From: a virus
Lineage: Duplodnaviria; Caudoviricetes
Virus record (IMG/VR): IMGVR_UViG_3300010429_001810
Location: 1,283 to 65,282 of that record
DNA length: 64,000 bases
Strand: one strand, 5' to 3'
Below, piece by piece: positions 1 through 64,000 of the stretch. Position 1 is the first letter of the stretch. Every line of letters begins with the position of its first letter. The notes beneath the pieces are model-generated. The model was not told where the DNA came from, searched no databases, and was given only the letters and a program-made list of their open reading frames with translations. A program made the position numbers and the translations under genes.

Positions 1-220
1 AAATAGATCCAATCATCGGAATCTAATTTTTTCCAGTCACAGTATTTTGAAAACTCTGGCATGTGTTCCAATAAACATGCCCAATCCCAACCATCCAATT
101 CTTCCCATGGAGCGAATTGTTCAATTTCAGCTTGATTCTCTGCTACATAATTTTCTAAATCTTTCCACGTTTCCATCATATTCTCCAGTGAAAGTCATTT
201 TTGGCTTGTGGAATAAGTGT

Positions 221-460
221 TTACCAATCTTCCCGTGTAGTATCACGGCGTTTTGCCACATCTCGGGCCGATTTCAAATCCAATGCCAATTCTTCCAATC
301 CAATTCTTAAAAACCAGTGGATGTCAGCATCATCCACCTCTTGTATCTCCGTTCCCACCACTTCTTGATCTCCAACCAAGTACCACTCTTCATCTTGGTG
401 CTTGAATGTGAAAATCATCTGAGTGATGGATTTCTCCACGGGTTGTAATGTGACGTACAT
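221..460 (-). CDS. Hypothetical early protein (79 aa)
   Basis: ORF with GGAGAG RBS followed by TC-ATG start; no recognisable motif. Confidence 0.7.
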   Translation of the reverse strand: MYVTLQPVEKSITQMIFTFKHQDEEWYLVGDQEVVGTEIQEVDDADIHWFLRIGLEELALDLKSARDVAKRRDTTREDW

Positions 461-483
461 GATTTCTCTCCAAAGTAGTAAAT

Positions 484-503
484 CCCCACTCTTACAAGTG
501 GGG
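484..503 (-). terminator. Stem-loop downstream of the 327-aa ORF
   Basis: CCCCACT-cttaca-AGTGGGG inverted repeat just after the stop; weak U tract. Confidence 0.4.
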
Positions 504-511
504 CGTGATGA

Positions 512-1495
512 TTAAGCTGCTCTAGCCGCTTTTCCAGTCTTGGGCTTGGCAACCTGAACAGTGGGTTTGACCACGAGCGGCTTGACTTCTTCCGCTTTGT
601 TGGCATCAGCTAATTTCTTTGCTTGCAGCCTTTCCAACGCGGCATTGGCCGCTAAAGCAAAGTCTTTGGTGGATGATAACGTTTTAGCAACGGTTAATCC
701 ACCTTCAGCCAGCAGTCCCGCCAGTCGTTTTTGTGACTCAATCGCGCTTTGAACAACGTCATCCACGACCACTTCTTCCATGATGGGACGTTCCAATAAT
801 TCTTCCATGGTATCGCAGTAATCCGCACACCATGCATCTCGGTCGGATACGTCACCTTCCACGGTATCCATCTTGGGCGCAGTAATTCGCAGCTTTGAAA
901 GATTGTTGCAGTAATCCACGAAGCATGGATCTTCATTAACAACTTTGACTTCCAACATCTGGGCTAGCATCTCATCATACATAGCCCACGGTTCTTCATT
1001 GGAAATCTTTACTTTTGTGGGAGCTACACCGTTCTTTACTGAACGGGAAGTACCTACCCATAGTGATTGGGTAGCCGCCATACGCCAGCTCTGTGCCCAC
1101 GCAATGAATTCTTGCGGACGCCCGGTTTTAGCAGCATCTTTTGATTGATGCCGATCCACCTTGGACTTTTTGTTAGCGTTGAATGCCAACACAAACCTGG
1201 GTGAAGTTCCGCAAGCATAACCTACGGAAACTGGATCGGCAATCGTTTGGTACTCTTCCGGGATAAATTTCCCCGTTTGAAATTCTTTCCAATTCTCCAG
1301 CATCCATGCGACAGTCTGGAAATTCCCTTGGTTGCACAACAAATGCGCAAACATATTAGCTTCCATGCTCTTATTACTGACTGACAAACCTGCGGTAGCC
1401 GTAGCACACCGCTTGAGTTCTAAGCCGGTGATTCCTTTTACCAGTTTGATCAGTTCTTCACGCTGCGCTTTCGCAGCATCGTTCGTCTTAGCCAT
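512..1495 (-). CDS. Hypothetical protein (about 327 aa) with Ala/Lys/Pro-rich C-terminal tail
   Basis: Start refined to MAKTND (GGAG RBS upstream); ends KPLVVKPTVQVAKPKTGKAARAA. Confidence 0.8.
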   Translation of the reverse strand: MAKTNDAAKAQREELIKLVKGITGLELKRCATATAGLSVSNKSMEANMFAHLLCNQGNFQTVAWMLENWKEFQTGKFIPEEYQTIADPVSVGYACGTSPRFVLAFNANKKSKVDRHQSKDAAKTGRPQEFIAWAQSWRMAATQSLWVGTSRSVKNGVAPTKVKISNEEPWAMYDEMLAQMLEVKVVNEDPCFVDYCNNLSKLRITAPKMDTVEGDVSDRDAWCADYCDTMEELLERPIMEEVVVDDVVQSAIESQKRLAGLLAEGGLTVAKTLSSTKDFALAANAALERLQAKKLADANKAEEVKPLVVKPTVQVAKPKTGKAARAA

Positions 1496-1564
1496 GCTAT
1501 ATTCTCCATTGCGTATTAAAAAGTCTAAAAAAAGCGCCAAGCGATAACTCGCTGACGCGAATGA

Positions 1565-1593
1565 AGTTTAGCACACTTGAAAAGAATGTGCAA
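1565..1593 (-). promoter_or_regulatory. Sigma70-type promoter
   Basis: Minus strand TTGCAC-17 bp-TAAACT, intergenic and upstream of the 327-aa ORF. Confidence 0.75.
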
Positions 1594-1600
1594 GTATTTT

Positions 1601-1768
1601 TCAAAATTCTGGCAGTTGGATTACGTCCAGCACCTCATCAGCCCAAGTGGCTGCTCTCAATACTTGATGTTTAGCGTCCATCTCATCAAGTGCCATCAGC
1701 ATTAAATTGATTTCCGTTCCATGAAAATCATCTTCGATCACGTATACCACCACGACGTATTCTTTCAT
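1601..1768 (-). CDS. Small hypothetical protein (55 aa)
   Basis: GGAG RBS and TC-ATG start at MKEYVVV. Confidence 0.65.
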   Translation of the reverse strand: MKEYVVVVYVIEDDFHGTEINLMLMALDEMDAKHQVLRAATWADEVLDVIQLPEF

Positions 1769-1816
1769 GACAATTCTCCATAAAATGCGCAGCACACCAT
1801 GCGCTGGCGCGTTTGC

Positions 1817-1845
1817 AGCATATCATGCTGCGGAAGATTTTGCAA
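1817..1845 (-). promoter_or_regulatory. Sigma70-type promoter
   Basis: Minus strand TTGCAA-17 bp-TATGCT. Confidence 0.6.
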
Positions 1846-1853
1846 CTATTCCG

Positions 1854-2063
1854 TTAAGAGTGTTGCAAATTATTTGCAGAACTGAATGCACGATCTCCAC
1901 GTTTATCCCAACATGACGGATAAACAATCTGCTGTTTACGACTCTCATAAAGTGCCGAACCGTCTAAAAACAGTACCAAAGTGACATCAGGCGCCAGTAT
2001 AATCTGAACGCCTAAATCTTCGTATCCGAATAGTACGTATTTTTCTGCCATGCTACCGTTCAT
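1854..2063 (-). CDS. Small hypothetical protein
   Basis: ORF coupled to the upstream gene by an ATGA overlap. Confidence 0.5.
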   Translation of the reverse strand: MNGSMAEKYVLFGYEDLGVQIILAPDVTLVLFLDGSALYESRKQQIVYPSCWDKRGDRAFSSANNLQHS

Positions 2064-2248
2064 TTCAGTTTCTCCAGTTCAACAATCTTAACAAGCCAAC
2101 TTCCGTTCATTAAAGAAACGGATTGGACTCTGGTTTTGTTACAGTATCGATCTGTAACAAATTTCATGATTTCTTCAATGTTCATGTCACCCCCCACCTG
2201 TTCCAACAGTATGGGGATGGAACTCTCCCATTGAATAAAAATCTTCAT
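2060..2248 (-). CDS. Small hypothetical protein
   Basis: GGAG RBS and TC-ATG at MKIF; alternative internal start MNIEE. Confidence 0.55.
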   Translation of the reverse strand: MKIFIQWESSIPILLEQVGGDMNIEEIMKFVTDRYCNKTRVQSVSLMNGSWLVKIVELEKLK

Positions 2249-2267
2249 GAAAAACATCTCCGTAAAA

Positions 2268-2310
2268 TGGGTACATTGGAATAATGATCTTGATTATTCC
2301 AATGTACCCA
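2268..2310. other. Perfect 18-bp inverted repeat (intergenic hairpin)
   Basis: TGGGTACATTGGAATAAT-7 nt-ATTATTCCAATGTACCCA. Confidence 0.85.
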
Positions 2311-2334
2311 CTCCATTAAGAGTGGGTGGTGGTT

Positions 2335-2610
2335 TTAAATTAGACCGCTGAATTTCTTATTAAACCATCCAAGAATCTTCATTGGATGGTCAGTCTTGAA
2401 AATTTTTTCATCGAAGTCCCACACGATGAACGTCTTGGTGTCAGCATCCATGCAAATCTCATACGGACCGACAGACAACGACCACCAGCCATCGTCATCT
2501 TCACTTTCCCACAAATCTGTGTCAAAGTTATCTTCGTGAAGCATTGTTTGCAACGCTTCTAGCATGGTGCGCTCATCTAGCATTCGGTAAGCATTGGATG
2601 GATTTTTCAT
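2335..2610 (-). CDS. Hypothetical protein (91 aa, acidic)
   Basis: ORF with GAGGG RBS and TC-ATG start. Confidence 0.7.
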   Translation of the reverse strand: MKNPSNAYRMLDERTMLEALQTMLHEDNFDTDLWESEDDDGWWSLSVGPYEICMDADTKTFIVWDFDEKIFKTDHPMKILGWFNKKFSGLI

Positions 2611-2613
2611 GAC

Positions 2614-2811
2614 TTAGCCCTCGACAATTTCAGTTTCGCAAGCATTCCAATCTTCCAACACTAACCGGAATTGGTCTTCGGAATGCCGTTGACGAATCGT
2701 TTTCAGCAAAGCCTTTGCTCTTTCACGGGTAATGGGTCGAACAGATTGGAAATCAGTCCAATGTTCGGATTCTTTGATCTGAATGATCGCATTACTGATA
2801 TTTTTAAGCAT
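2614..2811 (-). CDS. Hypothetical protein (65 aa)
   Basis: ORF with GGAGAG RBS, tightly packed. Confidence 0.7.
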   Translation of the reverse strand: MLKNISNAIIQIKESEHWTDFQSVRPITRERAKALLKTIRQRHSEDQFRLVLEDWNACETEIVEG

Positions 2812-3035
2812 TATAGTCTCTCCACGACGATTTTAATCGTCTCAGTACCGTTGTAACATTCGAAACCTTCACGCACACTTCCTTGTATGCTGTAGCCTTT
2901 TTGCTGCAATAGTCCACGCAGCTCTTTCAAAAACTGCACCATCCGGGTGCCATCTTTGACATCGGTTAGTCTTTTGCCTTGCCGTAACACATCTACGGCA
3001 TACGAATTTCTGGGTAAAATACCTGTTAAGTTCAT
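2811..3035 (-). CDS. Hypothetical protein (74 aa)
   Basis: Start refined to MNLTG (GGAG RBS, TC-ATG). Confidence 0.65.
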   Translation of the reverse strand: MNLTGILPRNSYAVDVLRQGKRLTDVKDGTRMVQFLKELRGLLQQKGYSIQGSVREGFECYNGTETIKIVVERL

Positions 3036-3037
3036 GA

Positions 3038-3145
3038 TTATTTCTCCGTAAGTTCTTTCACAGTCATGGGGCGGGCTAATAAAAGCCCATCTACGAATAA
3101 CCACGCCAGTGTTAAAGCTCTGGCGTAAGCTTGTTCTTTACTCAT
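3038..3145 (-). CDS. Small protein (35 aa), not in the ORF track
   Basis: GGAGAATTGAAC-ATG; MSKEQAYARALTLAWLFVDGLLLARPMTVKELTEK; stop 2 nt before the next start. Confidence 0.55.
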   Translation of the reverse strand: MSKEQAYARALTLAWLFVDGLLLARPMTVKELTEK

Positions 3146-3169
3146 GTTCAATTCTCCGTGAGTAAGTTC

Positions 3170-3445
3170 TCAATCGTCAAGTATGGCGAAGCGAGCCACA
3201 AATCCCGCATTGGCTTTTTCAGCGTTCTGGAAAATGTGTAAAGGAATGAAATAGCAGTTGATGTTACTCGCTGCTAAATCTTTGAACGTTCTTTGATCTG
3301 AACGATCCCAATACTTACGTTCGACTTCATAATCGATTTCTCCAGTGTGGAAATTGTAAACGATGTAGCCGTTTACCTTTTGCGCATTTTCTTGCGCAAT
3401 ATCTCCAAAACATTCATTAGTTTGATACATACATAATTCTCCCAA
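3170..3445 (-). CDS. Hypothetical protein
   Basis: ORF in the early array; true start probably MYQTNE after the GGGAG RBS. Confidence 0.65.
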   Translation of the reverse strand: MGELCMYQTNECFGDIAQENAQKVNGYIVYNFHTGEIDYEVERKYWDRSDQRTFKDLAASNINCYFIPLHIFQNAEKANAGFVARFAILDD

Positions 3446-3448
3446 AAG

Positions 3449-3589
3449 TTAAAAGTCTGAACAAATACGCCAAGCATAACTAGCTTGGCGCAACCCATTG
3501 TAAATCCATTTAAAAGAGTTTGCAAACATTATTTTCATGACATCTGAAAACAAATCCACCAAATTCATAGACATAGTTTTCAACGCCAT
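3449..3589 (-). CDS. Small hypothetical protein (46 aa)
   Basis: GGGAG RBS before MALKT; fills the gap between neighbours. Confidence 0.4.
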   Translation of the reverse strand: MALKTMSMNLVDLFSDVMKIMFANSFKWIYNGLRQASYAWRICSDF

Positions 3590-3609
3590 GTTAACGTCTG
3601 CTCCCAAAT

Positions 3610-3885
3610 TCAGAAGCCCGTCACATGCTCCCAAGCACAAAGATCGTCTTTTTCCCGTTTGGCAGTCCGCAAAGTAACACCTTGTTCCAAGGTCTCAATT
3701 TCGTGGTTAAATCTTTCAAATTCGGTTTCTTCATCCGAACAGTAATCCAGAGCGTTATACACTCTTTCATGCTTGTTCCAACAAAGATCAATTCCGTGTT
3801 GAATTTGATCTTCATCAACGACTACGAAGAACTGACGCAGCTCTAAACTGCACGAATTCTTGAAACGAATGACAAATTGTTTCAT
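3610..3885 (-). CDS. Hypothetical protein (91 aa)
   Basis: GGAG RBS and TC-ATG start. Confidence 0.7.
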   Translation of the reverse strand: MKQFVIRFKNSCSLELRQFFVVVDEDQIQHGIDLCWNKHERVYNALDYCSDEETEFERFNHEIETLEQGVTLRTAKREKDDLCAWEHVTGF

Positions 3886-3959
3886 GATTTAAACTCCAAT
3901 GTGCGGTAGAGTGTTCACACACTCTCTTAAAAGACAAAATCACCTGAAATCGCCGGTTG

Positions 3960-4001
3960 AAAAAACGGTAGAAATAACAGTTGTTATTCACTACCGTTTT
4001 T
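3960..4001 (-). terminator. Intrinsic terminator after the 749-aa ORF
   Basis: AAAAACGGTAG...CTACCGTTTTT stem with inner AATAAC/GTTATT; A/T runs on both sides. Confidence 0.8.
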
Positions 4002-4017
4002 GTTTCATATGAAACAA
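4000..4017. promoter_or_regulatory. parS-like/operator palindrome, copy 1
   Basis: TTGTTTCATATGAAACAA; the same motif recurs six times at 13.1-15.2 kb. Confidence 0.7.
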
Positions 4018-4018
4018 A

Positions 4019-6268
4019 TTACTTCAAACCCGCCCATGTTTGATTGCGAACCTCTCCATCGAAAAACATCTTGCGGAATAGTACGGGTTTCCGATAAGCT
4101 GACAATATCTGCTTAATATCGGAAGTATCCATCCCACAATCTTCCACTAGTTGCCGTGCTTTTTGCAACCGATTTAACTCTTCCCTGTTGATACATCTTG
4201 CAAGCACAGTCACATCTGCCGGGAACAAATGTTCACGAATGTTTAACCATGGCGAATCTCCATCCATGTATACCGACTCTATCGACAAATCGTTCAACCG
4301 GATCATGTAACTCTTTAGCATCCGGTCACGATCATCTTTCGACAATTCCAAACTACCCGTAGCAAAACCCCGATTATCTTCCAACACATCCCGCATCTTG
4401 TCAACAATCGGAGCGATCTCAGCATGAAACTCTGGATCGTCAATTCCCGCTTCATTAATCTTTCGTAATCCCGCAACGGATTCTTTCCGTTGTCCATTCA
4501 ACTCTTTACCACGGAACAACTCTTCACCCGCAAATTCTGGGAAGTTGAAGTCCAATGCGGTAAACAGCTTTTCCATTTTTCCAGCGTCAATGATCTTGGA
4601 ACGACCGTTACCGCACACTTCACCAATGAATTCTCCATCAGCGAATTCCGCTTCAAATCCAGCAACCACACGCTCTGGTGAACAAGTGATTTCCAACCAT
4701 AGCGTACTTTCCGTCAGTACACAAGATCGTGCACCGTTGACCGTACATGATTTGTCCCCGTTCCGAATCTTACCGGACTTGGACTTGTACATCTTACCCA
4801 CATTCTTCGAAGCATTCCGAGCCAATTCCCGATTGGCGTTCTTCGTCGAAGCCACCCATGATTTAGCCAGCATCTTCCGTGCCGCTTCCAAGTACGTCAT
4901 ACCCGACTCTTGATCGTAAACATTATCGTAGTAATCGGAAACGTCATTGTCTCCAACTAAATTCTCCACGGAATTGTTCCGTTTACCACCGAGCAGTTTG
5001 CGAATCTGATCATCCAAATTCCACTGGATGTATCTCTCGCAGTTCTGCTGTTGCCGCATCGCATCCAAATGCGGAACAAAAATCTTCGGAGCCAAACCAT
5101 TCTTGTTCAGCCGTGACGCACTAACACCTGCCATGGCGTTGATTGCCAACTTCCGACAATCTTTGTTCGGAAATTTCCAAGCGTAGTATGATTCCAACGG
5201 ATTTGGACAATCTGCCATCCAAGCTTCCAGTACGGAAAAGTCTCCAGCTTCCGCACAGTATGCCGAAAGTTCTCCATGGCATGAATTCCATGCGGACAAA
5301 TTGACCGCTTCACCTCCCACGTTGATCCACCCATCTGAACACCTACATTGCCGATGACGGACATGGTCTACCAATCCGACCATGAACACTTCACGGCTCT
5401 GCTTCCCACTTGCCATGTTGCCGTTGCCCGCATTCTTCGAACCCGATTCTTGGGCTTGGGATTCCGAACTACCCATCGGAATTGAAATCACCTTAAGTGA
5501 TTCAAACTCCTCTTTTAACATGATCCCACACTCGATGGAATTCTCCAGCGGTTCATGCACCAACACTTCTCGACCGTCAATCTCAATGCTTGGATGTTTC
5601 GCCACCTCGACGGGCCGCAATGAAATCACAGTCTGCCCGTATTGCCGGCTGGACGACATAAACGTGGGCTTGTTCTTTTCATTCAAGCCACCATCGAAAA
5701 TCTTGACAGTGCCAGCGGATTGACTACCACGGGGATTCTTCAACTGTGCATCCCAATCCGAACCGAACTTCTCAGTCATGGCAACATCGAACGCACTCTT
5801 TACCCGGCGTTCAGTGACTACAGCACCAGCACCCATCGGAGTTGTGGAAATACGGTCAATCACTTTTTCATCTTCGAAAAACTGACCGTCGATTTCAACA
5901 ATCTCTTTCACAGTTTCTTGCCAGTGATATTCGGCACCACTTCCTGAAACCGTGGTGTGGACAGCACAATCGACTTCCATATCTTCGGTATCCATCCGTC
6001 TGACAAGCTCCAGTTTGAAACACGCTTCCTGCATGGATAATTCTTCCCGGTGATTCACCGGATCAAACTGTGAGCCACCCATCTTAATCCACTCCATCAA
6101 GTCAGCTCTGGACAAGCTGCTGCGGTATGCAATTAAATCGCTGGCATCTAAGCCACCGAAATTCAAATTCTCCACAGCACTCCATACTGCCGATACCACG
6201 GCGGTATCTGCACAGTGTACTTCCAGCCGGAGCTTCATCTCCAGCAAACGTTGGTCAATGTGATTCAT
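4019..6268 (-). CDS. Large orphan protein (749 aa)
   Basis: Long ORF with GGAG RBS and TC-ATG; no motif recognised. Confidence 0.9.
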   Translation of the reverse strand: MNHIDQRLLEMKLRLEVHCADTAVVSAVWSAVENLNFGGLDASDLIAYRSSLSRADLMEWIKMGGSQFDPVNHREELSMQEACFKLELVRRMDTEDMEVDCAVHTTVSGSGAEYHWQETVKEIVEIDGQFFEDEKVIDRISTTPMGAGAVVTERRVKSAFDVAMTEKFGSDWDAQLKNPRGSQSAGTVKIFDGGLNEKNKPTFMSSSRQYGQTVISLRPVEVAKHPSIEIDGREVLVHEPLENSIECGIMLKEEFESLKVISIPMGSSESQAQESGSKNAGNGNMASGKQSREVFMVGLVDHVRHRQCRCSDGWINVGGEAVNLSAWNSCHGELSAYCAEAGDFSVLEAWMADCPNPLESYYAWKFPNKDCRKLAINAMAGVSASRLNKNGLAPKIFVPHLDAMRQQQNCERYIQWNLDDQIRKLLGGKRNNSVENLVGDNDVSDYYDNVYDQESGMTYLEAARKMLAKSWVASTKNANRELARNASKNVGKMYKSKSGKIRNGDKSCTVNGARSCVLTESTLWLEITCSPERVVAGFEAEFADGEFIGEVCGNGRSKIIDAGKMEKLFTALDFNFPEFAGEELFRGKELNGQRKESVAGLRKINEAGIDDPEFHAEIAPIVDKMRDVLEDNRGFATGSLELSKDDRDRMLKSYMIRLNDLSIESVYMDGDSPWLNIREHLFPADVTVLARCINREELNRLQKARQLVEDCGMDTSDIKQILSAYRKPVLFRKMFFDGEVRNQTWAGLK

Positions 6269-6528
6269 GACTAATTCTCCGTAGTTGAACCAAAGTTCTT
6301 GCCAAATCCACCATCAAAACGGAATTTGGCAAGTGTAGTTTACCACAATTACTCAGATATTGCTATCGAATCTGGGTAAAGTGAACGAGTGTTCGTTTCC
6401 AGTCTTCATCGAAACTGCGGACTGGAACGTTGAAAAGTTGAAAGATGAAGAACCCGATGGTTCCCAAAGCAAAAGATGCTTGGGAATTTCTGGTAGTACA
6501 AAACAGCACAACCATTCCAGGAAGTGTT

Positions 6529-6801
6529 TCATTCTTCCGTCACATAAAAATATCTGTGGTCGGGATACTGATTGAACATGAATTCATCAGCCAGAAAGTA
6601 CGCAGTTTGGAAAAACACCTGACAAGCATCGGGGTCAAAATACTCGAATGTCTGTTCGATGACAAACGAATTATCTGATAGTTTCAGCACCAAACTGTCG
6701 TCATCGAAGACATGCATTTCTCGAATATCGGAATATTCGAGTTTCATTTGAGATTCGACTGTCATCTCAGCGAGTGACAAACAAATGTTTTTCTTACTCA
6801 T
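6529..6801 (-). CDS. Hypothetical protein (90 aa)
   Basis: GGAGA RBS and TC-ATG start. Confidence 0.7.
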   Translation of the reverse strand: MSKKNICLSLAEMTVESQMKLEYSDIREMHVFDDDSLVLKLSDNSFVIEQTFEYFDPDACQVFFQTAYFLADEFMFNQYPDHRYFYVTEE

Positions 6802-6950
6802 GATTAATTTCTCCGGTTGTCAAACAATCTGGTCAAAGTGACCATTGAAAAATGATGCTGACGCATCCATGATAAACCCGATTTGCAGAGTTTTCAATGC
6901 ATTTCGATTGAATTTCTGCGGGTGGGATTCAAAACCCGATTCAAAATCGT

Positions 6951-7058
6951 CTGGAAACCCGTCAAAAATGTTTGACAAGCCATGAAATCCAGAAAGTGGT
7001 ATCCAAGTACCACTTTGAGAGGAACGTGGCTAAAATCGTCTCGTTGACGGGTTTCCAG
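6951..7058 (-). ncRNA. Candidate structured 5' leader or ncRNA
   Basis: 15-bp perfect outer stem (6951-6965 with 7044-7058) enclosing a 9-bp hairpin (6993-7016), downstream of the promoter at 7251-7279. Confidence 0.35.
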
Positions 7059-7250
7059 GGGTGTTGAGTTTCGATTGAGAGATCCATTTCATCTTATTCA
7101 TCATTGGATGAAGAGTTGTTCAAATTTCTGGATCGGAATTTTTGAAAATGAACGTGAGAAATTTGAGTAAAAATTCAAAATCAGGATAAAATTCTTGAAT
7201 AATAATTTCTGGATAAAGTGAACAAGTACTCCCTCCCGGTCGGTGAATCC

Positions 7251-7279
7251 AGTTTAGCATATTTTTTCAAGAGTGTCAA
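7251..7279 (-). promoter_or_regulatory. Sigma70-type promoter
   Basis: Minus strand TTGACA-17 bp-TGcTAAACT (extended -10). Confidence 0.8.
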
Positions 7280-7718
7280 GCTTTTTAATTCAATCATTAA
7301 GAGTTTCATATTACGTAATTACGGTATAACTCTTCATGATTGAATTTTGAAGTATGGAGAGCTGGAATGGAATCTTCGATATAACTCTTTCAAATTTCAA
7401 TCTCAGTATGGAGAGTTTGCAACGCCGACTCTGCTTCTGCTCCCAAATAAGAAACATGGAAAGTGAATTTCTGGTGATACAGTATGCAGATAGTGGGTCG
7501 AAATAAGTAATATCTCGTCAAGTTTCTGTGACGGTGCTGGACTCTTTAGTATGTTAATCGTGATCTGTTAATGCAGATAGTGTATAATCAAGTTGACAAA
7601 ATTTCTGGAAATCCCGGTGCCACAACTTTAAATTCTCTGAACTCTGCCAAAAACTGGAAATTATTATTTTTGTGACAGTACTCGATCTGCTTACGATCAA
7701 CAAAGTGTATAATGACAC

Positions 7719-7747
7719 TTGACAAATGGCTTTACACATGTTATAAT
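7719..7747 (+). promoter_or_regulatory. Consensus sigma70 promoter for the HNH gene
   Basis: TTGACA-17 bp-TATAAT with extended -10 TG, 30 bp upstream of the ATG. Confidence 0.9.
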
Positions 7748-7776
7748 ATGCTTTTAATTAATCAGAGTAAGATGTT

Positions 7777-8388
7777 ATGAAAAAATTGTCGTTGGAAGAG
7801 CGTTGGCTTGCAAGAGTTGCTGAACCTTCGGATGATAACTCTTGTTGGTTGTGGAAAGGAAGTATATCAAGTCAAGGATACGGAAAGTTGCGAGTGGAAG
7901 GTAAGGACTTGTTAGCACATCAGATCGGGTGGAAACTTGCAGGTAATGACTCTTCGCCAAAAGGATCTGCACTTCGGAATCAATGTGGTAATGTACTCTG
8001 TGTGAATCCACAACATTGGAAAATTTTACCATTGCACCTTAACCTGGGAACAGCGCGTGTTGCTGTGAGATCAAGAACAAAAGAGCAACGGATGGAAGAT
8101 TTCGCTAACAAGATCAATGAAAATGGATCTTTGATTTTGGATACACCTTGTTGGGAATGGATGGGAACAAAGAATCCAAATGGATATGGATTGTTTAGTT
8201 CCAGATATTTTTCTGGAGCAGCACACAGAGCTTCATGGGAAATCTTTGTTGGGCCGATTCCAGATGGGCTTTTTATCTGTCATAAGTGTGATAACAAGTC
8301 TTGTGTAAATCCCGAACATTTGTTCTTGGGTACACAGTATGACAATATGCAAGATAAGGCACAAAAAGATCGGTTAGCAAAGATCTAA
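7777..8388 (+). CDS. HNH homing endonuclease with tandem HNH units
   Basis: CWLWKG..GYG..AHQIGW..CGNVLCVNPQH, then CWEWMG..GYG..AHRASW..CHKCDNKSCVNPEHLFLGT..NMQD. Confidence 0.9.
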   Translation: MKKLSLEERWLARVAEPSDDNSCWLWKGSISSQGYGKLRVEGKDLLAHQIGWKLAGNDSSPKGSALRNQCGNVLCVNPQHWKILPLHLNLGTARVAVRSRTKEQRMEDFANKINENGSLILDTPCWEWMGTKNPNGYGLFSSRYFSGAAHRASWEIFVGPIPDGLFICHKCDNKSCVNPEHLFLGTQYDNMQDKAQKDRLAKI

Positions 8389-8404
8389 CTTCTACCCCAT
8401 AGTC

Positions 8405-8456
8405 AATTCAGCATGAAGGTATTACATAAACCACGTATTACCTTCATGCTTGAATT
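8405..8456. terminator. Bidirectional terminator between convergent genes
   Basis: AGCATGAAGGTATTAC...GTATTACCTTCATGCT long stem with one mismatch. Confidence 0.7.
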
Positions 8457-8463
8457 TGGTCAT

Positions 8464-8937
8464 TCAACTCTCCAGTATCGTGGGGTTGCTAAAAGATTTA
8501 CACCAATCCACATAAGGTGTAGTTCCCATTTCTTCCCGCATGATCTTCTTCCAAATCCGTCCATGTTGCATCTGGGACTGATACTTCTTTAACACTGTCA
8601 TGGCGTTCGCAGTCGTCATCTGCATCATGCCCCGCTGGAAGTGAAGGAAGTGGGCCATCTCATGACATGCTGTATTCGCTACAGACATCAAGATCTCATC
8701 CTGGGTCCACCCGTCACACATCTTTAAAACATCATTGGGATAGATCGTGATGATGCTCTCCGTGTGCAGATCACCATAAAGTCTCCAGTAGAAGAGTCCA
8801 GCGATGTTATCTTCGGGCCACAGCGGTTCAGTGATCTTTAAGCTATGTTTCTTAAAGATTGTTTTGTCAATCAGATCGGACTGAATGATCTTGTTACAGC
8901 ACATCTTGAAGTGCTTGAATACCAGATTCGCTTTCAT
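8464..8937 (-). CDS. SprT-like zinc metalloprotease, paralog 1
   Basis: ACHEMAH (HExxH) plus downstream HGRIWKKIM. Confidence 0.7.
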   Translation of the reverse strand: MKANLVFKHFKMCCNKIIQSDLIDKTIFKKHSLKITEPLWPEDNIAGLFYWRLYGDLHTESIITIYPNDVLKMCDGWTQDEILMSVANTACHEMAHFLHFQRGMMQMTTANAMTVLKKYQSQMQHGRIWKKIMREEMGTTPYVDWCKSFSNPTILES

Positions 8938-10019
8938 GACAAACTCTCCGTATTAGTTTGCAACCAGTAGATCGGGAACCCATTCTTCTTGAACTTCTTG
9001 ACCAAGTGCTGATCTTGTTTGTCCAAGTAATTGGGATCTCCATACACCACCATCGCACATGGGGAAGAGTTTCTAACGAAACCTTCAGTGTAGATTGTGG
9101 AAATGTATGTAAGCCGTCTTTCAATGGAATAACTCTCGTATGCAGCTCTGGCACCCGTCCATCCTTCCCAGTACTTTACATACGTTTTCTCCACATCCAA
9201 CTCACCAGTCTGCTCGTTGTAATACGAGTAGCAGTCTTGCTGGTAAATTCTTCGGAGTTCCGATTGTGCTTGATCTATCACTAGACCAATCATTACTGGA
9301 CATTCTTCTTGGAAGTACTTGTACCGAGCTAACAGACTTCCCATTTCCATGGGAAAGCACTCTGCTGCCAACTCTCGGTGGGATTGAGTTTCAAACTGGA
9401 AGAGCTTCCTGGCAATCTTCCGTGTGTAATTCTTTTCATCCCCCCATAAGAACTGGTCGGGTTCCGAGTTGAACCCAAAGAGCTTACTATTCTCTTCGTA
9501 TGGTGCTGTACCATACAAACCTAGCCACCGTACACATAGCATTCCATCCAGACTGGCATGGGAGTGTAAAACATCCCATCCAGATTCTTGGATAGTTTTC
9601 TGAACAAGTCTGGGTAATTCCCATGTACCAGGTATTACTGTCAACCAACCCTCATGGATTTTATCTTCCTTGAATATCGCATCTTCTGAGTAATCATCTT
9701 GAATACGATACAATCCATACTCATCTTCACCATCCAAGTAGATTGAATTTCCGTAATCATCTTTGCATACCAAAGCTTGAGAAAACCAATCTACATCCAC
9801 TTTGGGTTCTGGTGCAGTCAATGGAAATTCCACACCGTCTTCATCAGTAACGTACACTAAATCTCCGTAGTCATTCATGACCAGTATCGGAGAGTTATTT
9901 ACATACTGATAACCAGAGCGCAATCCTGGTTTGTAAGGATTGCTGCGTTCCACCTGATTCCATTGCCGACGAATCAGTTTTGAGGTGTGGCATCCCCATA
10001 AATCTTTACCATCCACCAT
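8934..10019 (-). CDS. Hypothetical protein (about 361 aa)
   Basis: Long ORF; probable start MVDGK coupled (TGATG) to an 18-aa upstream ORF; ATGA overlap with the downstream gene. Confidence 0.8.
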   Translation of the reverse strand: MVDGKDLWGCHTSKLIRRQWNQVERSNPYKPGLRSGYQYVNNSPILVMNDYGDLVYVTDEDGVEFPLTAPEPKVDVDWFSQALVCKDDYGNSIYLDGEDEYGLYRIQDDYSEDAIFKEDKIHEGWLTVIPGTWELPRLVQKTIQESGWDVLHSHASLDGMLCVRWLGLYGTAPYEENSKLFGFNSEPDQFLWGDEKNYTRKIARKLFQFETQSHRELAAECFPMEMGSLLARYKYFQEECPVMIGLVIDQAQSELRRIYQQDCYSYYNEQTGELDVEKTYVKYWEGWTGARAAYESYSIERRLTYISTIYTEGFVRNSSPCAMVVYGDPNYLDKQDQHLVKKFKKNGFPIYWLQTNTESLS

Positions 10020-10075
10020 CACCCGAACATCTTTGGGTTGGATGAATGGATAGAATCTTCGAAATAGTTCTTCAT
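10019..10075 (-). CDS. 18-aa leader or remnant ORF, MKNYFEDSIHSSNPKMFG
   Basis: AGGAGAG RBS and TC-ATG; its TGA overlaps the next ATG. Confidence 0.45.
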   Translation of the reverse strand: MKNYFEDSIHSSNPKMFG

Positions 10076-10090
10076 GATCAACTCTCCTGA

Positions 10091-10597
10091 TCAGTAATAT
10101 CGTGATAAGATTTTGGGAACCTTTGTCGAGTAACACCAGGATGTATCATCTGGTGCACCCATCTCAGTCCGCATAATTTTTCTCCATGATGCATGATGAC
10201 CGCCTTCCGTGTCACTTCTGAGTACATCATAGCAGTGATCATATAGATCCTGCAAGGTGACATCAACAACACCTTGATCCCATACTCTTTTGTGGTCGTG
10301 GACAAAGCGCATAAACCAGATGGCATGTGCCATCTCATGACATGCGGTAATTGCTACCCCAAGCAGAATTTCATCCTTCGTCCAGCCTTCACTCGCTGCG
10401 ATGACATTTTCCGGGAAGATCGTAATAATACTTTCCGTACTCAGATCATGATTGATCTTGTAGTAATGGACAGCGACGGCGTCCTCTCGATTTTCATCGG
10501 GTGGTAAAATTTCCAGAGTATGTTGACCTTCGGGCCAATCCACTCTTCTCTGGATCATTTTACAATGACCGCTAAAGCCTCTGAATATGTTCTTCAT
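10091..10597 (-). CDS. SprT-like zinc metalloprotease, paralog 2
   Basis: ACHEMAH plus HHASWRKIM; shares ESIITI(Y/F)P, WT.DEIL and IMR.EMG with paralog 1. Confidence 0.7.
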   Translation of the reverse strand: MKNIFRGFSGHCKMIQRRVDWPEGQHTLEILPPDENREDAVAVHYYKINHDLSTESIITIFPENVIAASEGWTKDEILLGVAITACHEMAHAIWFMRFVHDHKRVWDQGVVDVTLQDLYDHCYDVLRSDTEGGHHASWRKIMRTEMGAPDDTSWCYSTKVPKILSRYY

Positions 10598-10744
10598 GAT
10601 CAACTCTCCAAGTTTAAACATCTGGGGGTGTATCGATCTACATACCGGGGGTCAAGATCGAATATGTTTCTTTCACGCACGATAATCTACACTCCGTCCC
10701 ATGCGTGATTTGAGACGGGGTGTGTGGCCGCTGGCTAAGCCATC

Positions 10745-10773
10745 AGTATAACACCGATAGCGAGAGTTTGCAA
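10745..10773 (-). promoter_or_regulatory. Sigma70-type promoter
   Basis: Minus strand TTGCAA-17 bp-TATACT. Confidence 0.75.
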
Positions 10774-10863
10774 GCACTATTTTCGCTGTGCTCAGAGCGT
10801 TTGGGTTCTTGTCCATAGCGTTCTTACAACGCTTACTCTGCATCTACTCCCAAATCTTGGTGA

Positions 10864-11850
10864 TTAAAACTGCCCAAGTTCTCCAAGTTCGATTTCTGTC
10901 CGTACATTATACAAAGTAGCGAACCTTGCATTTTGGACATTGCCATAATCATCCATGAACCATCTTTCACAGTGTCCATCTGAACGATACTGTAACCAAA
11001 ATAAGCGTCCGTCAATTCGCAGTAGATTCCAGTAATACTGGAATTCTGGAACAGCCACTTGTTCGATGTAGTGCATGGCACCGTTGATCTCACATGGCGC
11101 ACCATGGGTAGTCTTTTCAATCATCACATCCAAGTACAGACCAGCTTCAATCTGCTGTCCTAGTTCTCGAAAGCGGGGAACATCTTCCCAATCTTCGATA
11201 CCATCATCCATGCTCATGGGAACCAGCAAGCATTCCCAAAGAGTTCCCATGGGTTTCTTTTGATCAAGCGGAATAAAACCCCATCCACATTCATCCAGGT
11301 ACGGAATGTACCAGTTTCCATTGTGGTAAGGCACCATGTAATGCGTCCAAGCCGGAAACAATGGTTCTACACAACTGTTGTGATACTCCATTTCTTCCAG
11401 TGCTGCGATCAACTTACTGGACTCAGGTCCGTAAGCTTCGCTGAACGTCTTTCCAAATGTCACGCAACGAGCCGTGACATTCTTTCCATTGTGGCGATAA
11501 GCCACAACAAATCCGTTGGCTGCGTAGAATTCACCCGCCACCTCATTGGCCCATTCACCTGTCATGCAAGACGGACAGTTCTCATCCGCGTAAATTTCCT
11601 CGATCTTTTCACGGCTATACGCGAACTTTACCTCGGGCACATATTCTGCAGCATACAGAGCGGCTAACCCATCCTGGATGGCCCCATCCAGCATTTTTAA
11701 CATATCGGCGGCCTTATAGTCAGGCCGCGACAACAGTATCTCTCGGCGTAAAATCTTACCGGGCTTCATGCCTCGTAGCATGGATTCCTCGATGCGTGGG
11801 ATGTTCAAACCCCAGGTGTCGGCAAAGCTAACAAAGGTCTTGGTAAACAT
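10864..11850 (-). CDS. Phage hypothetical protein (about 328 aa) with SCM and PYLD motifs
   Basis: CPSCMT...ARC...YIPYLD resembles a recurring uncharacterised phage family (from memory); start refined to MFTKT. Confidence 0.75.
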   Translation of the reverse strand: MFTKTFVSFADTWGLNIPRIEESMLRGMKPGKILRREILLSRPDYKAADMLKMLDGAIQDGLAALYAAEYVPEVKFAYSREKIEEIYADENCPSCMTGEWANEVAGEFYAANGFVVAYRHNGKNVTARCVTFGKTFSEAYGPESSKLIAALEEMEYHNSCVEPLFPAWTHYMVPYHNGNWYIPYLDECGWGFIPLDQKKPMGTLWECLLVPMSMDDGIEDWEDVPRFRELGQQIEAGLYLDVMIEKTTHGAPCEINGAMHYIEQVAVPEFQYYWNLLRIDGRLFWLQYRSDGHCERWFMDDYGNVQNARFATLYNVRTEIELGELGQF

Positions 11851-11881
11851 CTTAATTCCCCATGTGTTGTGAATTGTAATC

Positions 11882-12415
11882 TTATACGTGGTAATAAAAG
11901 TCTCCATCGTCCAGCATCCAATGCGGATCACGACAGAGCCGTGAGTACACCTTTTGACGTTGAGGATCTGCGCTCCGCACCATGAAACGCCAGTAAGGAG
12001 TGGTATTGGGAGACTGTTTGATCTGGTCGATCACAGCATAGATCTGCCGTTTCAACCACAGTAGTCGGGACATGCCCTGTTTACGGGTTTCCAGTGTATC
12101 AATACTCTTCCGTGCTTGACGCACGGCACGGACATCATCTGCCCGAATGTGAGCAAATCCACTGAAGACCGCATAGCATTTTGTGTCAGATTCGGTCCAC
12201 CATTCAATTCCGAGGACGTAGTCCTCTTGGCGGATGCAAGTAAAACCTACATTGCCTTGTCCCAGTGGACGATAGTATTGAGGTGAATATTTCATGCTCA
12301 TCTCCGGCGTCAATATGACGCGCATAGTCTTGAAGTGGGAAATCCATTTCATTAGATGGGGGTCGTTACTCTGAACTGGCCCTGGTCGTGTGCGAAGAAC
12401 GATTGCTCTAAGCAC
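11882..12415 (-). CDS. Hypothetical protein
   Basis: First ORF after the 12.5-kb promoter; start uncertain. Confidence 0.65.
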   Translation of the reverse strand: MLRAIVLRTRPGPVQSNDPHLMKWISHFKTMRVILTPEMSMKYSPQYYRPLGQGNVGFTCIRQEDYVLGIEWWTESDTKCYAVFSGFAHIRADDVRAVRQARKSIDTLETRKQGMSRLLWLKRQIYAVIDQIKQSPNTTPYWRFMVRSADPQRQKVYSRLCRDPHWMLDDGDFYYHV

Positions 12416-12481
12416 ACCTTAATCACGGAAAAATGTTTGAAAAATCAAGCACTTACCCGTGAACCCCGGCGGGGTACGTAT

Positions 12482-12510
12482 AGTATACACACATTGATCA
12501 AGGGTGTCAA
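12482..12510 (-). promoter_or_regulatory. Strong sigma70 promoter heading the leftward arm
   Basis: Minus strand TTGACA-17 bp-TGnTATACT. Confidence 0.85.
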
Positions 12511-12646
12511 GTCCCCAGTGAAAATAATTCAGAGCGATGCAGAGGTTTTGGGCCATCTGATCATGAGATGTAGATCAGACATGATCAGAGTGAGAGTACT
12601 TTCGAATCAGAGTAGATAGTGGACCTCCAATCGTAGATGGCAAGAT

Positions 12647-12731
12647 GTAGTGGGAAGGTGGGAGATGTCAGGTGGGTAGTGGGAAGGTGGGAGATGTCAG
12701 GTGGGTAGAGGGAAGGGTTGAGAGTCAGGTT
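12647..12731 (+). repeat. G-rich 29-bp tandem repeat (2 exact copies and 1 degenerate)
   Basis: GTAGTGGGAAGGTGGGAGATGTCAGGTGG at 12647 and 12676; degenerate copy at 12705. Confidence 0.9.
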
Positions 12732-12875
12732 ACAGGTGGAAATATAAGGGAGTCGTACCAGATGCCCCTCTTAACCTACAGTATACTCTAACGCCTCATG
12801 TCTGGTTTGACCGCCCCTGCCCATGGACGGCGCGGGGCGGCGCAATTTGCGTGCCAGCGTCGCGTGTCCATTGCG

Positions 12876-13007
12876 TGTTACGTAACATGGGGAGTACGGT
12901 ATGCACACACCATGCCAAACCATTGACTGTATAACACATGTTACGTAACAGTATGATGACAGCACAACCCCATGCCGTGTGACATGTCAAACATGTGTTA
13001 CGTAACA
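12876..13007. repeat. Three copies of the palindrome TGTTACGTAACA
   Basis: Exact copies at 12876, 12939 and 12996; partial TGTTACGT at 13090 and 13137. Confidence 0.9.
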
Positions 13008-13143
13008 CTGCTGTACAGTATGCAGTGTCGCAATCAGTTGACATGCAGTATAAGCTATACATGCACTCACCTGATACATGGTGGGTGTCTGTTACGTCAG
13101 CACAATGCTACAGTCATGAAAATGCGACTGTCACAATGTTACG

Positions 13144-13198
13144 TTGTTTCACATGAAACAAAACTATAGCAGTATTGGTTTTGTTTCACATGAAACAA
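13144..13198. promoter_or_regulatory. parS-like/operator palindromes, copies 2 and 3
   Basis: TTGTTTCACATGAAACAA at 13144 and 13181; one mismatch to canonical parS TGTTTCACGTGAAACA. Confidence 0.75.
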
Positions 13199-13231
13199 AA
13201 AAGCCCTGCCACAATTAAGTGACAGGGCTTT
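13197..13231 (-). terminator. Intrinsic terminator for the 81-aa ORF
   Basis: 13-bp stem with one G-U pair on the minus-strand RNA, followed by U6. Confidence 0.8.
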
Positions 13232-13234
13232 GTT

Positions 13235-13480
13235 TTACTTCTTGTGATACAAGGAATTAACTCGATTGTCTATAAAGTTGAATTCCCTTGTAGGATGATA
13301 TTCAATGGTTACACTTGTGTTGCTTACTATAACGGTTGAACCATTGTTGATACAACGTTTATCGGATAGTATCAATAATCGGATAGCTTCTATAAAATGC
13401 ATAGAATCGCAACCGTACACTTCTAACGTATTCAAGATTGCGTTATGCATTTGCGCTTTTTTCATTTGAAGCTTGTTCAT
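13235..13480 (-). CDS. Hypothetical protein (81 aa)
   Basis: AAGGAG RBS; followed by a terminator. Confidence 0.65.
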   Translation of the reverse strand: MNKLQMKKAQMHNAILNTLEVYGCDSMHFIEAIRLLILSDKRCINNGSTVIVSNTSVTIEYHPTREFNFIDNRVNSLYHKK

Positions 13481-13573
13481 TGTATCAACTCCTTCAAGGT
13501 TTGGGGTTTTGACAGCAACATGTTTGCTACTGTCAGGTAAGCAAGGGTTAACGCCCTAGCAATTGCTTGTGTA

Positions 13574-13723
13574 TCATTCATGGTGCGCTTTCCTGTATAC
13601 ATGGCTTTGTCTATGCCATGTATTGTCTTGAATGTTCCGCCCATCGAACTCGACGGGATGAATGTAATGACTTAATACGCCGATATATACGGCGATTAAG
13701 ATAAAGATTAAACAGGTAAACAT
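13574..13723 (-). CDS. Small putative membrane protein (49 aa), not in the ORF track
   Basis: GGAGA RBS and TC-ATG; hydrophobic N-terminus MFTCLIFILIAVYIGVLS. Confidence 0.5.
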   Translation of the reverse strand: MFTCLIFILIAVYIGVLSHYIHPVEFDGRNIQDNTWHRQSHVYRKAHHE

Positions 13724-13743
13724 GACATTTCTCCAGATTGTGA

Positions 13744-13860
13744 CAGTGTATTAAATCGGGTACACTGGCTAACCCGCCTAATCCTGTATCGTTAGGTTGA
13801 CAGGCGGATTAGGCTACCTGTCAACCTGTTGAGACTGTCACTGATTCAGTGCAGTCTCAA
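13744..13860 (-). ncRNA. Candidate pseudoknot or structured intergenic RNA
   Basis: Interleaved stems 13776-84 with 13806-14 (9 bp) and 13794-804 with 13817-27 (11 bp), flanked by two hairpins. Confidence 0.4.
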
Positions 13861-13978
13861 TTTGTTGTGCCCTGTTAGCAAATTTACTGATATGATTGCT
13901 GCTTATGTCAATCGCATTATACAGGAACATACCGATTAGAGAAATAACCAAAATGTTGCGAAGTGTAGAAGCGTTCAT
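13838..13978 (-). CDS. Small putative membrane protein (46 aa)
   Basis: GGAG RBS and TC-ATG at MNAST; hydrophobic ILVISLIGMFLY. Confidence 0.55.
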   Translation of the reverse strand: MNASTLRNILVISLIGMFLYNAIDISSNHISKFANRAQQIETALNQ

Positions 13979-14014
13979 GATCGTACTCCAATGTTTCAGT
14001 TTTGTTGGGTTGCT

Positions 14015-14032
14015 TTGTTTCATATGAAACAA
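14015..14032. promoter_or_regulatory. parS-like/operator palindrome, copy 4
   Basis: TTGTTTCATATGAAACAA. Confidence 0.7.
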
Positions 14033-14069
14033 AGCTTTTGGTTAATGGGGCATCCATGCCCCATGTATG

Positions 14070-14651
14070 TTACGCTTTCTTAGCGGCTGGCTTGCTGGCG
14101 GCTGGCTTGCTGGCGGCTGGCTTGGAATATTTTTCCAAGATTGCTGCAATACTTAGGGAAGTATTCTCAAACGCTACCCTGTTATTGCCTTGCTTAGCAG
14201 CTTCAAGGTTTAACACTTCCTTTGCTCCTGCTTGACGCGCTTTTGCGTTTGACTGTGCGCTTACCATGCTCGCTGCAAGTCTACCTTCAACGCTACCTAA
14301 CGCGCTATCCTGACGGGGGCGTGCAAATGACATGCCCGCCTTAATCGCCGTCTCGTCAATGCCACGTAACGCTACATGCGCATTTTTGGTTAAACCATGC
14401 GTTAAAGCATAGTCAAATTGCGCCATCACGAAGTTATGCGTCCGCCCTTTAGTACCATCACCTGCTAAAGGTACACAAAAATAAGCGAGCGGATTTGTCA
14501 TGGTAGACTGGACTGTGCCGTTAGCATGTAGCGTGTATCTTTTGCCTAACAATCCAGTCCAGTATGCAGCTACATCGCTAGCGCATGTTGAAGCTTTAAC
14601 CGCATCGTTTAAACGAGCGATTGCGTTATTAAGATTGGTTTGGTTAGTCAT
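14070..14651 (-). CDS. Hypothetical protein (193 aa) with KPAAS histone-H1-like tail
   Basis: Start refined to MTNQT (AAGGT RBS, TC-ATG); ends KPAASKPAASKPAAKKA (15-bp repeats). Confidence 0.8.
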   Translation of the reverse strand: MTNQTNLNNAIARLNDAVKASTCASDVAAYWTGLLGKRYTLHANGTVQSTMTNPLAYFCVPLAGDGTKGRTHNFVMAQFDYALTHGLTKNAHVALRGIDETAIKAGMSFARPRQDSALGSVEGRLAASMVSAQSNAKARQAGAKEVLNLEAAKQGNNRVAFENTSLSIAAILEKYSKPAASKPAASKPAAKKA

Positions 14652-14781
14652 GATTCTTACCTTTTGTTTGCAGCCTTGCGGAATGCTTGGCTTGCGATTG
14701 GAATGATGCACAGCAAATGCCAAGTTTCAAAACTATTTTGTAAGTTGCTGATTCCAAAACAATTTTATTTTTAAAGTTCTT

Positions 14782-15167
14782 TTGTTTCATGCGAAACAAG
14801 CATACGTAATATGAATTACGTTTTATTACGTAATTCAAAACGGGTCAAAATGAATCACAAGTAGTTCAAAATGAACTTTTGCAGTTCAAAATGGACCGTC
14901 AATCCATGGTGACACTACGCAAGTGCTTGTTTATAAAATAAAATTCACAAAACATAGGCGAAGCCCTTGGAGACTACTCTTAACCTATACAACGAAGATA
15001 ACGCCAGTTTTTCAAATTAAGTAAAAATTGTTTCATACGAAACAAACTACCACATCTCTTTCCATACCCCAAAGATAACACCAATACTATGCTGCATACG
15101 AAACAAACTACAATCCTAAAATTGAACTTCTGTGGCTTGTCCTATTGCGTTGTTTCACATGAAACAA
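14782..15167. promoter_or_regulatory. parS-like/operator palindromes, copies 5-7, plus one half-site
   Basis: TTGTTTC-ATGC-GAAACAA at 14782, TTGTTTC-ATAC-GAAACAA at 15028, TTGTTTC-ACAT-GAAACAA at 15150; CATACGAAACAAACTAC at about 15095. Confidence 0.7.
14835..14893 (+). repeat. Helically phased TCAAAA repeats
   Basis: TCAAAA at 14835, 14845, 14866 and 14886; AGTTCAAAATG exact twice. Confidence 0.7.
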
Positions 15168-15420
15168 ACCTAAAATATAACATTTTGTGGCTTACCATTC
15201 CCATCACCACCCAGACCACTAACCATTATCATTTCCATCCCAATCATCTATAACACCTATTAACTATCTACATCTATAACACATGTCACACACCACCTTC
15301 CCTTCATACCATCCACACCACCTTACACGTATTCCATTCGTAAATTTCTCATCGTGTAAAAATAAATCCATAAAAAATGATAGGAAATTTTCAACACCTG
15401 AAATTTCGTTTCAGTAAAAT

Positions 15421-15450
15421 TTGACATGCTGACTATCCATCATATAAACT
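15421..15450 (+). promoter_or_regulatory. Possible rightward sigma70 promoter
   Basis: TTGACA-18 bp-TAAACT upstream of the first rightward ORF. Confidence 0.5.
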
Positions 15451-15481
15451 GTCCATTCACTTTATTCGGAGTATTTAAATC

Positions 15482-15655
15482 ATGTTAGAACATTACAACA
15501 TTCAAATTAGTATTTTAGAAACACTCTTAAATTTACATGGAAAAGAACTCAATATTCGACATGTGTTGGATAAACTAGAATATCTGAAACACTGTATCCG
15601 CACAATGGAAGATGAGGTATATTATTGGGAGTTGTATTTCGGACGGTTACCTTAA
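15482..15655 (+). CDS. Small hypothetical protein (57 aa), not in the ORF track
   Basis: GGAG RBS; MLEHYNIQ...YFGRLP. Confidence 0.55.
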   Translation: MLEHYNIQISILETLLNLHGKELNIRHVLDKLEYLKHCIRTMEDEVYYWELYFGRLP

Positions 15656-15696
15656 TAAATAATGCTTCATGGCCTTCTGCCATGAAGCATTATTTA
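15656..15696 (+). terminator. 18-bp stem-loop
   Basis: TAAATAATGCTTCATGGC-cttct-GCCATGAAGCATTATTTA. Confidence 0.7.
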
Positions 15697-15714
15697 AGAA
15701 TATAGAGTTTAAGT

Positions 15715-16407
15715 ATGAATACTATTGGTAAAAAATACGGAAAACTAACCATTATTGCTTATGTAGATCACACTTGGAGTGCTCGGTATTTATGTCGGTG
15801 TGAATGTGGAAATACAAAAATAGAAGCATTAAGTAATTTAAATCGTAGAAAACGAACTAAATTTGATTGTGGTCAATGTCCAAAAACCGATGAAGAATAT
15901 AAACAATACTTTTTGTCGAAAGTGACTAAAACAGATTCATGTTGGTTGTGGAATCAAACTGTAGATCGAGATGGTTATGGATCAATCAACATTGACAATG
16001 TTCGTTTAAAAGCGCACCGTGCTGCTTATTTTATTTTTATTGGAGATATAGATGATAGTAAATTTGTTTGCCATCGTTGTGATAATCCTACATGCGTCAA
16101 TCCCGATCATTTGTTTTTAGGAACCCATCAAGACAATGAACGGGATAAAGATTTAAAAGGAAGACGCCCTATATCCATCTATCATAAACAAACCCAATTC
16201 ACTGACACAGATATTCTTAACATTAGAAAACTTTTCAATGAATTAAAAGGTACTAAAATAAATAGATATAGAACTTTAGCGACTTCATTCAATTGTAATG
16301 CACGAAGTATTGAACGAATTGTTAAACAACAATTCTTTAAAAATGTAAAAGCCAAAGAACCTTCGAATGAAGTCAATCAATTTTCCTTTTTATCGAGATT
16401 AAAATAA
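15715..16407 (+). CDS. HNH homing endonuclease with N-terminal CxCxCG domain
   Basis: GKKYGKLT..CRCECGN; CWLWN..GYG..AHRAAY..CHRCDNPTCVNPDHLFLGT..N. Confidence 0.9.
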   Translation: MNTIGKKYGKLTIIAYVDHTWSARYLCRCECGNTKIEALSNLNRRKRTKFDCGQCPKTDEEYKQYFLSKVTKTDSCWLWNQTVDRDGYGSINIDNVRLKAHRAAYFIFIGDIDDSKFVCHRCDNPTCVNPDHLFLGTHQDNERDKDLKGRRPISIYHKQTQFTDTDILNIRKLFNELKGTKINRYRTLATSFNCNARSIERIVKQQFFKNVKAKEPSNEVNQFSFLSRLK

Positions 16408-16940
16408 TGAACATTATGAAATCATATAAATTCTGTTACGCACATCGAGTATGGAATCAGTTGTTGAGTACAAATGAATTGTGCAGATGCAGATATTGTC
16501 ATGGACATTCTGGTAAAATAGATCTTGTATTAACAGGAAATCTTGTTAACGGAATGATCATTGATTTCAACGAGTTACGATTCATTAAACAATTTATTGA
16601 TTCCGTTGTAGATCACCACTTCATTTGTGATATTTACGATCCATTAGTCAGTTCATATTTCAAGTTATTGAAAAGTAACGTGATATGTTGTGAGGATCAA
16701 GGACTTTATCGGGTGGTGAATCAAGAATTTTTACGTGATTTGGAAATTGAATTACAAGAGTTTGGTCAATCTTTCGTATTTATCAATGGAGTACCGACTG
16801 CCGAAAATTTGGCAGTATGGATTAGTAATGTCATACAAGATTTAATGTTGAAAAATAAAGTATGTCAAGAACGAAACGTTCGTTTAGTGTCATTGAAGTG
16901 GTGGGAATCGGAGTCTAGTTACGCAGAGTGGACTTCATAA
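16407..16940 (+). CDS. queD: 6-carboxy-5,6,7,8-tetrahydropterin synthase
   Basis: F.YAHR..C..CHGHS, IIDF, DHHF, PTAENLA, WES..SYA motifs. Confidence 0.9.
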   Translation: MNIMKSYKFCYAHRVWNQLLSTNELCRCRYCHGHSGKIDLVLTGNLVNGMIIDFNELRFIKQFIDSVVDHHFICDIYDPLVSSYFKLLKSNVICCEDQGLYRVVNQEFLRDLEIELQEFGQSFVFINGVPTAENLAVWISNVIQDLMLKNKVCQERNVRLVSLKWWESESSYAEWTS

Positions 16941-16941
16941 T

Positions 16942-17640
16942 ATGAACACACAGAAACCAACTCCGGTGAATTACTCCAATACACACTGTGAAGTAGAAGA
17001 AATATTTTATACTTTACAAGGGGAAGGACCTTTTACTGGACATCCTGCGGTGTTTATTCGCTTATCGGGTTGTCCACTTTTTTGTTCGCTCTGCGATACA
17101 GAATATAGTTCATTTCATTTAATGTCAGTGGATGAAGTGGTGGATGAAGCCGTGGCACAGCGTCAAACGGCTCAATTAGCCGTTTTAACGGGCGGTGAGC
17201 CGTTCCGGCAGTACCCACTGGCTTCATTGATTGACGCGCTATTACAGCATTTTTCGACGGTACAAATCGAAACTTCCGGGTCGTGTTATCAACCGACATT
17301 CACGGCATTGAAAAAAGCATATCCTCAACACATTCAAGTCGTGTGCAGTCCCAAAACGCCCCGATTACACCCGTTGATCTTGGAACATATTGATGCTTAT
17401 AAGTATGTCATTCGGTTTGGTCATATCGATGATGACGGATTACCCAATGAAGAACCACAAAAGTTTAAATCGATTCCCGTGGCTAAACCCCATGATCCAA
17501 AGATTCCCGTGTACATTTCACCATGGGATGAAAAAGATTTAGAACTGAATATTCTAAATACCCAACAAGCGGTAGATTCGTGTTTACAACACGGTTATTT
17601 TTTATCATTGCAAATTCATAAGATCGTGAACTTGCCTTAA
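16942..17640 (+). CDS. queE: 7-carboxy-7-deazaguanine synthase (radical SAM)
   Basis: EIFYTLQGEG, FIRLSGCPLFCSLCDT (CxxxCxxC), LTGGEP, IETSG, VCSPK, SLQIHK. Confidence 0.92.
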   Translation: MNTQKPTPVNYSNTHCEVEEIFYTLQGEGPFTGHPAVFIRLSGCPLFCSLCDTEYSSFHLMSVDEVVDEAVAQRQTAQLAVLTGGEPFRQYPLASLIDALLQHFSTVQIETSGSCYQPTFTALKKAYPQHIQVVCSPKTPRLHPLILEHIDAYKYVIRFGHIDDDGLPNEEPQKFKSIPVAKPHDPKIPVYISPWDEKDLELNILNTQQAVDSCLQHGYFLSLQIHKIVNLP

Positions 17641-17660
17641 CTTTAAGAGCGTAAATTTTT

Positions 17661-18149
17661 ATGGAACGTAGAAATATTGAACTTAGACCCCGCCATGCCG
17701 TGACTCGCAGCATAAATGCCATTCCGCCCAGTCAACGGAACCTGAACAAACCTTCGGATGATCCTCATATTGTAGAATTGATGGAAAAGAAACCCGAAAA
17801 CCATTTTGGGACTTTAGCCCATCATACTAAAACTCTGGATATGAATTTATTAACCAAACGGATTTTACGGAAAGGATCAAAAGAGTTTGAACCGCCGGTT
17901 AAAGAATTGATTGGTGAGGTTCCACCGGGACATGAAAATGGGATACTATTAACTCACAGTCAAGTCTGCCGAATGTTTGATGTGACAGGTATGACTGTGT
18001 ATGACTGGCGGAAGCGTTTAAATCTTCCTGTCATTGTATTATCGGGCGGCAAACGACCTCCCGTTCGCTATGATGAAGGGGTGGTATTGGCATGGGCGGA
18101 ATTGCACAATCGTAAGGTGGAAAAAAACGATTATCGAGAGTGGATGTAA
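17661..18149 (+). CDS. HTH DNA-binding protein (excisionase/MerR-like C-terminal domain)
   Basis: LLTHSQVCRMFDVTGMTVYDWRKR...RYDEGVVLAW. Confidence 0.7.
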   Translation: MERRNIELRPRHAVTRSINAIPPSQRNLNKPSDDPHIVELMEKKPENHFGTLAHHTKTLDMNLLTKRILRKGSKEFEPPVKELIGEVPPGHENGILLTHSQVCRMFDVTGMTVYDWRKRLNLPVIVLSGGKRPPVRYDEGVVLAWAELHNRKVEKNDYREWM

Positions 18150-18158
18150 AATGGAGAA

Positions 18159-18650
18159 TTGAGTATGAGTGAAGAATCTTTAAAACAAATCCGACAGCAT
18201 CTTCCTTCGTTAACGGACAGTGAACTGCAACAAGTCATTTTGATTGCAACGCAATTACGCAGTCGAGAGAGTAAAGAATCCAGTGTCAATGCATGGTATG
18301 TTGCATTGAGTACAGCACTCATTTCTCGAATCGATTGGCGGACTCCACCGATGAAAGCTTTGCCCGATCATACCAAAACCCAAATTCAGAAAACCGGGGA
18401 TGGGTTATTGGCATGGTTGAATGAAGTGTTTATTCCGCCATTGACCAAAATCGAACAACAATGGGCATTGAATTGGTGTGCTCAGTTGTTGGCGGATTCG
18501 CTCATGGATCGAGAGCGTCCTTTGTGTTTGAATGGATTATTGAATGCCGCTCCAGAAATTCCTTGGGTGATCAATCAAGCATTTCCAGGTTATATTAAAA
18601 ACGGAGCGTTGCGTTGGGTCATTAAGAATTCGATTAACGGTCATGTTTGA
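18159..18650 (+). CDS. Hypothetical protein (163 aa)
   Basis: GGAGA RBS; overlaps the primase start. Confidence 0.75.
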   Translation: MSMSEESLKQIRQHLPSLTDSELQQVILIATQLRSRESKESSVNAWYVALSTALISRIDWRTPPMKALPDHTKTQIQKTGDGLLAWLNEVFIPPLTKIEQQWALNWCAQLLADSLMDRERPLCLNGLLNAAPEIPWVINQAFPGYIKNGALRWVIKNSINGHV

Positions 18651-19665
18651 CTTTGTGCAGTTTTGCGAAGAGCATCGTATTCCGTACATCGTTCGTGGGG
18701 TGAATAAGAAAGTTTCAGATGACTGTAATATTAGTTGTCCATTTTGTAATGCCGGGGCTGATCCCGATCCTTCCATGCATCTGGGGATTGATTCGCAAAA
18801 AGGAGTATATTCATGTTGGCGGAATCCACGCCAACATCGAGGACGTACTCTTCATAAATTGATCATGAAGTTGATTCGTTGCTCATACTATGAAGCGTGT
18901 GAGTTGTTGGGTCAGCAGTCGATATGGTTGAAGGAAGGCTCTTTTGAATTGTTGGCCGATGATCCCCATAATTTTTTTAAAGAATCAAACATCGAAAAAC
19001 AAGAATTGATGTTACTAGAAGAATTTAGAGATTTTGGTACATCGCTTCAAGCGGAACAACGGTTTATCGCGTATTTGCAGCAACGGGGTTTTTCCGTAAA
19101 ACAAATCACCGCTTTGGTTCAAATATTTCATTTAAAATGGGCGATTGCGGGCCGATACAAGCAACGAATTATCATTCCATTGCACTTTCAACAGCGATTT
19201 GTGGGATGGACTTCACGCAGTATTCATAGTAAAGAATCCATTCGGTATTTAACACTATCGGATGCGGAAGGCGCTTTGGTTAATATTAAGAAAATGATCT
19301 TTAATTGGGATCAACTCATCGAACAACCTACAGACATTGTCGTGGTGTGTGAAGGTCCATTCGATGCGATGACTTTAGATTTGCATGGACGACGATACGG
19401 TATTCGGGCCACCTGTTTATTTAATCAAATGGCAACAATGGAACAGGTGGCATATATTGCGGCATTGACTGATCTGTATCAATATGTATTGATACTGTTG
19501 GATGACACAGCTACTGTGTATGCGGAATCGATTAAAGATCAATTACCCGGTTATCCTTTGGAAGTGATACAACTCCCGGATGGTATTCACGATCCGGGTG
19601 AATTAACAATGGCACAGGTATGGACATTGAGCAAACAGTGGTTTAAACAGTTGGAGATTAAGTAA
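18643..19665 (+). CDS. DNA primase (Zn finger plus TOPRIM)
   Basis: SCPFC..H..YSCW; RIIIP..GWTSR; VVCEGPFD, LLDD, DPGE. Confidence 0.85.
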   Translation: MFDFVQFCEEHRIPYIVRGVNKKVSDDCNISCPFCNAGADPDPSMHLGIDSQKGVYSCWRNPRQHRGRTLHKLIMKLIRCSYYEACELLGQQSIWLKEGSFELLADDPHNFFKESNIEKQELMLLEEFRDFGTSLQAEQRFIAYLQQRGFSVKQITALVQIFHLKWAIAGRYKQRIIIPLHFQQRFVGWTSRSIHSKESIRYLTLSDAEGALVNIKKMIFNWDQLIEQPTDIVVVCEGPFDAMTLDLHGRRYGIRATCLFNQMATMEQVAYIAALTDLYQYVLILLDDTATVYAESIKDQLPGYPLEVIQLPDGIHDPGELTMAQVWTLSKQWFKQLEIK

Positions 19666-20183
19666 TGGCATATATTATGGTAGATGTGGAAGCCGATGGC
19701 CCTTGTCCCGGTTTGTACAGTATGATCAGTTTGGGGGCTATTGTTGTGGAACCTTTGCTCAATCGAACGTTTTATGCCGATTTTAAGCCCATTTCCGATC
19801 AATGGATTCCTCAAGCACTCGCAGTTTCTAAACTATCCCGTGAACAATCGTTACAATTAACTGATCCATACACCAGTATGGTTAATTTTGACCAGTGGTT
19901 AAATTCTTTAAATTCAAAACCTTATTTTATCAGTGACAATAATGGCTTTGATTGGCAATTTGTGAATTATTATTTTTGGAAGTTCTTAAATAAAAATCCA
20001 TTTGGATACAGTTCCACCAATTTAGGTTCTTTATACAAAGGCTTGGAACGAGATATGTTTAAAAACTTTAAGCATCTTCGTAAAACGAAGCATACACATC
20101 ATCCTGTAGATGATGCCAAAGGAAATGCGGAAGCTTTATTGACAGTGTGTGAAAAATATCAACTCAAATTAACGAAGAAATAA
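19665..20183 (+). CDS. DEDDh 3'-5' exonuclease
   Basis: VDVEADG, NGFDW, HHPVDDA. Confidence 0.85.
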   Translation: MAYIMVDVEADGPCPGLYSMISLGAIVVEPLLNRTFYADFKPISDQWIPQALAVSKLSREQSLQLTDPYTSMVNFDQWLNSLNSKPYFISDNNGFDWQFVNYYFWKFLNKNPFGYSSTNLGSLYKGLERDMFKNFKHLRKTKHTHHPVDDAKGNAEALLTVCEKYQLKLTKK

Positions 20184-20185
20184 AA

Positions 20186-22048
20186 ATGACACCAAAAGCG
20201 ATCACACTAAGATCATTTAAATGTTTTTCTGGTGAAACAAAGTTTATATTTCCCACGGAACCTGGTTTGTATTTAGTACAAGGTCGAAATAATGTACAAC
20301 CTTCGTTGGAAGGTAACGGTTGTGGTAAGAGTACGTTATTTGGTGATGCATTAACGTGGTGTTTGTTTGGGAAAACGCCCCGCTTGTTGAAAGCTTCAGA
20401 TATATTAAATTGGGAAGCGGGGTCTGCTGGATCAGTTTATTTTGAGTTTACCATGGAAGGCAAAGAATATGGATTATTACGAACTCAAACGCCGAATTCA
20501 TTATGTTTAGATGTTGATGGACTTCGTAAAACGGCAACTCAAGAGCAAGTGAATGAGTTGTTGGGATTGGACTTTGATCAATTTGTTGCCAGTATTGTCT
20601 TTGCACAATTTGGTACGATGTTTTTTGATTTATCCGCAGCCGATAAATCTACGCTATTATCTGCTATTTTAGATTTAGATGTATGGGATACAGCCACCGA
20701 TACCGCTAAAAAATCTTCCAATCAATTAGAATCTTCAATCACTACGGTAAAAATGGAGTCAGCCAGTGTTGAAGGTCGTATTGAAGGTTTGCAATCACAA
20801 GATTTTGATGAAAAGATTAAGCAATGGGAACAAGATTGTGAAAATCAACATCAAGATTTAATGGAACAACAAGATTTATTTCAACAAAAATTGGAAAAAT
20901 TGATCAAACAAGGATCTAAGATTGAAGATCAGTTAAAAATTCATCAAGAACAGTTGGATGAACTTAGTGAAATTGAACAAGAAGTGCTTTTAGATGGCCG
21001 TAAGTTAGAAAAACAACGAAGTTCTTTACAAGAAAAACGGAATGAACAAGAATTTTTACTAAAAAATCTTAAAAATGAACTCAAAAAGTTTGAAACCGTG
21101 GATAAAACGTGTCCATATTGCTTGCAAGATGTTCCAAAAGCGCATTTACAGCAAGAAATGGGTAAATTACAAACACAGATTTACAATGCACAGTCTAAAA
21201 GTGCTGATTTTAGAGCGTTAATTGATGAAAAAGATTCTGAATTGAATCAATATCGCATGGATTTATCTCTGATTCAACAAAATAGACAAGAATTTTTAGC
21301 CGAACAACGCGAAACATTGGATAAAAAGTCATATTTGAAAGCAGAGTTAGCTAAAATCAAAGTTCAACAGCAAACAGTGACTCGTGATTTGGAAAAATGG
21401 CGAAATGCAGTCAATCCATACAGTTTGGAACAGCAACAACAGCAGCAACACATCGAAAAATTGCAAGATAAGCTAAAAAGCAATGAAAAACAGCTAAAAG
21501 AGTTGAATAAAGAGCTGTTTGCAACTCAATACTGGGTTAAAGCATTTCGTGAGGTGCGTTTATCACTAATTAGTGAAGTATTGACGCAGTTAGAGTTGGA
21601 AGTGAACAACAAATTGTTTCAATTGGGGCTGGAAAACTGGAAAGTGTTGTTTGCAGTGGAAGGATTGACTAAAGGTGGCAAGGTTAAAAAGGGATTTACG
21701 GTCACAATCATTACTCCGTACAATTTAGAACCCGTTCATTGGAATGCATGGAGTGGTGGCGAGTCACAACGCTTGCGTTTAGCGGGTGCTTTGGGTATGT
21801 CAGACTTAATTACGGCTAAATGTAAGCAACAACCGATGTTTGAGGTACTAGACGAACCCAGTAGCTACCTATCTGAAGCGGGTATCACGTCATTATTATC
21901 CATTCTTAAAGATCGTGCTAGACAATTGAAGAAGCAGATCTTTTTAATTGATCATCGAAAGTTGGATAGTGTTGCTTTTGATGGAACAATATCTGTTATC
22001 AAAAACCATGATGGGATTGATATTGAATCATCATGGTCGGTGTGTTAA
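20186..22048 (+). CDS. sbcC: SbcC/Rad50-like ATPase (recombination nuclease subunit)
   Basis: Walker A NGCGKST, coiled coil, CPYC zinc hook, signature WSGGE, Walker B VLDEP. Confidence 0.9.
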   Translation: MTPKAITLRSFKCFSGETKFIFPTEPGLYLVQGRNNVQPSLEGNGCGKSTLFGDALTWCLFGKTPRLLKASDILNWEAGSAGSVYFEFTMEGKEYGLLRTQTPNSLCLDVDGLRKTATQEQVNELLGLDFDQFVASIVFAQFGTMFFDLSAADKSTLLSAILDLDVWDTATDTAKKSSNQLESSITTVKMESASVEGRIEGLQSQDFDEKIKQWEQDCENQHQDLMEQQDLFQQKLEKLIKQGSKIEDQLKIHQEQLDELSEIEQEVLLDGRKLEKQRSSLQEKRNEQEFLLKNLKNELKKFETVDKTCPYCLQDVPKAHLQQEMGKLQTQIYNAQSKSADFRALIDEKDSELNQYRMDLSLIQQNRQEFLAEQRETLDKKSYLKAELAKIKVQQQTVTRDLEKWRNAVNPYSLEQQQQQQHIEKLQDKLKSNEKQLKELNKELFATQYWVKAFREVRLSLISEVLTQLELEVNNKLFQLGLENWKVLFAVEGLTKGGKVKKGFTVTIITPYNLEPVHWNAWSGGESQRLRLAGALGMSDLITAKCKQQPMFEVLDEPSSYLSEAGITSLLSILKDRARQLKKQIFLIDHRKLDSVAFDGTISVIKNHDGIDIESSWSVC

Positions 22049-22068
22049 AATAACCTTTTGGAGGTGTT

Positions 22069-22524
22069 ATGCGTAGTATTGACGTAAAAATCTTACATCC
22101 CACGTTTTATCAGCAATGGGATTTGCCCCAGTATGCAACACAAGAATCTGCTGGATTAGATCTTCGTGCATGTATTGATGACAATGTTGTTATTTATCCA
22201 AATTTGAAATTTTTATGTCCAACAGGTTTGGCAGTAGATTTAAATGATGCAAATTTAGCAATGTTTTTATTACCCAAGTCGGGATTGGGCCATAAAAAGG
22301 GATTGATCTTATCTAATTCCGTAGGTCTTGTAGATAGTGACTACCACCTTGAAGTGTTTGTGAGTTTATGGAACAAAGGTAGTGATTCCATTGAAATAAC
22401 ACCAGGTATGTTTATTGCTCAAGCATACTTTGCTCCAATTGTCCGAGTTCAATTCAATGTAGTGAATGAATTTACTCGTACAGTAGATCGCACTGGTGGT
22501 TTTGGCTCCACAGGAACGCATTAA
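22069..22524 (+). CDS. dut: Trimeric dUTPase
   Basis: AGLDLRA, PKSG, GLVDSDY, IAQ, RTGGFGSTG. Confidence 0.9.
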   Translation: MRSIDVKILHPTFYQQWDLPQYATQESAGLDLRACIDDNVVIYPNLKFLCPTGLAVDLNDANLAMFLLPKSGLGHKKGLILSNSVGLVDSDYHLEVFVSLWNKGSDSIEITPGMFIAQAYFAPIVRVQFNVVNEFTRTVDRTGGFGSTGTH

Positions 22525-22838
22525 TGTCTGAACAACACGCTGTGGGTTATAAAGCAGATGTTGGTAAGAATCGACTCACTTTAATCATGCACGGTTTTGC
22601 GAATGCATTACTGGAAGTGGGTAGAGTAGGAACCTTCGGTGCACAAAAATACACGGATGATGGTTGGTGTGAAGTGGTGAATGGTGAGCAACGTTACACC
22701 GACGCTTTATACAGACATCTGTTAGCGGAAGCTACGGGTGAATTGAAAGATCAAGAATCTGAATTGTTGCATTCTGCTCATACGGCATGGAATGCACTCG
22801 CCAGACTTGAATTACAGCTTCGTAATTCAAAACAATAA
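22524..22838 (+). CDS. dATP/dGTP diphosphohydrolase-like protein (DUF5664 type)
   Basis: G.KAD.GK.R..L; GAQKY...W; ALYRHL; D.ES.L.H.AH.AWN. Confidence 0.8.
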   Translation: MSEQHAVGYKADVGKNRLTLIMHGFANALLEVGRVGTFGAQKYTDDGWCEVVNGEQRYTDALYRHLLAEATGELKDQESELLHSAHTAWNALARLELQLRNSKQ

Positions 22839-22892
22839 CAGTCCATGCGCGATCTTTACATCGCGCATTTTTATTGCTATGAGGTTTTAAAC

Positions 22893-25800
22893 ATGTCCTT
22901 TCAGCCGCTTTCAGATTCCGTGTATGCCAGTAAATATCAATTGTTCGATAAACACGGAAATGCTGTCGATAAAAACCGTGGAGATAGTTTTTTACGAATT
23001 GCTAAAGCACTGGCTAAAAATGAAAAAGATTCCCAGTACTGGACGGAACAGTTTTTTATAGCCATGCAAAATGGCGCTGTACCGGCTGGACGCATCTTTG
23101 GTAATGCTGGTGCGGAAGAACACAAACCGAATACATCACTGATTAATTGTTTAGCAGGTGAAACACCTGTTTTAACAAAACAAGGAATTAAAACAATACG
23201 AGAGTTAGCTGAAGGATCTTCTGTTGAAATTCTTAATGGTAATGGTGTTTGGTCTACTGTTGTTTTTAATAGTTATGGTGTACAACCTGTACACACAATT
23301 CAATTTCGATTTGCAGATTCTAAAGAGATAAAGATCGTTAGAGCTACAAAACAACATCGTTGGATTGTTCCCACTGATAGAGTTATTACTACTGAATTTT
23401 GGCTAAGTGGAGATCGTGCAAAAGGTTATTGTAATGTGCCTAATATTTTTATTCCTAAATTTGAAGTTGATTTTGAAGAATACAATCAAGGTTTACTTCA
23501 TGGGTTAGTTTATGGTGACGGTAATTACAACAATTATACGAAAGATAATTTTGATCTAACTCTTTGTTCACATAAAATGGAATTGTCTCAAAAAGTATCT
23601 GAAATTTTGGGACAAAATCCAAAAGGACCTTATGTTCTTAACAATACTTATGGAACAGAAGGTTTGAGATTTTCTAATTTTTCATCAGAAGTTGATCTTA
23701 AACAAATTCCTTCAGAACAGCATACTCAAAGTTATGTTAAAGGCTTTTTTGCTGGACTTCTTGCAACAGATGGCAACCTTTATTCAACGGCTGAAAGATC
23801 CATGTCTATTTGTTTATATGGACAATTAGATTTAATGCAGTATTTGGATAAAATGTTGCCTACTATTGGTATCTTACCAAGCGCTGCTATTAAGAAATTA
23901 GCAAAAAAGGGTGAAAAAACAAATTTCGGAATTCGTAATAAGAGTATTTATACTTTTCATGTACATCCGGCAACAATCGATACTAATGATATATTGTTGA
24001 TGAAACATAGAGAAGTTTTTAAAGTTTCGCACAATGGTTTGGTTCAAAGCCGTCTTTGGCACATGGTAAATGTGTCAGATTCTTATGAATTAGCCGAAGT
24101 TTTTTGTTGTCAAGAACCTGAAACTGGATCTTTCTGTCTTATGCATGGGATGTTAACAGGTAATTGCGTAGTATCAGATATAATATATGATAATATTGAA
24201 GGCATTGGACAGTCAGTTAAAGAATCATTAGTTACATTATCCGGTGGTAGCGGAATTGGATACGACTTCAGTTCTTTACGTCCAAAAGGATCTTATGTTA
24301 ATGGAGTAAAAGCGCAGACTTCAGGTCCCTTACCTTTTGCAGATATTTTTGATAAAGGCTGTTTTACTATCGCATCTGCAGGTGGAAGACGTGGTGCGCA
24401 GATGGCAACATTTGATTTACGTCATCCAGATGTTTTAGATTTTATTAAAGTAAAACGTGAAAATGGAAGATTTAGACAATTTAATATTAGTGTATTGGTT
24501 CCATATTCATTTTTTAATGATGAAAAAGATTGGGTATTTCGTTTTCCCATTCGTAATTCTGACCCAGCATTAAGTACTGCAAAAACAATGTGGGATACGT
24601 GGCATGTTAAAGATTTTGCATATATAACAAATGAGCATGGACAAACTTTATTTAAAATTTATGGTAAGATGCCAAAAGTTGAATTATGGGATTTAATACT
24701 TCAATCTAATTATGAGTATGCCGAACCCGGTGTTATTTTTATAGATCGTGTAAATGAAGAAAATAATTTATGGTTTTGTGAAGAGATTCGTGCCTCAAAT
24801 CCTTGCGGCGAACAGATGCTCCCACCAAATAATTCATGTCTTTTAGGTTCTATCGATCTAACTCAATTTATTGATCAATCTTTTACTGATAATGCATCTT
24901 TTAATTTTACTGAATTTTCCATTACTGTTAACACTTTTACTCGAATGTTGGATAATGTAGTAGAGTTTAATAATTTACCACTACAAGCTCAACGAGATGA
25001 GATTGTACGGAAACGTCGGCATGGGATGGGATTTTTTGGATTGGGATCTGCATTAGTGATGTTGGGTATTCGTTATGATTCACCTCAAGCATTGGAGTTT
25101 GCAGAAAAGGTTACGAAGTTGATGGCTGTTCGTGGTTATGTAACAGGTTGTGAATTGGCTAAAGAAAAAGGCAGCGCCCCAGTATTGGATGAATATTTTG
25201 AAATTACACCGGAAATTGTTAGAAAGAATGAATTATTTAAAGATCGGTTAGGACAAAAAGTTAAAGGTATTGAGTTATTTTTGGCAAGTCCATACATGCA
25301 GCGTTTATTAGCGGATGAACCCATATTAAAAGATCAATTATTACAACACGGATGTCGTTTTAGTCATCACACCTCCATTGCACCTACGGGTACAATATCT
25401 TTAGCTTTTGGAAATAATGCGAGCGGAGGTATAGAGCCGAGTTTTTCTCATCAATATTTTCGTAATTTAACCGTGGAAGGTAAGAAAACACGACAACAGG
25501 AAGCGGTGTATAGTAAAGAGTTTTTGCTGTACAAAGAATTATATGGTCAAGGTAAAACTGATGAAGAGTTATTAAAGCAGTTACCAAATTATTTTATTAC
25601 AGCAGATACTATTTCATGGAAAGCCCATGTAGATATGGTAGCAGTCGTACAAAAGTGGGTGGACTCATCAATTAGTAAAACTTGTAATGTACCCACTGAA
25701 ATTACTTTAGAAGAGTTTAAAGGTATTTATGATTATGCATACCAAATGGGATGTAAAGCCGTTTCTACATTTCGTTATAATCCTGAAACTTTGGGTTCCA

Positions 25801-25967
25801 TCTTGAGTCGAAGTGAAGACTTGGCAAATAGCAGGTATGAGTTTAAATTAGCCGATGGTACGGTCATCCAATGTGCAGGTGGAGATCGTGTTGAGTATGA
25901 TGGTGAAGTGACTACGGCTGAAAATTTGTTTTCCGCTTTGAAAGAGAATACTTATGGAAAATTCTAA
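22893..25967 (+). CDS. nrdJ: Class II (B12-dependent) ribonucleotide reductase, large part, with intein
   Basis: PAGRI, GGSGIG, RRGAQM, EPG.IF.D, NPCGEQ, CLLGS, SIAPTGT; start refined to MSFQP (GAGGT RBS). Confidence 0.93.
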   Translation: MSFQPLSDSVYASKYQLFDKHGNAVDKNRGDSFLRIAKALAKNEKDSQYWTEQFFIAMQNGAVPAGRIFGNAGAEEHKPNTSLINCLAGETPVLTKQGIKTIRELAEGSSVEILNGNGVWSTVVFNSYGVQPVHTIQFRFADSKEIKIVRATKQHRWIVPTDRVITTEFWLSGDRAKGYCNVPNIFIPKFEVDFEEYNQGLLHGLVYGDGNYNNYTKDNFDLTLCSHKMELSQKVSEILGQNPKGPYVLNNTYGTEGLRFSNFSSEVDLKQIPSEQHTQSYVKGFFAGLLATDGNLYSTAERSMSICLYGQLDLMQYLDKMLPTIGILPSAAIKKLAKKGEKTNFGIRNKSIYTFHVHPATIDTNDILLMKHREVFKVSHNGLVQSRLWHMVNVSDSYELAEVFCCQEPETGSFCLMHGMLTGNCVVSDIIYDNIEGIGQSVKESLVTLSGGSGIGYDFSSLRPKGSYVNGVKAQTSGPLPFADIFDKGCFTIASAGGRRGAQMATFDLRHPDVLDFIKVKRENGRFRQFNISVLVPYSFFNDEKDWVFRFPIRNSDPALSTAKTMWDTWHVKDFAYITNEHGQTLFKIYGKMPKVELWDLILQSNYEYAEPGVIFIDRVNEENNLWFCEEIRASNPCGEQMLPPNNSCLLGSIDLTQFIDQSFTDNASFNFTEFSITVNTFTRMLDNVVEFNNLPLQAQRDEIVRKRRHGMGFFGLGSALVMLGIRYDSPQALEFAEKVTKLMAVRGYVTGCELAKEKGSAPVLDEYFEITPEIVRKNELFKDRLGQKVKGIELFLASPYMQRLLADEPILKDQLLQHGCRFSHHTSIAPTGTISLAFGNNASGGIEPSFSHQYFRNLTVEGKKTRQQEAVYSKEFLLYKELYGQGKTDEELLKQLPNYFITADTISWKAHVDMVAVVQKWVDSSISKTCNVPTEITLEEFKGIYDYAYQMGCKAVSTFRYNPETLGSILSRSEDLANSRYEFKLADGTVIQCAGGDRVEYDGEVTTAENLFSALKENTYGKF
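23148..24164 (+). mobile_element. Intein in RNR (339 aa) with LAGLIDADG endonuclease
   Basis: N|CLAGET...MLTGN|C; GLVYGDG and GLLATDG motifs. Confidence 0.9.
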
Positions 25968-26583
25968 AATTGTACAAATTAAAAGTCCCATTGTTGATTT
26001 CAAATATCTGGGAGATTCTAATGAGAGTTCAATTTCTAAAGAATTGTCAATGGAAAAGCTATGCGAGACAACGGAACGTCCAGCGATTCTCGAGGGAAGA
26101 ACCTATAAATTACGAACTCCCGTGTACGATGCCGCCTTGTACATTACCATTAACGACATTATCCTTAATCACGGTACTGAACATGAGCAAAAACGACCGT
26201 TTGAAATTTTCATTAATTCAAAAGCCATGGAAAGTTTTCAGTGGATCGTTGCTCTCACACGAATGATCAGTGGAGTGTTTCGTAAAGGTGGAGATGTTAC
26301 GTTTATTGTAGAAGAATTAAAAGCGGTGAATGATCCCAAGGGCGGTTATTGGAAAAAAGGACAGTACATTCCCAGTATTGTCGCTGAAATTGCGCAAGTC
26401 ATTGAAGAGCACTTCATTCAATTAGGATTGATCGCAGCCATTGAAAAACCACAAAAAGTAAAAGAACTTAATGTACAAGAGCTACCTGCAATGCGAATTT
26501 GTCCTAAATGTAATATGCCTACATTGACACGGGAAGCGGGATGTGATAAATGTTTATCATGTTCTTGGTCAAGGTGTGGATAA
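25954..26583 (+). CDS. nrdJb: NrdJb-type separate C-terminal RNR subunit (TSCPD plus Zn ribbon)
   Basis: ERP..L.G.TYK, YITIND, PFEIFINSK, CPKC...GCDKCLSCSWSRCG. Confidence 0.85.
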   Translation: MENSKIVQIKSPIVDFKYLGDSNESSISKELSMEKLCETTERPAILEGRTYKLRTPVYDAALYITINDIILNHGTEHEQKRPFEIFINSKAMESFQWIVALTRMISGVFRKGGDVTFIVEELKAVNDPKGGYWKKGQYIPSIVAEIAQVIEEHFIQLGLIAAIEKPQKVKELNVQELPAMRICPKCNMPTLTREAGCDKCLSCSWSRCG

Positions 26584-26975
26584 TGGCTGAAAAAGCATTT
26601 CATTTGGAAGCGGTTCAATCTTTTGAACGTACTTTCCGTTGTATCTTCCGTCAAGCGAACGAAGAAGTAGATCGTTTGGAGCGGATTAATTCCGCTATGA
26701 ATTTACTGGAAAATCGTTTGTTAGATCCTGAAACGATGGAAGCGATGGATACCATGCAACAGATTGCTTTAATGGAACTGCTTTCGAAGAATCAACAAGC
26801 GGCGATTAAAAATGTCATGGGGTTTAGTGGCACATTAGCGAAAGTAAAAAATGTAGTCGGAGTGTTTGATGGGATTCAGCGGTATGCATCATTACCCAAT
26901 ACTCCTGATGGAGATTTTCCTGAATTAGATTATGAAGAGCGTCCATTGATTGGACAATTGATGGATGAAGAATAA
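26583..26975 (+). CDS. Hypothetical protein (130 aa)
   Basis: TAATG coupling to nrdJb. Confidence 0.7.
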   Translation: MAEKAFHLEAVQSFERTFRCIFRQANEEVDRLERINSAMNLLENRLLDPETMEAMDTMQQIALMELLSKNQQAAIKNVMGFSGTLAKVKNVVGVFDGIQRYASLPNTPDGDFPELDYEERPLIGQLMDEE

Positions 26976-27288
26976 GATGCGTCAACAAGAATTTGATATA
27001 TTATTAAAATGGTTAGCCCATCCCGCACTGTTTAAAAATGCAATACGTAAATCTGTGGAAACAGGTTTAGCATTTAAGATACTAACTGATCAAACAATTA
27101 TGGATGAATTAAAAGATCAGTTTAAAGTATTAATGCAAGAAGCGATTCCTCAAGCGGATTTACAACAATTGATGAAGGTATATGAACGAACCTTTCCCAG
27201 TATCCAGCATCAAAATTTTAATAATCAGATTTATCGATTACATTCTGATATTTTAAGAATTCCACCATCCCAGAGGATTTCATTATGA
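26965..27288 (+). CDS. Hypothetical protein (107 aa)
   Basis: Coupled ORF before TerS. Confidence 0.7.
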   Translation: MKNKMRQQEFDILLKWLAHPALFKNAIRKSVETGLAFKILTDQTIMDELKDQFKVLMQEAIPQADLQQLMKVYERTFPSIQHQNFNNQIYRLHSDILRIPPSQRISL

Positions 27289-27737
27289 GTAGTATTATGA
27301 CCCCGGCTGAAGCATTTGAACGATATTATGATTTAGGTATTAAACGTAATTTATTGCGCTTATCGAAGATTATTGGTATTGAATTTGATTTACTATCCAG
27401 TTGGGCCGATGGCTATGCATGGGATGAAAAAGTTGAAGCCCGCGATAAAGAAGTTAATCGAGTATTTGAACAAGTATATAAACAACGAACGCTGGATATT
27501 CGAAATCGATTAGTACGACAAATTGATACACTGTTAAAAGATATGGAAAGTTGTAGTTTGGGTTTGCCATTCGGAGTCACGTCTCCAGCCGAATTACGTT
27601 CCGTGGCACAAGCATATCGAGAACTGGTTCAAGCGAATGTGTTAGCGATGACGAAGGGTGTGGATATGGGGGGTGGTAAAGCACCTAAGACTTGGAGTGA
27701 CTTGTTGGCTCAGATCGAGAATACGGAAACGGAATGA
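27285..27737 (+). CDS. terS: Probable terminase small subunit
   Basis: N-terminal HTH (AFERYYDLG..SWADGYAW), coiled coil, directly upstream of TerL. Confidence 0.65.
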   Translation: MSSIMTPAEAFERYYDLGIKRNLLRLSKIIGIEFDLLSSWADGYAWDEKVEARDKEVNRVFEQVYKQRTLDIRNRLVRQIDTLLKDMESCSLGLPFGVTSPAELRSVAQAYRELVQANVLAMTKGVDMGGGKAPKTWSDLLAQIENTETE

Positions 27738-27738
27738 C

Positions 27739-30700
27739 ATGGATCGTAAAAAGAATTGGAAAAGTGAACTTATTTTACGGGGTCGTCAAGATCCTGCTTG
27801 GTGGATTGAGAGTGTTTTAGGAGATTCGTTATGGAATCGACAAAAAGATATTTGTCAAAGTGTTGTTGAAAATGAGCGAACGGCTGTTGTAGCCTCTTTT
27901 GGTGTGGGTAAATGCGTTGCTTTTGGTGAGCGTTTGATACTTTCCAATGGTAGTGTTGCTAATGCAGAAGATTTAATTGGTAAATCTTTTAAAGTTCTTG
28001 CTTGGGATGAAAAAACTGGACAACAAATTGAAGCTGAAGCTTTTGCCGAAGATAATGGTTTCAAGCCAGTTTGTAAGATCACAACTAAGTCGGGGCGTTG
28101 TATTGTCCGTACTGAAAATCATCCTTTGTACGCTTGTTATCTTCCAAAGGTAAAGAATCATCGTATCCCAACATTACCTGAGTGGAGACGTATAGATGCT
28201 TTAACAAGTGATATGGTCGTAGCTGTGCCTTTGAAATTAAATGTTTTGGCTACAAAGAGCATTACTGACGATGAAGCTAAATTAATTGGTTATTTATTAG
28301 GAGATGGAGGACTAACAAATGATGTAATGTTCGCTCAAAAAATAGGTAGATCTTTGGATGATTTTAGAGAGATTGTAAATCGGTTTAATTGTGATCTATA
28401 TAAAGTTCCTTCAGCTACTTATGACTATCGAGTAGTTGGGCGTGAACGTACTGAGAACAACATTAATCGATTTAATCCTATCTTAGAAAAATGTCGTAAA
28501 TGGGGTTTGATGGGGTTTAAAGCCAAACATAAGTACTTACCAGATTTTGTTTGGGAATTAAAAGATGATTCTTTAGCTTTAATAATGAATCGTTTATTCG
28601 CTTGCGATGGTTGGGTATATATACCAAAAACAGCACGAGAATCCAGTCGAATTGCTATTACTTTAGCATCTGAAAAACTCATTCGTGATATTGAGTTAGT
28701 TATGCTTCGTTTGGGCATTTATGGCAATGTATCTTATGGACAAAAAAATTGTAAAGGTAAAAAATTTGATGCATGGACTTGGCAAATTATTAAGAGTGTA
28801 GAAATTTTAAAATTTATTGATCGTGTTGGTATTTTTGGAAAAGAAGATAAGTTAGAAAAATGTCGTGATTTTGTTTTGACAAAAACTAGTTTTAAGTACA
28901 TGTTGGAATGGCCGTTTAAAAATCTTTCAGAAGGTTATGCTTGGGAACAAATAAGATCCATTGAATATTTAGGACTGCAACCAACAGTGGGTATTTGTGT
29001 ACCAGAATACAGTACGTATTTAACTACGTTTGTGGAACACAACACAATGCTCGCCGCGAGATTGGCGATCTGGTTCCTTTGCTGTTTTAAACCTAGCAAG
29101 GTTGTGACTTGTTACGATGATCAAACTGAAATTTTGACTGAGTTTCGTGGCTTTCAGTTGTTTAAAGATTTGCGAGCAGATGATAAAGTAGCTACTTTAG
29201 TTGATGGCTTTTTGGAATTTGCTTTGCCAGAACAACATTATGATATGCCGTATTGTGGGGAGATGATCGAATATGATGGTCGTGATCTTAACTTCAAAGT
29301 GACTCCAAATCATCGTTGTTTGTCCAGTTCACCATATACGTTAGATCGTGTGTGGTCAATTGATTCCGCAGAGTCACTGTTTGGTAAGAAAAAAATCTTT
29401 AATCGTGAAGTCATCAGTAAAGGAAATGAAACACCTTATTCAGAGGCTGAGTTTGAATTATGGGGTTTTTGGTTGGCTGATGGTAGTTTGGACAGAAAAC
29501 AAAAAGATGGCACTTATCGAACTGTAAGATTGTCACAAAAAAATTATTTGGATTATGCAATAGAACTTTTATCAGTTGTTGGGGAGGTGTCAATCTCCAT
29601 TGATAAAAGAACTGGTGTTTATGATTTAAAAGTTGCTGATCATGAGTACGCAGAATTTATGCATCGTAATTTTGGACACAGCGATGAAAAACATATTCCT
29701 GCATGGGTTTTAAATGCAGAACCGCATAAATTAAAAGCGTTGATTCGTGGTTTTTATTATGGCGACGGCAGTTGGGACGGAGATTCATTTGAAACTGGTA
29801 CTAAAGTTAGTGCTCACATCTACACCAAGCTCTTAGCTGAAAGTATTTTTGAAGCAGCTTTAAGAGCTGGTTTTGTACCAAATATGAATTATGGAGTATA
29901 CAAACCGGGAAATCTATCTCCATACACAACAATTGAACGTTGGACAGTTTTGTTAATGACCCGTGGTGATGGTGGTAAATTCCCATCATCGGCTTCCAAA
30001 TCAAATTGGAAAAAGTCTCCATATGATGGACGAATTTATTGTGTTAAAGTACCATCGGGAATTGTACTAACTCGTAGAAAAGGTGTTTGTCATTGGAGCG
30101 GAAACACTGCACCAACTTTGAGACAGGTAAAAGATCTTTTATGGTCAGAATTACGTAATGCTCATAAAAAAGCAATCATTCCCATTGGTGGAGAGCTGCT
30201 TCAATTATCATTAAAGTTTGATGAAGATCATTTTTGTGTGGGATTCAGTACGGATGCTGAAAATATGGACAAATTTACAGGTTTGCATCAATCAAATTTA
30301 TTAGTTATTTTTGACCAAGCAGGAGGTATTGATCCTAATATCTGGGAAGCTTCTGAAGGCTTAATGACTTCAGCAAATTGCAAATGGTTAGCAATATCAA
30401 ACTCTGCAATTTCTACTGGAGAGCTTGCTAACATTTGTATGCCAGATAGACGTTCTCGTTTTGGCACATGGAATGTGCTGAAAGTTAAAGCATCTGAATC
30501 TCCGAATGTTGTTGCTGGTAAAAATCTGATACCTGGACTTGTTGCCCATGACTGGGTAAAAAAGCGGGAAGAAGCGTGGGGTCGGGATGATCCACTGTAT
30601 AAAATCTTTGTAGAAGCAGAGTTTATTCCTGACTCTGAAATGGTGGTGGTGCCGTATAAAGCCATTGTCGATGCATTTAATATGAATGGGGAGTTGGGTT

Positions 30701-31410
30701 CTCATATTGAAGTGGGTTTGGACGTGGCGCGGATGGGAACGGACAGTACCGTATGGACTGCGGTCAGTGGTTCACGGGTGATGGAAGTCAAGCGAGTGAC
30801 GGGCAATACCACGATGCAAGTAGTTGGGTTAACGGTAGAGTTTGTTAAACATCTTCAGGAAACTTATGGATTGCCCGTGACTGCGGTTAAGATTGACGTG
30901 ATCGGTTTGGGAGCCGGTGTGTATGATCGGTTGATAGAGTTAGATGACGATAATATTGAAATTCCCGTGGTAGCAGTGAATAATGCGGAAGTGAATATTG
31001 TCGTAGATAAAGAACGTTATTCCAATGTTCGTGCGGAGATGGCTTGGGCATTTCGTCATCGGATTGATCATGGCAATGTGGGATTAGCAGCAGTCCAAGT
31101 TCACGATTACGAAATAAAAGAATATATTCGTGGTGATATTCAAGCCATGCGCTATAAAATTACTTCCCAAGGTAAGATTCAATTATTACCCAAAGAAGAA
31201 CTTAAAAAGAATTTAGGAAGATCACCTGACTATTGGGATTCGTTAGTCATGGCGTTTGAAACTCCGGGAGGTGGACCTCCGATGTTGGAATCTATATCTT
31301 CTAAGAAAGAGCGTGAAGAAGAATTTTCCATTACTGAAGAAGAATGGCAAATTTTAATGGGAACTCGGATGCCGATGGATGATCGTTTTTTCCGAGACGT
31401 ACAATTTTGA
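27739..31410 (+). CDS. terL: Terminase large subunit with two inteins (about 514 aa after splicing)
   Basis: Reconstructed SFGVGK|T Walker A and VVT|TAPT.RQV; nuclease motifs GLDVAR, IDVIG, RSPDYWD. Confidence 0.93.
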   Translation: MDRKKNWKSELILRGRQDPAWWIESVLGDSLWNRQKDICQSVVENERTAVVASFGVGKCVAFGERLILSNGSVANAEDLIGKSFKVLAWDEKTGQQIEAEAFAEDNGFKPVCKITTKSGRCIVRTENHPLYACYLPKVKNHRIPTLPEWRRIDALTSDMVVAVPLKLNVLATKSITDDEAKLIGYLLGDGGLTNDVMFAQKIGRSLDDFREIVNRFNCDLYKVPSATYDYRVVGRERTENNINRFNPILEKCRKWGLMGFKAKHKYLPDFVWELKDDSLALIMNRLFACDGWVYIPKTARESSRIAITLASEKLIRDIELVMLRLGIYGNVSYGQKNCKGKKFDAWTWQIIKSVEILKFIDRVGIFGKEDKLEKCRDFVLTKTSFKYMLEWPFKNLSEGYAWEQIRSIEYLGLQPTVGICVPEYSTYLTTFVEHNTMLAARLAIWFLCCFKPSKVVTCYDDQTEILTEFRGFQLFKDLRADDKVATLVDGFLEFALPEQHYDMPYCGEMIEYDGRDLNFKVTPNHRCLSSSPYTLDRVWSIDSAESLFGKKKIFNREVISKGNETPYSEAEFELWGFWLADGSLDRKQKDGTYRTVRLSQKNYLDYAIELLSVVGEVSISIDKRTGVYDLKVADHEYAEFMHRNFGHSDEKHIPAWVLNAEPHKLKALIRGFYYGDGSWDGDSFETGTKVSAHIYTKLLAESIFEAALRAGFVPNMNYGVYKPGNLSPYTTIERWTVLLMTRGDGGKFPSSASKSNWKKSPYDGRIYCVKVPSGIVLTRRKGVCHWSGNTAPTLRQVKDLLWSELRNAHKKAIIPIGGELLQLSLKFDEDHFCVGFSTDAENMDKFTGLHQSNLLVIFDQAGGIDPNIWEASEGLMTSANCKWLAISNSAISTGELANICMPDRRSRFGTWNVLKVKASESPNVVAGKNLIPGLVAHDWVKKREEAWGRDDPLYKIFVEAEFIPDSEMVVVPYKAIVDAFNMNGELGSHIEVGLDVARMGTDSTVWTAVSGSRVMEVKRVTGNTTMQVVGLTVEFVKHLQETYGLPVTAVKIDVIGLGAGVYDRLIELDDDNIEIPVVAVNNAEVNIVVDKERYSNVRAEMAWAFRHRIDHGNVGLAAVQVHDYEIKEYIRGDIQAMRYKITSQGKIQLLPKEELKKNLGRSPDYWDSLVMAFETPGGGPPMLESISSKKEREEEFSITEEEWQILMGTRMPMDDRFFRDVQF
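27913..29043 (+). mobile_element. TerL intein 1 (377 aa), inserted in Walker A
   Basis: GK|CVAFGE...FVEHN|T; YLLGDG and RLFACDG motifs. Confidence 0.92.
29110..30105 (+). mobile_element. TerL intein 2 (332 aa)
   Basis: VT|CYDDQTE...WSGN|TAPT; FWLADG and GFYYGDG motifs. Confidence 0.92.
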
Positions 31411-31468
31411 AATTTTTATTGACAAGGATTAACTTTCATGTCACAGTATTCAAATCAGACTATTAGGC

Positions 31469-33052
31469 TTGTCCATGAGCTTTAAAATCTTTTCATTTAA
31501 TGATTGGTTATCGGAAGGTGGCTCTGCGGGGCTACGTTCTTTTGTTCTTAATACTTCATATGAAAGGATGTGTTGGGTATATGCGTGTGTGAATCGTATT
31601 GCGACATCTGCTAGTTCTGCACCTTTAGTCTTTTATCAAGGAAAGTCTTCTCGTATTCCTTCCGATGCTCCGAATGAAAAAGAACGGATTAAAGATCGTG
31701 AGCATCCCGTCTATCAATTATTTAACCCACCGAATCCTCCAACGATTATCAGTTTAAAACAATTGATGTATCGTACTTTTGTGCATGTCAGTATTGATGG
31801 TTTAGTCTTTTGGATTATTGAACGTAAGAAAGGTGTTGCAACATCCATTGATATTCGTTTGAAGACTGAATTACGTCCGATTTTAGTATATACCAATGCT
31901 GATCCCGCACGTCCACAATTACGGGGTTGGGAAGATTCATCTGGTAAAAAGTATTTACCAGAAGATGTGTTACCTTTGGATAATTATAATCCAAAAGATC
32001 CTTTAGCTGGTCTTTCACAACTCAGTCCATCACGAATGAGTTTGGAATCAGAGTTTAGTATTGCTGGATGGAATTCTGCTTTTTTCCGTTCAGGTATGAA
32101 AAATCCATTATTGATTCAAGCAAAAGGTCAGTTAACACGGGAACAGAAGAAAGATATTCGCAGTGAAGTCGTCAATTATTACAGTGGAATTGACGGAGCA
32201 CATGGAGCGTTGCTCATGCAAGGGGGGGTTGAAGTTAAACCTTTAGTGGTTAATCCAAAAGATGTTGATTTTATTCGTGGTAAAGAATTAAATCGTGAGG
32301 AAGTGCTGGCAGTGTTCGGTGTCCCTCCGTCAATTGTGGGTATTTTTAGTTACAGTAATTACAGTAATGTGAGAGAACAAATTCGTATCTTTTGGGAACA
32401 TACTTTATTACCCAAAATGAACCATGTTTTAGAGCTGATTCAATTTAATATTTTAGATCGTGATTTTCCCGGAGTGTATGCCCAATGGGATGTGAGTAAG
32501 GTCGCTGGTTTAGCACCTGATCCCGTGGAATTGGCGGCTCCAGCATCTCAGTATCATGCCATGGGCTATTCTCCTTCCCAAACCGCAACCATTTTAAAAT
32601 GTCCGGCCTTAGAGCCTGATAAAGATTTTAAAAAGCCGGAACCTGTCAAACCTCAAATACCAGTATCAGATCCAGAAAAAGAGCCTTCTACTGAAAAACC
32701 CAAAAAACCAAAAGATCCAAATGTGGGCGATCCAAAACCTTCGGATAAGCCAAAACCCGATAATAATAATTCTTATTTAAAAGAATTATTAATGGATAAA
32801 TTATATTTGTTTGCTGTAAACGTACCTTTATCTAATCCAACACATAAACAAATTATATCTCTTTGGGAAGATTTAGTACTTTGTGTATTGCAAGAAAAAT
32901 TTAAAGGTTTTGATTTTTTAAAATTTAATTTATTACCTGAAATGTTTTGTCAGAAACCAACTGAAAAAATGCGTCAAGAATTTATTAAAAATAGTGAGTT
33001 AATGGCTGAAAAAATGCTAAACACTATTTACAACGCACAAGCCAGACTATAG
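31469..33052 (+). CDS. HK97-family portal protein with Pro/Lys-rich extension
   Basis: VYACVNRIA, P.DPLAGLS, FFRSG, VFGVPP..G, SNYSN. Confidence 0.9.
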   Translation: MSMSFKIFSFNDWLSEGGSAGLRSFVLNTSYERMCWVYACVNRIATSASSAPLVFYQGKSSRIPSDAPNEKERIKDREHPVYQLFNPPNPPTIISLKQLMYRTFVHVSIDGLVFWIIERKKGVATSIDIRLKTELRPILVYTNADPARPQLRGWEDSSGKKYLPEDVLPLDNYNPKDPLAGLSQLSPSRMSLESEFSIAGWNSAFFRSGMKNPLLIQAKGQLTREQKKDIRSEVVNYYSGIDGAHGALLMQGGVEVKPLVVNPKDVDFIRGKELNREEVLAVFGVPPSIVGIFSYSNYSNVREQIRIFWEHTLLPKMNHVLELIQFNILDRDFPGVYAQWDVSKVAGLAPDPVELAAPASQYHAMGYSPSQTATILKCPALEPDKDFKKPEPVKPQIPVSDPEKEPSTEKPKKPKDPNVGDPKPSDKPKPDNNNSYLKELLMDKLYLFAVNVPLSNPTHKQIISLWEDLVLCVLQEKFKGFDFLKFNLLPEMFCQKPTEKMRQEFIKNSELMAEKMLNTIYNAQARL

Positions 33053-33077
33053 TATTCACTGATTATAGGAGATTGCC

Positions 33078-34526
33078 ATGTTTAGTATTTGCCAATTTGA
33101 TTTTAAAAGACCCGCTTTATTGAAGAAAGGAGTGGGTATTAAAAACGTGTATACTGCAATCGCTAGTACGGCGGCTGTAGATCGTCATAAAGAAATTTTA
33201 GTTCCTCGTGGTGTGATTACTGATGCGTTTATGAAGAATCCAGTGATGCTGGATATTCATAACTCACGGACTTATCCCGTGGGTAAAGTCAATGATGTTA
33301 AAGTCAGTAAAGAATCCGTTGAAATTCATTTTGAATTTGCTGATACTGAAGAAGGTGTAAAACTGGAAAAGTTATATACTTCCGGTTTCATGAATGCTTT
33401 TTCGGTAGGTTTTATTCCGAAGAATTATATTGATTTATATGACATGCGCGGTGATGATGGCAAATTGTCAGTTTCATCTTTGGAAGTAGAATTACCCAAT
33501 GGTGAAAAAGAACTGATTGATTTGAGCCAGTATAAAGATGTTCCTTATGGAATTATTTCCAAATGGGAACTCTTGGAAGTCAGTCCCGTTTCCGTTCCAG
33601 CCAATCCCGAAGCGTTGATGCTCCGTGCTAAGGATGACATCGTGCGCAAGTATCTGGATTCGGGTCATCATCAAGTGGCGGCCAAGCTGTTAGATGCACA
33701 ACTCAGTGAACATATCACGGAATTGCGTAAGCATTTTGATGAATTGTTGAACAGTTCAAAAGATGAACATGTTGAATTGAGTTACGCAGTACCTTTTCAA
33801 GATGCTAAGGCTTTAGATCAAGAGTGGGATGCTTCGGAAGCTCGTGCTTGTTTGGCGTTATGGTCGAGTGCTGACAAGACCGGTGAAAAAGAATCTTTGG
33901 ATTGGTCCAAGTTTGCCAAAGGTTTTGGATGGATCGATCTTGAAAAAGCAGATCAATTCCGCAGCTATCGATACATCCATCACACGGTGGAAAATGATGA
34001 AGTTTGTGTCGTGGCTGAAGGTTTGACAGCGGCTATGGCTGATTTGTTGACCGATAAGTCTATTAATAATGCTGAAGAAGTTTACGCTCATTTAGCGAAG
34101 CATTATGCAGCTTTTGATCTGACTGTTCCAGAATTTAAGGATTATACTGAGGATGAATTACAAAAAATTCGTGCTGGTAAATCTTTACTTGTAACAATTG
34201 TAATCACTGAAGAGCCTGAAATGGAAGATCCTGAAATGGAAGGTTCAAGCTCTGAATCTGCGAGAGATGTTAATCCAGATGTTCTTAAAGATTTGATCCA
34301 TGTTGGATTTAATGAAGTGGAGGATCAAATTTCCGAATTGGAAGAAACAGTTCGGTTACGTATGAACATCCTCAGTAAGATGTTTGACGAGTTGCAAAAA
34401 GAATTAATGACTTCAAAACCAGCCGTTGAGACTGTTCCAGTTGAAGATGATTCTGATGAAGTCAAACTGTTTGCTGATAAACTCACTGCATTATCTTCCA
34501 TGTTTGAAGATATTCGTGTTCAATAA
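33078..34526 (+). CDS. HK97-type prohead protease with C-terminal extension
   Basis: ASTAAVDR..E, NPVML.IH, AFSVGF, ELLEVS.VSVPANP.A. Confidence 0.9.
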   Translation: MFSICQFDFKRPALLKKGVGIKNVYTAIASTAAVDRHKEILVPRGVITDAFMKNPVMLDIHNSRTYPVGKVNDVKVSKESVEIHFEFADTEEGVKLEKLYTSGFMNAFSVGFIPKNYIDLYDMRGDDGKLSVSSLEVELPNGEKELIDLSQYKDVPYGIISKWELLEVSPVSVPANPEALMLRAKDDIVRKYLDSGHHQVAAKLLDAQLSEHITELRKHFDELLNSSKDEHVELSYAVPFQDAKALDQEWDASEARACLALWSSADKTGEKESLDWSKFAKGFGWIDLEKADQFRSYRYIHHTVENDEVCVVAEGLTAAMADLLTDKSINNAEEVYAHLAKHYAAFDLTVPEFKDYTEDELQKIRAGKSLLVTIVITEEPEMEDPEMEGSSSESARDVNPDVLKDLIHVGFNEVEDQISELEETVRLRMNILSKMFDELQKELMTSKPAVETVPVEDDSDEVKLFADKLTALSSMFEDIRVQ

Positions 34527-34549
34527 AACCTTTGTGGAGTGTATGTAAC

Positions 34550-35692
34550 ATGTTAGATCATGATATGAAAAAGCAGTTTGACGAATTTTCGAAGTCGGTT
34601 CAAGAATCGATTGCAATGTTTAAGAACCAAGATGCTTTGGTTAAGACTTTGCAGCAGAGGATTGGTGAACTGGAACAGCGTGTACTGGATAACAGTATTT
34701 GTACGGCTTTAGAATCAACTCATGGTGAAGTTGGCTTTACTGATCCTAAAAAGGCTAAAGAGTTTGTTACTTTAGTTCGTCACATCTTTAACAAAGATGA
34801 TTATGCGGTTAAGGATTTGGTTGAAGGTCGTGATGCGGATGGTGGCTATCTGGTTCAGCCTGAATATCGCAATACCATGATGTCGTTGATTGAACAGTAT
34901 GGTGTGGCTCGGCAGTTCTGTACGGTTATTCCCATGTCCACTACTGAACTGATTATGCCGAAGCTAACCGGCGGCGTACAGGTTTACTGGATTGGTGAAG
35001 GTCAAACGATTACTGAAACACAGCCGACGTTCGGTGAGTTCCGTATGACCGTCAAGAAATTGGCGGCGTTGGTTCCGATGACCAGTGAACTGCTGAATGA
35101 CGCGAATCTGGCGATTGCTAATTTGCTGGCGACTTTGTTTGCTCAAGCGTTGGCGAAGGAAGAAGATCGCATCGTGTTTGTGGGTAACACTGCGGCGAGT
35201 GATCCGTTCAATGGTGTGTTGTATGATCCAGGTGTTTATGGTCATATTTTGGGTAGCGGTAAGAAGACCTTCTCTAGTGCTACAGCCGATGATTTGGCGG
35301 ATGTGACTTCGCGTAATGCGTTGTACACTCAAGGTGCTCGTTGGTACATGCATCGCACGATTTTCAATGTGGTTCGTCAGTTGAAAGACGGTGATGGCAT
35401 GTATGTTTGGGGTAATCCCACACAGAGTTCTGATCAAGGTCTGATCTGGGGTTATCCGTATACCTTGGTTGAGTCCATGCCCGCTGTGACTGCGACTGCG
35501 GTCAGCACTCCTTACATCTTCTTTGGTAATCTGATGCATTACTATATTGGTGATCGTCAACAGATGACCTTAGCTCGTTCGGAGCATGTTGGTTTTGCGG
35601 CGGACAAAGTGTATCTTCGTGTTCTTCAGCGTGAAGGTATGGCTTACGCTTTACCGGAAACTGGCGTTGCGGTTACGACTGCGGCTAGCTAA
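34550..35692 (+). CDS. HK97-fold major capsid protein
   Basis: Coiled-coil delta domain, DGGYLVQPE, KLAALVPMTSELLND, WGYP; followed by a terminator. Confidence 0.93.
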   Translation: MLDHDMKKQFDEFSKSVQESIAMFKNQDALVKTLQQRIGELEQRVLDNSICTALESTHGEVGFTDPKKAKEFVTLVRHIFNKDDYAVKDLVEGRDADGGYLVQPEYRNTMMSLIEQYGVARQFCTVIPMSTTELIMPKLTGGVQVYWIGEGQTITETQPTFGEFRMTVKKLAALVPMTSELLNDANLAIANLLATLFAQALAKEEDRIVFVGNTAASDPFNGVLYDPGVYGHILGSGKKTFSSATADDLADVTSRNALYTQGARWYMHRTIFNVVRQLKDGDGMYVWGNPTQSSDQGLIWGYPYTLVESMPAVTATAVSTPYIFFGNLMHYYIGDRQQMTLARSEHVGFAADKVYLRVLQREGMAYALPETGVAVTTAAS

Positions 35693-35700
35693 GTTTGATA

Positions 35701-35739
35701 CAATGGGACTGTAAAAAATTACAGTCCCATTGAACTTTT
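35701..35739 (+). terminator. Terminator after the capsid gene
   Basis: 14-bp stem CAATGGGACTGTAA/TTACAGTCCCATTG. Confidence 0.8.
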
Positions 35740-35750
35740 AAGGAGTTTTT

Positions 35751-36092
35751 ATGTTGTACCAAGCAAGAAAAACATTGGGCGATTATGTCAATGGAATTGA
35801 AATTATTTATGGTAATTATGTAGATACAGAATGTGTTAAATGGGTACAGCGGATGGGTCCATTCTTGAGACCTTTATCACCCGGTGAAAAACCCAAAGGA
35901 AAGATTATTATAGTCAAAGGGACGGTTGAAGATGAAGTAGTTGAAATTCCTGTCAAGGAAGAGTTGGTTGTTACAGATATTGTAACAGAACCAGAAGTTA
36001 CGGAAGAAATTATTGAAGAAGCTGTTACGGAAGAAACTGTGGTTGAAGCGACACCTTTACGTCGTAAAATTAAACCATTACGTCATAGTTAA
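35751..36092 (+). CDS. Small acidic head-associated protein (hypothetical)
   Basis: Position after the capsid gene; Glu/Val-rich C-terminal half. Confidence 0.65.
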   Translation: MLYQARKTLGDYVNGIEIIYGNYVDTECVKWVQRMGPFLRPLSPGEKPKGKIIIVKGTVEDEVVEIPVKEELVVTDIVTEPEVTEEIIEEAVTEETVVEATPLRRKIKPLRHS

Positions 36093-36103
36093 GGATTATC
36101 ATC

Positions 36104-36781
36104 GTGTTAGATGAAATTGACTCTTTTGTTGAATCAGTCGTTACTGAAGCTTGTGATCTGTTGCAACTCACTGCACCAGAAACTTATGCTAAGGTAACGA
36201 CTGATTCACGAGTCAATTTATGCGCTCGTGCCGCATACACTCAGATTACTCATTATTTAAATCGAGATTTAATTTATAAAGAACATTATGAAGAGTATTA
36301 TGAAGAAGACACTACAATCACATTAAGGTGTATTCCCGTTTCAGAAATTGCATTAGTCAGTATCAGTGATACCCGCTATTCGGAAGTATTAACCGATCCT
36401 GATGCTTTTACAGTTTTAGATCCAGATGAAGATTATCGTTTAGTTCGTGAAAAACGCTTGGTGATTTATAATTTAACGAAATTGGCTGAAATTGTTGGAA
36501 GTACAACACAACGAATTAATGCATATATAGAATATACAGGTGGTTATTATACGAGTGAAGATGTACCCATTGTCCATAATGCTTTAGTCATGCAAACGGT
36601 CGCTAATTACAATCGAATTCCCGCTTTAGGTTTAACTCAGATTGAAGGCGGTGGTGGCGATGCAAAAGGGGGTCGGTTGTTAATGAATTTGAATTTGGTA
36701 GATGCTGGACAGTTGTTAGATTCAGTTAAGATTATGTTAGATCCTTTTATATATTATGGTAGTGCGGAGGATTTAACATGA
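36104..36781 (+). CDS. Head-tail connector (adaptor)
   Basis: Synteny; I..YLNR, EYTGGY. Confidence 0.65.
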   Translation: MLDEIDSFVESVVTEACDLLQLTAPETYAKVTTDSRVNLCARAAYTQITHYLNRDLIYKEHYEEYYEEDTTITLRCIPVSEIALVSISDTRYSEVLTDPDAFTVLDPDEDYRLVREKRLVIYNLTKLAEIVGSTTQRINAYIEYTGGYYTSEDVPIVHNALVMQTVANYNRIPALGLTQIEGGGGDAKGGRLLMNLNLVDAGQLLDSVKIMLDPFIYYGSAEDLT

Positions 36782-37515
36782 GTTTTAAATTTTACGTTTC
36801 GACCAATCAGCTTTTACGAGATCTAACAAAGCTATTAAAAGATGTTGAAAATTATCCTAAAACAAAATTAGGTGCGCCACGAATTGCCATTCAGTATGAA
36901 AATAATAAACAGTTTCAAGAAATTTTGAAAAAGAATTTAATTACTAATTTACGTAATTTGGGGGGTGGCTTTGCTTCGGGTCATTCCATAGTTGAAGACG
37001 AGTTGCAAGTGAATCCTGGATCAGGTTCTGGTAAGCGGGGTGTAGCTGCGTATCAAGCGGGATTTAAAAATACCGTTCGTGGAACAAAAGCTTTTAAGAT
37101 TGCCAGTATTTGGGATCAAGGTGGAATGATTTTTCCGCGTCAAGCCAAATATTTAACTCAACCTTTATCTGCTGGTAAACGTATTGATTTATCACCAAAA
37201 GAATTTGATGATGCAGAGCATGTAGCACAATTTTATCCGGGTAAAGGTCATGCATCAAGTCATCCATTGATACAACAGAGTGTTCATGGATTGATGGTGA
37301 TTCGTAAACGCCCTGTTAAATCTTTAGTACGGCGTAAAAAAGGTGAAAAGAGAAATTTGGGTGAACATGTAGCCACCTTTTTAGTATTGAATTATCAAAA
37401 ACATCTCAGTACTCAATGGATTTATCACGCTGCATTAAAAACTCGTACTGAAGTACTTCCTTTAATGATTAAAACAGGTAAAGAGTATATTAAATCTCAA
37501 AAGGTTTTGTCATGA
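36778..37515 (+). CDS. Neck/tail-completion protein
   Basis: Synteny; basic; GGMIFPRQAKYL. Confidence 0.55.
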   Translation: MSFKFYVSTNQLLRDLTKLLKDVENYPKTKLGAPRIAIQYENNKQFQEILKKNLITNLRNLGGGFASGHSIVEDELQVNPGSGSGKRGVAAYQAGFKNTVRGTKAFKIASIWDQGGMIFPRQAKYLTQPLSAGKRIDLSPKEFDDAEHVAQFYPGKGHASSHPLIQQSVHGLMVIRKRPVKSLVRRKKGEKRNLGEHVATFLVLNYQKHLSTQWIYHAALKTRTEVLPLMIKTGKEYIKSQKVLS

Positions 37516-37976
37516 TTTTGGCAGATCCACGCACGTTGATCATGGATGAAATGAAACGAAGATTAAACTTGGCGTTTCCCAATGTCATGCAATATGAAGG
37601 TGCCGGTTCAGTTTGGGGTGAATGGACAAGAGCATTACCGTGTATTCATATTTATGAACATACTGAAGAATGTAAAGGTAGTAAAATCGCTGCTAAAGAT
37701 GTATATTTAAACACCTTACCCGTACAAATAGAATTTGTTTCTAAATTACAAAATCAAGCATTATTATTTACTGAAGGAAGAAAAAAGCGATTAAGTTTAC
37801 GTCAAGCTATTGAATTAGACGACCGTTTCATGCAAAATAAAGGCTTGGAAGTGGAAGGCCCAAATTTGGTAGTCAGTTATTTAATGACCGCAAATGAAAT
37901 TGTACATGTAATACCTGGCGTAGTAGATGTTGCAGTGATTTACGATTTTGTTTACATCGAGAGATTTTTTGGTTAA
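37512..37976 (+). CDS. Tail terminator-like protein
   Basis: Synteny before the tail tube; LPCIHIY. Confidence 0.55.
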   Translation: MILADPRTLIMDEMKRRLNLAFPNVMQYEGAGSVWGEWTRALPCIHIYEHTEECKGSKIAAKDVYLNTLPVQIEFVSKLQNQALLFTEGRKKRLSLRQAIELDDRFMQNKGLEVEGPNLVVSYLMTANEIVHVIPGVVDVAVIYDFVYIERFFG

Positions 37977-37994
37977 CGATTGAGGAGTTTTTTC

Positions 37995-38999
37995 ATGTCT
38001 ACACCTAATGTTGAAAATTATACACTTGGCCGTGGGATGTTGTATTGGGATCCTTGGGATGCCACCAATTTGCGGTATGAAGGCGAACGTGCGCTAGGTA
38101 ATGCTCCTGAAATTAGCATCAACATGAATGCGACGTTCTTGGATCATTATTCGAGCATGAGCGGTTTCAAGTCGAAAGATAAGACTGTTGTTAATGAACT
38201 GGCTCCGCAGATCACATTTGCATTGGATGAGTTGGTTTCCGATAACTGGCAGATGCTAGTGTTTGGTAACAAGTCTACGATTACGCAGTCTGCCGACGAT
38301 TCCAACACACTCGCCATTGCTTCTCCGTTGAAAGATCGCTATTATGATCTTGGATTACGAGCGATTGCCAGTACTCGTATTACGCATGGCACGGTCACGG
38401 GTGGTCCTTTCCAGGTCGGTGAAACCATTACGGGCGGCACCAGCTCTAAGACTGCGGTTGTGGTTGAAGTCGGTTCCGGCTTTTTGATTGTGAATACGGT
38501 CAGTGGTGCTTTCACGGGTACACCCACTTTCGAAGAAATTACGGGTGGCACCAGTTCTGCTAAGGCCACTACGACCAGTAGCAATGTTGCAGTTTCGGGT
38601 GTGATTTCGTTGAAGACCACTTCCGGTTCGACGTATTATACAGCCGGTACTGATTATACGGTGGATGCGGTGAGTGGACGGGTTTACTTCCCTTCGACCT
38701 CGACCATTGTTGAAGGCACAAGCCTGACTGCGAATTTCGGTGTTGCTGCGACGACGTATGACAAGATCACTGCATTGACTGCGGTAGGTCAGGATGGCAA
38801 GATTCGTTATGTGTCCGACAACCCGGTGGGTGGTGCGAACGAAATGATCATTTGGAAGGTTCGTATCAAGCCGAATGGTGATACGGCGCTGATCGGTGAT
38901 GACTGGGCGCGTTTGCCGTTCCAAGGCGACATTCTGCGTGATGCCACTTATCATCCGACATCTCCTTACATGGATATGCTAGTCGTAGATCCTACCTAA
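37995..38999 (+). CDS. Major tail tube protein with an inserted beta domain
   Basis: NYTLGRG..Y, R.LGNAP, DHYSS..G....D, I.PNGD..LIGDDW; high-expression codon bias; terminator downstream. Confidence 0.85.
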   Translation: MSTPNVENYTLGRGMLYWDPWDATNLRYEGERALGNAPEISINMNATFLDHYSSMSGFKSKDKTVVNELAPQITFALDELVSDNWQMLVFGNKSTITQSADDSNTLAIASPLKDRYYDLGLRAIASTRITHGTVTGGPFQVGETITGGTSSKTAVVVEVGSGFLIVNTVSGAFTGTPTFEEITGGTSSAKATTTSSNVAVSGVISLKTTSGSTYYTAGTDYTVDAVSGRVYFPSTSTIVEGTSLTANFGVAATTYDKITALTAVGQDGKIRYVSDNPVGGANEMIIWKVRIKPNGDTALIGDDWARLPFQGDILRDATYHPTSPYMDMLVVDPT

Positions 39000-39028
39000 G
39001 TTAAATACTGTTAAACAGTATTAGGTAT

Positions 39029-39055
39029 AAGCCCATACATCGTATGGGCTTTTTT
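39029..39055 (+). terminator. Terminator after the tail tube gene
   Basis: AAGCCCATAC-atc-GTATGGGCTT followed by TTTT. Confidence 0.8.
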
Positions 39056-39070
39056 ATGGGTGTCATTTAT

Positions 39071-39646
39071 ATGAATTTTGAAAAGAATGTAAGAATTTAT
39101 GTTTTGCGTGATCCAGAAACACGCGAAATTCGTTATGTGGGTAAAACGGTGGGTTCATTGGAGAAACGTCTCAGTGAACATTTAAAATACAATGGTGCAG
39201 ATCATCGTAGTTTTTGGATACAGTCATTATTAAAACAAGGTCTGGAACCACTGATTGAACAAGTAGATGTTTGTTATGATTGTGAGTGGCAAGAAAAGGA
39301 AGCAATGTGGATTCGACAGTGTAAAGCATACGGCTACGATTTAACTAACGGTACTGAAGGTGGTGATGGTTGCACGGGTTGGAAACATACTGAAGAATCA
39401 CGAGAGAATTTAAGCAACGCTTTAAAAGGTCGAGTGTTTACTGAAGAATGGAAACAAAAATTAAAAGAAGGTCAAGCAAGAGCTAACAGTAATCCAGAAG
39501 TTCGTAAACGGAAAAGCTTAGCTAAAAAAGGTTGTAAACCAAATCTTTCAGACGAACAAAGAAAACGCAAATCAGAGATGACAACGGAAATGAATCTTCG
39601 TCGTTGGCATCCAAACGCATACAATGAAAACAGTTGCATTGAATAA
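39071..39646 (+). CDS. GIY-YIG homing endonuclease with NUMOD3-like motifs
   Basis: RIYVLRDP..IRYVGKT..KRLSEH, E..WI, LTN...GG.G, KHTEESR. Confidence 0.88.
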   Translation: MNFEKNVRIYVLRDPETREIRYVGKTVGSLEKRLSEHLKYNGADHRSFWIQSLLKQGLEPLIEQVDVCYDCEWQEKEAMWIRQCKAYGYDLTNGTEGGDGCTGWKHTEESRENLSNALKGRVFTEEWKQKLKEGQARANSNPEVRKRKSLAKKGCKPNLSDEQRKRKSEMTTEMNLRRWHPNAYNENSCIE

Positions 39647-39694
39647 AAATGTTTGTTATGCTACTTTTGCAACTCAAACAATTGGAGATGTTTC

Positions 39695-40129
39695 GTGGCT
39701 GACAAAGTAAAAAAACTAGCTGAGTCTGATTGGGAAATTCTTTTCCAAGCAACAGACTACAAAATTGGTTCCACCGTTTTAGAATTGACCCCATTATCTT
39801 TAGCCTCTTTAGCACGTATTACTCGTCGTTTGACGACGATTGTGGATAAAGTCAGTGCTTTAGAATTGAATTTAGAATCTTTAGGATCAGATGCCAGTAA
39901 AATTATTTTATTGGTAGAATTGTTGTTAACAGATTGTCCTGAAATTCTATCTGAATTATCCGGTTTGGATGTCAATGATGTACAACGTTTACCGTTAGAC
40001 ATTGCGGTAGAATTATTTAACGTGTGTGTCGATGTTAATTTACAATCCCAGGATAATTTAGTAAAAAACTTCAAGGGGTTGGGGGGCAAAGTAGCCAAGT
40101 TCATGAGCGGGACGAACACCGTTCAATAG
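39695..40129 (+). CDS. Tail assembly chaperone (G-like)
   Basis: Position before the tape measure gene; GTG start with GGAG RBS; slippery site near the 3' end. Confidence 0.75.
   Translation: MADKVKKLAESDWEILFQATDYKIGSTVLELTPLSLASLARITRRLTTIVDKVSALELNLESLGSDASKIILLVELLLTDCPEILSELSGLDVNDVQRLPLDIAVELFNVCVDVNLQSQDNLVKNFKGLGGKVAKFMSGTNTVQ
40063..40069 (+). other. Putative -1 frameshift slippery heptamer A AAA AAC
   Basis: The -1 frame is open from 40057 to the stop at 40410. Confidence 0.65.
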
Positions 40130-40134
40130 GCGCA

Positions 40135-40410
40135 TTGATTCAGTTCTTAGTGGATCATGGACATGCATGGAAGGATGTCCAAGGCTACACCCTCAGCCAG
40201 GTAGGAATCTTTTTAAAGGAAGCATCAAAGTTGGACGAAGCAAAACACAAACATGATATTTTAGCGGCATGGTTAGGTTTTAATTCGGATCAAAAAGGAT
40301 TGAAAAAAATCCTTGAAGAACAAGTTGTGAGTAAAAAACCAGAAGAGAAGCATAAAGAATATGCTGAAAACTGGAATAAATTGTCGGCATTTGTTCGACA
40401 AATGAGGTAG
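40135..40410 (+). CDS. Tail chaperone T-like segment (frameshift extension)
   Basis: In the -1 frame relative to the upstream chaperone; weak TTG start. Confidence 0.7.
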   Translation: MIQFLVDHGHAWKDVQGYTLSQVGIFLKEASKLDEAKHKHDILAAWLGFNSDQKGLKKILEEQVVSKKPEEKHKEYAENWNKLSAFVRQMR

Positions 40411-40414
40411 TTCG

Positions 40415-43400
40415 ATGGCTACAAATCAAGAAATCATCAATTTAGTTCTTAATTTTAAAACTGCCTTTGATGGTCAAAATCAATTAGAGTCTTTTTTAAA
40501 AAGTAATCAAAACGCATTAGCTGCGCTTACTACGGAAGGTGTTCAGCTTTCTGCATCGCTTTCAAAAGTTGTAACTACAGTTAATACTTTAAAAGGCATT
40601 TTAGAAACTGTACCTAAAGATGTTTTGTCTAATATTCTTTCTGGTAGTAAAGGTGATGCAGAAATTGCACCACTGATAGCAAAAACGAAAGAACTGAATG
40701 AAGCGATTACAGCTCTTAAGGAAGGTCTTAGTAAAAAGATAGATCTGTCTCAATTTGATAATATTAAAGAAGCTGTACAAAAAGTATTTTTACCCAATGT
40801 TGAAAGTAAAGGTACTTTAGATAAATTTGGAACGATGCTTGCTGATAATTTAAAAGCACAGTTTCAAAAATTAGCGTCTGGTGAGATTAATTTAAGTACA
40901 TTTTTAGATAATTTAATTCCAAAAGATGGATTTCCAAAAGGAAAAGCGTCGAAAGTTCTTTCAGATGCAACTGCTTTTGCTGCTGAATTAAAAGAAATTG
41001 TTGGTAAATTAAATGCTGATTCAAGTGTAGAAGGTCGTGCATCTGTTTTAAATGCCATTGCTAAACGTATATTGGATGGATCAGACGCTTTAAATACTGC
41101 TAAAGAAAGAGTTACAGTTAGTTCAACAGAATTATCAAAGGTAATTGAAAATTTAGTTAAAGTGGCTTCAATCTCCATGGAATTTGGAATTGTGCCGCCA
41201 AAAGATTTATTTAGTAAATTCCCCGAAGCATTTCGTACTCAAGGTGCAGAACAAACAGGTTTATTAAAAGGTGTTATTGATAAGATTTTTGAAGACGCAA
41301 AAGTTAATAATGTTGCTGTTGATAAGGTTAATTTTGGAAATATTTTAAAACAGATGGGGTTTGATGAAGCAGCCATCAATACCCAATTTAACAGTGTTGC
41401 CAATGCTATTGCTACACAAGTAGAAAATTTACAAAAAAGAGTTAATGAAGCTGTTGAGTTTAAAAAAATAACGGGTACTGACAATATCAGGGAACGTGTT
41501 ACAAAGCTTCAAGAAGATTTAAGTAAGCTTTTTAATGTAGGAATGCTTCAAGGTTTAGGATCTGCTTTTGAAACAGAATTCAAAGCAGCTCTTGATTCCC
41601 TAAAAGTTTTTGAAACCGGATCAACACAATCTTTAAAACAATTTCAGGATTTTGAAAAAGGTATTAATGCTTTAAAAGCTTCGTTAGCTGGAGGTGTTGC
41701 AGCCGATAATCCTGTTGCAAAATCTTTGTTTGCATTATTAGAAGCATATGAAAAAGTAGAAAAAGAGTTTAGACTTGATTTAGTATTAAAAACTCAAGAA
41801 GATGCACTCAAAAATTTTAAAACACGAGTAGATAGTTTAAAAGACAGTATTACAAGAAATGCACCTCAAGAAAAACAGTTTACATTTTCATCGACTGACG
41901 ATGCGGGTACTAAAGCCCTTAAAGAAAAAGAAGATGCTCTTGCTAAATTTAAAAGTTTAGCAGAACTCACTGCTAAACAAATTAGTGAATTAAAAGGTAA
42001 AATTTCTGATTTAGAAACAACGCAAAAATTACCTGCATTTGCTGGTCAACAAGGTGAAATACAAAAAACGATTAATGAGTATAACACTCTTAAAACGACA
42101 TTAGAAGCTCAACAAACTGCTTTAGCAAAAGAACAAGAATCTTGGACAAGAAGTTGGGAAAAGAAAACGGCTGATGTAAAAAAAGCTGAAGAAAGTGTTG
42201 CTAAATTTAATCGAACTTTAGACGAAAGTACCACTGCTAGTACTATTTCCAATGCTCTGAATCATGCTAAAGCGTTTGCGCAAATTGGTGTAGCATCGGA
42301 TGAAGCGAAAATTGCGTTACAAGGTGTATTTGCTCAATTTGGACAGTTTGGTGGTATCAGTAAAAATTCTATCCAAGCGATGGAAGACTTTCAAAGAGCC
42401 ATCAACACTTTATTTGCTTCGAGAGGTACGGGTAAAGATGCTGTAACTTTAATTGATTTAACAAATCTTCCAACACAAAGTCAAAGTTCAGCTAAAGCTC
42501 TTGAAATACTCGGTGAACAACTTTTTAAATTAACAGGAACATCTGCAGAAGCTAAAGAACAATTCAGACAACTAGCTTTCGCTCATGAATTTTTACAAAA
42601 AACAAGTCAAGGTGGTACTGAATTTGGAAAACAAATTGCTGAACTGTATGGTTTAGCACAAGCGGTACAATTATATACTGTAACTCTTGATGTTTTAAAA
42701 CAGCGTCAGGAGAATTATGTTGAAAATTTAACCAGAGTTAAAAGTGCTCAAATTGAAGTTAAAGCGGCTTTCGAAGCACTTCAAGTAGCACAAGTTCAAG
42801 GTAAAGATACTGCCCCTGCGGTTGCTCAGTTAGAAACAGCATATAAAAATTATGCTAAACAATTGGAAAATGCAGAAGCTCGATTAAAACAGCTAGAAAA
42901 TACTAAAAAAGATTTACAAAGTCAACAAACGACTTTAGGTTTTTCAGCAGCAAGTAGTGAACTTACTCTTTTAGAAGCTGCAATTAATAGTACTAAAAAA
43001 CAAATTAATGATCTAAAAGTTTCTGTTAGTAATTTAGGTACTGGAGGTAGTAAAACTTCTTTATTGTTTCAAGGCATTGTTGATGGAGTTAATAAAGGTA
43101 ATGAGGAAATTCAAACTGCATTATCTAAACTTCAAGTTCAAGCGGCAAGTAAACTAAATGTTGTTAGTCAAGATTTACAAACTGCATTGTCGAAGACAAT
43201 GGTAGGTAGTACATTAGCGACATCGATTAAAGATGGAATAAATGAATTAACAATTGCATTAAACGCCGCAGATCTTGGAAAAGCTTTAGAAGCTATTGGT
43301 AAAATAAGAGCTGATATTCAAACAGCCTTTACTACGAAATTAGCATCATCAACAGCAAGTAAAGAATTAGCTGATACATATTTAAAACCTTATCAAGAAT

Positions 43401-46400
43401 TATTAAAAGGTTTAGAATTTATTGCAAAAGGTTTTGAAGCAGCTATTCCAAAATTAGCGGCTCAACCTACACAACAAAAAGCGGTACAAAATCAATTAAC
43501 AGATATTCAAAATGCTATTAGAGCCACAGATCAAGTTTTAAGCACTTTTGGTACAACATCTACTGTTAAACAATTAGAAGAAAGATTTGGAAAGGTTAGA
43601 CAGAAAGCTGTTGAACTTGATGCTGAAATTACTAAACTCGGTAAAGGTTCCTTTGATTTAACAAAATACAACGAATTGAGTTTTCGATTTAAAGAGTTAA
43701 AAAATGAAGCTACTGCGATTGGTAAAGAGAGTATCGGTAAAGGTTTAAGTAATGAAATTATTGGTTTAAATGTTGTTTTAGCTACGGCTCAAGCATCATT
43801 AAAAGATTTTGGTAAATCAACAAATGTTACTGCTTTAGCATCACAAATTGATGCGTTAAAAGCAAAATTTCCTACATTAAGTCAAGATATCAGTAACATA
43901 GGTACGCTTTTAAAAGAGGCTTTTGCAGGAAATAAAACACTCATTGATGTTGCTCCTTTTAATACTTTAAGAGATAAAATTCAAGAAATTCGTAATGGTT
44001 TAACTGATCCAGCGGCAAAAAGACCTTACACCCAATTACTAACGCAACTTGATGAACTCATCAATAAAACATCGATATACAATGCGTTTGTTAAAGCAGG
44101 TGGTAGTAGAACAGATGTTGGTATCCAAACATACATGGATCGTACTGCTGTTGTTAATTCTATTAATAGTTTAAATCAATTAAATACGGCTTTAGTTGCT
44201 AATAAGATTGCTTTAAATGATTTCTTAATATCTGGTGATAAAACTAAGGAAGGCGCAGCAAAAGTTGCAGAAGGTTTTGCAACCACTGGAAAAGGAATTG
44301 AAACACTTACTGTTGAAATTGGTAGATTGTCAGGAGTTAGTTCAAATCTTCAAAAACATATTATTGCTTTACAAGCTGCTGGACAAGATGCTACTGGATT
44401 TATTCATCTTAAAGATAAAATAGATCAACTTATCCAAGCTAAAAAAGCTTTAGATGCTCAATTTAAAGGTGGAAGTCTTACTGGAGGACTAGAACAAGAT
44501 TTAAATAGATTAGCTACTGCTGAAACATTATTAAAACAATTTAAAACAGTAGGTGATAGTTTTAAAAATGCATCATTCTTTGATTCAACATCTTATAGTG
44601 CACGATTAGCTTATGAAGAAATTCAACGTTTGGAAACAGCGACTCGTAAAGCGCGTGATGATGCAGATAGAAGTTTAGCAGTAGGTCGTCCCAGTACAGT
44701 TAATCCAGAAGTTGCAGCGCAACTAAGAATACAACGTGCAGAATTAGATGCAAATATTAAATCACTGCAAGAAATGGGTGCGGTGTATGATCAATTGCGT
44801 TCTAAACCTAAAATTGAAGCTTTTCAACAATTAAAAACGACCTTAAGTGATTTATTTGCTAGTGGTGGCAGACAAGGCATTATTGATTATGGTGCGCAAT
44901 TTCAAACTACTATTGGAGAAATGCAACTAAAATTACTATCTTTAAAAGATGCTTCAATTCCATTAACTGAAACTTTTATTAATAATTTTAAAAGACAAGG
45001 TGAAAGTATTAATGAAGCGAGAAGTCGTTTAGATTCTTGGTTAGTTTTATTAGACACAATGAAGAACGCTGGAAAAGTGAATTTCCAGTTTGAAGGGGGT
45101 CAAGCTTCTATTGCTGCATTAATTTCTCTTTTTGAAAAAATGCAAGCGGCTGCTAAAGGAATTCAACAGCCCATTGAGCAAGCGTCAAATGATTTAAAAG
45201 ATCGTTTAGGTACGGCTACTGGACAAGCAGAACTTCGTATTAGTAATTTGATTACTAAATTTACCCAGTTACAAGATCGAATTAATACGCTAAATCCGGG
45301 TAGTTCGATTAATGAGATTTATGGCAGTGTCAAAGAATTAATGATGCTGTTAAATCAACCATATAAGACGGGTCCATTCTTCACATTACCTAAGGAAGGT
45401 TTTGCACCCATTCGTAATGAATTATTGGGTTTGTTAGAGATTGCTAAAACTGTAGCACACGGATTACAAACAAATTTAACTTTAATCACACCCGGTACTA
45501 CAAAATATAAAGATACAGAATTACAGATTAAAGCAGCACGAGAAGAAGTTGAACGCTTAACAGCGGCATCACAAAAACTCTCTGAATTTGAGAAAAATGC
45601 TTCACATTTTTCCGCACTCCGTGGCAATCTTCATGGCGCATCGACCACATTACAAGAACTTGCTCATGAAGGGGCTTTTATTTATAAAGGTCTTGAAGCG
45701 TTATTTAAGAATATTGCTAAAAACATTGCTCCGAAATTAGATTTTGATACCAGTGTTGTTACTGCGAAAGTAAAAGAACTCAATGATCAGTTTCGTGTAA
45801 CAGGTGTAGCTGCTACTGATCTTGAAAAGAAAATAAAAGAAGCTTTAAATGCACAAATAGGAGGTGGTGGTTTAGCCGCAGCACGAGAATATGAAAGAGC
45901 TTTTCAACAACTAGAAGAGGCGTTTGTGAAGTTCCGTTCGGGATTGACCCAAGCGGCAATGGGTTTTCAGATGTTGGGTGATGCTCTTTTAGAACCGTTC
46001 AAAAAAGCCAAAGAGGGGTTTGAACAATTTTCCGATACCATGGGCGTTGTGAATGCCGTTTCAAACGCCACACAAGCCCAATTTAAAGCGTTAACGGATC
46101 AAGCGCTACTGATGGGGGCTACCACACGCTTCACGGCGGAACAGGCCGCTGAGGGGCTTAAACAACTGGCTAAAGCGGGCTATACGGCAGAAGAACAAAT
46201 TGCTTCATTACCTACAGTGATGCGTTTAGCTCAAGCCGCAGCAACAGATCTAGCAACGGCTGCGACTGTGGCTACAGTCGTTATGAAAGAGTTTCGGATG
46301 GACCCGGATCAATTTAATGTAGCAGCAGATAAGATTACTTTAGCAGCGAATCGAACACTGGGTACTGTTGAAGATTTAGGATATTCATTTAAATATGTTG

Positions 46401-49400
46401 GTGCTCTTGCAGCAAATATTGGTGCTGATTTTGGTGATTTAACCGCAGCGATTGGTTTATTGCATAACGCAGGTTTGAAAGGGACGTTATCTGGCACCGC
46501 ATTACGTGGCATGTTGATGGCGCTGTACAATCCGACTCGTGATGAAACTAAATTGATCGCAGAGTTAGGTGAAAGGATTGGTGGTTTGGGATTACAGATT
46601 CAAGATGCTTCAGGTAATTTTGTTGGTTATGGAAAAATTGTTAAACAGTTAGAACAAGCGGGTATTACTACAGGTGAAGTTTTAAGATTTTTTGGTCAAC
46701 GGGCCGGGCCGGGTATGGCAGCTTTGTTGGCACAAGGAAGTGATGCATTACGAACATTGGAAGATGATTTACGAAATGCGGAAGGTACTACGGCTCACAT
46801 GGCTGAGATCATGGAGCAGACATTAAAAGGTCGATTGCTGTTGATGCGGTCGGCATTTGAAGCGTTGTCAGATAGTATTGGTCATAATTTAGAGCCAACA
46901 TTAGCGGGAGCCGCTAATGTTGTGGCTGATTTTGTCAGTCGCTTTGTTGCAATTCGTCAAGAATTTCCTGCATTAGCAACCGCAGTAGATCATGTATTAG
47001 CTGGTCTTGCATTATTTGCCAGTACTTTAGGTGGTTTAGCAGTCACTTTTGCATTTATCATTGTCCCCGTTAAACAATTTTGGGGATTTTTAAAGACTTT
47101 ATTAATAACTACGTGGGCTGGTTCCGCAGCTATCGGATCTTTAAGTGCTGCAATGGCATTTAATGCGGCAGTCGTTACAAGAACTGGGCTTGCTTTTGAA
47201 AGAGCAATGGTAGCAGAATTAGCAAAAGTTGGAGTTACTGCTGCTGATGCCTCAGCTACACAAATTCATACCGCTGTTACAGCGATTAATACAAAAGCTC
47301 TTTATGAACAAGCAGTAGCTTATGAAACGGCTACTGCTGGAGCTCTTCATCACGCTACGGCACAAGTAGGTCTTTGGGCCGGTATTAAAAACGCATTATC
47401 CATTGTGGGCGGTTTGTTACGAGGTTTACTGGGATGGTGGGGTTTAGCTATTGGTGCTGTTGCCGCTTTAGTTACTTTTACTTTACTTCATAGTAAGTCT
47501 GTATCACAGACTAATATTGAGTTAGAAAAACAGAATCAACTCATTGAATATAGCCGTAAAAGTGCTGTTAATTTAAATAAAGAGTTGATTAATACGTCTA
47601 CTGCATTAAAACGGAATCAACAAGCATTAGCTGACCTTAATAGTAAAGATAATCCAAAACGTGATTTAGTAGCGCCCGAAAATCAAACAACTGCAAAAAC
47701 GCAATTACAATTAGATATTGATCAAAATAAGAAAGATTTACAAAATCAGTTAAAACAACTCATCACTCAAATTACTGAATCTGGCTTTTTGAAAGATAAA
47801 CTGGTATTGGATGTCAGTTTTGATAAAGATGGTAATTTTGATAAATTTAAAGTTAAGGTTGTAGAAAGTAATGAAGTGATTAATGTTTTAGAAAATGGTT
47901 TAACGGGTATTGCAGATACTGGAAATCGAGTTACTTCAGTTATTAATTCTTTAAGTAACGCTCAACAACAATATAACAAACAGTTAGAATTGACTAATAT
48001 TTTAAAAGAAAAATTTTCTGAAGCTGGAAATGTTCAAATTTTAGGATTTGATACTGGTATTGCAATTGCTGAATTTGAAATTTTTAGTAAATCTTTTGAA
48101 AAAACTGAAAAAGAAATAAGAAATAAAATTTCTCTTTTAGAAGAATTAAAAAAAGCTTCAGAAAAATTAAATTCAGATACTAAATTAACTCGTAAAGATA
48201 TTAATTCATTACAATTACCATCTAACACAGATTATCTTAATTTAGAAGGTCAAAAAGCTGTTATTCAAAAATCTATTAATACATTAACGAATGAAATTAG
48301 TAAATTATCTTTAGATCAACAAACAACAATTGATAATGTTGTTAAAGCTTTCGTAGATAGAGCTGAAACTGTTTTAGGACGTTCCCAAACAGAAATTGCA
48401 ACAGCGGTTAATCGAAATGATTTATTGAAATTTTTTGTAGAAACTCAAAAAGGTCAAGCAAAATTACTTCCTCAAACGGCTGAAGAACTTACAAGAGCTC
48501 TAGATAATTATTATGAAACTTTGAAAAAAGGGTTATCCGCTAAACAGATTGTAGGTTCAAATCTTAAAACACCTGTGATTGGTTTGGTTAATGCAACTAA
48601 AGATGTTGCTACTTATTTAGAAGAAACTAATAAAGAATTAAAGAAAAAGATTGACGAACAAAAGAAAATCTTTGATGAAGCTAAAGTAGTTGTAGATGCA
48701 GTTAAAGCATATCAAACGGCCATTGCTGCTGCGGCAAAAGATACACTTGATGTAAAAAATCAAGAAATTGAATTTGAAGCGAAAATTAAAACAGAGAATT
48801 TAGATAGAAATTTTGAAGAACAATTGCGTAAATTAGAAGATGCTAATCGAGTTATTGATCTACCTTTTAAAGCTAAACTCATTACTGAAACTGCGGATAC
48901 ATCTGGATTTAAAGCACTCAGTGGTTTGTCAGGTCTATTACTAGATTATGAAAAGAAAAATACCGCAGAATTTGTTAAAATACAAAGTGCAAACAGTGAG
49001 CGAATTAAAGAAATTAAACTGATTGAATTGAATGATAAACAAGCAGCGACGACTCAATATTATCAAACTCTTAAAAATCATTATAGTATTGATAGTGCGG
49101 ACTATTTAAAAGCACAACAAGAGCAAGCTAGTGCAACAAAAGAGAATTTAGATTCACGATTGGAAGTCGTTCAAGATCATTTAAAAGATTTGTTAAAACT
49201 ATATCAAGACAATGCTAAAGCCATTATTGATCTTGAAAAACAAAAGAAACAATTCCAAGCAGCGATTGAACAAACGAAAGTCAATTTCGGCAATGCCCAA
49301 TTACTGCCCACAGAGCAATTACAAAAAGCTAAATTTGATTTAAGTACTCTTGATGCACAAATACAACAACTTTTAAAAGAAGAAAAATTTGATGACGCAA

Positions 49401-52400
49401 TTGCACGGTTAAATGAATATCAAAAACTGGTAGATCAAATAGCAACGAGTGCGGGAGCACAGCCCGAATTTACATTAAAGGTTGCTAATCTAGCTGAAAA
49501 TTTAGAATTTGATTTAGATCGAATTGACTTTGAAAAAGAATTCAATAAAGCGAACATTCGAATCACTACGGGTGCTAAAGGTTTAGGTGATGCATTTTCT
49601 TCAACCTTTACTAAATTTAAGCCATTAAGTAGTTCTTTTGTTCCGCAATTGGAAAGTGGTGCAGTAGATGTTAAAAAAGCACTACAAACAGTAGTTAGAG
49701 TTTATGGTGAAGAAGTTGATAAATTAAAGAAAAAAGATGAAGAAGGTTTCCAAGGACTTGGAGAAGGTATTTCAACACTACAATATGCTAGTGTTGGTAT
49801 TTTAAAATCTTTTGGTAAATCTTTTGACGATAATTTACGATTTAAAAAAGCGCAAAAAGAATTAGAAACTTTTGGCGATATGATGGAAGGTGCTTTTAAC
49901 GTTCGTCCCGTGACGGATTTAGTTAAAGGTGTAAATTATTTAGATGCTCGTTTAAGTCAAGTTACTCAAGCACAAAACGCTCTCAATGAATTTGGTATTC
50001 CAGGTGAATCTGCATCGGCTGTTCCATTACTCAGCAATATCAGTGAAACGGGCGAAAAGGGAATTGTCACACTTCGTAATGTGAAGGGTGAAATGCTTGC
50101 TTTGAGTTTACAAGCGAAAACTGAAATCAAACCATTGGAAGGTTTAACTACTGATATACAAAAAGGAAAAGAAGCATTAATCGGTTTTAAATCGCTTATT
50201 GATACACAGATTGAAGATTTGTCACGCGGTGATAAAGTTGTTGAGTTACCCATTAGTTTTAAAACAGATTTTAATGCTTTTGATACAGTGGGATTGGGTA
50301 AATACAGTGCGGAAGTGTTAAGTTATGAAAAGAATTTAAATGAAGAAGTTTTAGATTTACAATTAAAACGAATCAATGCGACTTTAGAAGCTGAACAAAA
50401 AGCAGTTAAAGATAAGCAAACAATTGTTGAAAATCAGATTACTACAATTGAAGCATTATATGATAAACAACTGGGAGATATGCAAAATTGGTCTAAACAA
50501 GATTTAGATGCATATAAATCCAATATTGAATCGAAAAAGAGTTCATTAATTTCATTCTTACAAGAAGAACTTAGTGCTACACAATCTACATATAATGAAT
50601 TGTTCCAAATCAGAGCTAATTTACTCAATAAAAATAGAACTTTGGACGAGCAATATATTTCGTTTCAAGCGAATGCCACTAAGAATTTTCAAACCATTGA
50701 TGATTTAGGAAAATCAGATTCACAGAAAACGTATGAAACTCGTTTAAAGAGTTTAAATTTACAAGCTGATGCAGATGCTGCATTAGCTCAAGGTGATTAT
50801 GATCGTGCTAAAGCGTTATTGGAACAGCGTCAACAACTCATTGATGCAGCAGTCAGTAGCTTAAAGCCAGAAGATACTATTGGTAAGTTCTTCCTAAAAC
50901 AAGATCAGACTGAAGCGGTTACAGCATATAAGAAAGTCACCGATGCATTAAAAGCACAAAATCAGAGTGCTGTTAAGGAAGTTGAAGCACAACTGAATTC
51001 CGTGAATGGACAAATTTTAGCTCTTAAACAAAGTGCTGATACTGCTAAAGCGGCATTACAAGACTTATTAAATAAACTGTTTGAACTATCTACTAAAAAA
51101 TTCCAAGCCGAAGTTGAAGTTATTCAAAAGAATACTCAACAAGCTGAAAATTTAGGTGAACAAGCATACAGTGGTGCAATTGCTCAACGTCAAGATATTG
51201 GAAAGACTTTATTACAAGATCGTGAAAAAGTTAAAAAGGAAGAACAAGCTTTAGTCAAACTTTATGAAAAGCAAGTTATTATATTAAGAGAAATTATAAA
51301 TATAACGAAAGAAAAACAACTGGTTAAAATTGGCATTGATCCCGATTCTTATGAAGAAGTTTTGGATTATGCTAAATTCTATTTAGATTCAATGGATGCT
51401 ATTAATAAAGATAAACAAAATAATCAATTAGCAAGAGTTAAACTTGCAGATCTTGAAAAACAGTTTGCAGAATTACAAAAATCAAAACAAGCTGCTGAAG
51501 AATTAGAAAAGATTTTAGCAACTGTTGCAGAACTTAGAACTAAACAAAAAGAATTAGGTGGTTTAAGTGGTTTGAGTAATACTTTTGACACAGCAATTAC
51601 CAGTGCTACCGAATTGAATAAAATTCTTACAAATACTAAAGGTCCATTAGATGAGACTAAACAAGCAGAAGTTAAAAAACTTTTAGAAGATTTAAGAATT
51701 TCTGGTTTGGGTTTGAAAGAAGCTCTTAGAGATGTACAAATTCCAGATGAAGCTAAAAATCAAATTAAAGATTTAATGGCAAGTTTTGTAATTAGTGATA
51801 AAGATCTTATTGATCCAGAAAAATTAAACGTGTTTGGTCAACTCGCTGCTAGTAATTTAGCAAAGTTGGAAAAATATAAGCGAGATAATGATAAAGAAAT
51901 TCAAGAAATTGCACAAAAAACAGCAACAGATACTGCTGGTGTTTTATTATCCAGTATCTTAGCAATTCGGGAAATTATTAAAACTAATACTTTAAATGTA
52001 GAAGTTAAAGATATAGATATTAAAACTGTTGAAAAACAGGTTAAAGATCAAGTTAAACTTTTAACTGATGTTGTTAATAATATTGAAACAGGAGGTAATG
52101 CGGAACAAATCAAAGAAATTGGTCCTTTAAAAGATTTGTTAAAAGAAATTGATACTATTTTAAAGAGTTCACAAACAACTGAAGAGAAGATTAATAATTT
52201 AAAAACAGCGAATGTTAAATTGGAAGCTGCGGCACTTGCATATAAAAAACAACAAGAAGAAGCTGCAAAACAGCAACAAATCAATGTAGAAGCACAAGTT
52301 CAACAATCTAAAGCATTGACTGCTAACCAACAAGCTCAAAGTACGGCTGTTCAAGATACAGCAAAAGCTCAAGAATCAATAGTAAAATCATCAAAGGATG

Positions 52401-55084
52401 CTGCTGAAGCATGGGCTAAAGCAACACCTAATGAACAATTTAATGTTTTAAATGATATTCAGAATAAGATTGATGAAATCAGTAAAGATGGATTACAGTT
52501 AGTTAATCCAGCCGAACAACAACAGATTTCTGCTTTATTTAATCAATTAAAGAATGCTCAAGCGGGACTTAAAGCTGCTTTTGAATCGGGTGATCCCGCA
52601 GCCATTACCGAAGCCATTACTAAGATTAAAGAATTAGGAACTCAATTTAAGAATACAGCGGGTTTAAGTGACGTTGCTCGTCAAAAATTTGGTGAACTAG
52701 CGAATATTCCGTCATTTACGGTTGCGATTAAAACTAATACGTCAAGTATACCTCCAGCAAAACAAGCTGTAGAGGATTTACAAGCAACTGCCAAAAAAGA
52801 TACTGTTATACAAATGACAACGGATGAAGTCATTTTAGCAGTCACTAAGTTAAAAGATGTTGAAAATGAAGTTACCAAATTAAAAGGTTTAAGTGCTGTT
52901 GAATTCAAAGGTTATACCACTGTAGATGTTGAAAAAAGTAAACAAGAGTTAGAAGCTTTCGCACAACGCGCTAAAGCATTAATGGAAGTTCCCATTTCAG
53001 CACGAGATGAAGAATTTAAAGCGAAGTTAAGAGCTTTGTTTGTAGATTATGATCAATTTAGATCTCAACTACAACCGATTAAAATTGAAGGTGATGCTAG
53101 CGGTTTTAATAATACATATCAAAAGGCTTTAAGTACGATACAAAATCTTCGTGATCAAGCGAAATTGGTGGGAGCTACAGAACAAGCACAAAAATATAGT
53201 AAGGTTTTGAATGAATTATTACAAGCAAGATTGGATATTCAATCTAACGACATTAATATTAAAACTCAAGGTTATGAAAAACTCAAAACTCTTATTAATG
53301 GAACTAAAGAATTAACTACAGTTTTAACTGAAGCTGATAAACAATCATTGAATGTTAAAATGACAACAGTGGGTAAAGATGTTGTTATTTCAGATATTAC
53401 TGGAATTGGAACTGAGTTAGATAATACTAAAAATAAAGCAAAGTCTTTGGATGACACATTAAAAGAAGTTCGTAGTGGTTTATCTGAAACAGCTACAGTT
53501 CCAGGATTGGAAAAATCAACAGATGCATTTGATGAATTGAATAACAAATTAACTGATACACGAAATCGATTAAAAGAAGCTTTTGCTAAAGGTAATTTTA
53601 ATGAAGATAGTTTGAATGTATTTAAATCTAGTATTCAAGGTTTGATTGACAAAATGAGTCAAGTTGAAGGTGTGACACCTGACATGGTGAAAGCACTTCG
53701 TGAAGCTGTGGATATAGAATTAAAAGATTATACATTAAAAGTAATTCCAGAAGTACAGCCTCTAGAAAGAGCTGCACCTGAAGTTTTAGAAGTCCAAGCT
53801 GAAATTAAAGAATCTCCAAAAATACCTGAACCCAATCAACCTTTAGAAACTACAGCCGTTGTTAAAGAAACTCCAACGGTACCTTCATTACCACCTTTAG
53901 AAGGTAAAGTAGAAGTATTACAACCACCTACAGTTCCCACACTGCCACCATTACCTTCTGCAACATTGGCTGTTAATTTACAGATACCTCCAGTACCACA
54001 AGTACCGCCACAAAACATGATCGTGAATCCGGCACTACAGCCGGTGCCAGCTTTACCTTTGATGTTTGTAGATGTTACTCCAAAATTAGTCAGTGAGTTA
54101 CCTGAATTAACACCTGTTGATGTACATGTTAATCCAATTTTACAAGAAATTAGAAAACCTTCTAATATTTGGGTAGATGTAGATCCTAAACTACAACCCA
54201 TTCAAAAACCTGCTAATATCGAAGTGGATGTAGATCCTAAGCTACAAAAAATTGAAGCACCTGAAACAACGATTTCATTAAAACCAGAAGAAAATTGGGC
54301 TGCTGAAATTACTCAACCTGAAACAACGGTTATACTGTCACCAGAAGCAGGTTGGGATGAAAAGATACCTGAACCTAACAAAACAGTGACATTATCTCCA
54401 GAAGCGGGTTGGGAATCTAAAATAACGCCACCTACGGTTACTGCGACGTTACAACCTGAATGGAATATTAGCGAAATTCCACAACCTTCAATTGTGGCTA
54501 CCGTTACTGCATTAGTAGATCAAGCAGTATCTGGAATTGGTCAAGTTTTAAATATGATTAATCAATTACCCAGTTCACGAACTATTGTTATTAACACTGT
54601 TTATCGGACATCAGGGTCACCCCCTAGTCAAAACAGAAATCAAGGGGGTTTGATTAACGATTTACAGTATTTCGCAGATGGTGGTTTAGCTAGATTTAAA
54701 GAAATGGCTGCGGCCTTTGTACCCGGTATTGGAAATACGGATACGGTTCCTGCGATGTTGACTCCGGGTGAGTTTGTGATTAAAAAGGAACGAGTCAAAT
54801 CCTTAGGTATAGGATTTTTGAACGCCTTGAATAGTGGGTTATTACAATTTAAATCAGCGGGTGGAATGATATACAATTCACCCATTAATACCTTAAACAA
54901 AATGTCGAATTATGTGCAGCCGAATTATAATCTTCCACAACAAGTACAATCTGCGGGTGGACCGCCCATTGATATTAACTTGACAATCAAAGATAAAACA
55001 TTTAGTATTAAGACACCACGAGATGAGGCTAAAAAACTGGTGTCTGCTTTACAATATTTAGAACGTGGTATTACTAAAAAGTGA
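40415..55084 (+). CDS. Giant tape measure protein (4889 aa)
   Basis: TP901-type core at about 45960-46900 (TTRFTAEQAAEG..LAKAG, KYVG..A, GLKGTLSGTALR), hydrophobic segments at about 47.0-47.5 kb, long coiled coils, C-terminal FADGG..DTVPAMLTPGEFV. Confidence 0.93.
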   Translation: MATNQEIINLVLNFKTAFDGQNQLESFLKSNQNALAALTTEGVQLSASLSKVVTTVNTLKGILETVPKDVLSNILSGSKGDAEIAPLIAKTKELNEAITALKEGLSKKIDLSQFDNIKEAVQKVFLPNVESKGTLDKFGTMLADNLKAQFQKLASGEINLSTFLDNLIPKDGFPKGKASKVLSDATAFAAELKEIVGKLNADSSVEGRASVLNAIAKRILDGSDALNTAKERVTVSSTELSKVIENLVKVASISMEFGIVPPKDLFSKFPEAFRTQGAEQTGLLKGVIDKIFEDAKVNNVAVDKVNFGNILKQMGFDEAAINTQFNSVANAIATQVENLQKRVNEAVEFKKITGTDNIRERVTKLQEDLSKLFNVGMLQGLGSAFETEFKAALDSLKVFETGSTQSLKQFQDFEKGINALKASLAGGVAADNPVAKSLFALLEAYEKVEKEFRLDLVLKTQEDALKNFKTRVDSLKDSITRNAPQEKQFTFSSTDDAGTKALKEKEDALAKFKSLAELTAKQISELKGKISDLETTQKLPAFAGQQGEIQKTINEYNTLKTTLEAQQTALAKEQESWTRSWEKKTADVKKAEESVAKFNRTLDESTTASTISNALNHAKAFAQIGVASDEAKIALQGVFAQFGQFGGISKNSIQAMEDFQRAINTLFASRGTGKDAVTLIDLTNLPTQSQSSAKALEILGEQLFKLTGTSAEAKEQFRQLAFAHEFLQKTSQGGTEFGKQIAELYGLAQAVQLYTVTLDVLKQRQENYVENLTRVKSAQIEVKAAFEALQVAQVQGKDTAPAVAQLETAYKNYAKQLENAEARLKQLENTKKDLQSQQTTLGFSAASSELTLLEAAINSTKKQINDLKVSVSNLGTGGSKTSLLFQGIVDGVNKGNEEIQTALSKLQVQAASKLNVVSQDLQTALSKTMVGSTLATSIKDGINELTIALNAADLGKALEAIGKIRADIQTAFTTKLASSTASKELADTYLKPYQELLKGLEFIAKGFEAAIPKLAAQPTQQKAVQNQLTDIQNAIRATDQVLSTFGTTSTVKQLEERFGKVRQKAVELDAEITKLGKGSFDLTKYNELSFRFKELKNEATAIGKESIGKGLSNEIIGLNVVLATAQASLKDFGKSTNVTALASQIDALKAKFPTLSQDISNIGTLLKEAFAGNKTLIDVAPFNTLRDKIQEIRNGLTDPAAKRPYTQLLTQLDELINKTSIYNAFVKAGGSRTDVGIQTYMDRTAVVNSINSLNQLNTALVANKIALNDFLISGDKTKEGAAKVAEGFATTGKGIETLTVEIGRLSGVSSNLQKHIIALQAAGQDATGFIHLKDKIDQLIQAKKALDAQFKGGSLTGGLEQDLNRLATAETLLKQFKTVGDSFKNASFFDSTSYSARLAYEEIQRLETATRKARDDADRSLAVGRPSTVNPEVAAQLRIQRAELDANIKSLQEMGAVYDQLRSKPKIEAFQQLKTTLSDLFASGGRQGIIDYGAQFQTTIGEMQLKLLSLKDASIPLTETFINNFKRQGESINEARSRLDSWLVLLDTMKNAGKVNFQFEGGQASIAALISLFEKMQAAAKGIQQPIEQASNDLKDRLGTATGQAELRISNLITKFTQLQDRINTLNPGSSINEIYGSVKELMMLLNQPYKTGPFFTLPKEGFAPIRNELLGLLEIAKTVAHGLQTNLTLITPGTTKYKDTELQIKAAREEVERLTAASQKLSEFEKNASHFSALRGNLHGASTTLQELAHEGAFIYKGLEALFKNIAKNIAPKLDFDTSVVTAKVKELNDQFRVTGVAATDLEKKIKEALNAQIGGGGLAAAREYERAFQQLEEAFVKFRSGLTQAAMGFQMLGDALLEPFKKAKEGFEQFSDTMGVVNAVSNATQAQFKALTDQALLMGATTRFTAEQAAEGLKQLAKAGYTAEEQIASLPTVMRLAQAAATDLATAATVATVVMKEFRMDPDQFNVAADKITLAANRTLGTVEDLGYSFKYVGALAANIGADFGDLTAAIGLLHNAGLKGTLSGTALRGMLMALYNPTRDETKLIAELGERIGGLGLQIQDASGNFVGYGKIVKQLEQAGITTGEVLRFFGQRAGPGMAALLAQGSDALRTLEDDLRNAEGTTAHMAEIMEQTLKGRLLLMRSAFEALSDSIGHNLEPTLAGAANVVADFVSRFVAIRQEFPALATAVDHVLAGLALFASTLGGLAVTFAFIIVPVKQFWGFLKTLLITTWAGSAAIGSLSAAMAFNAAVVTRTGLAFERAMVAELAKVGVTAADASATQIHTAVTAINTKALYEQAVAYETATAGALHHATAQVGLWAGIKNALSIVGGLLRGLLGWWGLAIGAVAALVTFTLLHSKSVSQTNIELEKQNQLIEYSRKSAVNLNKELINTSTALKRNQQALADLNSKDNPKRDLVAPENQTTAKTQLQLDIDQNKKDLQNQLKQLITQITESGFLKDKLVLDVSFDKDGNFDKFKVKVVESNEVINVLENGLTGIADTGNRVTSVINSLSNAQQQYNKQLELTNILKEKFSEAGNVQILGFDTGIAIAEFEIFSKSFEKTEKEIRNKISLLEELKKASEKLNSDTKLTRKDINSLQLPSNTDYLNLEGQKAVIQKSINTLTNEISKLSLDQQTTIDNVVKAFVDRAETVLGRSQTEIATAVNRNDLLKFFVETQKGQAKLLPQTAEELTRALDNYYETLKKGLSAKQIVGSNLKTPVIGLVNATKDVATYLEETNKELKKKIDEQKKIFDEAKVVVDAVKAYQTAIAAAAKDTLDVKNQEIEFEAKIKTENLDRNFEEQLRKLEDANRVIDLPFKAKLITETADTSGFKALSGLSGLLLDYEKKNTAEFVKIQSANSERIKEIKLIELNDKQAATTQYYQTLKNHYSIDSADYLKAQQEQASATKENLDSRLEVVQDHLKDLLKLYQDNAKAIIDLEKQKKQFQAAIEQTKVNFGNAQLLPTEQLQKAKFDLSTLDAQIQQLLKEEKFDDAIARLNEYQKLVDQIATSAGAQPEFTLKVANLAENLEFDLDRIDFEKEFNKANIRITTGAKGLGDAFSSTFTKFKPLSSSFVPQLESGAVDVKKALQTVVRVYGEEVDKLKKKDEEGFQGLGEGISTLQYASVGILKSFGKSFDDNLRFKKAQKELETFGDMMEGAFNVRPVTDLVKGVNYLDARLSQVTQAQNALNEFGIPGESASAVPLLSNISETGEKGIVTLRNVKGEMLALSLQAKTEIKPLEGLTTDIQKGKEALIGFKSLIDTQIEDLSRGDKVVELPISFKTDFNAFDTVGLGKYSAEVLSYEKNLNEEVLDLQLKRINATLEAEQKAVKDKQTIVENQITTIEALYDKQLGDMQNWSKQDLDAYKSNIESKKSSLISFLQEELSATQSTYNELFQIRANLLNKNRTLDEQYISFQANATKNFQTIDDLGKSDSQKTYETRLKSLNLQADADAALAQGDYDRAKALLEQRQQLIDAAVSSLKPEDTIGKFFLKQDQTEAVTAYKKVTDALKAQNQSAVKEVEAQLNSVNGQILALKQSADTAKAALQDLLNKLFELSTKKFQAEVEVIQKNTQQAENLGEQAYSGAIAQRQDIGKTLLQDREKVKKEEQALVKLYEKQVIILREIINITKEKQLVKIGIDPDSYEEVLDYAKFYLDSMDAINKDKQNNQLARVKLADLEKQFAELQKSKQAAEELEKILATVAELRTKQKELGGLSGLSNTFDTAITSATELNKILTNTKGPLDETKQAEVKKLLEDLRISGLGLKEALRDVQIPDEAKNQIKDLMASFVISDKDLIDPEKLNVFGQLAASNLAKLEKYKRDNDKEIQEIAQKTATDTAGVLLSSILAIREIIKTNTLNVEVKDIDIKTVEKQVKDQVKLLTDVVNNIETGGNAEQIKEIGPLKDLLKEIDTILKSSQTTEEKINNLKTANVKLEAAALAYKKQQEEAAKQQQINVEAQVQQSKALTANQQAQSTAVQDTAKAQESIVKSSKDAAEAWAKATPNEQFNVLNDIQNKIDEISKDGLQLVNPAEQQQISALFNQLKNAQAGLKAAFESGDPAAITEAITKIKELGTQFKNTAGLSDVARQKFGELANIPSFTVAIKTNTSSIPPAKQAVEDLQATAKKDTVIQMTTDEVILAVTKLKDVENEVTKLKGLSAVEFKGYTTVDVEKSKQELEAFAQRAKALMEVPISARDEEFKAKLRALFVDYDQFRSQLQPIKIEGDASGFNNTYQKALSTIQNLRDQAKLVGATEQAQKYSKVLNELLQARLDIQSNDINIKTQGYEKLKTLINGTKELTTVLTEADKQSLNVKMTTVGKDVVISDITGIGTELDNTKNKAKSLDDTLKEVRSGLSETATVPGLEKSTDAFDELNNKLTDTRNRLKEAFAKGNFNEDSLNVFKSSIQGLIDKMSQVEGVTPDMVKALREAVDIELKDYTLKVIPEVQPLERAAPEVLEVQAEIKESPKIPEPNQPLETTAVVKETPTVPSLPPLEGKVEVLQPPTVPTLPPLPSATLAVNLQIPPVPQVPPQNMIVNPALQPVPALPLMFVDVTPKLVSELPELTPVDVHVNPILQEIRKPSNIWVDVDPKLQPIQKPANIEVDVDPKLQKIEAPETTISLKPEENWAAEITQPETTVILSPEAGWDEKIPEPNKTVTLSPEAGWESKITPPTVTATLQPEWNISEIPQPSIVATVTALVDQAVSGIGQVLNMINQLPSSRTIVINTVYRTSGSPPSQNRNQGGLINDLQYFADGGLARFKEMAAAFVPGIGNTDTVPAMLTPGEFVIKKERVKSLGIGFLNALNSGLLQFKSAGGMIYNSPINTLNKMSNYVQPNYNLPQQVQSAGGPPIDINLTIKDKTFSIKTPRDEAKKLVSALQYLERGITKK

Positions 55085-55088
55085 TCTT

Positions 55089-55481
55089 ATGCAAATCGTA
55101 TCTTTAGGTTCAGTAACATTTGATGATATTGTGGAACAAGGTCTTTATATTGATGAAGAACATAAATGGCTTCCTGTTGGACAATCTATACGTTATGCAT
55201 TAGCAGGTAATACGGTGATGTTGGAAAATACACGATCAGGAAAACCTTTGACATTGATTGCACAAGAAGATCGTGGTTGGGTTACTAAAGCAACGTTACT
55301 AGAATTGAAAACACTAGCTTCTTTAATCAACACCACACATGTGTTGACCTTAGTAAATGATAACAGTGTAACTGAAAATCGAAATGTACGATTCAAACGA
55401 GATAATTATCCGTTAGATTTAAATCCATTAGATTCTGCACATAATTATTATGTCGGATCTATTCATTTAATTCAAGTTTAG
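55089..55481 (+). CDS. Distal tail/tail-tip protein
   Basis: Follows the tape measure gene; W.PVGQS.RYAL.G, G.PLTL, GWV pattern like proteobacterial siphophage tail proteins. Confidence 0.6.
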   Translation: MQIVSLGSVTFDDIVEQGLYIDEEHKWLPVGQSIRYALAGNTVMLENTRSGKPLTLIAQEDRGWVTKATLLELKTLASLINTTHVLTLVNDNSVTENRNVRFKRDNYPLDLNPLDSAHNYYVGSIHLIQV

Positions 55482-55492
55482 AGAATGATACT

Positions 55493-56473
55493 ATGGCAAT
55501 TACAGGCAGTGAACTCAATTATTACCAATCTAAAGTCGTCAATGATACAGCTTCAAACGGCGGACGCATTTCTACCACCTTAATCACTTCTGGAACTTCA
55601 AATACCTGGTGGCCGAATGTAACCGAGGCGCAACTAACTTCGGGTGCTATTCAATGGCGTAAGGGCTTTGTCCGGGTGGACAATGCGGCAAATGAAATCG
55701 CTTCCAGTCTGCGCGTCGGCCTATGGCGACCGACACCGGGCAGTGATGAATTGTATCTTGCTGAAGGTACGCAAACTAATATTCAGTCTAGTTTTGGCAC
55801 TCCTGATCTGTATGGTTGCGGTTCGCTTGATACCTCGGTAGTGACTGGAGCCAATACTTTAGATGTTTTAGTTGAAGATGGTGCAGTCATTTTGTTTCGG
55901 GATAACGAGTTGATTCGCATTTCCAGTGAGACGGCATTGGGAACCGGAACCGCAGAAGTCCATACCATCAACGGAACGCCCAGTATCCTGGGTGATGTGG
56001 TAACAATCACCATTGACGGGACGCTCGCTAATGATTATTCGGATACTGATACTTACGTTAGTTCGCTCATTGAAACTACAAATTTGACCGGCACCACGAT
56101 CAATAAGGTTGTCACCAGTTCAGCAGGTACTTTTGCCGAAGCATCAATGGTAGTGGGCAACCTCGGTTCGATTTATCAAGTGTTAACCTTCACCTTCACC
56201 AGTGCCACAGCCTTTACCGTCGCCAGTGATGAAGGGATTACTTTGGCGGGGGGGACGATCAGTAGTACGTATGCACCCACCAATATGAGTGTCGGCGCGA
56301 GTTACTTTTCCATACCTCCGGCGTGTTGGGGCGGGACTTGGGTTTTGGGTGATACCTTGGCAATCACCACCGTTCCGCCGTCTTTACCCATTTTGGAGAA
56401 ACGGGTGGTCCCGGCAGGCGCAGCAGCAATCAGTACACAATCGCGAGGTTTGATATTCCTCGTGGAGTCTTAA
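55493..56473 (+). CDS. Tail-tip structural protein
   Basis: MAIT..L..YQS, NGGR, N..WP.V, RKGF pattern resembling D3112/B3-type tail proteins (from memory). Confidence 0.6.
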   Translation: MAITGSELNYYQSKVVNDTASNGGRISTTLITSGTSNTWWPNVTEAQLTSGAIQWRKGFVRVDNAANEIASSLRVGLWRPTPGSDELYLAEGTQTNIQSSFGTPDLYGCGSLDTSVVTGANTLDVLVEDGAVILFRDNELIRISSETALGTGTAEVHTINGTPSILGDVVTITIDGTLANDYSDTDTYVSSLIETTNLTGTTINKVVTSSAGTFAEASMVVGNLGSIYQVLTFTFTSATAFTVASDEGITLAGGTISSTYAPTNMSVGASYFSIPPACWGGTWVLGDTLAITTVPPSLPILEKRVVPAGAAAISTQSRGLIFLVES

Positions 56474-56474
56474 A

Positions 56475-57554
56475 ATGAGTGAGAGGTTGGTTGCTACGCT
56501 CAATGTCGCCTTTACCGAGAATGACGGTTTAGGCGATAACGCGGGCGCAAACAAGATCATCTTGCAGCAAATGACCAAACGCTTTGATTATAAAGGTCGT
56601 TTGTGGGCAAGATGTTTTCCTTCTTCTGGCGTCACTTTTACAGCCAGTGTTGGAAATGTGGAAGGTGGAGAGGTTCGTAGCGAAGAGGTGCGAGAAGGTT
56701 TAAAGTTTTCCAACAGTTCCAAAGTAGAATTAAGTAAACCCGGCGCATCGAATGTCTCTATTACGCAATACGTCATGATGCAGAAAACCAAAAACATTTA
56801 TGGTAAAACCGTGATTGTTCCGGCATCTGTTAATTTAACTTATGACCAGGAACAAAATGCCATTATTGCGACGGCTCAAGGTAAAGAATTTGCGGTTTAT
56901 GGGGGCTGTTCGGTACGTTATCAAGCGCCTTATAAAGTCTTGTATTACACTCCTAGTGTACAGCGTATTGGATTTACCGGAGGTTTTGCCTTTCACATGG
57001 GAACGATCTTCGGTTATAATGATTACACGGTGGAAACGCTGGATATGGAATTGGATCTCAGTTCGTCCCCAGATTGGGTCGAGTATGCACGAGTCACTTC
57101 CAAAATTGTGTTGGACGCGAAAGGGGTGTGGGAGTTTCCACCAAATTGGGAACAGACTTATACAAACAATAAAGAAAAAACTGGAGATCAACGTGAAGAT
57201 TATAGCGCACCCGGACAGTTTCCCGGATTTTCGGCAGAAATTGATGAAGACAATTCGTTTGTTGATGTGCGTATCCATGAAATTATTGAAGTGAATACGA
57301 CAGGTACGTTACGTTATTTAACACAAAACGGATCAGATACGATTTATGCTCCTTATTGGGGCATTATGGGCAGTTATCATCCCAAGTTTGAAGTGAAGTT
57401 TAATGATCCTCCGGGCGGTGCAAAAGCCAGTAGTGCCAAAGATTTTCAATACGATTTGAATAATTACACTTGGCGTGATGTGTTTCTGAGTGTAAATAAA
57501 GCAGAAGTTCTTGAAGATTTAGAAAATACGTATCCGGGAGTGACGGAAGCATGA
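56475..57554 (+). CDS. Tail-tip structural protein (359 aa)
   Basis: Synteny; N-terminus similar to the ORF starting at 63688. Confidence 0.6.
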   Translation: MSERLVATLNVAFTENDGLGDNAGANKIILQQMTKRFDYKGRLWARCFPSSGVTFTASVGNVEGGEVRSEEVREGLKFSNSSKVELSKPGASNVSITQYVMMQKTKNIYGKTVIVPASVNLTYDQEQNAIIATAQGKEFAVYGGCSVRYQAPYKVLYYTPSVQRIGFTGGFAFHMGTIFGYNDYTVETLDMELDLSSSPDWVEYARVTSKIVLDAKGVWEFPPNWEQTYTNNKEKTGDQREDYSAPGQFPGFSAEIDEDNSFVDVRIHEIIEVNTTGTLRYLTQNGSDTIYAPYWGIMGSYHPKFEVKFNDPPGGAKASSAKDFQYDLNNYTWRDVFLSVNKAEVLEDLENTYPGVTEA

Positions 57555-59812
57555 GTGGTCACGGCAATCCACGGATTTCAGGACTGCGGTTCAGTTTGGG
57601 TTCGTTAGTGGCGTTCACTTGGAGACCGGAAGGCTTTTGGGTGTTTCAGAACGATGGTGAAGATCCGTTTACTCCTCGTTCTGATCGTCTGATTAATCGA
57701 TTCGAGAACAACAATTATCCTGATCGAGAGGGAATGGCTGACGAACTGAAAGCGGATTCGAGATTTGAAGAAAAGGATCGTATTTCGACCTCCGATCATC
57801 TCATTAAGACCTGGCCTCCGTATGAGCGTCCGGTGCCGCCTGCGTTTGGTGTGGCGGCGAACGAGAAGAATCAAGATCCGAAAGAAAAAGAAGGTAAGTT
57901 TTCGGGTAAAAAGATCACTGGTAATTTGAAGCATAAACTTCCAAAAGATTTAGCTTTGCATGAATCCGCCTATCCAGAAGAAATAAAGACGGATTGGTTT
58001 CTTCATGAACCCGAACATCTTATTTATTTACCCGAAGAAGGTGAGCGTGTTGAGAATCGTTTAGATCGAATGATTCAACATTACATTCTCGAATACACGA
58101 ACGAGTTAAGAAATAACGCACCGTTTCTAGCGCCCTTACGAGGCGAGTATTCACCGGCTCAATGGATTGCTGACTTTTGCCAACGTGCTGGAGAACTCAA
58201 TCATGACAGTGGTTTGTATCCAGAAGATTATCGAACTGGAGAAGAACGAATTAATAAGACGCGACAATTCCCTTGCTTCTTTAATTTCTGGTGGTATGGC
58301 GAGAATCTACAAATTAATTCTTTTAATGCTCAAGCAGATGCTTCAACAGAAGAAGCAGCACAACAAATTTCACGATCAGTGGTCGATGCTTGGATTGGTT
58401 CTCCTCCTCATTATGCAAATATGATTCGTTTGGATACCTTAGAATATAAAGATTTAGCGATGTTGGATGTCGGAAGGTCTGGTGATTATTACTCGCAAGT
58501 GTTTATGGGCGCTCCATTGTGGTTATTGTCGGGTTGTTGTACTTGGCAAGGAACTGAGCCTTGGCAAGTGTTGAGTTGGAAAACCTATGAAAACAATCGA
58601 TATAGAGAACCGTTCGGCGGAGAAATTTATTTTAAAGGAAAGCTTTTATACAAGCAAGAAACGCTGATCGGAGCCGCCATTCAGCAACAAGGTGAAACTT
58701 ATTATTTATTGATTGTTACGCTGAACTCCAAAACAATTAAAGTTCTTGAGGTAGAGTTTCCTTTTTTAAAAACAGTCACGCACGATGATTTTCAAGAAGT
58801 TTGCGCTTATCAACACGATAAGGTAATAACCAAACTCCAATCGTTCTTTTTCAGTACCGATGGAACAAAAGGGATTACTCTTGTAATAGAATACAATTCA
58901 AATTTTCGGTATATTGTTCGGTATGATAATCGACAATTTACTGTCTCTAAAGTAGAAATTACTGAAGAAGTAGTAAGTAATAATAGTTATCAAGATGCTT
59001 ATAACTTTAGCAATACAAGTACAATAACTGCTAATGGACGAGTGATTCTTGTTGATTACTTGGAAGATGAACTTATTGTTACTACAAGCGAATCTATGTA
59101 TCAAGAACATTCTGGAAATGGAGCAGATAATAGTACGTATAATAGCACTCCTTTTGAGTATCTTGGAAATCTTGTTGACTATGTTGAAGAGACAACAAAT
59201 GTATTTGGTGATGTATATAATATAGCATCGAATAATGTTGATTATTTGTTAAATGGCGTATCGCTAGGTGTTGGTTATAATAGAGAGTATTCTAGGGTTA
59301 GACATTTTGAATCTCATGGATCATACAGTTGGGTTGGAACTCATTTGGGTGTGATTTATGTTATATCATTGGTTCCAACGGTCAATACGGATGAAGTGAT
59401 TGGCCCCACAGAAACAATCAATGATTCTACACCCACCTTTGTTGATGTTAGAAATTCAGTTTATCTCACAAAGAATCAATTAAAGTTGAACGGTCAAACT
59501 TTTACTGTACCTTTTGAAAACCTTTACACTCGACAAAAAATAAGTGGCCCTGGTATTTACCCGATCTTTCCAAATCTGATTAACTTTCAAGACTACTTCT
59601 TTAAAACGCTGTTGGGTTGTTGCTTTGCTCAATTCGAGAACGAATGGATTTTCTCAGCAGTAGGTTATCAGCTTGATTCTGAGTTGGTTCCTGGTCAACT
59701 TGCGATGGAAGTTCAATCAGCGACCCCAGTTAAATATTTTCTGAGTTCTAATTCAGAAATTACCGATCATCTAAACACACTTACGAAACCTTTTCTAGTT
59801 TCAGTTATCTAA
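57551..59812 (+). CDS. Tail protein with internal CAP/SCP domain
   Basis: ILEYTNELR..L, LNHD, GENL, VVDAWIGSPPHYANM, GR...YYSQVF at about 58070-58510. Confidence 0.75.
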   Translation: MSGHGNPRISGLRFSLGSLVAFTWRPEGFWVFQNDGEDPFTPRSDRLINRFENNNYPDREGMADELKADSRFEEKDRISTSDHLIKTWPPYERPVPPAFGVAANEKNQDPKEKEGKFSGKKITGNLKHKLPKDLALHESAYPEEIKTDWFLHEPEHLIYLPEEGERVENRLDRMIQHYILEYTNELRNNAPFLAPLRGEYSPAQWIADFCQRAGELNHDSGLYPEDYRTGEERINKTRQFPCFFNFWWYGENLQINSFNAQADASTEEAAQQISRSVVDAWIGSPPHYANMIRLDTLEYKDLAMLDVGRSGDYYSQVFMGAPLWLLSGCCTWQGTEPWQVLSWKTYENNRYREPFGGEIYFKGKLLYKQETLIGAAIQQQGETYYLLIVTLNSKTIKVLEVEFPFLKTVTHDDFQEVCAYQHDKVITKLQSFFFSTDGTKGITLVIEYNSNFRYIVRYDNRQFTVSKVEITEEVVSNNSYQDAYNFSNTSTITANGRVILVDYLEDELIVTTSESMYQEHSGNGADNSTYNSTPFEYLGNLVDYVEETTNVFGDVYNIASNNVDYLLNGVSLGVGYNREYSRVRHFESHGSYSWVGTHLGVIYVISLVPTVNTDEVIGPTETINDSTPTFVDVRNSVYLTKNQLKLNGQTFTVPFENLYTRQKISGPGIYPIFPNLINFQDYFFKTLLGCCFAQFENEWIFSAVGYQLDSELVPGQLAMEVQSATPVKYFLSSNSEITDHLNTLTKPFLVSVI

Positions 59813-59826
59813 AACGGACACTTTTT

Positions 59827-60246
59827 ATGGCGACCATCTTAACGAAATATGCACACACCAATCGACGCTTCAAGAAGAGTTGGAATTGGGATAGCGATAC
59901 TTTCAAACTGCGTTTATTGAACGCGACCTATACCTTCAGTGATGCTCATACGGTCTGGACGGATTGCTCGTCGGCGGAGATTGCTGCGACCGGGAATTAC
60001 ACGACGGGGGGACAAACCTTGGTCTGCTCCAGTGACAATACCAAGCTCTTCGCTAGCGATATGATCTTCACCAATCTCACGCACACTTTTCGTCAAGGGG
60101 TGATCGTGCGAACCGGAACAGTTGATAGTTTGACCGATGCATTGGTCGGCCATTACTTGTGGAATGATGCCAGTGGTGGAACCGATATTGTACTTGATGA
60201 AATCGACTTCCTCATTCGGATGAACAACGGCGTCTTTACGCTCTAA
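59827..60246 (+). CDS. Small virion/tail-fibre-associated protein
   Basis: DTFKLRLL...YTF...H, EI..TGNYT.GG.TL. Confidence 0.6.
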   Translation: MATILTKYAHTNRRFKKSWNWDSDTFKLRLLNATYTFSDAHTVWTDCSSAEIAATGNYTTGGQTLVCSSDNTKLFASDMIFTNLTHTFRQGVIVRTGTVDSLTDALVGHYLWNDASGGTDIVLDEIDFLIRMNNGVFTL

Positions 60247-60257
60247 GGAGAACTTTG

Positions 60258-60701
60258 ATGGCAGGTTTAGAATGTTTTGTGAATTCAGAAACACAAGCCC
60301 TTGCTGCGGATACGCAAGAAACGGTGTTGCAAATCAAGGCTGCATCGAATCATCGCGTAAAGGTAAAAGGTTATTCGATCACCATGGGCGGAATTGTGGT
60401 GAAGGACTTGATCGTGAAGGTCTTAACGCAAACAGATGCCGGTACTCCTGGAACAACACTGACTCCTGCCAAGTGGACTGTGGGCGCAGCGGAGACGATC
60501 CAAACCACGGCGTACACCAATTTTAGTGCCGAACCGGCTTCCGGCACGACCTTGCAGTACAAGCGACTGCAATCTTCGTATGAGAAGATCTTTCCGTTGG
60601 GTCAGGAGTTGATCTTGGCGGGGGGTGGCTATTTAGGGATTGCCGTCACTTCGGTCGGTGACTCATCAGATTTAGCGGCTGAGATTATCTTCGAGGAATA
60701 A
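60258..60701 (+). CDS. Virion structural protein (beta-rich)
   Basis: AAGGAG RBS; synteny. Confidence 0.6.
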   Translation: MAGLECFVNSETQALAADTQETVLQIKAASNHRVKVKGYSITMGGIVVKDLIVKVLTQTDAGTPGTTLTPAKWTVGAAETIQTTAYTNFSAEPASGTTLQYKRLQSSYEKIFPLGQELILAGGGYLGIAVTSVGDSSDLAAEIIFEE

Positions 60702-60703
60702 CC

Positions 60704-61555
60704 ATGTTCTCGATTCCGGTAAAGGTGGTTACAATTTCGGGTGGCGGCGAAGGATTGCCAATGATGACTTGGGATGATGAGGATGCTTATTATTCTGGTT
60801 TTGACCCGGAAGATTATTTATTCTCCAACACCAACAAAACGATTGAAGGAAATAAAATCAAGGCGCGAAGCAACCATCCCATCGTACCGGATCGTTGGTA
60901 TCTGGAAATGCAGTTGGATTCGACGGGCATTGTGGGTCAATTTGGAATGTATGGATTCACGACTGGCGCAGCGACCTTGAGTGCGGTCTGGACTGGGGTC
61001 ACTTCTTGGATTGCAAGCAGTATTTCCAGTGGTGTGGTGAGTCTTGAAGGTTATGATTATTCGTCACCTCTGGTCTTTGCGGCTAATGAATCCGGCAATC
61101 GTTTGTTGTCCACGGATGGAATCTCCGCATTAGAATCGCTGAGTGATGGGGATGTCTTGCAATTCTGTGGAGATCGTTCCAATGGTACTTTGTGGATGGG
61201 TCTCAATGGGAATTGGCTTTATTGGGGGATCGATGTTTACAATGAAGGGATAGAGGATTATGTGCTAACTTGGTTTTTAGAAGATCCAGAAACCGATACC
61301 AATCCAGTCTTCGATGACTTGCCTTCGTCCCCGTATACGCTCTGTCAGACCGGAGAGGATGGTGGGGGCGGGCCGACCCCTGAAAAGATCACCTTGCTCA
61401 CTCATGTTGATGCTTTAGTGTATGCGCCACCGACCGGATTTTCTGTGGTCAGTGGTGATGCTACAGCAACATACTTGAATGTTTTACGAGATCGAAACAT
61501 CATGCCGATTTCGCAACCGACTGATCATACGCTGATGAGAGCATTAGGGCTATGA
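60704..61555 (+). CDS. SPRY/lectin-like domain protein (possible receptor binding)
   Basis: RWYLEM, GDVLQFCGD..NGTLWMGLNGNW, YAPPTGF. Confidence 0.6.
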   Translation: MFSIPVKVVTISGGGEGLPMMTWDDEDAYYSGFDPEDYLFSNTNKTIEGNKIKARSNHPIVPDRWYLEMQLDSTGIVGQFGMYGFTTGAATLSAVWTGVTSWIASSISSGVVSLEGYDYSSPLVFAANESGNRLLSTDGISALESLSDGDVLQFCGDRSNGTLWMGLNGNWLYWGIDVYNEGIEDYVLTWFLEDPETDTNPVFDDLPSSPYTLCQTGEDGGGGPTPEKITLLTHVDALVYAPPTGFSVVSGDATATYLNVLRDRNIMPISQPTDHTLMRALGL

Positions 61556-62607
61556 CCATTCGCCTCCGAGAGTCCGTACTGACCCCGATCAGCGGTCGAG
61601 GGTCATCGTTCTTTTCGGGTACCGTTTATCTGCTCAATCCGTATGTGGTCTCGCCTGCACCAGCAGCCTTGCCGCTCGATCCCATCCATCCCGTCATTAT
61701 TTCACCGTTGATCGTTGAAGCCACTCCTGAATCGCTGCCACTGAATGAAGGCAGTATCAGTTATTATTTATCGTTTGGAGCAACGGAATCACTAGCGATT
61801 ACTCCTGTTACTCCGACACTCGCTTATTTAGCGGATTGTTTGCACGAAAGTTATTACTGGACTCCCCACTTTCGAGTACATCACACCTCGTATCAATCTG
61901 AAAATAGCAGTGTTCAAGTTCTACACGAAGTCTCTTGGTCAAACTCATCCTTCACCCTTCACGAATTAAGTTATCGCTCACTCGTATCGAGTTTCGATCA
62001 GATTCAACATAATGTTTCTTGGGTGTCACTCGGTGGCGCTACGGCAGCGAATCACCTTCATGAAGTCTCGTGGGCCTCGTTGGGAGGTGTAGATTCACCC
62101 AGTGCTTTCCATACCGTCACCTATCAATCGTTGAATTTAACGCAGGCATGGACACAACACGACATCTCGTGGGCTTCGTTAGGTGGAGCGACCTCTGCCT
62201 TTCAATGGAATGAAGTCTCGTGGGCTTCGTTAGGTGGAGCGACCTCTGCCTTTCAATGGAATGAAGTCTCGTGGGCTTCGTTAGGTGGAGCGACCTCTGC
62301 CTTTCAATGGAATGAAGTCTCGTGGGCTTCGCTTGATCAATCCGTCGCGTTCAATTTGCATGAAACCACTTGGCAATCGTTAGGTGGAGCCTCATCGGCT
62401 TCGGCATTCCATACCGCCACATGGGAATTCAGCCCTTCGATTCGTCGGCAACACGATATTCAGTGGAAATCGATTGAAGCGCATGAACGATTCCATACAA
62501 CGGCTTGGAACTCGGACACCTCGATTCATCGCCTGCATGAGACTCGTTATCGCTCTAATCAAACCACTACGACTCTGTTGGGTGGTGATTTTTATGTGAG
62601 GATCTAA
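61552..62607 (+). CDS. Repeat-rich tail fibre or shaft protein
   Basis: About 16 H-x-x-(S/T)-(W/Y) units spaced 12-17 aa apart. Confidence 0.65.
   Translation: MTIRLRESVLTPISGRGSSFFSGTVYLLNPYVVSPAPAALPLDPIHPVIISPLIVEATPESLPLNEGSISYYLSFGATESLAITPVTPTLAYLADCLHESYYWTPHFRVHHTSYQSENSSVQVLHEVSWSNSSFTLHELSYRSLVSSFDQIQHNVSWVSLGGATAANHLHEVSWASLGGVDSPSAFHTVTYQSLNLTQAWTQHDISWASLGGATSAFQWNEVSWASLGGATSAFQWNEVSWASLGGATSAFQWNEVSWASLDQSVAFNLHETTWQSLGGASSASAFHTATWEFSPSIRRQHDIQWKSIEAHERFHTTAWNSDTSIHRLHETRYRSNQTTTTLLGGDFYVRI
62165..62331 (+). repeat. Exact 51-bp tandem repeat (about 3.3 copies)
   Basis: TCTCGTGGGCTTCGTTAGGTGGAGCGACCTCTGCCTTTCAATGGAATGAAG at 62165, 62216 and 62267, partial at 62318. Confidence 0.95.
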
Positions 62608-63695
62608 TGGCAGATCTGGATTTTCTTTCAATTTCAATTTCTTGTGATGAAGACTCGCCATATTATCAATGCGAAGTCACTTTAAAAGACGCTCAGGACT
62701 ATGTACAATTTCCTCGAGATACCGCGTTTGTTATTCATCTTTTGAATGTGGATTATCATTTTATTGTGGATTCTCGTAGTCTTAATCGCAGTATTGATGA
62801 TGATGGTAATTACAGTGAAACTTGTTCTTTTACGGGACTTTCACCTTTGGTAAACTATGCACGACCTCGCAGTGTCAAATTGACAAAGACCTGGGAAACA
62901 CCTTCTATGGCTTCAGCTATTGTAGCAGAATTAATCGGTTCAGTAACATGGAACTTGATTGATTGGATGATTCCAGCTTATCGATTGGCAGCAGAAAATG
63001 CAGCACCTTTGGATATTGCTCAACAGATCGTACAAGCAGTGGGCGGATTAATTGAGTCTCAACCAGACGGTAAGGTCGTGTGTCGTCATCGTTGGCCGGT
63101 CTCTATTGCAAACTTCAGTACTGCGGCTTCTAACGTTATACTTAGTGAAACTGGGATTTTCTCTGCTACAGAATCTCCTACGCAAGATGAATTGATGAAT
63201 CGAATTCGGATCATGGATCAAGACGCGGGTTATCAAGATCGTATGGAATATGTGCCGGACAAACTCAGTGAGGATGAGGACGATCCCTTTCACGGAATCC
63301 TCTATGCCTTTCCCTCCCCTTGGCGCGAAGGTTTGCGGATCGTTACTACTCGTCCAAGTGCAATTGCATTGGGAACGTTAAGTGAAGGTAAGCGCATTAT
63401 TGCGGATAGTAACGAAGATTATCCTGCCGAGATTTTGACTTTTGCCGAACGTGAGAGCAGTACACAATATCCGGTGATGAGTTTGACTACCTTTGAGTGG
63501 TTAGATGAAAATCTTGGCAGTATTACTGTGGTACCTTATGCTACCACGTTGGAAGCTGGAAATGGGACTTATGGCGGTTACAGCTTGGCAAAGGTTAGTT
63601 ATGTGACGCATTATCTCAGTATCCCGGTGACTTGTACGGAACAGACTGAAGATATTGAAGCTCAATTTTTATTATTGGAGAACCAAAATGGCTAG
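62607..63695 (+). CDS. Tail-tip hub-like protein (362 aa)
   Basis: PLDIAQQIV.AVGG.I.S.PDG.V pattern; synteny. Confidence 0.55.
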   Translation: MADLDFLSISISCDEDSPYYQCEVTLKDAQDYVQFPRDTAFVIHLLNVDYHFIVDSRSLNRSIDDDGNYSETCSFTGLSPLVNYARPRSVKLTKTWETPSMASAIVAELIGSVTWNLIDWMIPAYRLAAENAAPLDIAQQIVQAVGGLIESQPDGKVVCRHRWPVSIANFSTAASNVILSETGIFSATESPTQDELMNRIRIMDQDAGYQDRMEYVPDKLSEDEDDPFHGILYAFPSPWREGLRIVTTRPSAIALGTLSEGKRIIADSNEDYPAEILTFAERESSTQYPVMSLTTFEWLDENLGSITVVPYATTLEAGNGTYGGYSLAKVSYVTHYLSIPVTCTEQTEDIEAQFLLLENQNG

Positions 63696-64000
63696 CAAGA
63701 TTGAAGTCGTTAAAGCAACCCTCAATGTTTCATTTGAGGCGGATGATTCAAACAAGACCGGAGCCGGGATTAAGCTGGAAATCGATGATCGTGAAGATGG
63801 ATTGAATGAAGGAGAGACCTCGTTTCAGCCGGGAGACGATGCGTATTTCTTCATGTTCGTGGACACCGACAAGATTGACTTGATCACCACGACCCCCATT
63901 ACGACTGCGGGGGGTGTGACTCCACAAGGTTCTGACAGCAAGGACATTGATGAAACGATCAGCTTTTCAGACAGCGAAGAAGCCTCGTTAGGCTATGCGC
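63688..64000 (+). CDS. Tail-tip protein, truncated by the window edge
   Basis: GGAG RBS; MASKIEVVKATLNVSF..., open to the end of the window. Confidence 0.7.
   Translation, partial: MASKIEVVKATLNVSFEADDSNKTGAGIKLEIDDREDGLNEGETSFQPGDDAYFFMFVDTDKIDLITTTPITTAGGVTPQGSDSKDIDETISFSDSEEASLGYA

Follow-up and report, generated by a model that had tools for sequence, protein, structure and literature searches.

A short palindrome that recurs in an uncultured long-tailed phage closely resembles chromosomal parS, the site at which ParB-CTP is loaded, and raises the question whether the phage makes use of the segregation machinery of its host or carries a regulatory element of its own. The window, i.e. 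the 64,000-nucleotide stretch analysed here, belongs to a 65,282-bp record (G000) that is itself a fragment, with a CheckV completeness of about 44%. We found no close cultured relative of the phage and no related bacterial contig through which its host could be identified. An earlier note had read the palindromes mainly as sites that load host ParB and SMC or titrate ParB, and alternatively as a phage operator resembling parS; the sister-clade palindromes, the centres of the sites and their ties to predicted promoters favour the latter.

The exact pattern TTGTTTCNNNNGAAACAA (TTGTTTC-N4-GAAACAA, 18 bases) occurs seven times in the window, against 0.00 copies expected from 100 shuffles, and at precisely the positions noted earlier (Table 1). 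A search of the whole record, with the 1,282 bases that precede the window, yielded no further copy, confirming that the 48-kb rightward arm is free of them; the half-site reported near 15095 is also real (CATACGAAACAA, 15095-15106). The 16-mer core has one other single-mismatch match in the window (20224), apparently a chance hit. All seven copies lie between 4000 and 15167 and all are intergenic, including the one at 14015, which had been excepted: the 64-aa ORF overlapping it (13838-14032) has a mechanically extended TTG start, the real start being the ATG at 13978 after GGAG, and in relatives the corresponding site falls between called genes. A repeated palindrome confined in this way to intergenic control regions of the early leftward and divergent region (7/7, none expected) counts in favour of an operator.

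The seven sites differ only in their centres (CACATG in three, CATATG in two, CATGCG and CATACG in one each), giving one, two or three mismatches to parS (TGTTTCACGTGAAACA), i.e. 13-15 of 16 matching positions, as had been counted before. Three sites have one perfect TGTTTCAC half, and the central ACGT, as previously stated, is kept in none. Across the 43 sites of the phage family the centres include ATAT (14), ACAT (12), GTAT (6), ATGT (5) and ACGT (1), and such a variable, often asymmetric centre fits an uncontacted spacer separating two half-sites.

Table 1. Palindromes, predicted promoters and candidate binding proteins, in window coordinates
Feature	Position	Strand	Remarks
All copies of TTGTTTCNNNNGAAACAA	starts 4000, 13144, 13181, 14015, 14782, 15028, 15150		
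Palindrome TTGTTTCATATGAAACAA	4000..4017	.	syntenic copies: L083 3026, G001 34922, L392 2935
Pair of identical palindromes TTGTTTCACATGAAACAA	13144 and 13181, span 13144..13198	.	37 bp apart
Palindrome TTGTTTCATATGAAACAA with 10-bp arms	14012..14035	.	arms GCTTTGTTTC/GAAACAAAGC
P0001, 193 aa	14070..14651	-	first gene of leftward arm; bracketed by palindromes
Palindrome TTGTTTCATGCGAAACAA (14782-14799) and promoter	14762..14799	-	overlaps predicted -35
Promoter unit 1	14984..15045	-	palindrome 15045-15028, 11 nt, box TTTGAAAAACTGGCGTTATC 15016-14997, TATAGG 14989-14984
Promoter unit 2 (decayed)	15061..15106	-	half-palindrome TTGTTTCGTATG 15106-15095, box TTGGTGTTATC 15084-15074, TATGGA 15066-15061
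Outermost palindrome TTGTTTCACATGAAACAA	15150..15167	.	right edge of leftward promoter array
P0002, 162 aa	17661..18149	+	HTH_17/HTH_23; phrog_4745

The positions of the copies follow the predicted transcription units. At the far left, the palindrome begins one base past the stop (4019-4021) of a leftward gene of 749 aa and directly precedes a strong hairpin with a U-tract (~3995-3959) on the transcribed strand. The 37-bp pair, read leftward, lies immediately downstream of a terminator hairpin (13231-13200), and the copy with extended arms sits between the stop of P0001 (14070; hairpin 14063-14046) and the small gene that starts at the ATG 13978. The palindrome itself has a stem of 7 bp with two G-C pairs, short of the G+C-rich stem and U-tract of an intrinsic terminator, and only the 14012-14035 copy gave a terminator-like score, on the non-transcribed strand; the terminators are likely to be separate G+C-rich hairpins adjoining the sites.

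The remaining copies interleave with or bracket tandem leftward promoters within an 830-bp divergent region, where the promoters are predictions from a scan that gave promoter-like sites no more often than shuffles. The 14782 site overlaps the predicted -35 of a sigma-70-like leftward promoter (ATGAAA 14790-14785, 17-nt spacer, TAAAAT 14767-14762) and precedes the ATG of P0001 by 131 bp; other sites are followed, after 2-11 nt, by a conserved promoter-like box. In all the clades of relatives at 55-90% protein identity the unit is palindrome, 2-11 nt, TTTGAAAAGTTGGCGTTAGG, 8 nt, TATRGR, present in one to three repeats that run towards P0001. Promoter unit 1 leads into a conserved leader (CTCCAAGGGCTTCGCC..TTTGTGAATT), and a transcript from unit 2 would be predicted to carry palindrome 15028 at about +9 to +26. 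The outermost copy lies ~255 bp upstream of a predicted rightward sigma-70-like promoter (TTGACA 15421, 18-nt spacer, TAAACT). That the palindrome seems built into the predicted promoter architecture, overlapping the -35 at 14782, would further argue for an operator.

The comparison with sister clades is what told the two readings apart. In phages of 55-90% protein identity (L048/G001, L063, L083, L250-L255 and L392; in L258 and L259 the promoter-array sites only) the same 18-mer occupies the same positions, namely the pair behind the terminator, the site that follows the P0001 stop, the promoter sites and the one past the 749-aa gene. This positional conservation also counts for an operator. 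The 37-bp spacing of the pair is retained in L048, L063, L250, L252 and L253, and also, with a different palindrome, in L384-L388. The layout persists, with symmetrically changed palindromes, in two more distant clades: L384-L389 have TGTTCTATATAGAACA-type sites (seven against 0.3 expected) at syntenic positions including the pair, and L391 has TTGCTTCACGTCAAGCAA beside the same promoter box. Altogether, four clades have three types of site, with symmetric half-site changes, at syntenic positions. Such clade-specific change is predicted by a co-evolving dimeric binder encoded by the lineage and not by a nearly universal host ParB/parS pair. We therefore infer, with somewhat more conviction than doubt, that the 18-bp palindrome TTGTTTCA-YR-TGAAACAA is the operator of a dimeric protein encoded by the phage lineage and acting in the early leftward region. 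Such a protein would govern and partition early leftward transcription, which its binding might shut off or roadblock, and cooperative binding or looping between sites is conceivable; the likeness to parS would in that case simply follow from a half-site that is short and rich in T and A.

Two candidate binders lend this reading additional weight. P0001 has an all-alpha fold, for which no known relative was found, and a disordered Lys/Pro/Ala-rich tail (KPAAS/KKA); it is bracketed by the sites and is a candidate for binding them. P0002, the sole recognisable DNA-binding protein in the window, lies with P0003 upstream of the primase gene and is a candidate for binding either the palindrome or the conserved promoter box, albeit with a poor structure model (pLDDT 54). 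Between clades whose palindromes differ, its helix-turn-helix hardly varies, save at one putative recognition-helix residue (D or Q, T, H), which counts against the operator, as do the poor model of P0002 and the lack of a known fold for P0001. In the clade where the site has changed, P0001 retains only 31% identity, and we slightly favour it over P0002 because it diverges in step with the site. If the sites are operators, both proteins become candidates for a new DNA-binding specificity.

A host ParB hijack, in which these (type I) sites would be degenerate parS nucleating host ParB-CTP, with SMC recruitment, positioning of phage DNA, silencing of early genes by spreading or titration from the host origin as effects, appears unlikely to us, although the resemblance goes beyond the 13-15 matching positions and the perfect halves. 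Like chromosomal parS (TGTTNCACGTGNAACA), the phage sites are perfect palindromes of 16-18 bp with the half-site TGTTTCA in several clustered copies, and the flanking T and A are likewise seen in real chromosomal arrays (L256, L257); closely spaced canonical arrays are found in chromosomes, and the ACAT variant is present singly in more than 120 diverse bacterial genomes. The G and A by which parS differs from the Noc site (PMC7383237) are present in the phage sites, and the ParB of P. aeruginosa binds GTTTCAC half-sites as well as parS-like sites that carry two substitutions (PMC10419367). In one relative (L250 2728) a member of the 37-bp pair has the canonical ACGT centre (TTGTTTCACGTGAAACAA), which speaks against an operator. 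So does a half-site identical in phages diverged to ~55% protein identity, unusually stable for an operator, and the presence of two identical 18-mers after terminators in L079, an unrelated, distantly T5-like contig, is more easily explained by a shared host factor. Furthermore, the phage's own ParB was not found: profiles for the ParB N-terminal domain (PF02195) and HTH_ParB (PF17762), which detected control genomes, had no match in G000 (65 kb), G001 (88.8 kb) or G002, nor had PF02195 in G003-G005, an absence that covers fragments only (G000 44%, G001 68% complete). Of the earlier remark that neither ParA nor ParB is visible, the ParB half is thereby upheld; for ParA, the Pfam scans of the ORFs tested list no such family.

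Against host ParB stands the centre, since 42 of the 43 family sites lack the central CG of the consensus. CACGTG (0 observed, 2.6 expected) shows no clear genome-wide avoidance of a kind that would account for the rarity of ACGT. ParB-family specificity can be switched by two base changes per half-site (PMC7383237), which makes the homologous TGTTCTATATAGAACA and TTGCTTCACGTCAAGCAA sites of the sister clades implausible targets of canonical ParB. The sites are tied to predicted promoters and terminators rather than freely placed, and a spacing of 37 bp is not characteristic, as spacings in ParB arrays vary between 22 and 55 bp and are most often 39. It is on the centre, the non-parS sister sites and the unspecific spacing that loading of host ParB/SMC, or titration, is left unsupported, and a 14-15/16 match to parS, even seven times over, is insufficient to infer ParB use. 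A variant that we find quite improbable would make the type I sites functional parS mimics, in which a lytic-type phage without its own ParB deliberately avoids the central CG and loads host ParB-CTP clamps through weakened sites onto its first-expressed DNA; this could time early-gene shut-off through ParB spreading or tether the genome, and the sister clades would have switched to another binder. Were host ParB to bind, this would be a new phage exploitation of the chromosome-segregation machinery.

Two further explanations were weighed. The palindromes could be sites of a phage initiator such as P0002 or P0003, whose genes precede that of the primase, with the divergent region as replication origin and the outlying copies as accessory sites. 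This region is indeed non-coding, repeat-dense and placed between divergent operons, with three to four CATTTTGAAC-type direct repeats (~14841-14896), which recur in L250, and ATTACGTAAT palindromes. Yet four of the seven copies are found at operon boundaries 0.8-11 kb from it, the palindromes of the L384 clade only flank the promoter array, and neither an AT-rich unwinding element nor an initiator family was identified; we think an origin very improbable. We give equally little credence to stem-loops in early transcripts (stabilising 3' ends, marking processing or serving as targets of an RNA-binding antiterminator or translational regulator) or to cruciforms. The symmetric changes between clades also preserve hairpin potential and hence do not separate a dimeric protein site from RNA or cruciform. 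In addition, four of the seven sites adjoin intrinsic-terminator hairpins, the arms after the P0001 stop extend to 10-13 bp with flanks that covary in the window, L048, L250 and L385 (extended arms with different flanks are also seen in L253), and the degenerate L258/L259 sites keep a U-G pair in the transcribed version. Known protein-bound RNA hairpins, such as lambda boxB, nevertheless show the reverse of what is seen here, where the stem is invariant and the loop varies within one genome. Moreover, pairing is broken in several of the degenerate copies (TTGTTTGATATGAAACAA, TTGTTTCACATCAAACAA), a 7-bp stem rich in A and U is weak, six of the seven window sites have little or no complementarity past the 18-mer, and the outermost site may not be transcribed.

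The operator that we favour has partial counterparts among known systems. Lambda OL/OR with CI and Cro are among the classical phage operator arrays, and like them the sites described here stand in a divergent early control region at fixed spacing from their neighbours, with half-sites that differ between related phages as immunity types do. Unlike them, they also occur at operon ends by terminators up to 11 kb away, and the promoters associated with them contain a conserved box of unusual type (TTGGCGTTAGG, 8 nt, TATRGR); neither a CI/Cro-type repressor nor a lysogeny module was recognised. The RK2 KorB-OB and phage N15 SopB sites, bound by a ParB-family protein encoded by the same replicon, offer the precedent of one short palindrome spread over several kb, with some copies at promoters and others intergenic and far off. 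By analogy, the scatter suggests one protein coordinating several transcription units, although the phage fragments have no detectable ParB N-terminal or HTH_ParB domain and the Pfam-scanned ORFs include no lysogeny or plasmid-maintenance genes.

Should the operator reading be true, this is an ordinary kind of element, and the family gains a usable regulatory map that shows operators of three 'immunity types' together with the conserved promoter box and the conserved pair of sites 37 bp apart. The phage family, so far unstudied, recurs in metagenome assemblies. The sole lead on the host side is one small phage protein with a 51% match to Suttonella.

The palindrome TTGTTTCNNNNGAAACAA occurs seven times in the window (4000, 13144, 13181, 14015, 14782, 15028 and 15150), against none expected from 100 dinucleotide-preserving shuffles, and no further copies are present elsewhere in the whole 65,282-bp record, whose bases 1283-65282 make up the window. 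Together with the half-site CATACGAAACAA at 15095-15106, this bears out the earlier note, which had reported seven parS-like copies and a half-site at about 15095 and had also correctly counted the mismatches to the parS consensus TGTTTCACGTGAAACA, the centres of the seven sites being CACATG (three), CATATG (two), CATGCG and CATACG. The observation of seven palindromes is solid, and their likeness to parS is real. The note had called all copies except that at 14015 intergenic, which stands for the other six; the 14015 copy is intergenic as well, making seven of seven, as the ORF overlapping it results from mechanically extending a 46-aa gene to a TTG codon; the start of that gene is the ATG at 13978, with GGAG in front and concurring gene calls in relatives.

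Relatives were sought in IMG/VR and in metagenome assemblies, and the same 18-mer was found in syntenic contigs with protein identities of 55-90% (L048/G001, L063/G002, L083, L250-L255, L258, L259, L392, L397 and L398). Conserved features include the 37-bp pair (13144/13181 in the window), which keeps its exact spacing directly past the terminator closing the small-gene operon, a site just past the stop codon of the first leftward gene, encoding the 193-aa protein P0001 (window 14015), several sites within the divergent region, and a site directly past the stop of a 749-aa gene (window 4000, L083 3026, G001 34922). Among 43 scored matches from the window and seven relatives, 41 lie in the array and the remaining two, on the rightward arm of the window, appear to be fortuitous; positions 2-6 of the half-site show essentially no variation, and the centres are ATAT (14), ACAT (12), GTAT (6), ATGT (5), ATAC (2), ATGC (1) and ACGT (1), the sole canonical parS being that at L250 2728. 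Beyond this phage family, the ATAT variant occurs in IMG/VR as single copies only, apparently by chance. Restriction avoidance as the cause of the missing CG is not clearly supported (CACGTG 0 against 2.6 expected, ACGT 143 against 195, CpG observed/expected 0.97).

Homologues of P0002, the 162-aa HTH protein of the rightward arm, led to a more distant clade (L384-L389), present in many assemblies, in which the P0002 homologue (P0037) is 66% identical and the P0001 homologue 31%; P0037 is also encoded on a recorded contig of 131 kb. No TTGTTTCA..TGAAACAA site exists at all in this clade; palindromes of the type TGTTCTATATAGAACA (seven in L385 against 0.3 expected) occupy places syntenic with the window sites. 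In the L391 clade (P0036), four bases separate TTGCTTCACGTCAAGCAA from the same promoter box. With type I (TTGTTTCACATGAAACAA), type II (TGTTCTATATAGAACA) and type III (TTGCTTCACGTCAAGCAA) sites all in a syntenic setting, the half-site therefore shifts symmetrically by clade while the architecture stays constant. Searching IMG/VR with a P0002 profile yielded a further two distant phages, neither of which has informative palindromes.

In every clade, a directional composite unit lies in the divergent region and, read towards P0001, consists of the palindrome, 2-11 nt, the promoter box TTTGAAAAGTTGGCGTTAGG, 8 nt and TATRGR. The unit TTTGAAAAGTTGGCGTTAGG-N8-TATRGR is present once to many times (window 14984-15016 and 15061-15084, L048, L063, L250, L253, L258, L259, L385 and L391), in L385 as 45-bp tandem units. 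The distance from TTGAAA to TATRGR is 20 nt, unlike sigma-70 spacing, and another factor may therefore read the unit. After the proximal copy comes a conserved leader (CTCCAAGrGCTwCGCC...TTTGTGAATT) with a small hairpin that shows compensatory changes between clades, and a transcript from the decayed unit, if made, would hold the 15028 palindrome at about +9 to +26. Elsewhere, site 14782 overlaps the -35 element of a predicted sigma-70-like promoter (ATGAAA-17-TAAAAT), and strong G+C-rich terminator hairpins adjoin sites 13181/13144, 14015 and 4000. In a generic promoter scan, matches were no more numerous than in shuffles; the promoters here are predictions, and the argument therefore rests on the conservation of the composite unit. 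A metagenome scan for the promoter box recovered close relatives and, apart from these, just three chance matches.

Genome arms, promoter-like units and type II palindromes
Feature	Position	Direction	Length	Setting or content
Leftward arm (window)	1-14651	-		many small genes without known families
Divergent region (window)	right of leftward arm		830 bp	non-coding
Rightward arm (window)	right of divergent region	+		HNH, QueD, QueE, HTH protein P0002, primase, SbcC-like, dUTPase, ribonucleotide reductase, terminase, portal, capsid, 4889-aa protein
Intact unit (window)	palindrome 15045-15028; box 15016-14997; TATAGG 14989-14984	leftward		
Decayed unit (window)	half-site 15106-15095; box 15084-15074; TATGGA 15066-15061	leftward		
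TGTTCTATATAGAACA-type pair, 37 bp apart (L384-L389 clade)	6453/6490			left of small genes
TGTTCTATATAGAACA-type site (L384-L389 clade)	6884			past stop of P0001-like gene
TGTTCTATATAGAACA-type site (L384-L389 clade)	7732			upstream of P0001-like gene start
TGTTCTATATAGAACA-type pair (L384-L389 clade)	8247/8285			right edge of tandem promoter array

The symmetric, clade-specific change of the half-site within a constant architecture favours what the earlier note had offered as its alternative, a phage operator resembling parS. We lean towards reading the palindromes as an operator array through which a lineage-specific regulator would control the early leftward arm; a dimeric protein encoded by the lineage would read the palindromes and co-evolve with its site. 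That they serve instead as a replication origin is very unlikely: the divergent region is rich in repeats, which is suggestive of an origin, but the copies at distant operon ends would be left unexplained. We give similarly little credence to a role as an RNA hairpin or cruciform, for which speak the adjoining terminators, the arm complementarity kept between clades and the extended palindrome past the P0001 stop, whose flanks covary; however, within a genome it is the loop that varies and not the stem, the stem is weak, and pairing is broken in several degenerate copies.

The main proposal of the earlier note, recruitment of host ParB, is improbable. Chromosomal parS is nearly universal, against which stand the three clade-specific site types of these phages. 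ParB and Noc tell sites apart on as few as two base differences per half-site (PMC7383237). It is hard to see host ParB as the common reader of type I, II and III sites, and the likeness to parS most probably does not account for what the sites do. Nevertheless, type I sites retain the G and A specific to parS, single copies of the ACAT variant are common in bacterial genomes, and two identical 18-mers lie past terminators on an unrelated contig (L079). ParB of P. aeruginosa binds parS-like sites with two substitutions as well as GTTTCAC half-sites (PMC10419367), a tolerance that counts for reading by ParB. With the parS-like features of type I sites and the L079 copies, binding of ParB in type I clades, whether incidental or even functional, is possible and, if shown experimentally, would raise the importance of the array. 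We also considered the 37-bp spacing as a ParB signature; adjacent canonical parS at 120 bacterial loci span 22-55 bp (mode 39), with pairs at exactly 37 bp in one Clostridia MAG and one Desulfovibrionaceae MAG, and the pair is therefore not diagnostic. The literature searched contained no account of chromosomal-type parS arrays in a lytic phage.

Two proteins are candidates for reading the proposed operator array. Of the proteins encoded in the window, only P0002 can be recognised as DNA-binding (HTH_17/HTH_23, phrog_4745); its structure prediction is of low quality (pLDDT 54). The HTH hardly varies from clade to clade apart from a single residue of the putative recognition helix, which is D or Q with type I sites, T with type II and H with type III; this is compatible with P0002 as the palindrome reader and equally compatible with it reading the conserved promoter box. 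P0001 has sites on both sides of its gene in every clade and is strongly diverged in the clade with the changed site. A variable protein should go with a variable site, and P0001 is therefore slightly favoured as the candidate binder. Its confident model (pLDDT 86.6) is all-alpha, ending in a disordered, basic Lys/Pro/Ala-rich C-terminal tail with KPAAS repeats. Searches of Pfam, PHROGs, Foldseek PDB, VIA-align wide and ESM Atlas gave nothing on its function beyond helical-bundle background, and no structural or sequence relatives were found outside this phage family; its homologues are only metagenomic (22 clusters).

The source phage is uncultured, tailed and fragmentary, a linear IMG/VR record with a GC content of 39% and a CheckV completeness of 44%. 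Queries of 12-18 kb had no megablast match among phage records, and tblastn with the ribonucleotide reductase and portal gave distant matches only (<=38% identity), revealing no close cultured relative and hence allowing no host assignment. We found no portal relatives in bacterial genomes, no phage-related contig among the bacterial contigs with the ACAT variant, no relative extending the right end, and nothing in tRNA and Rfam searches. The absence of a visible ParB, as the earlier note had put it, holds in the fragments searched: neither ParB_N nor HTH_ParB occurs in the 65,282-bp record (44% complete) or the 88.8-kb relative G001, and ParB_N is absent from four other fragments. In the extra 28 kb of G001, Pfam detected Rha, Bro-N, SNase, DenV-like, RebB and Cas_VVA1548 domains and no repressor, integrase or partition protein.

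The 101-aa Cas_VVA1548-family protein, putatively CRISPR-associated, lies in the early arm (whole record G000 836-1138, left of the window; G001 28812-29117), its closest bacterial match being a single one, 51% identical, in Suttonella ornithocola. The ribonucleotide reductase (22845-25967, 1040 aa) and terminase large subunit (27658-31410, 1250 aa) are well above usual length, and homologues in relatives bear the intein and homing-endonuclease domains Intein_splicing, LAGLIDADG_3 and NUMOD3. In L079, whose capsid is ~34% identical to T5-like phage capsids, a 110-bp intergenic module occurs twice (10494-10620, 11805-11930), composed of a terminator, TTGTTTCACATGAAACAA, a 45-bp palindrome (TGTAATACTTTTGTTT...AAACAAAAGTATTACA) and a third inverted repeat.

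Further repeats were noted. The long leader upstream of P0001 holds three or four direct repeats CATTTTGAAC/TTTTGA (14841-14896, - strand), followed by ATTACGTAAT palindromes (14805-14834); comparable repeats are present in L250. These elements could be iterons or sites for a different protein. At 12811-13010, a GC-rich hairpin holding GGGGCGGCG precedes three TGTTACGTAACA palindromes; conservation of the GC motif ACGGACGGGCACGGGGCGGCGCAA in the distant L385 clade (L385 6250-6300) supports a functional element here, possibly a packaging site. Just left of the 37-bp pair (13105-13135) lies a short inverted repeat, TGTGAC-A-GTCRCA, with equivalents in L250, L253 and L063; where relatives differ, the changes are compensatory (L253 has TGGGAC-A-GTCCCA).
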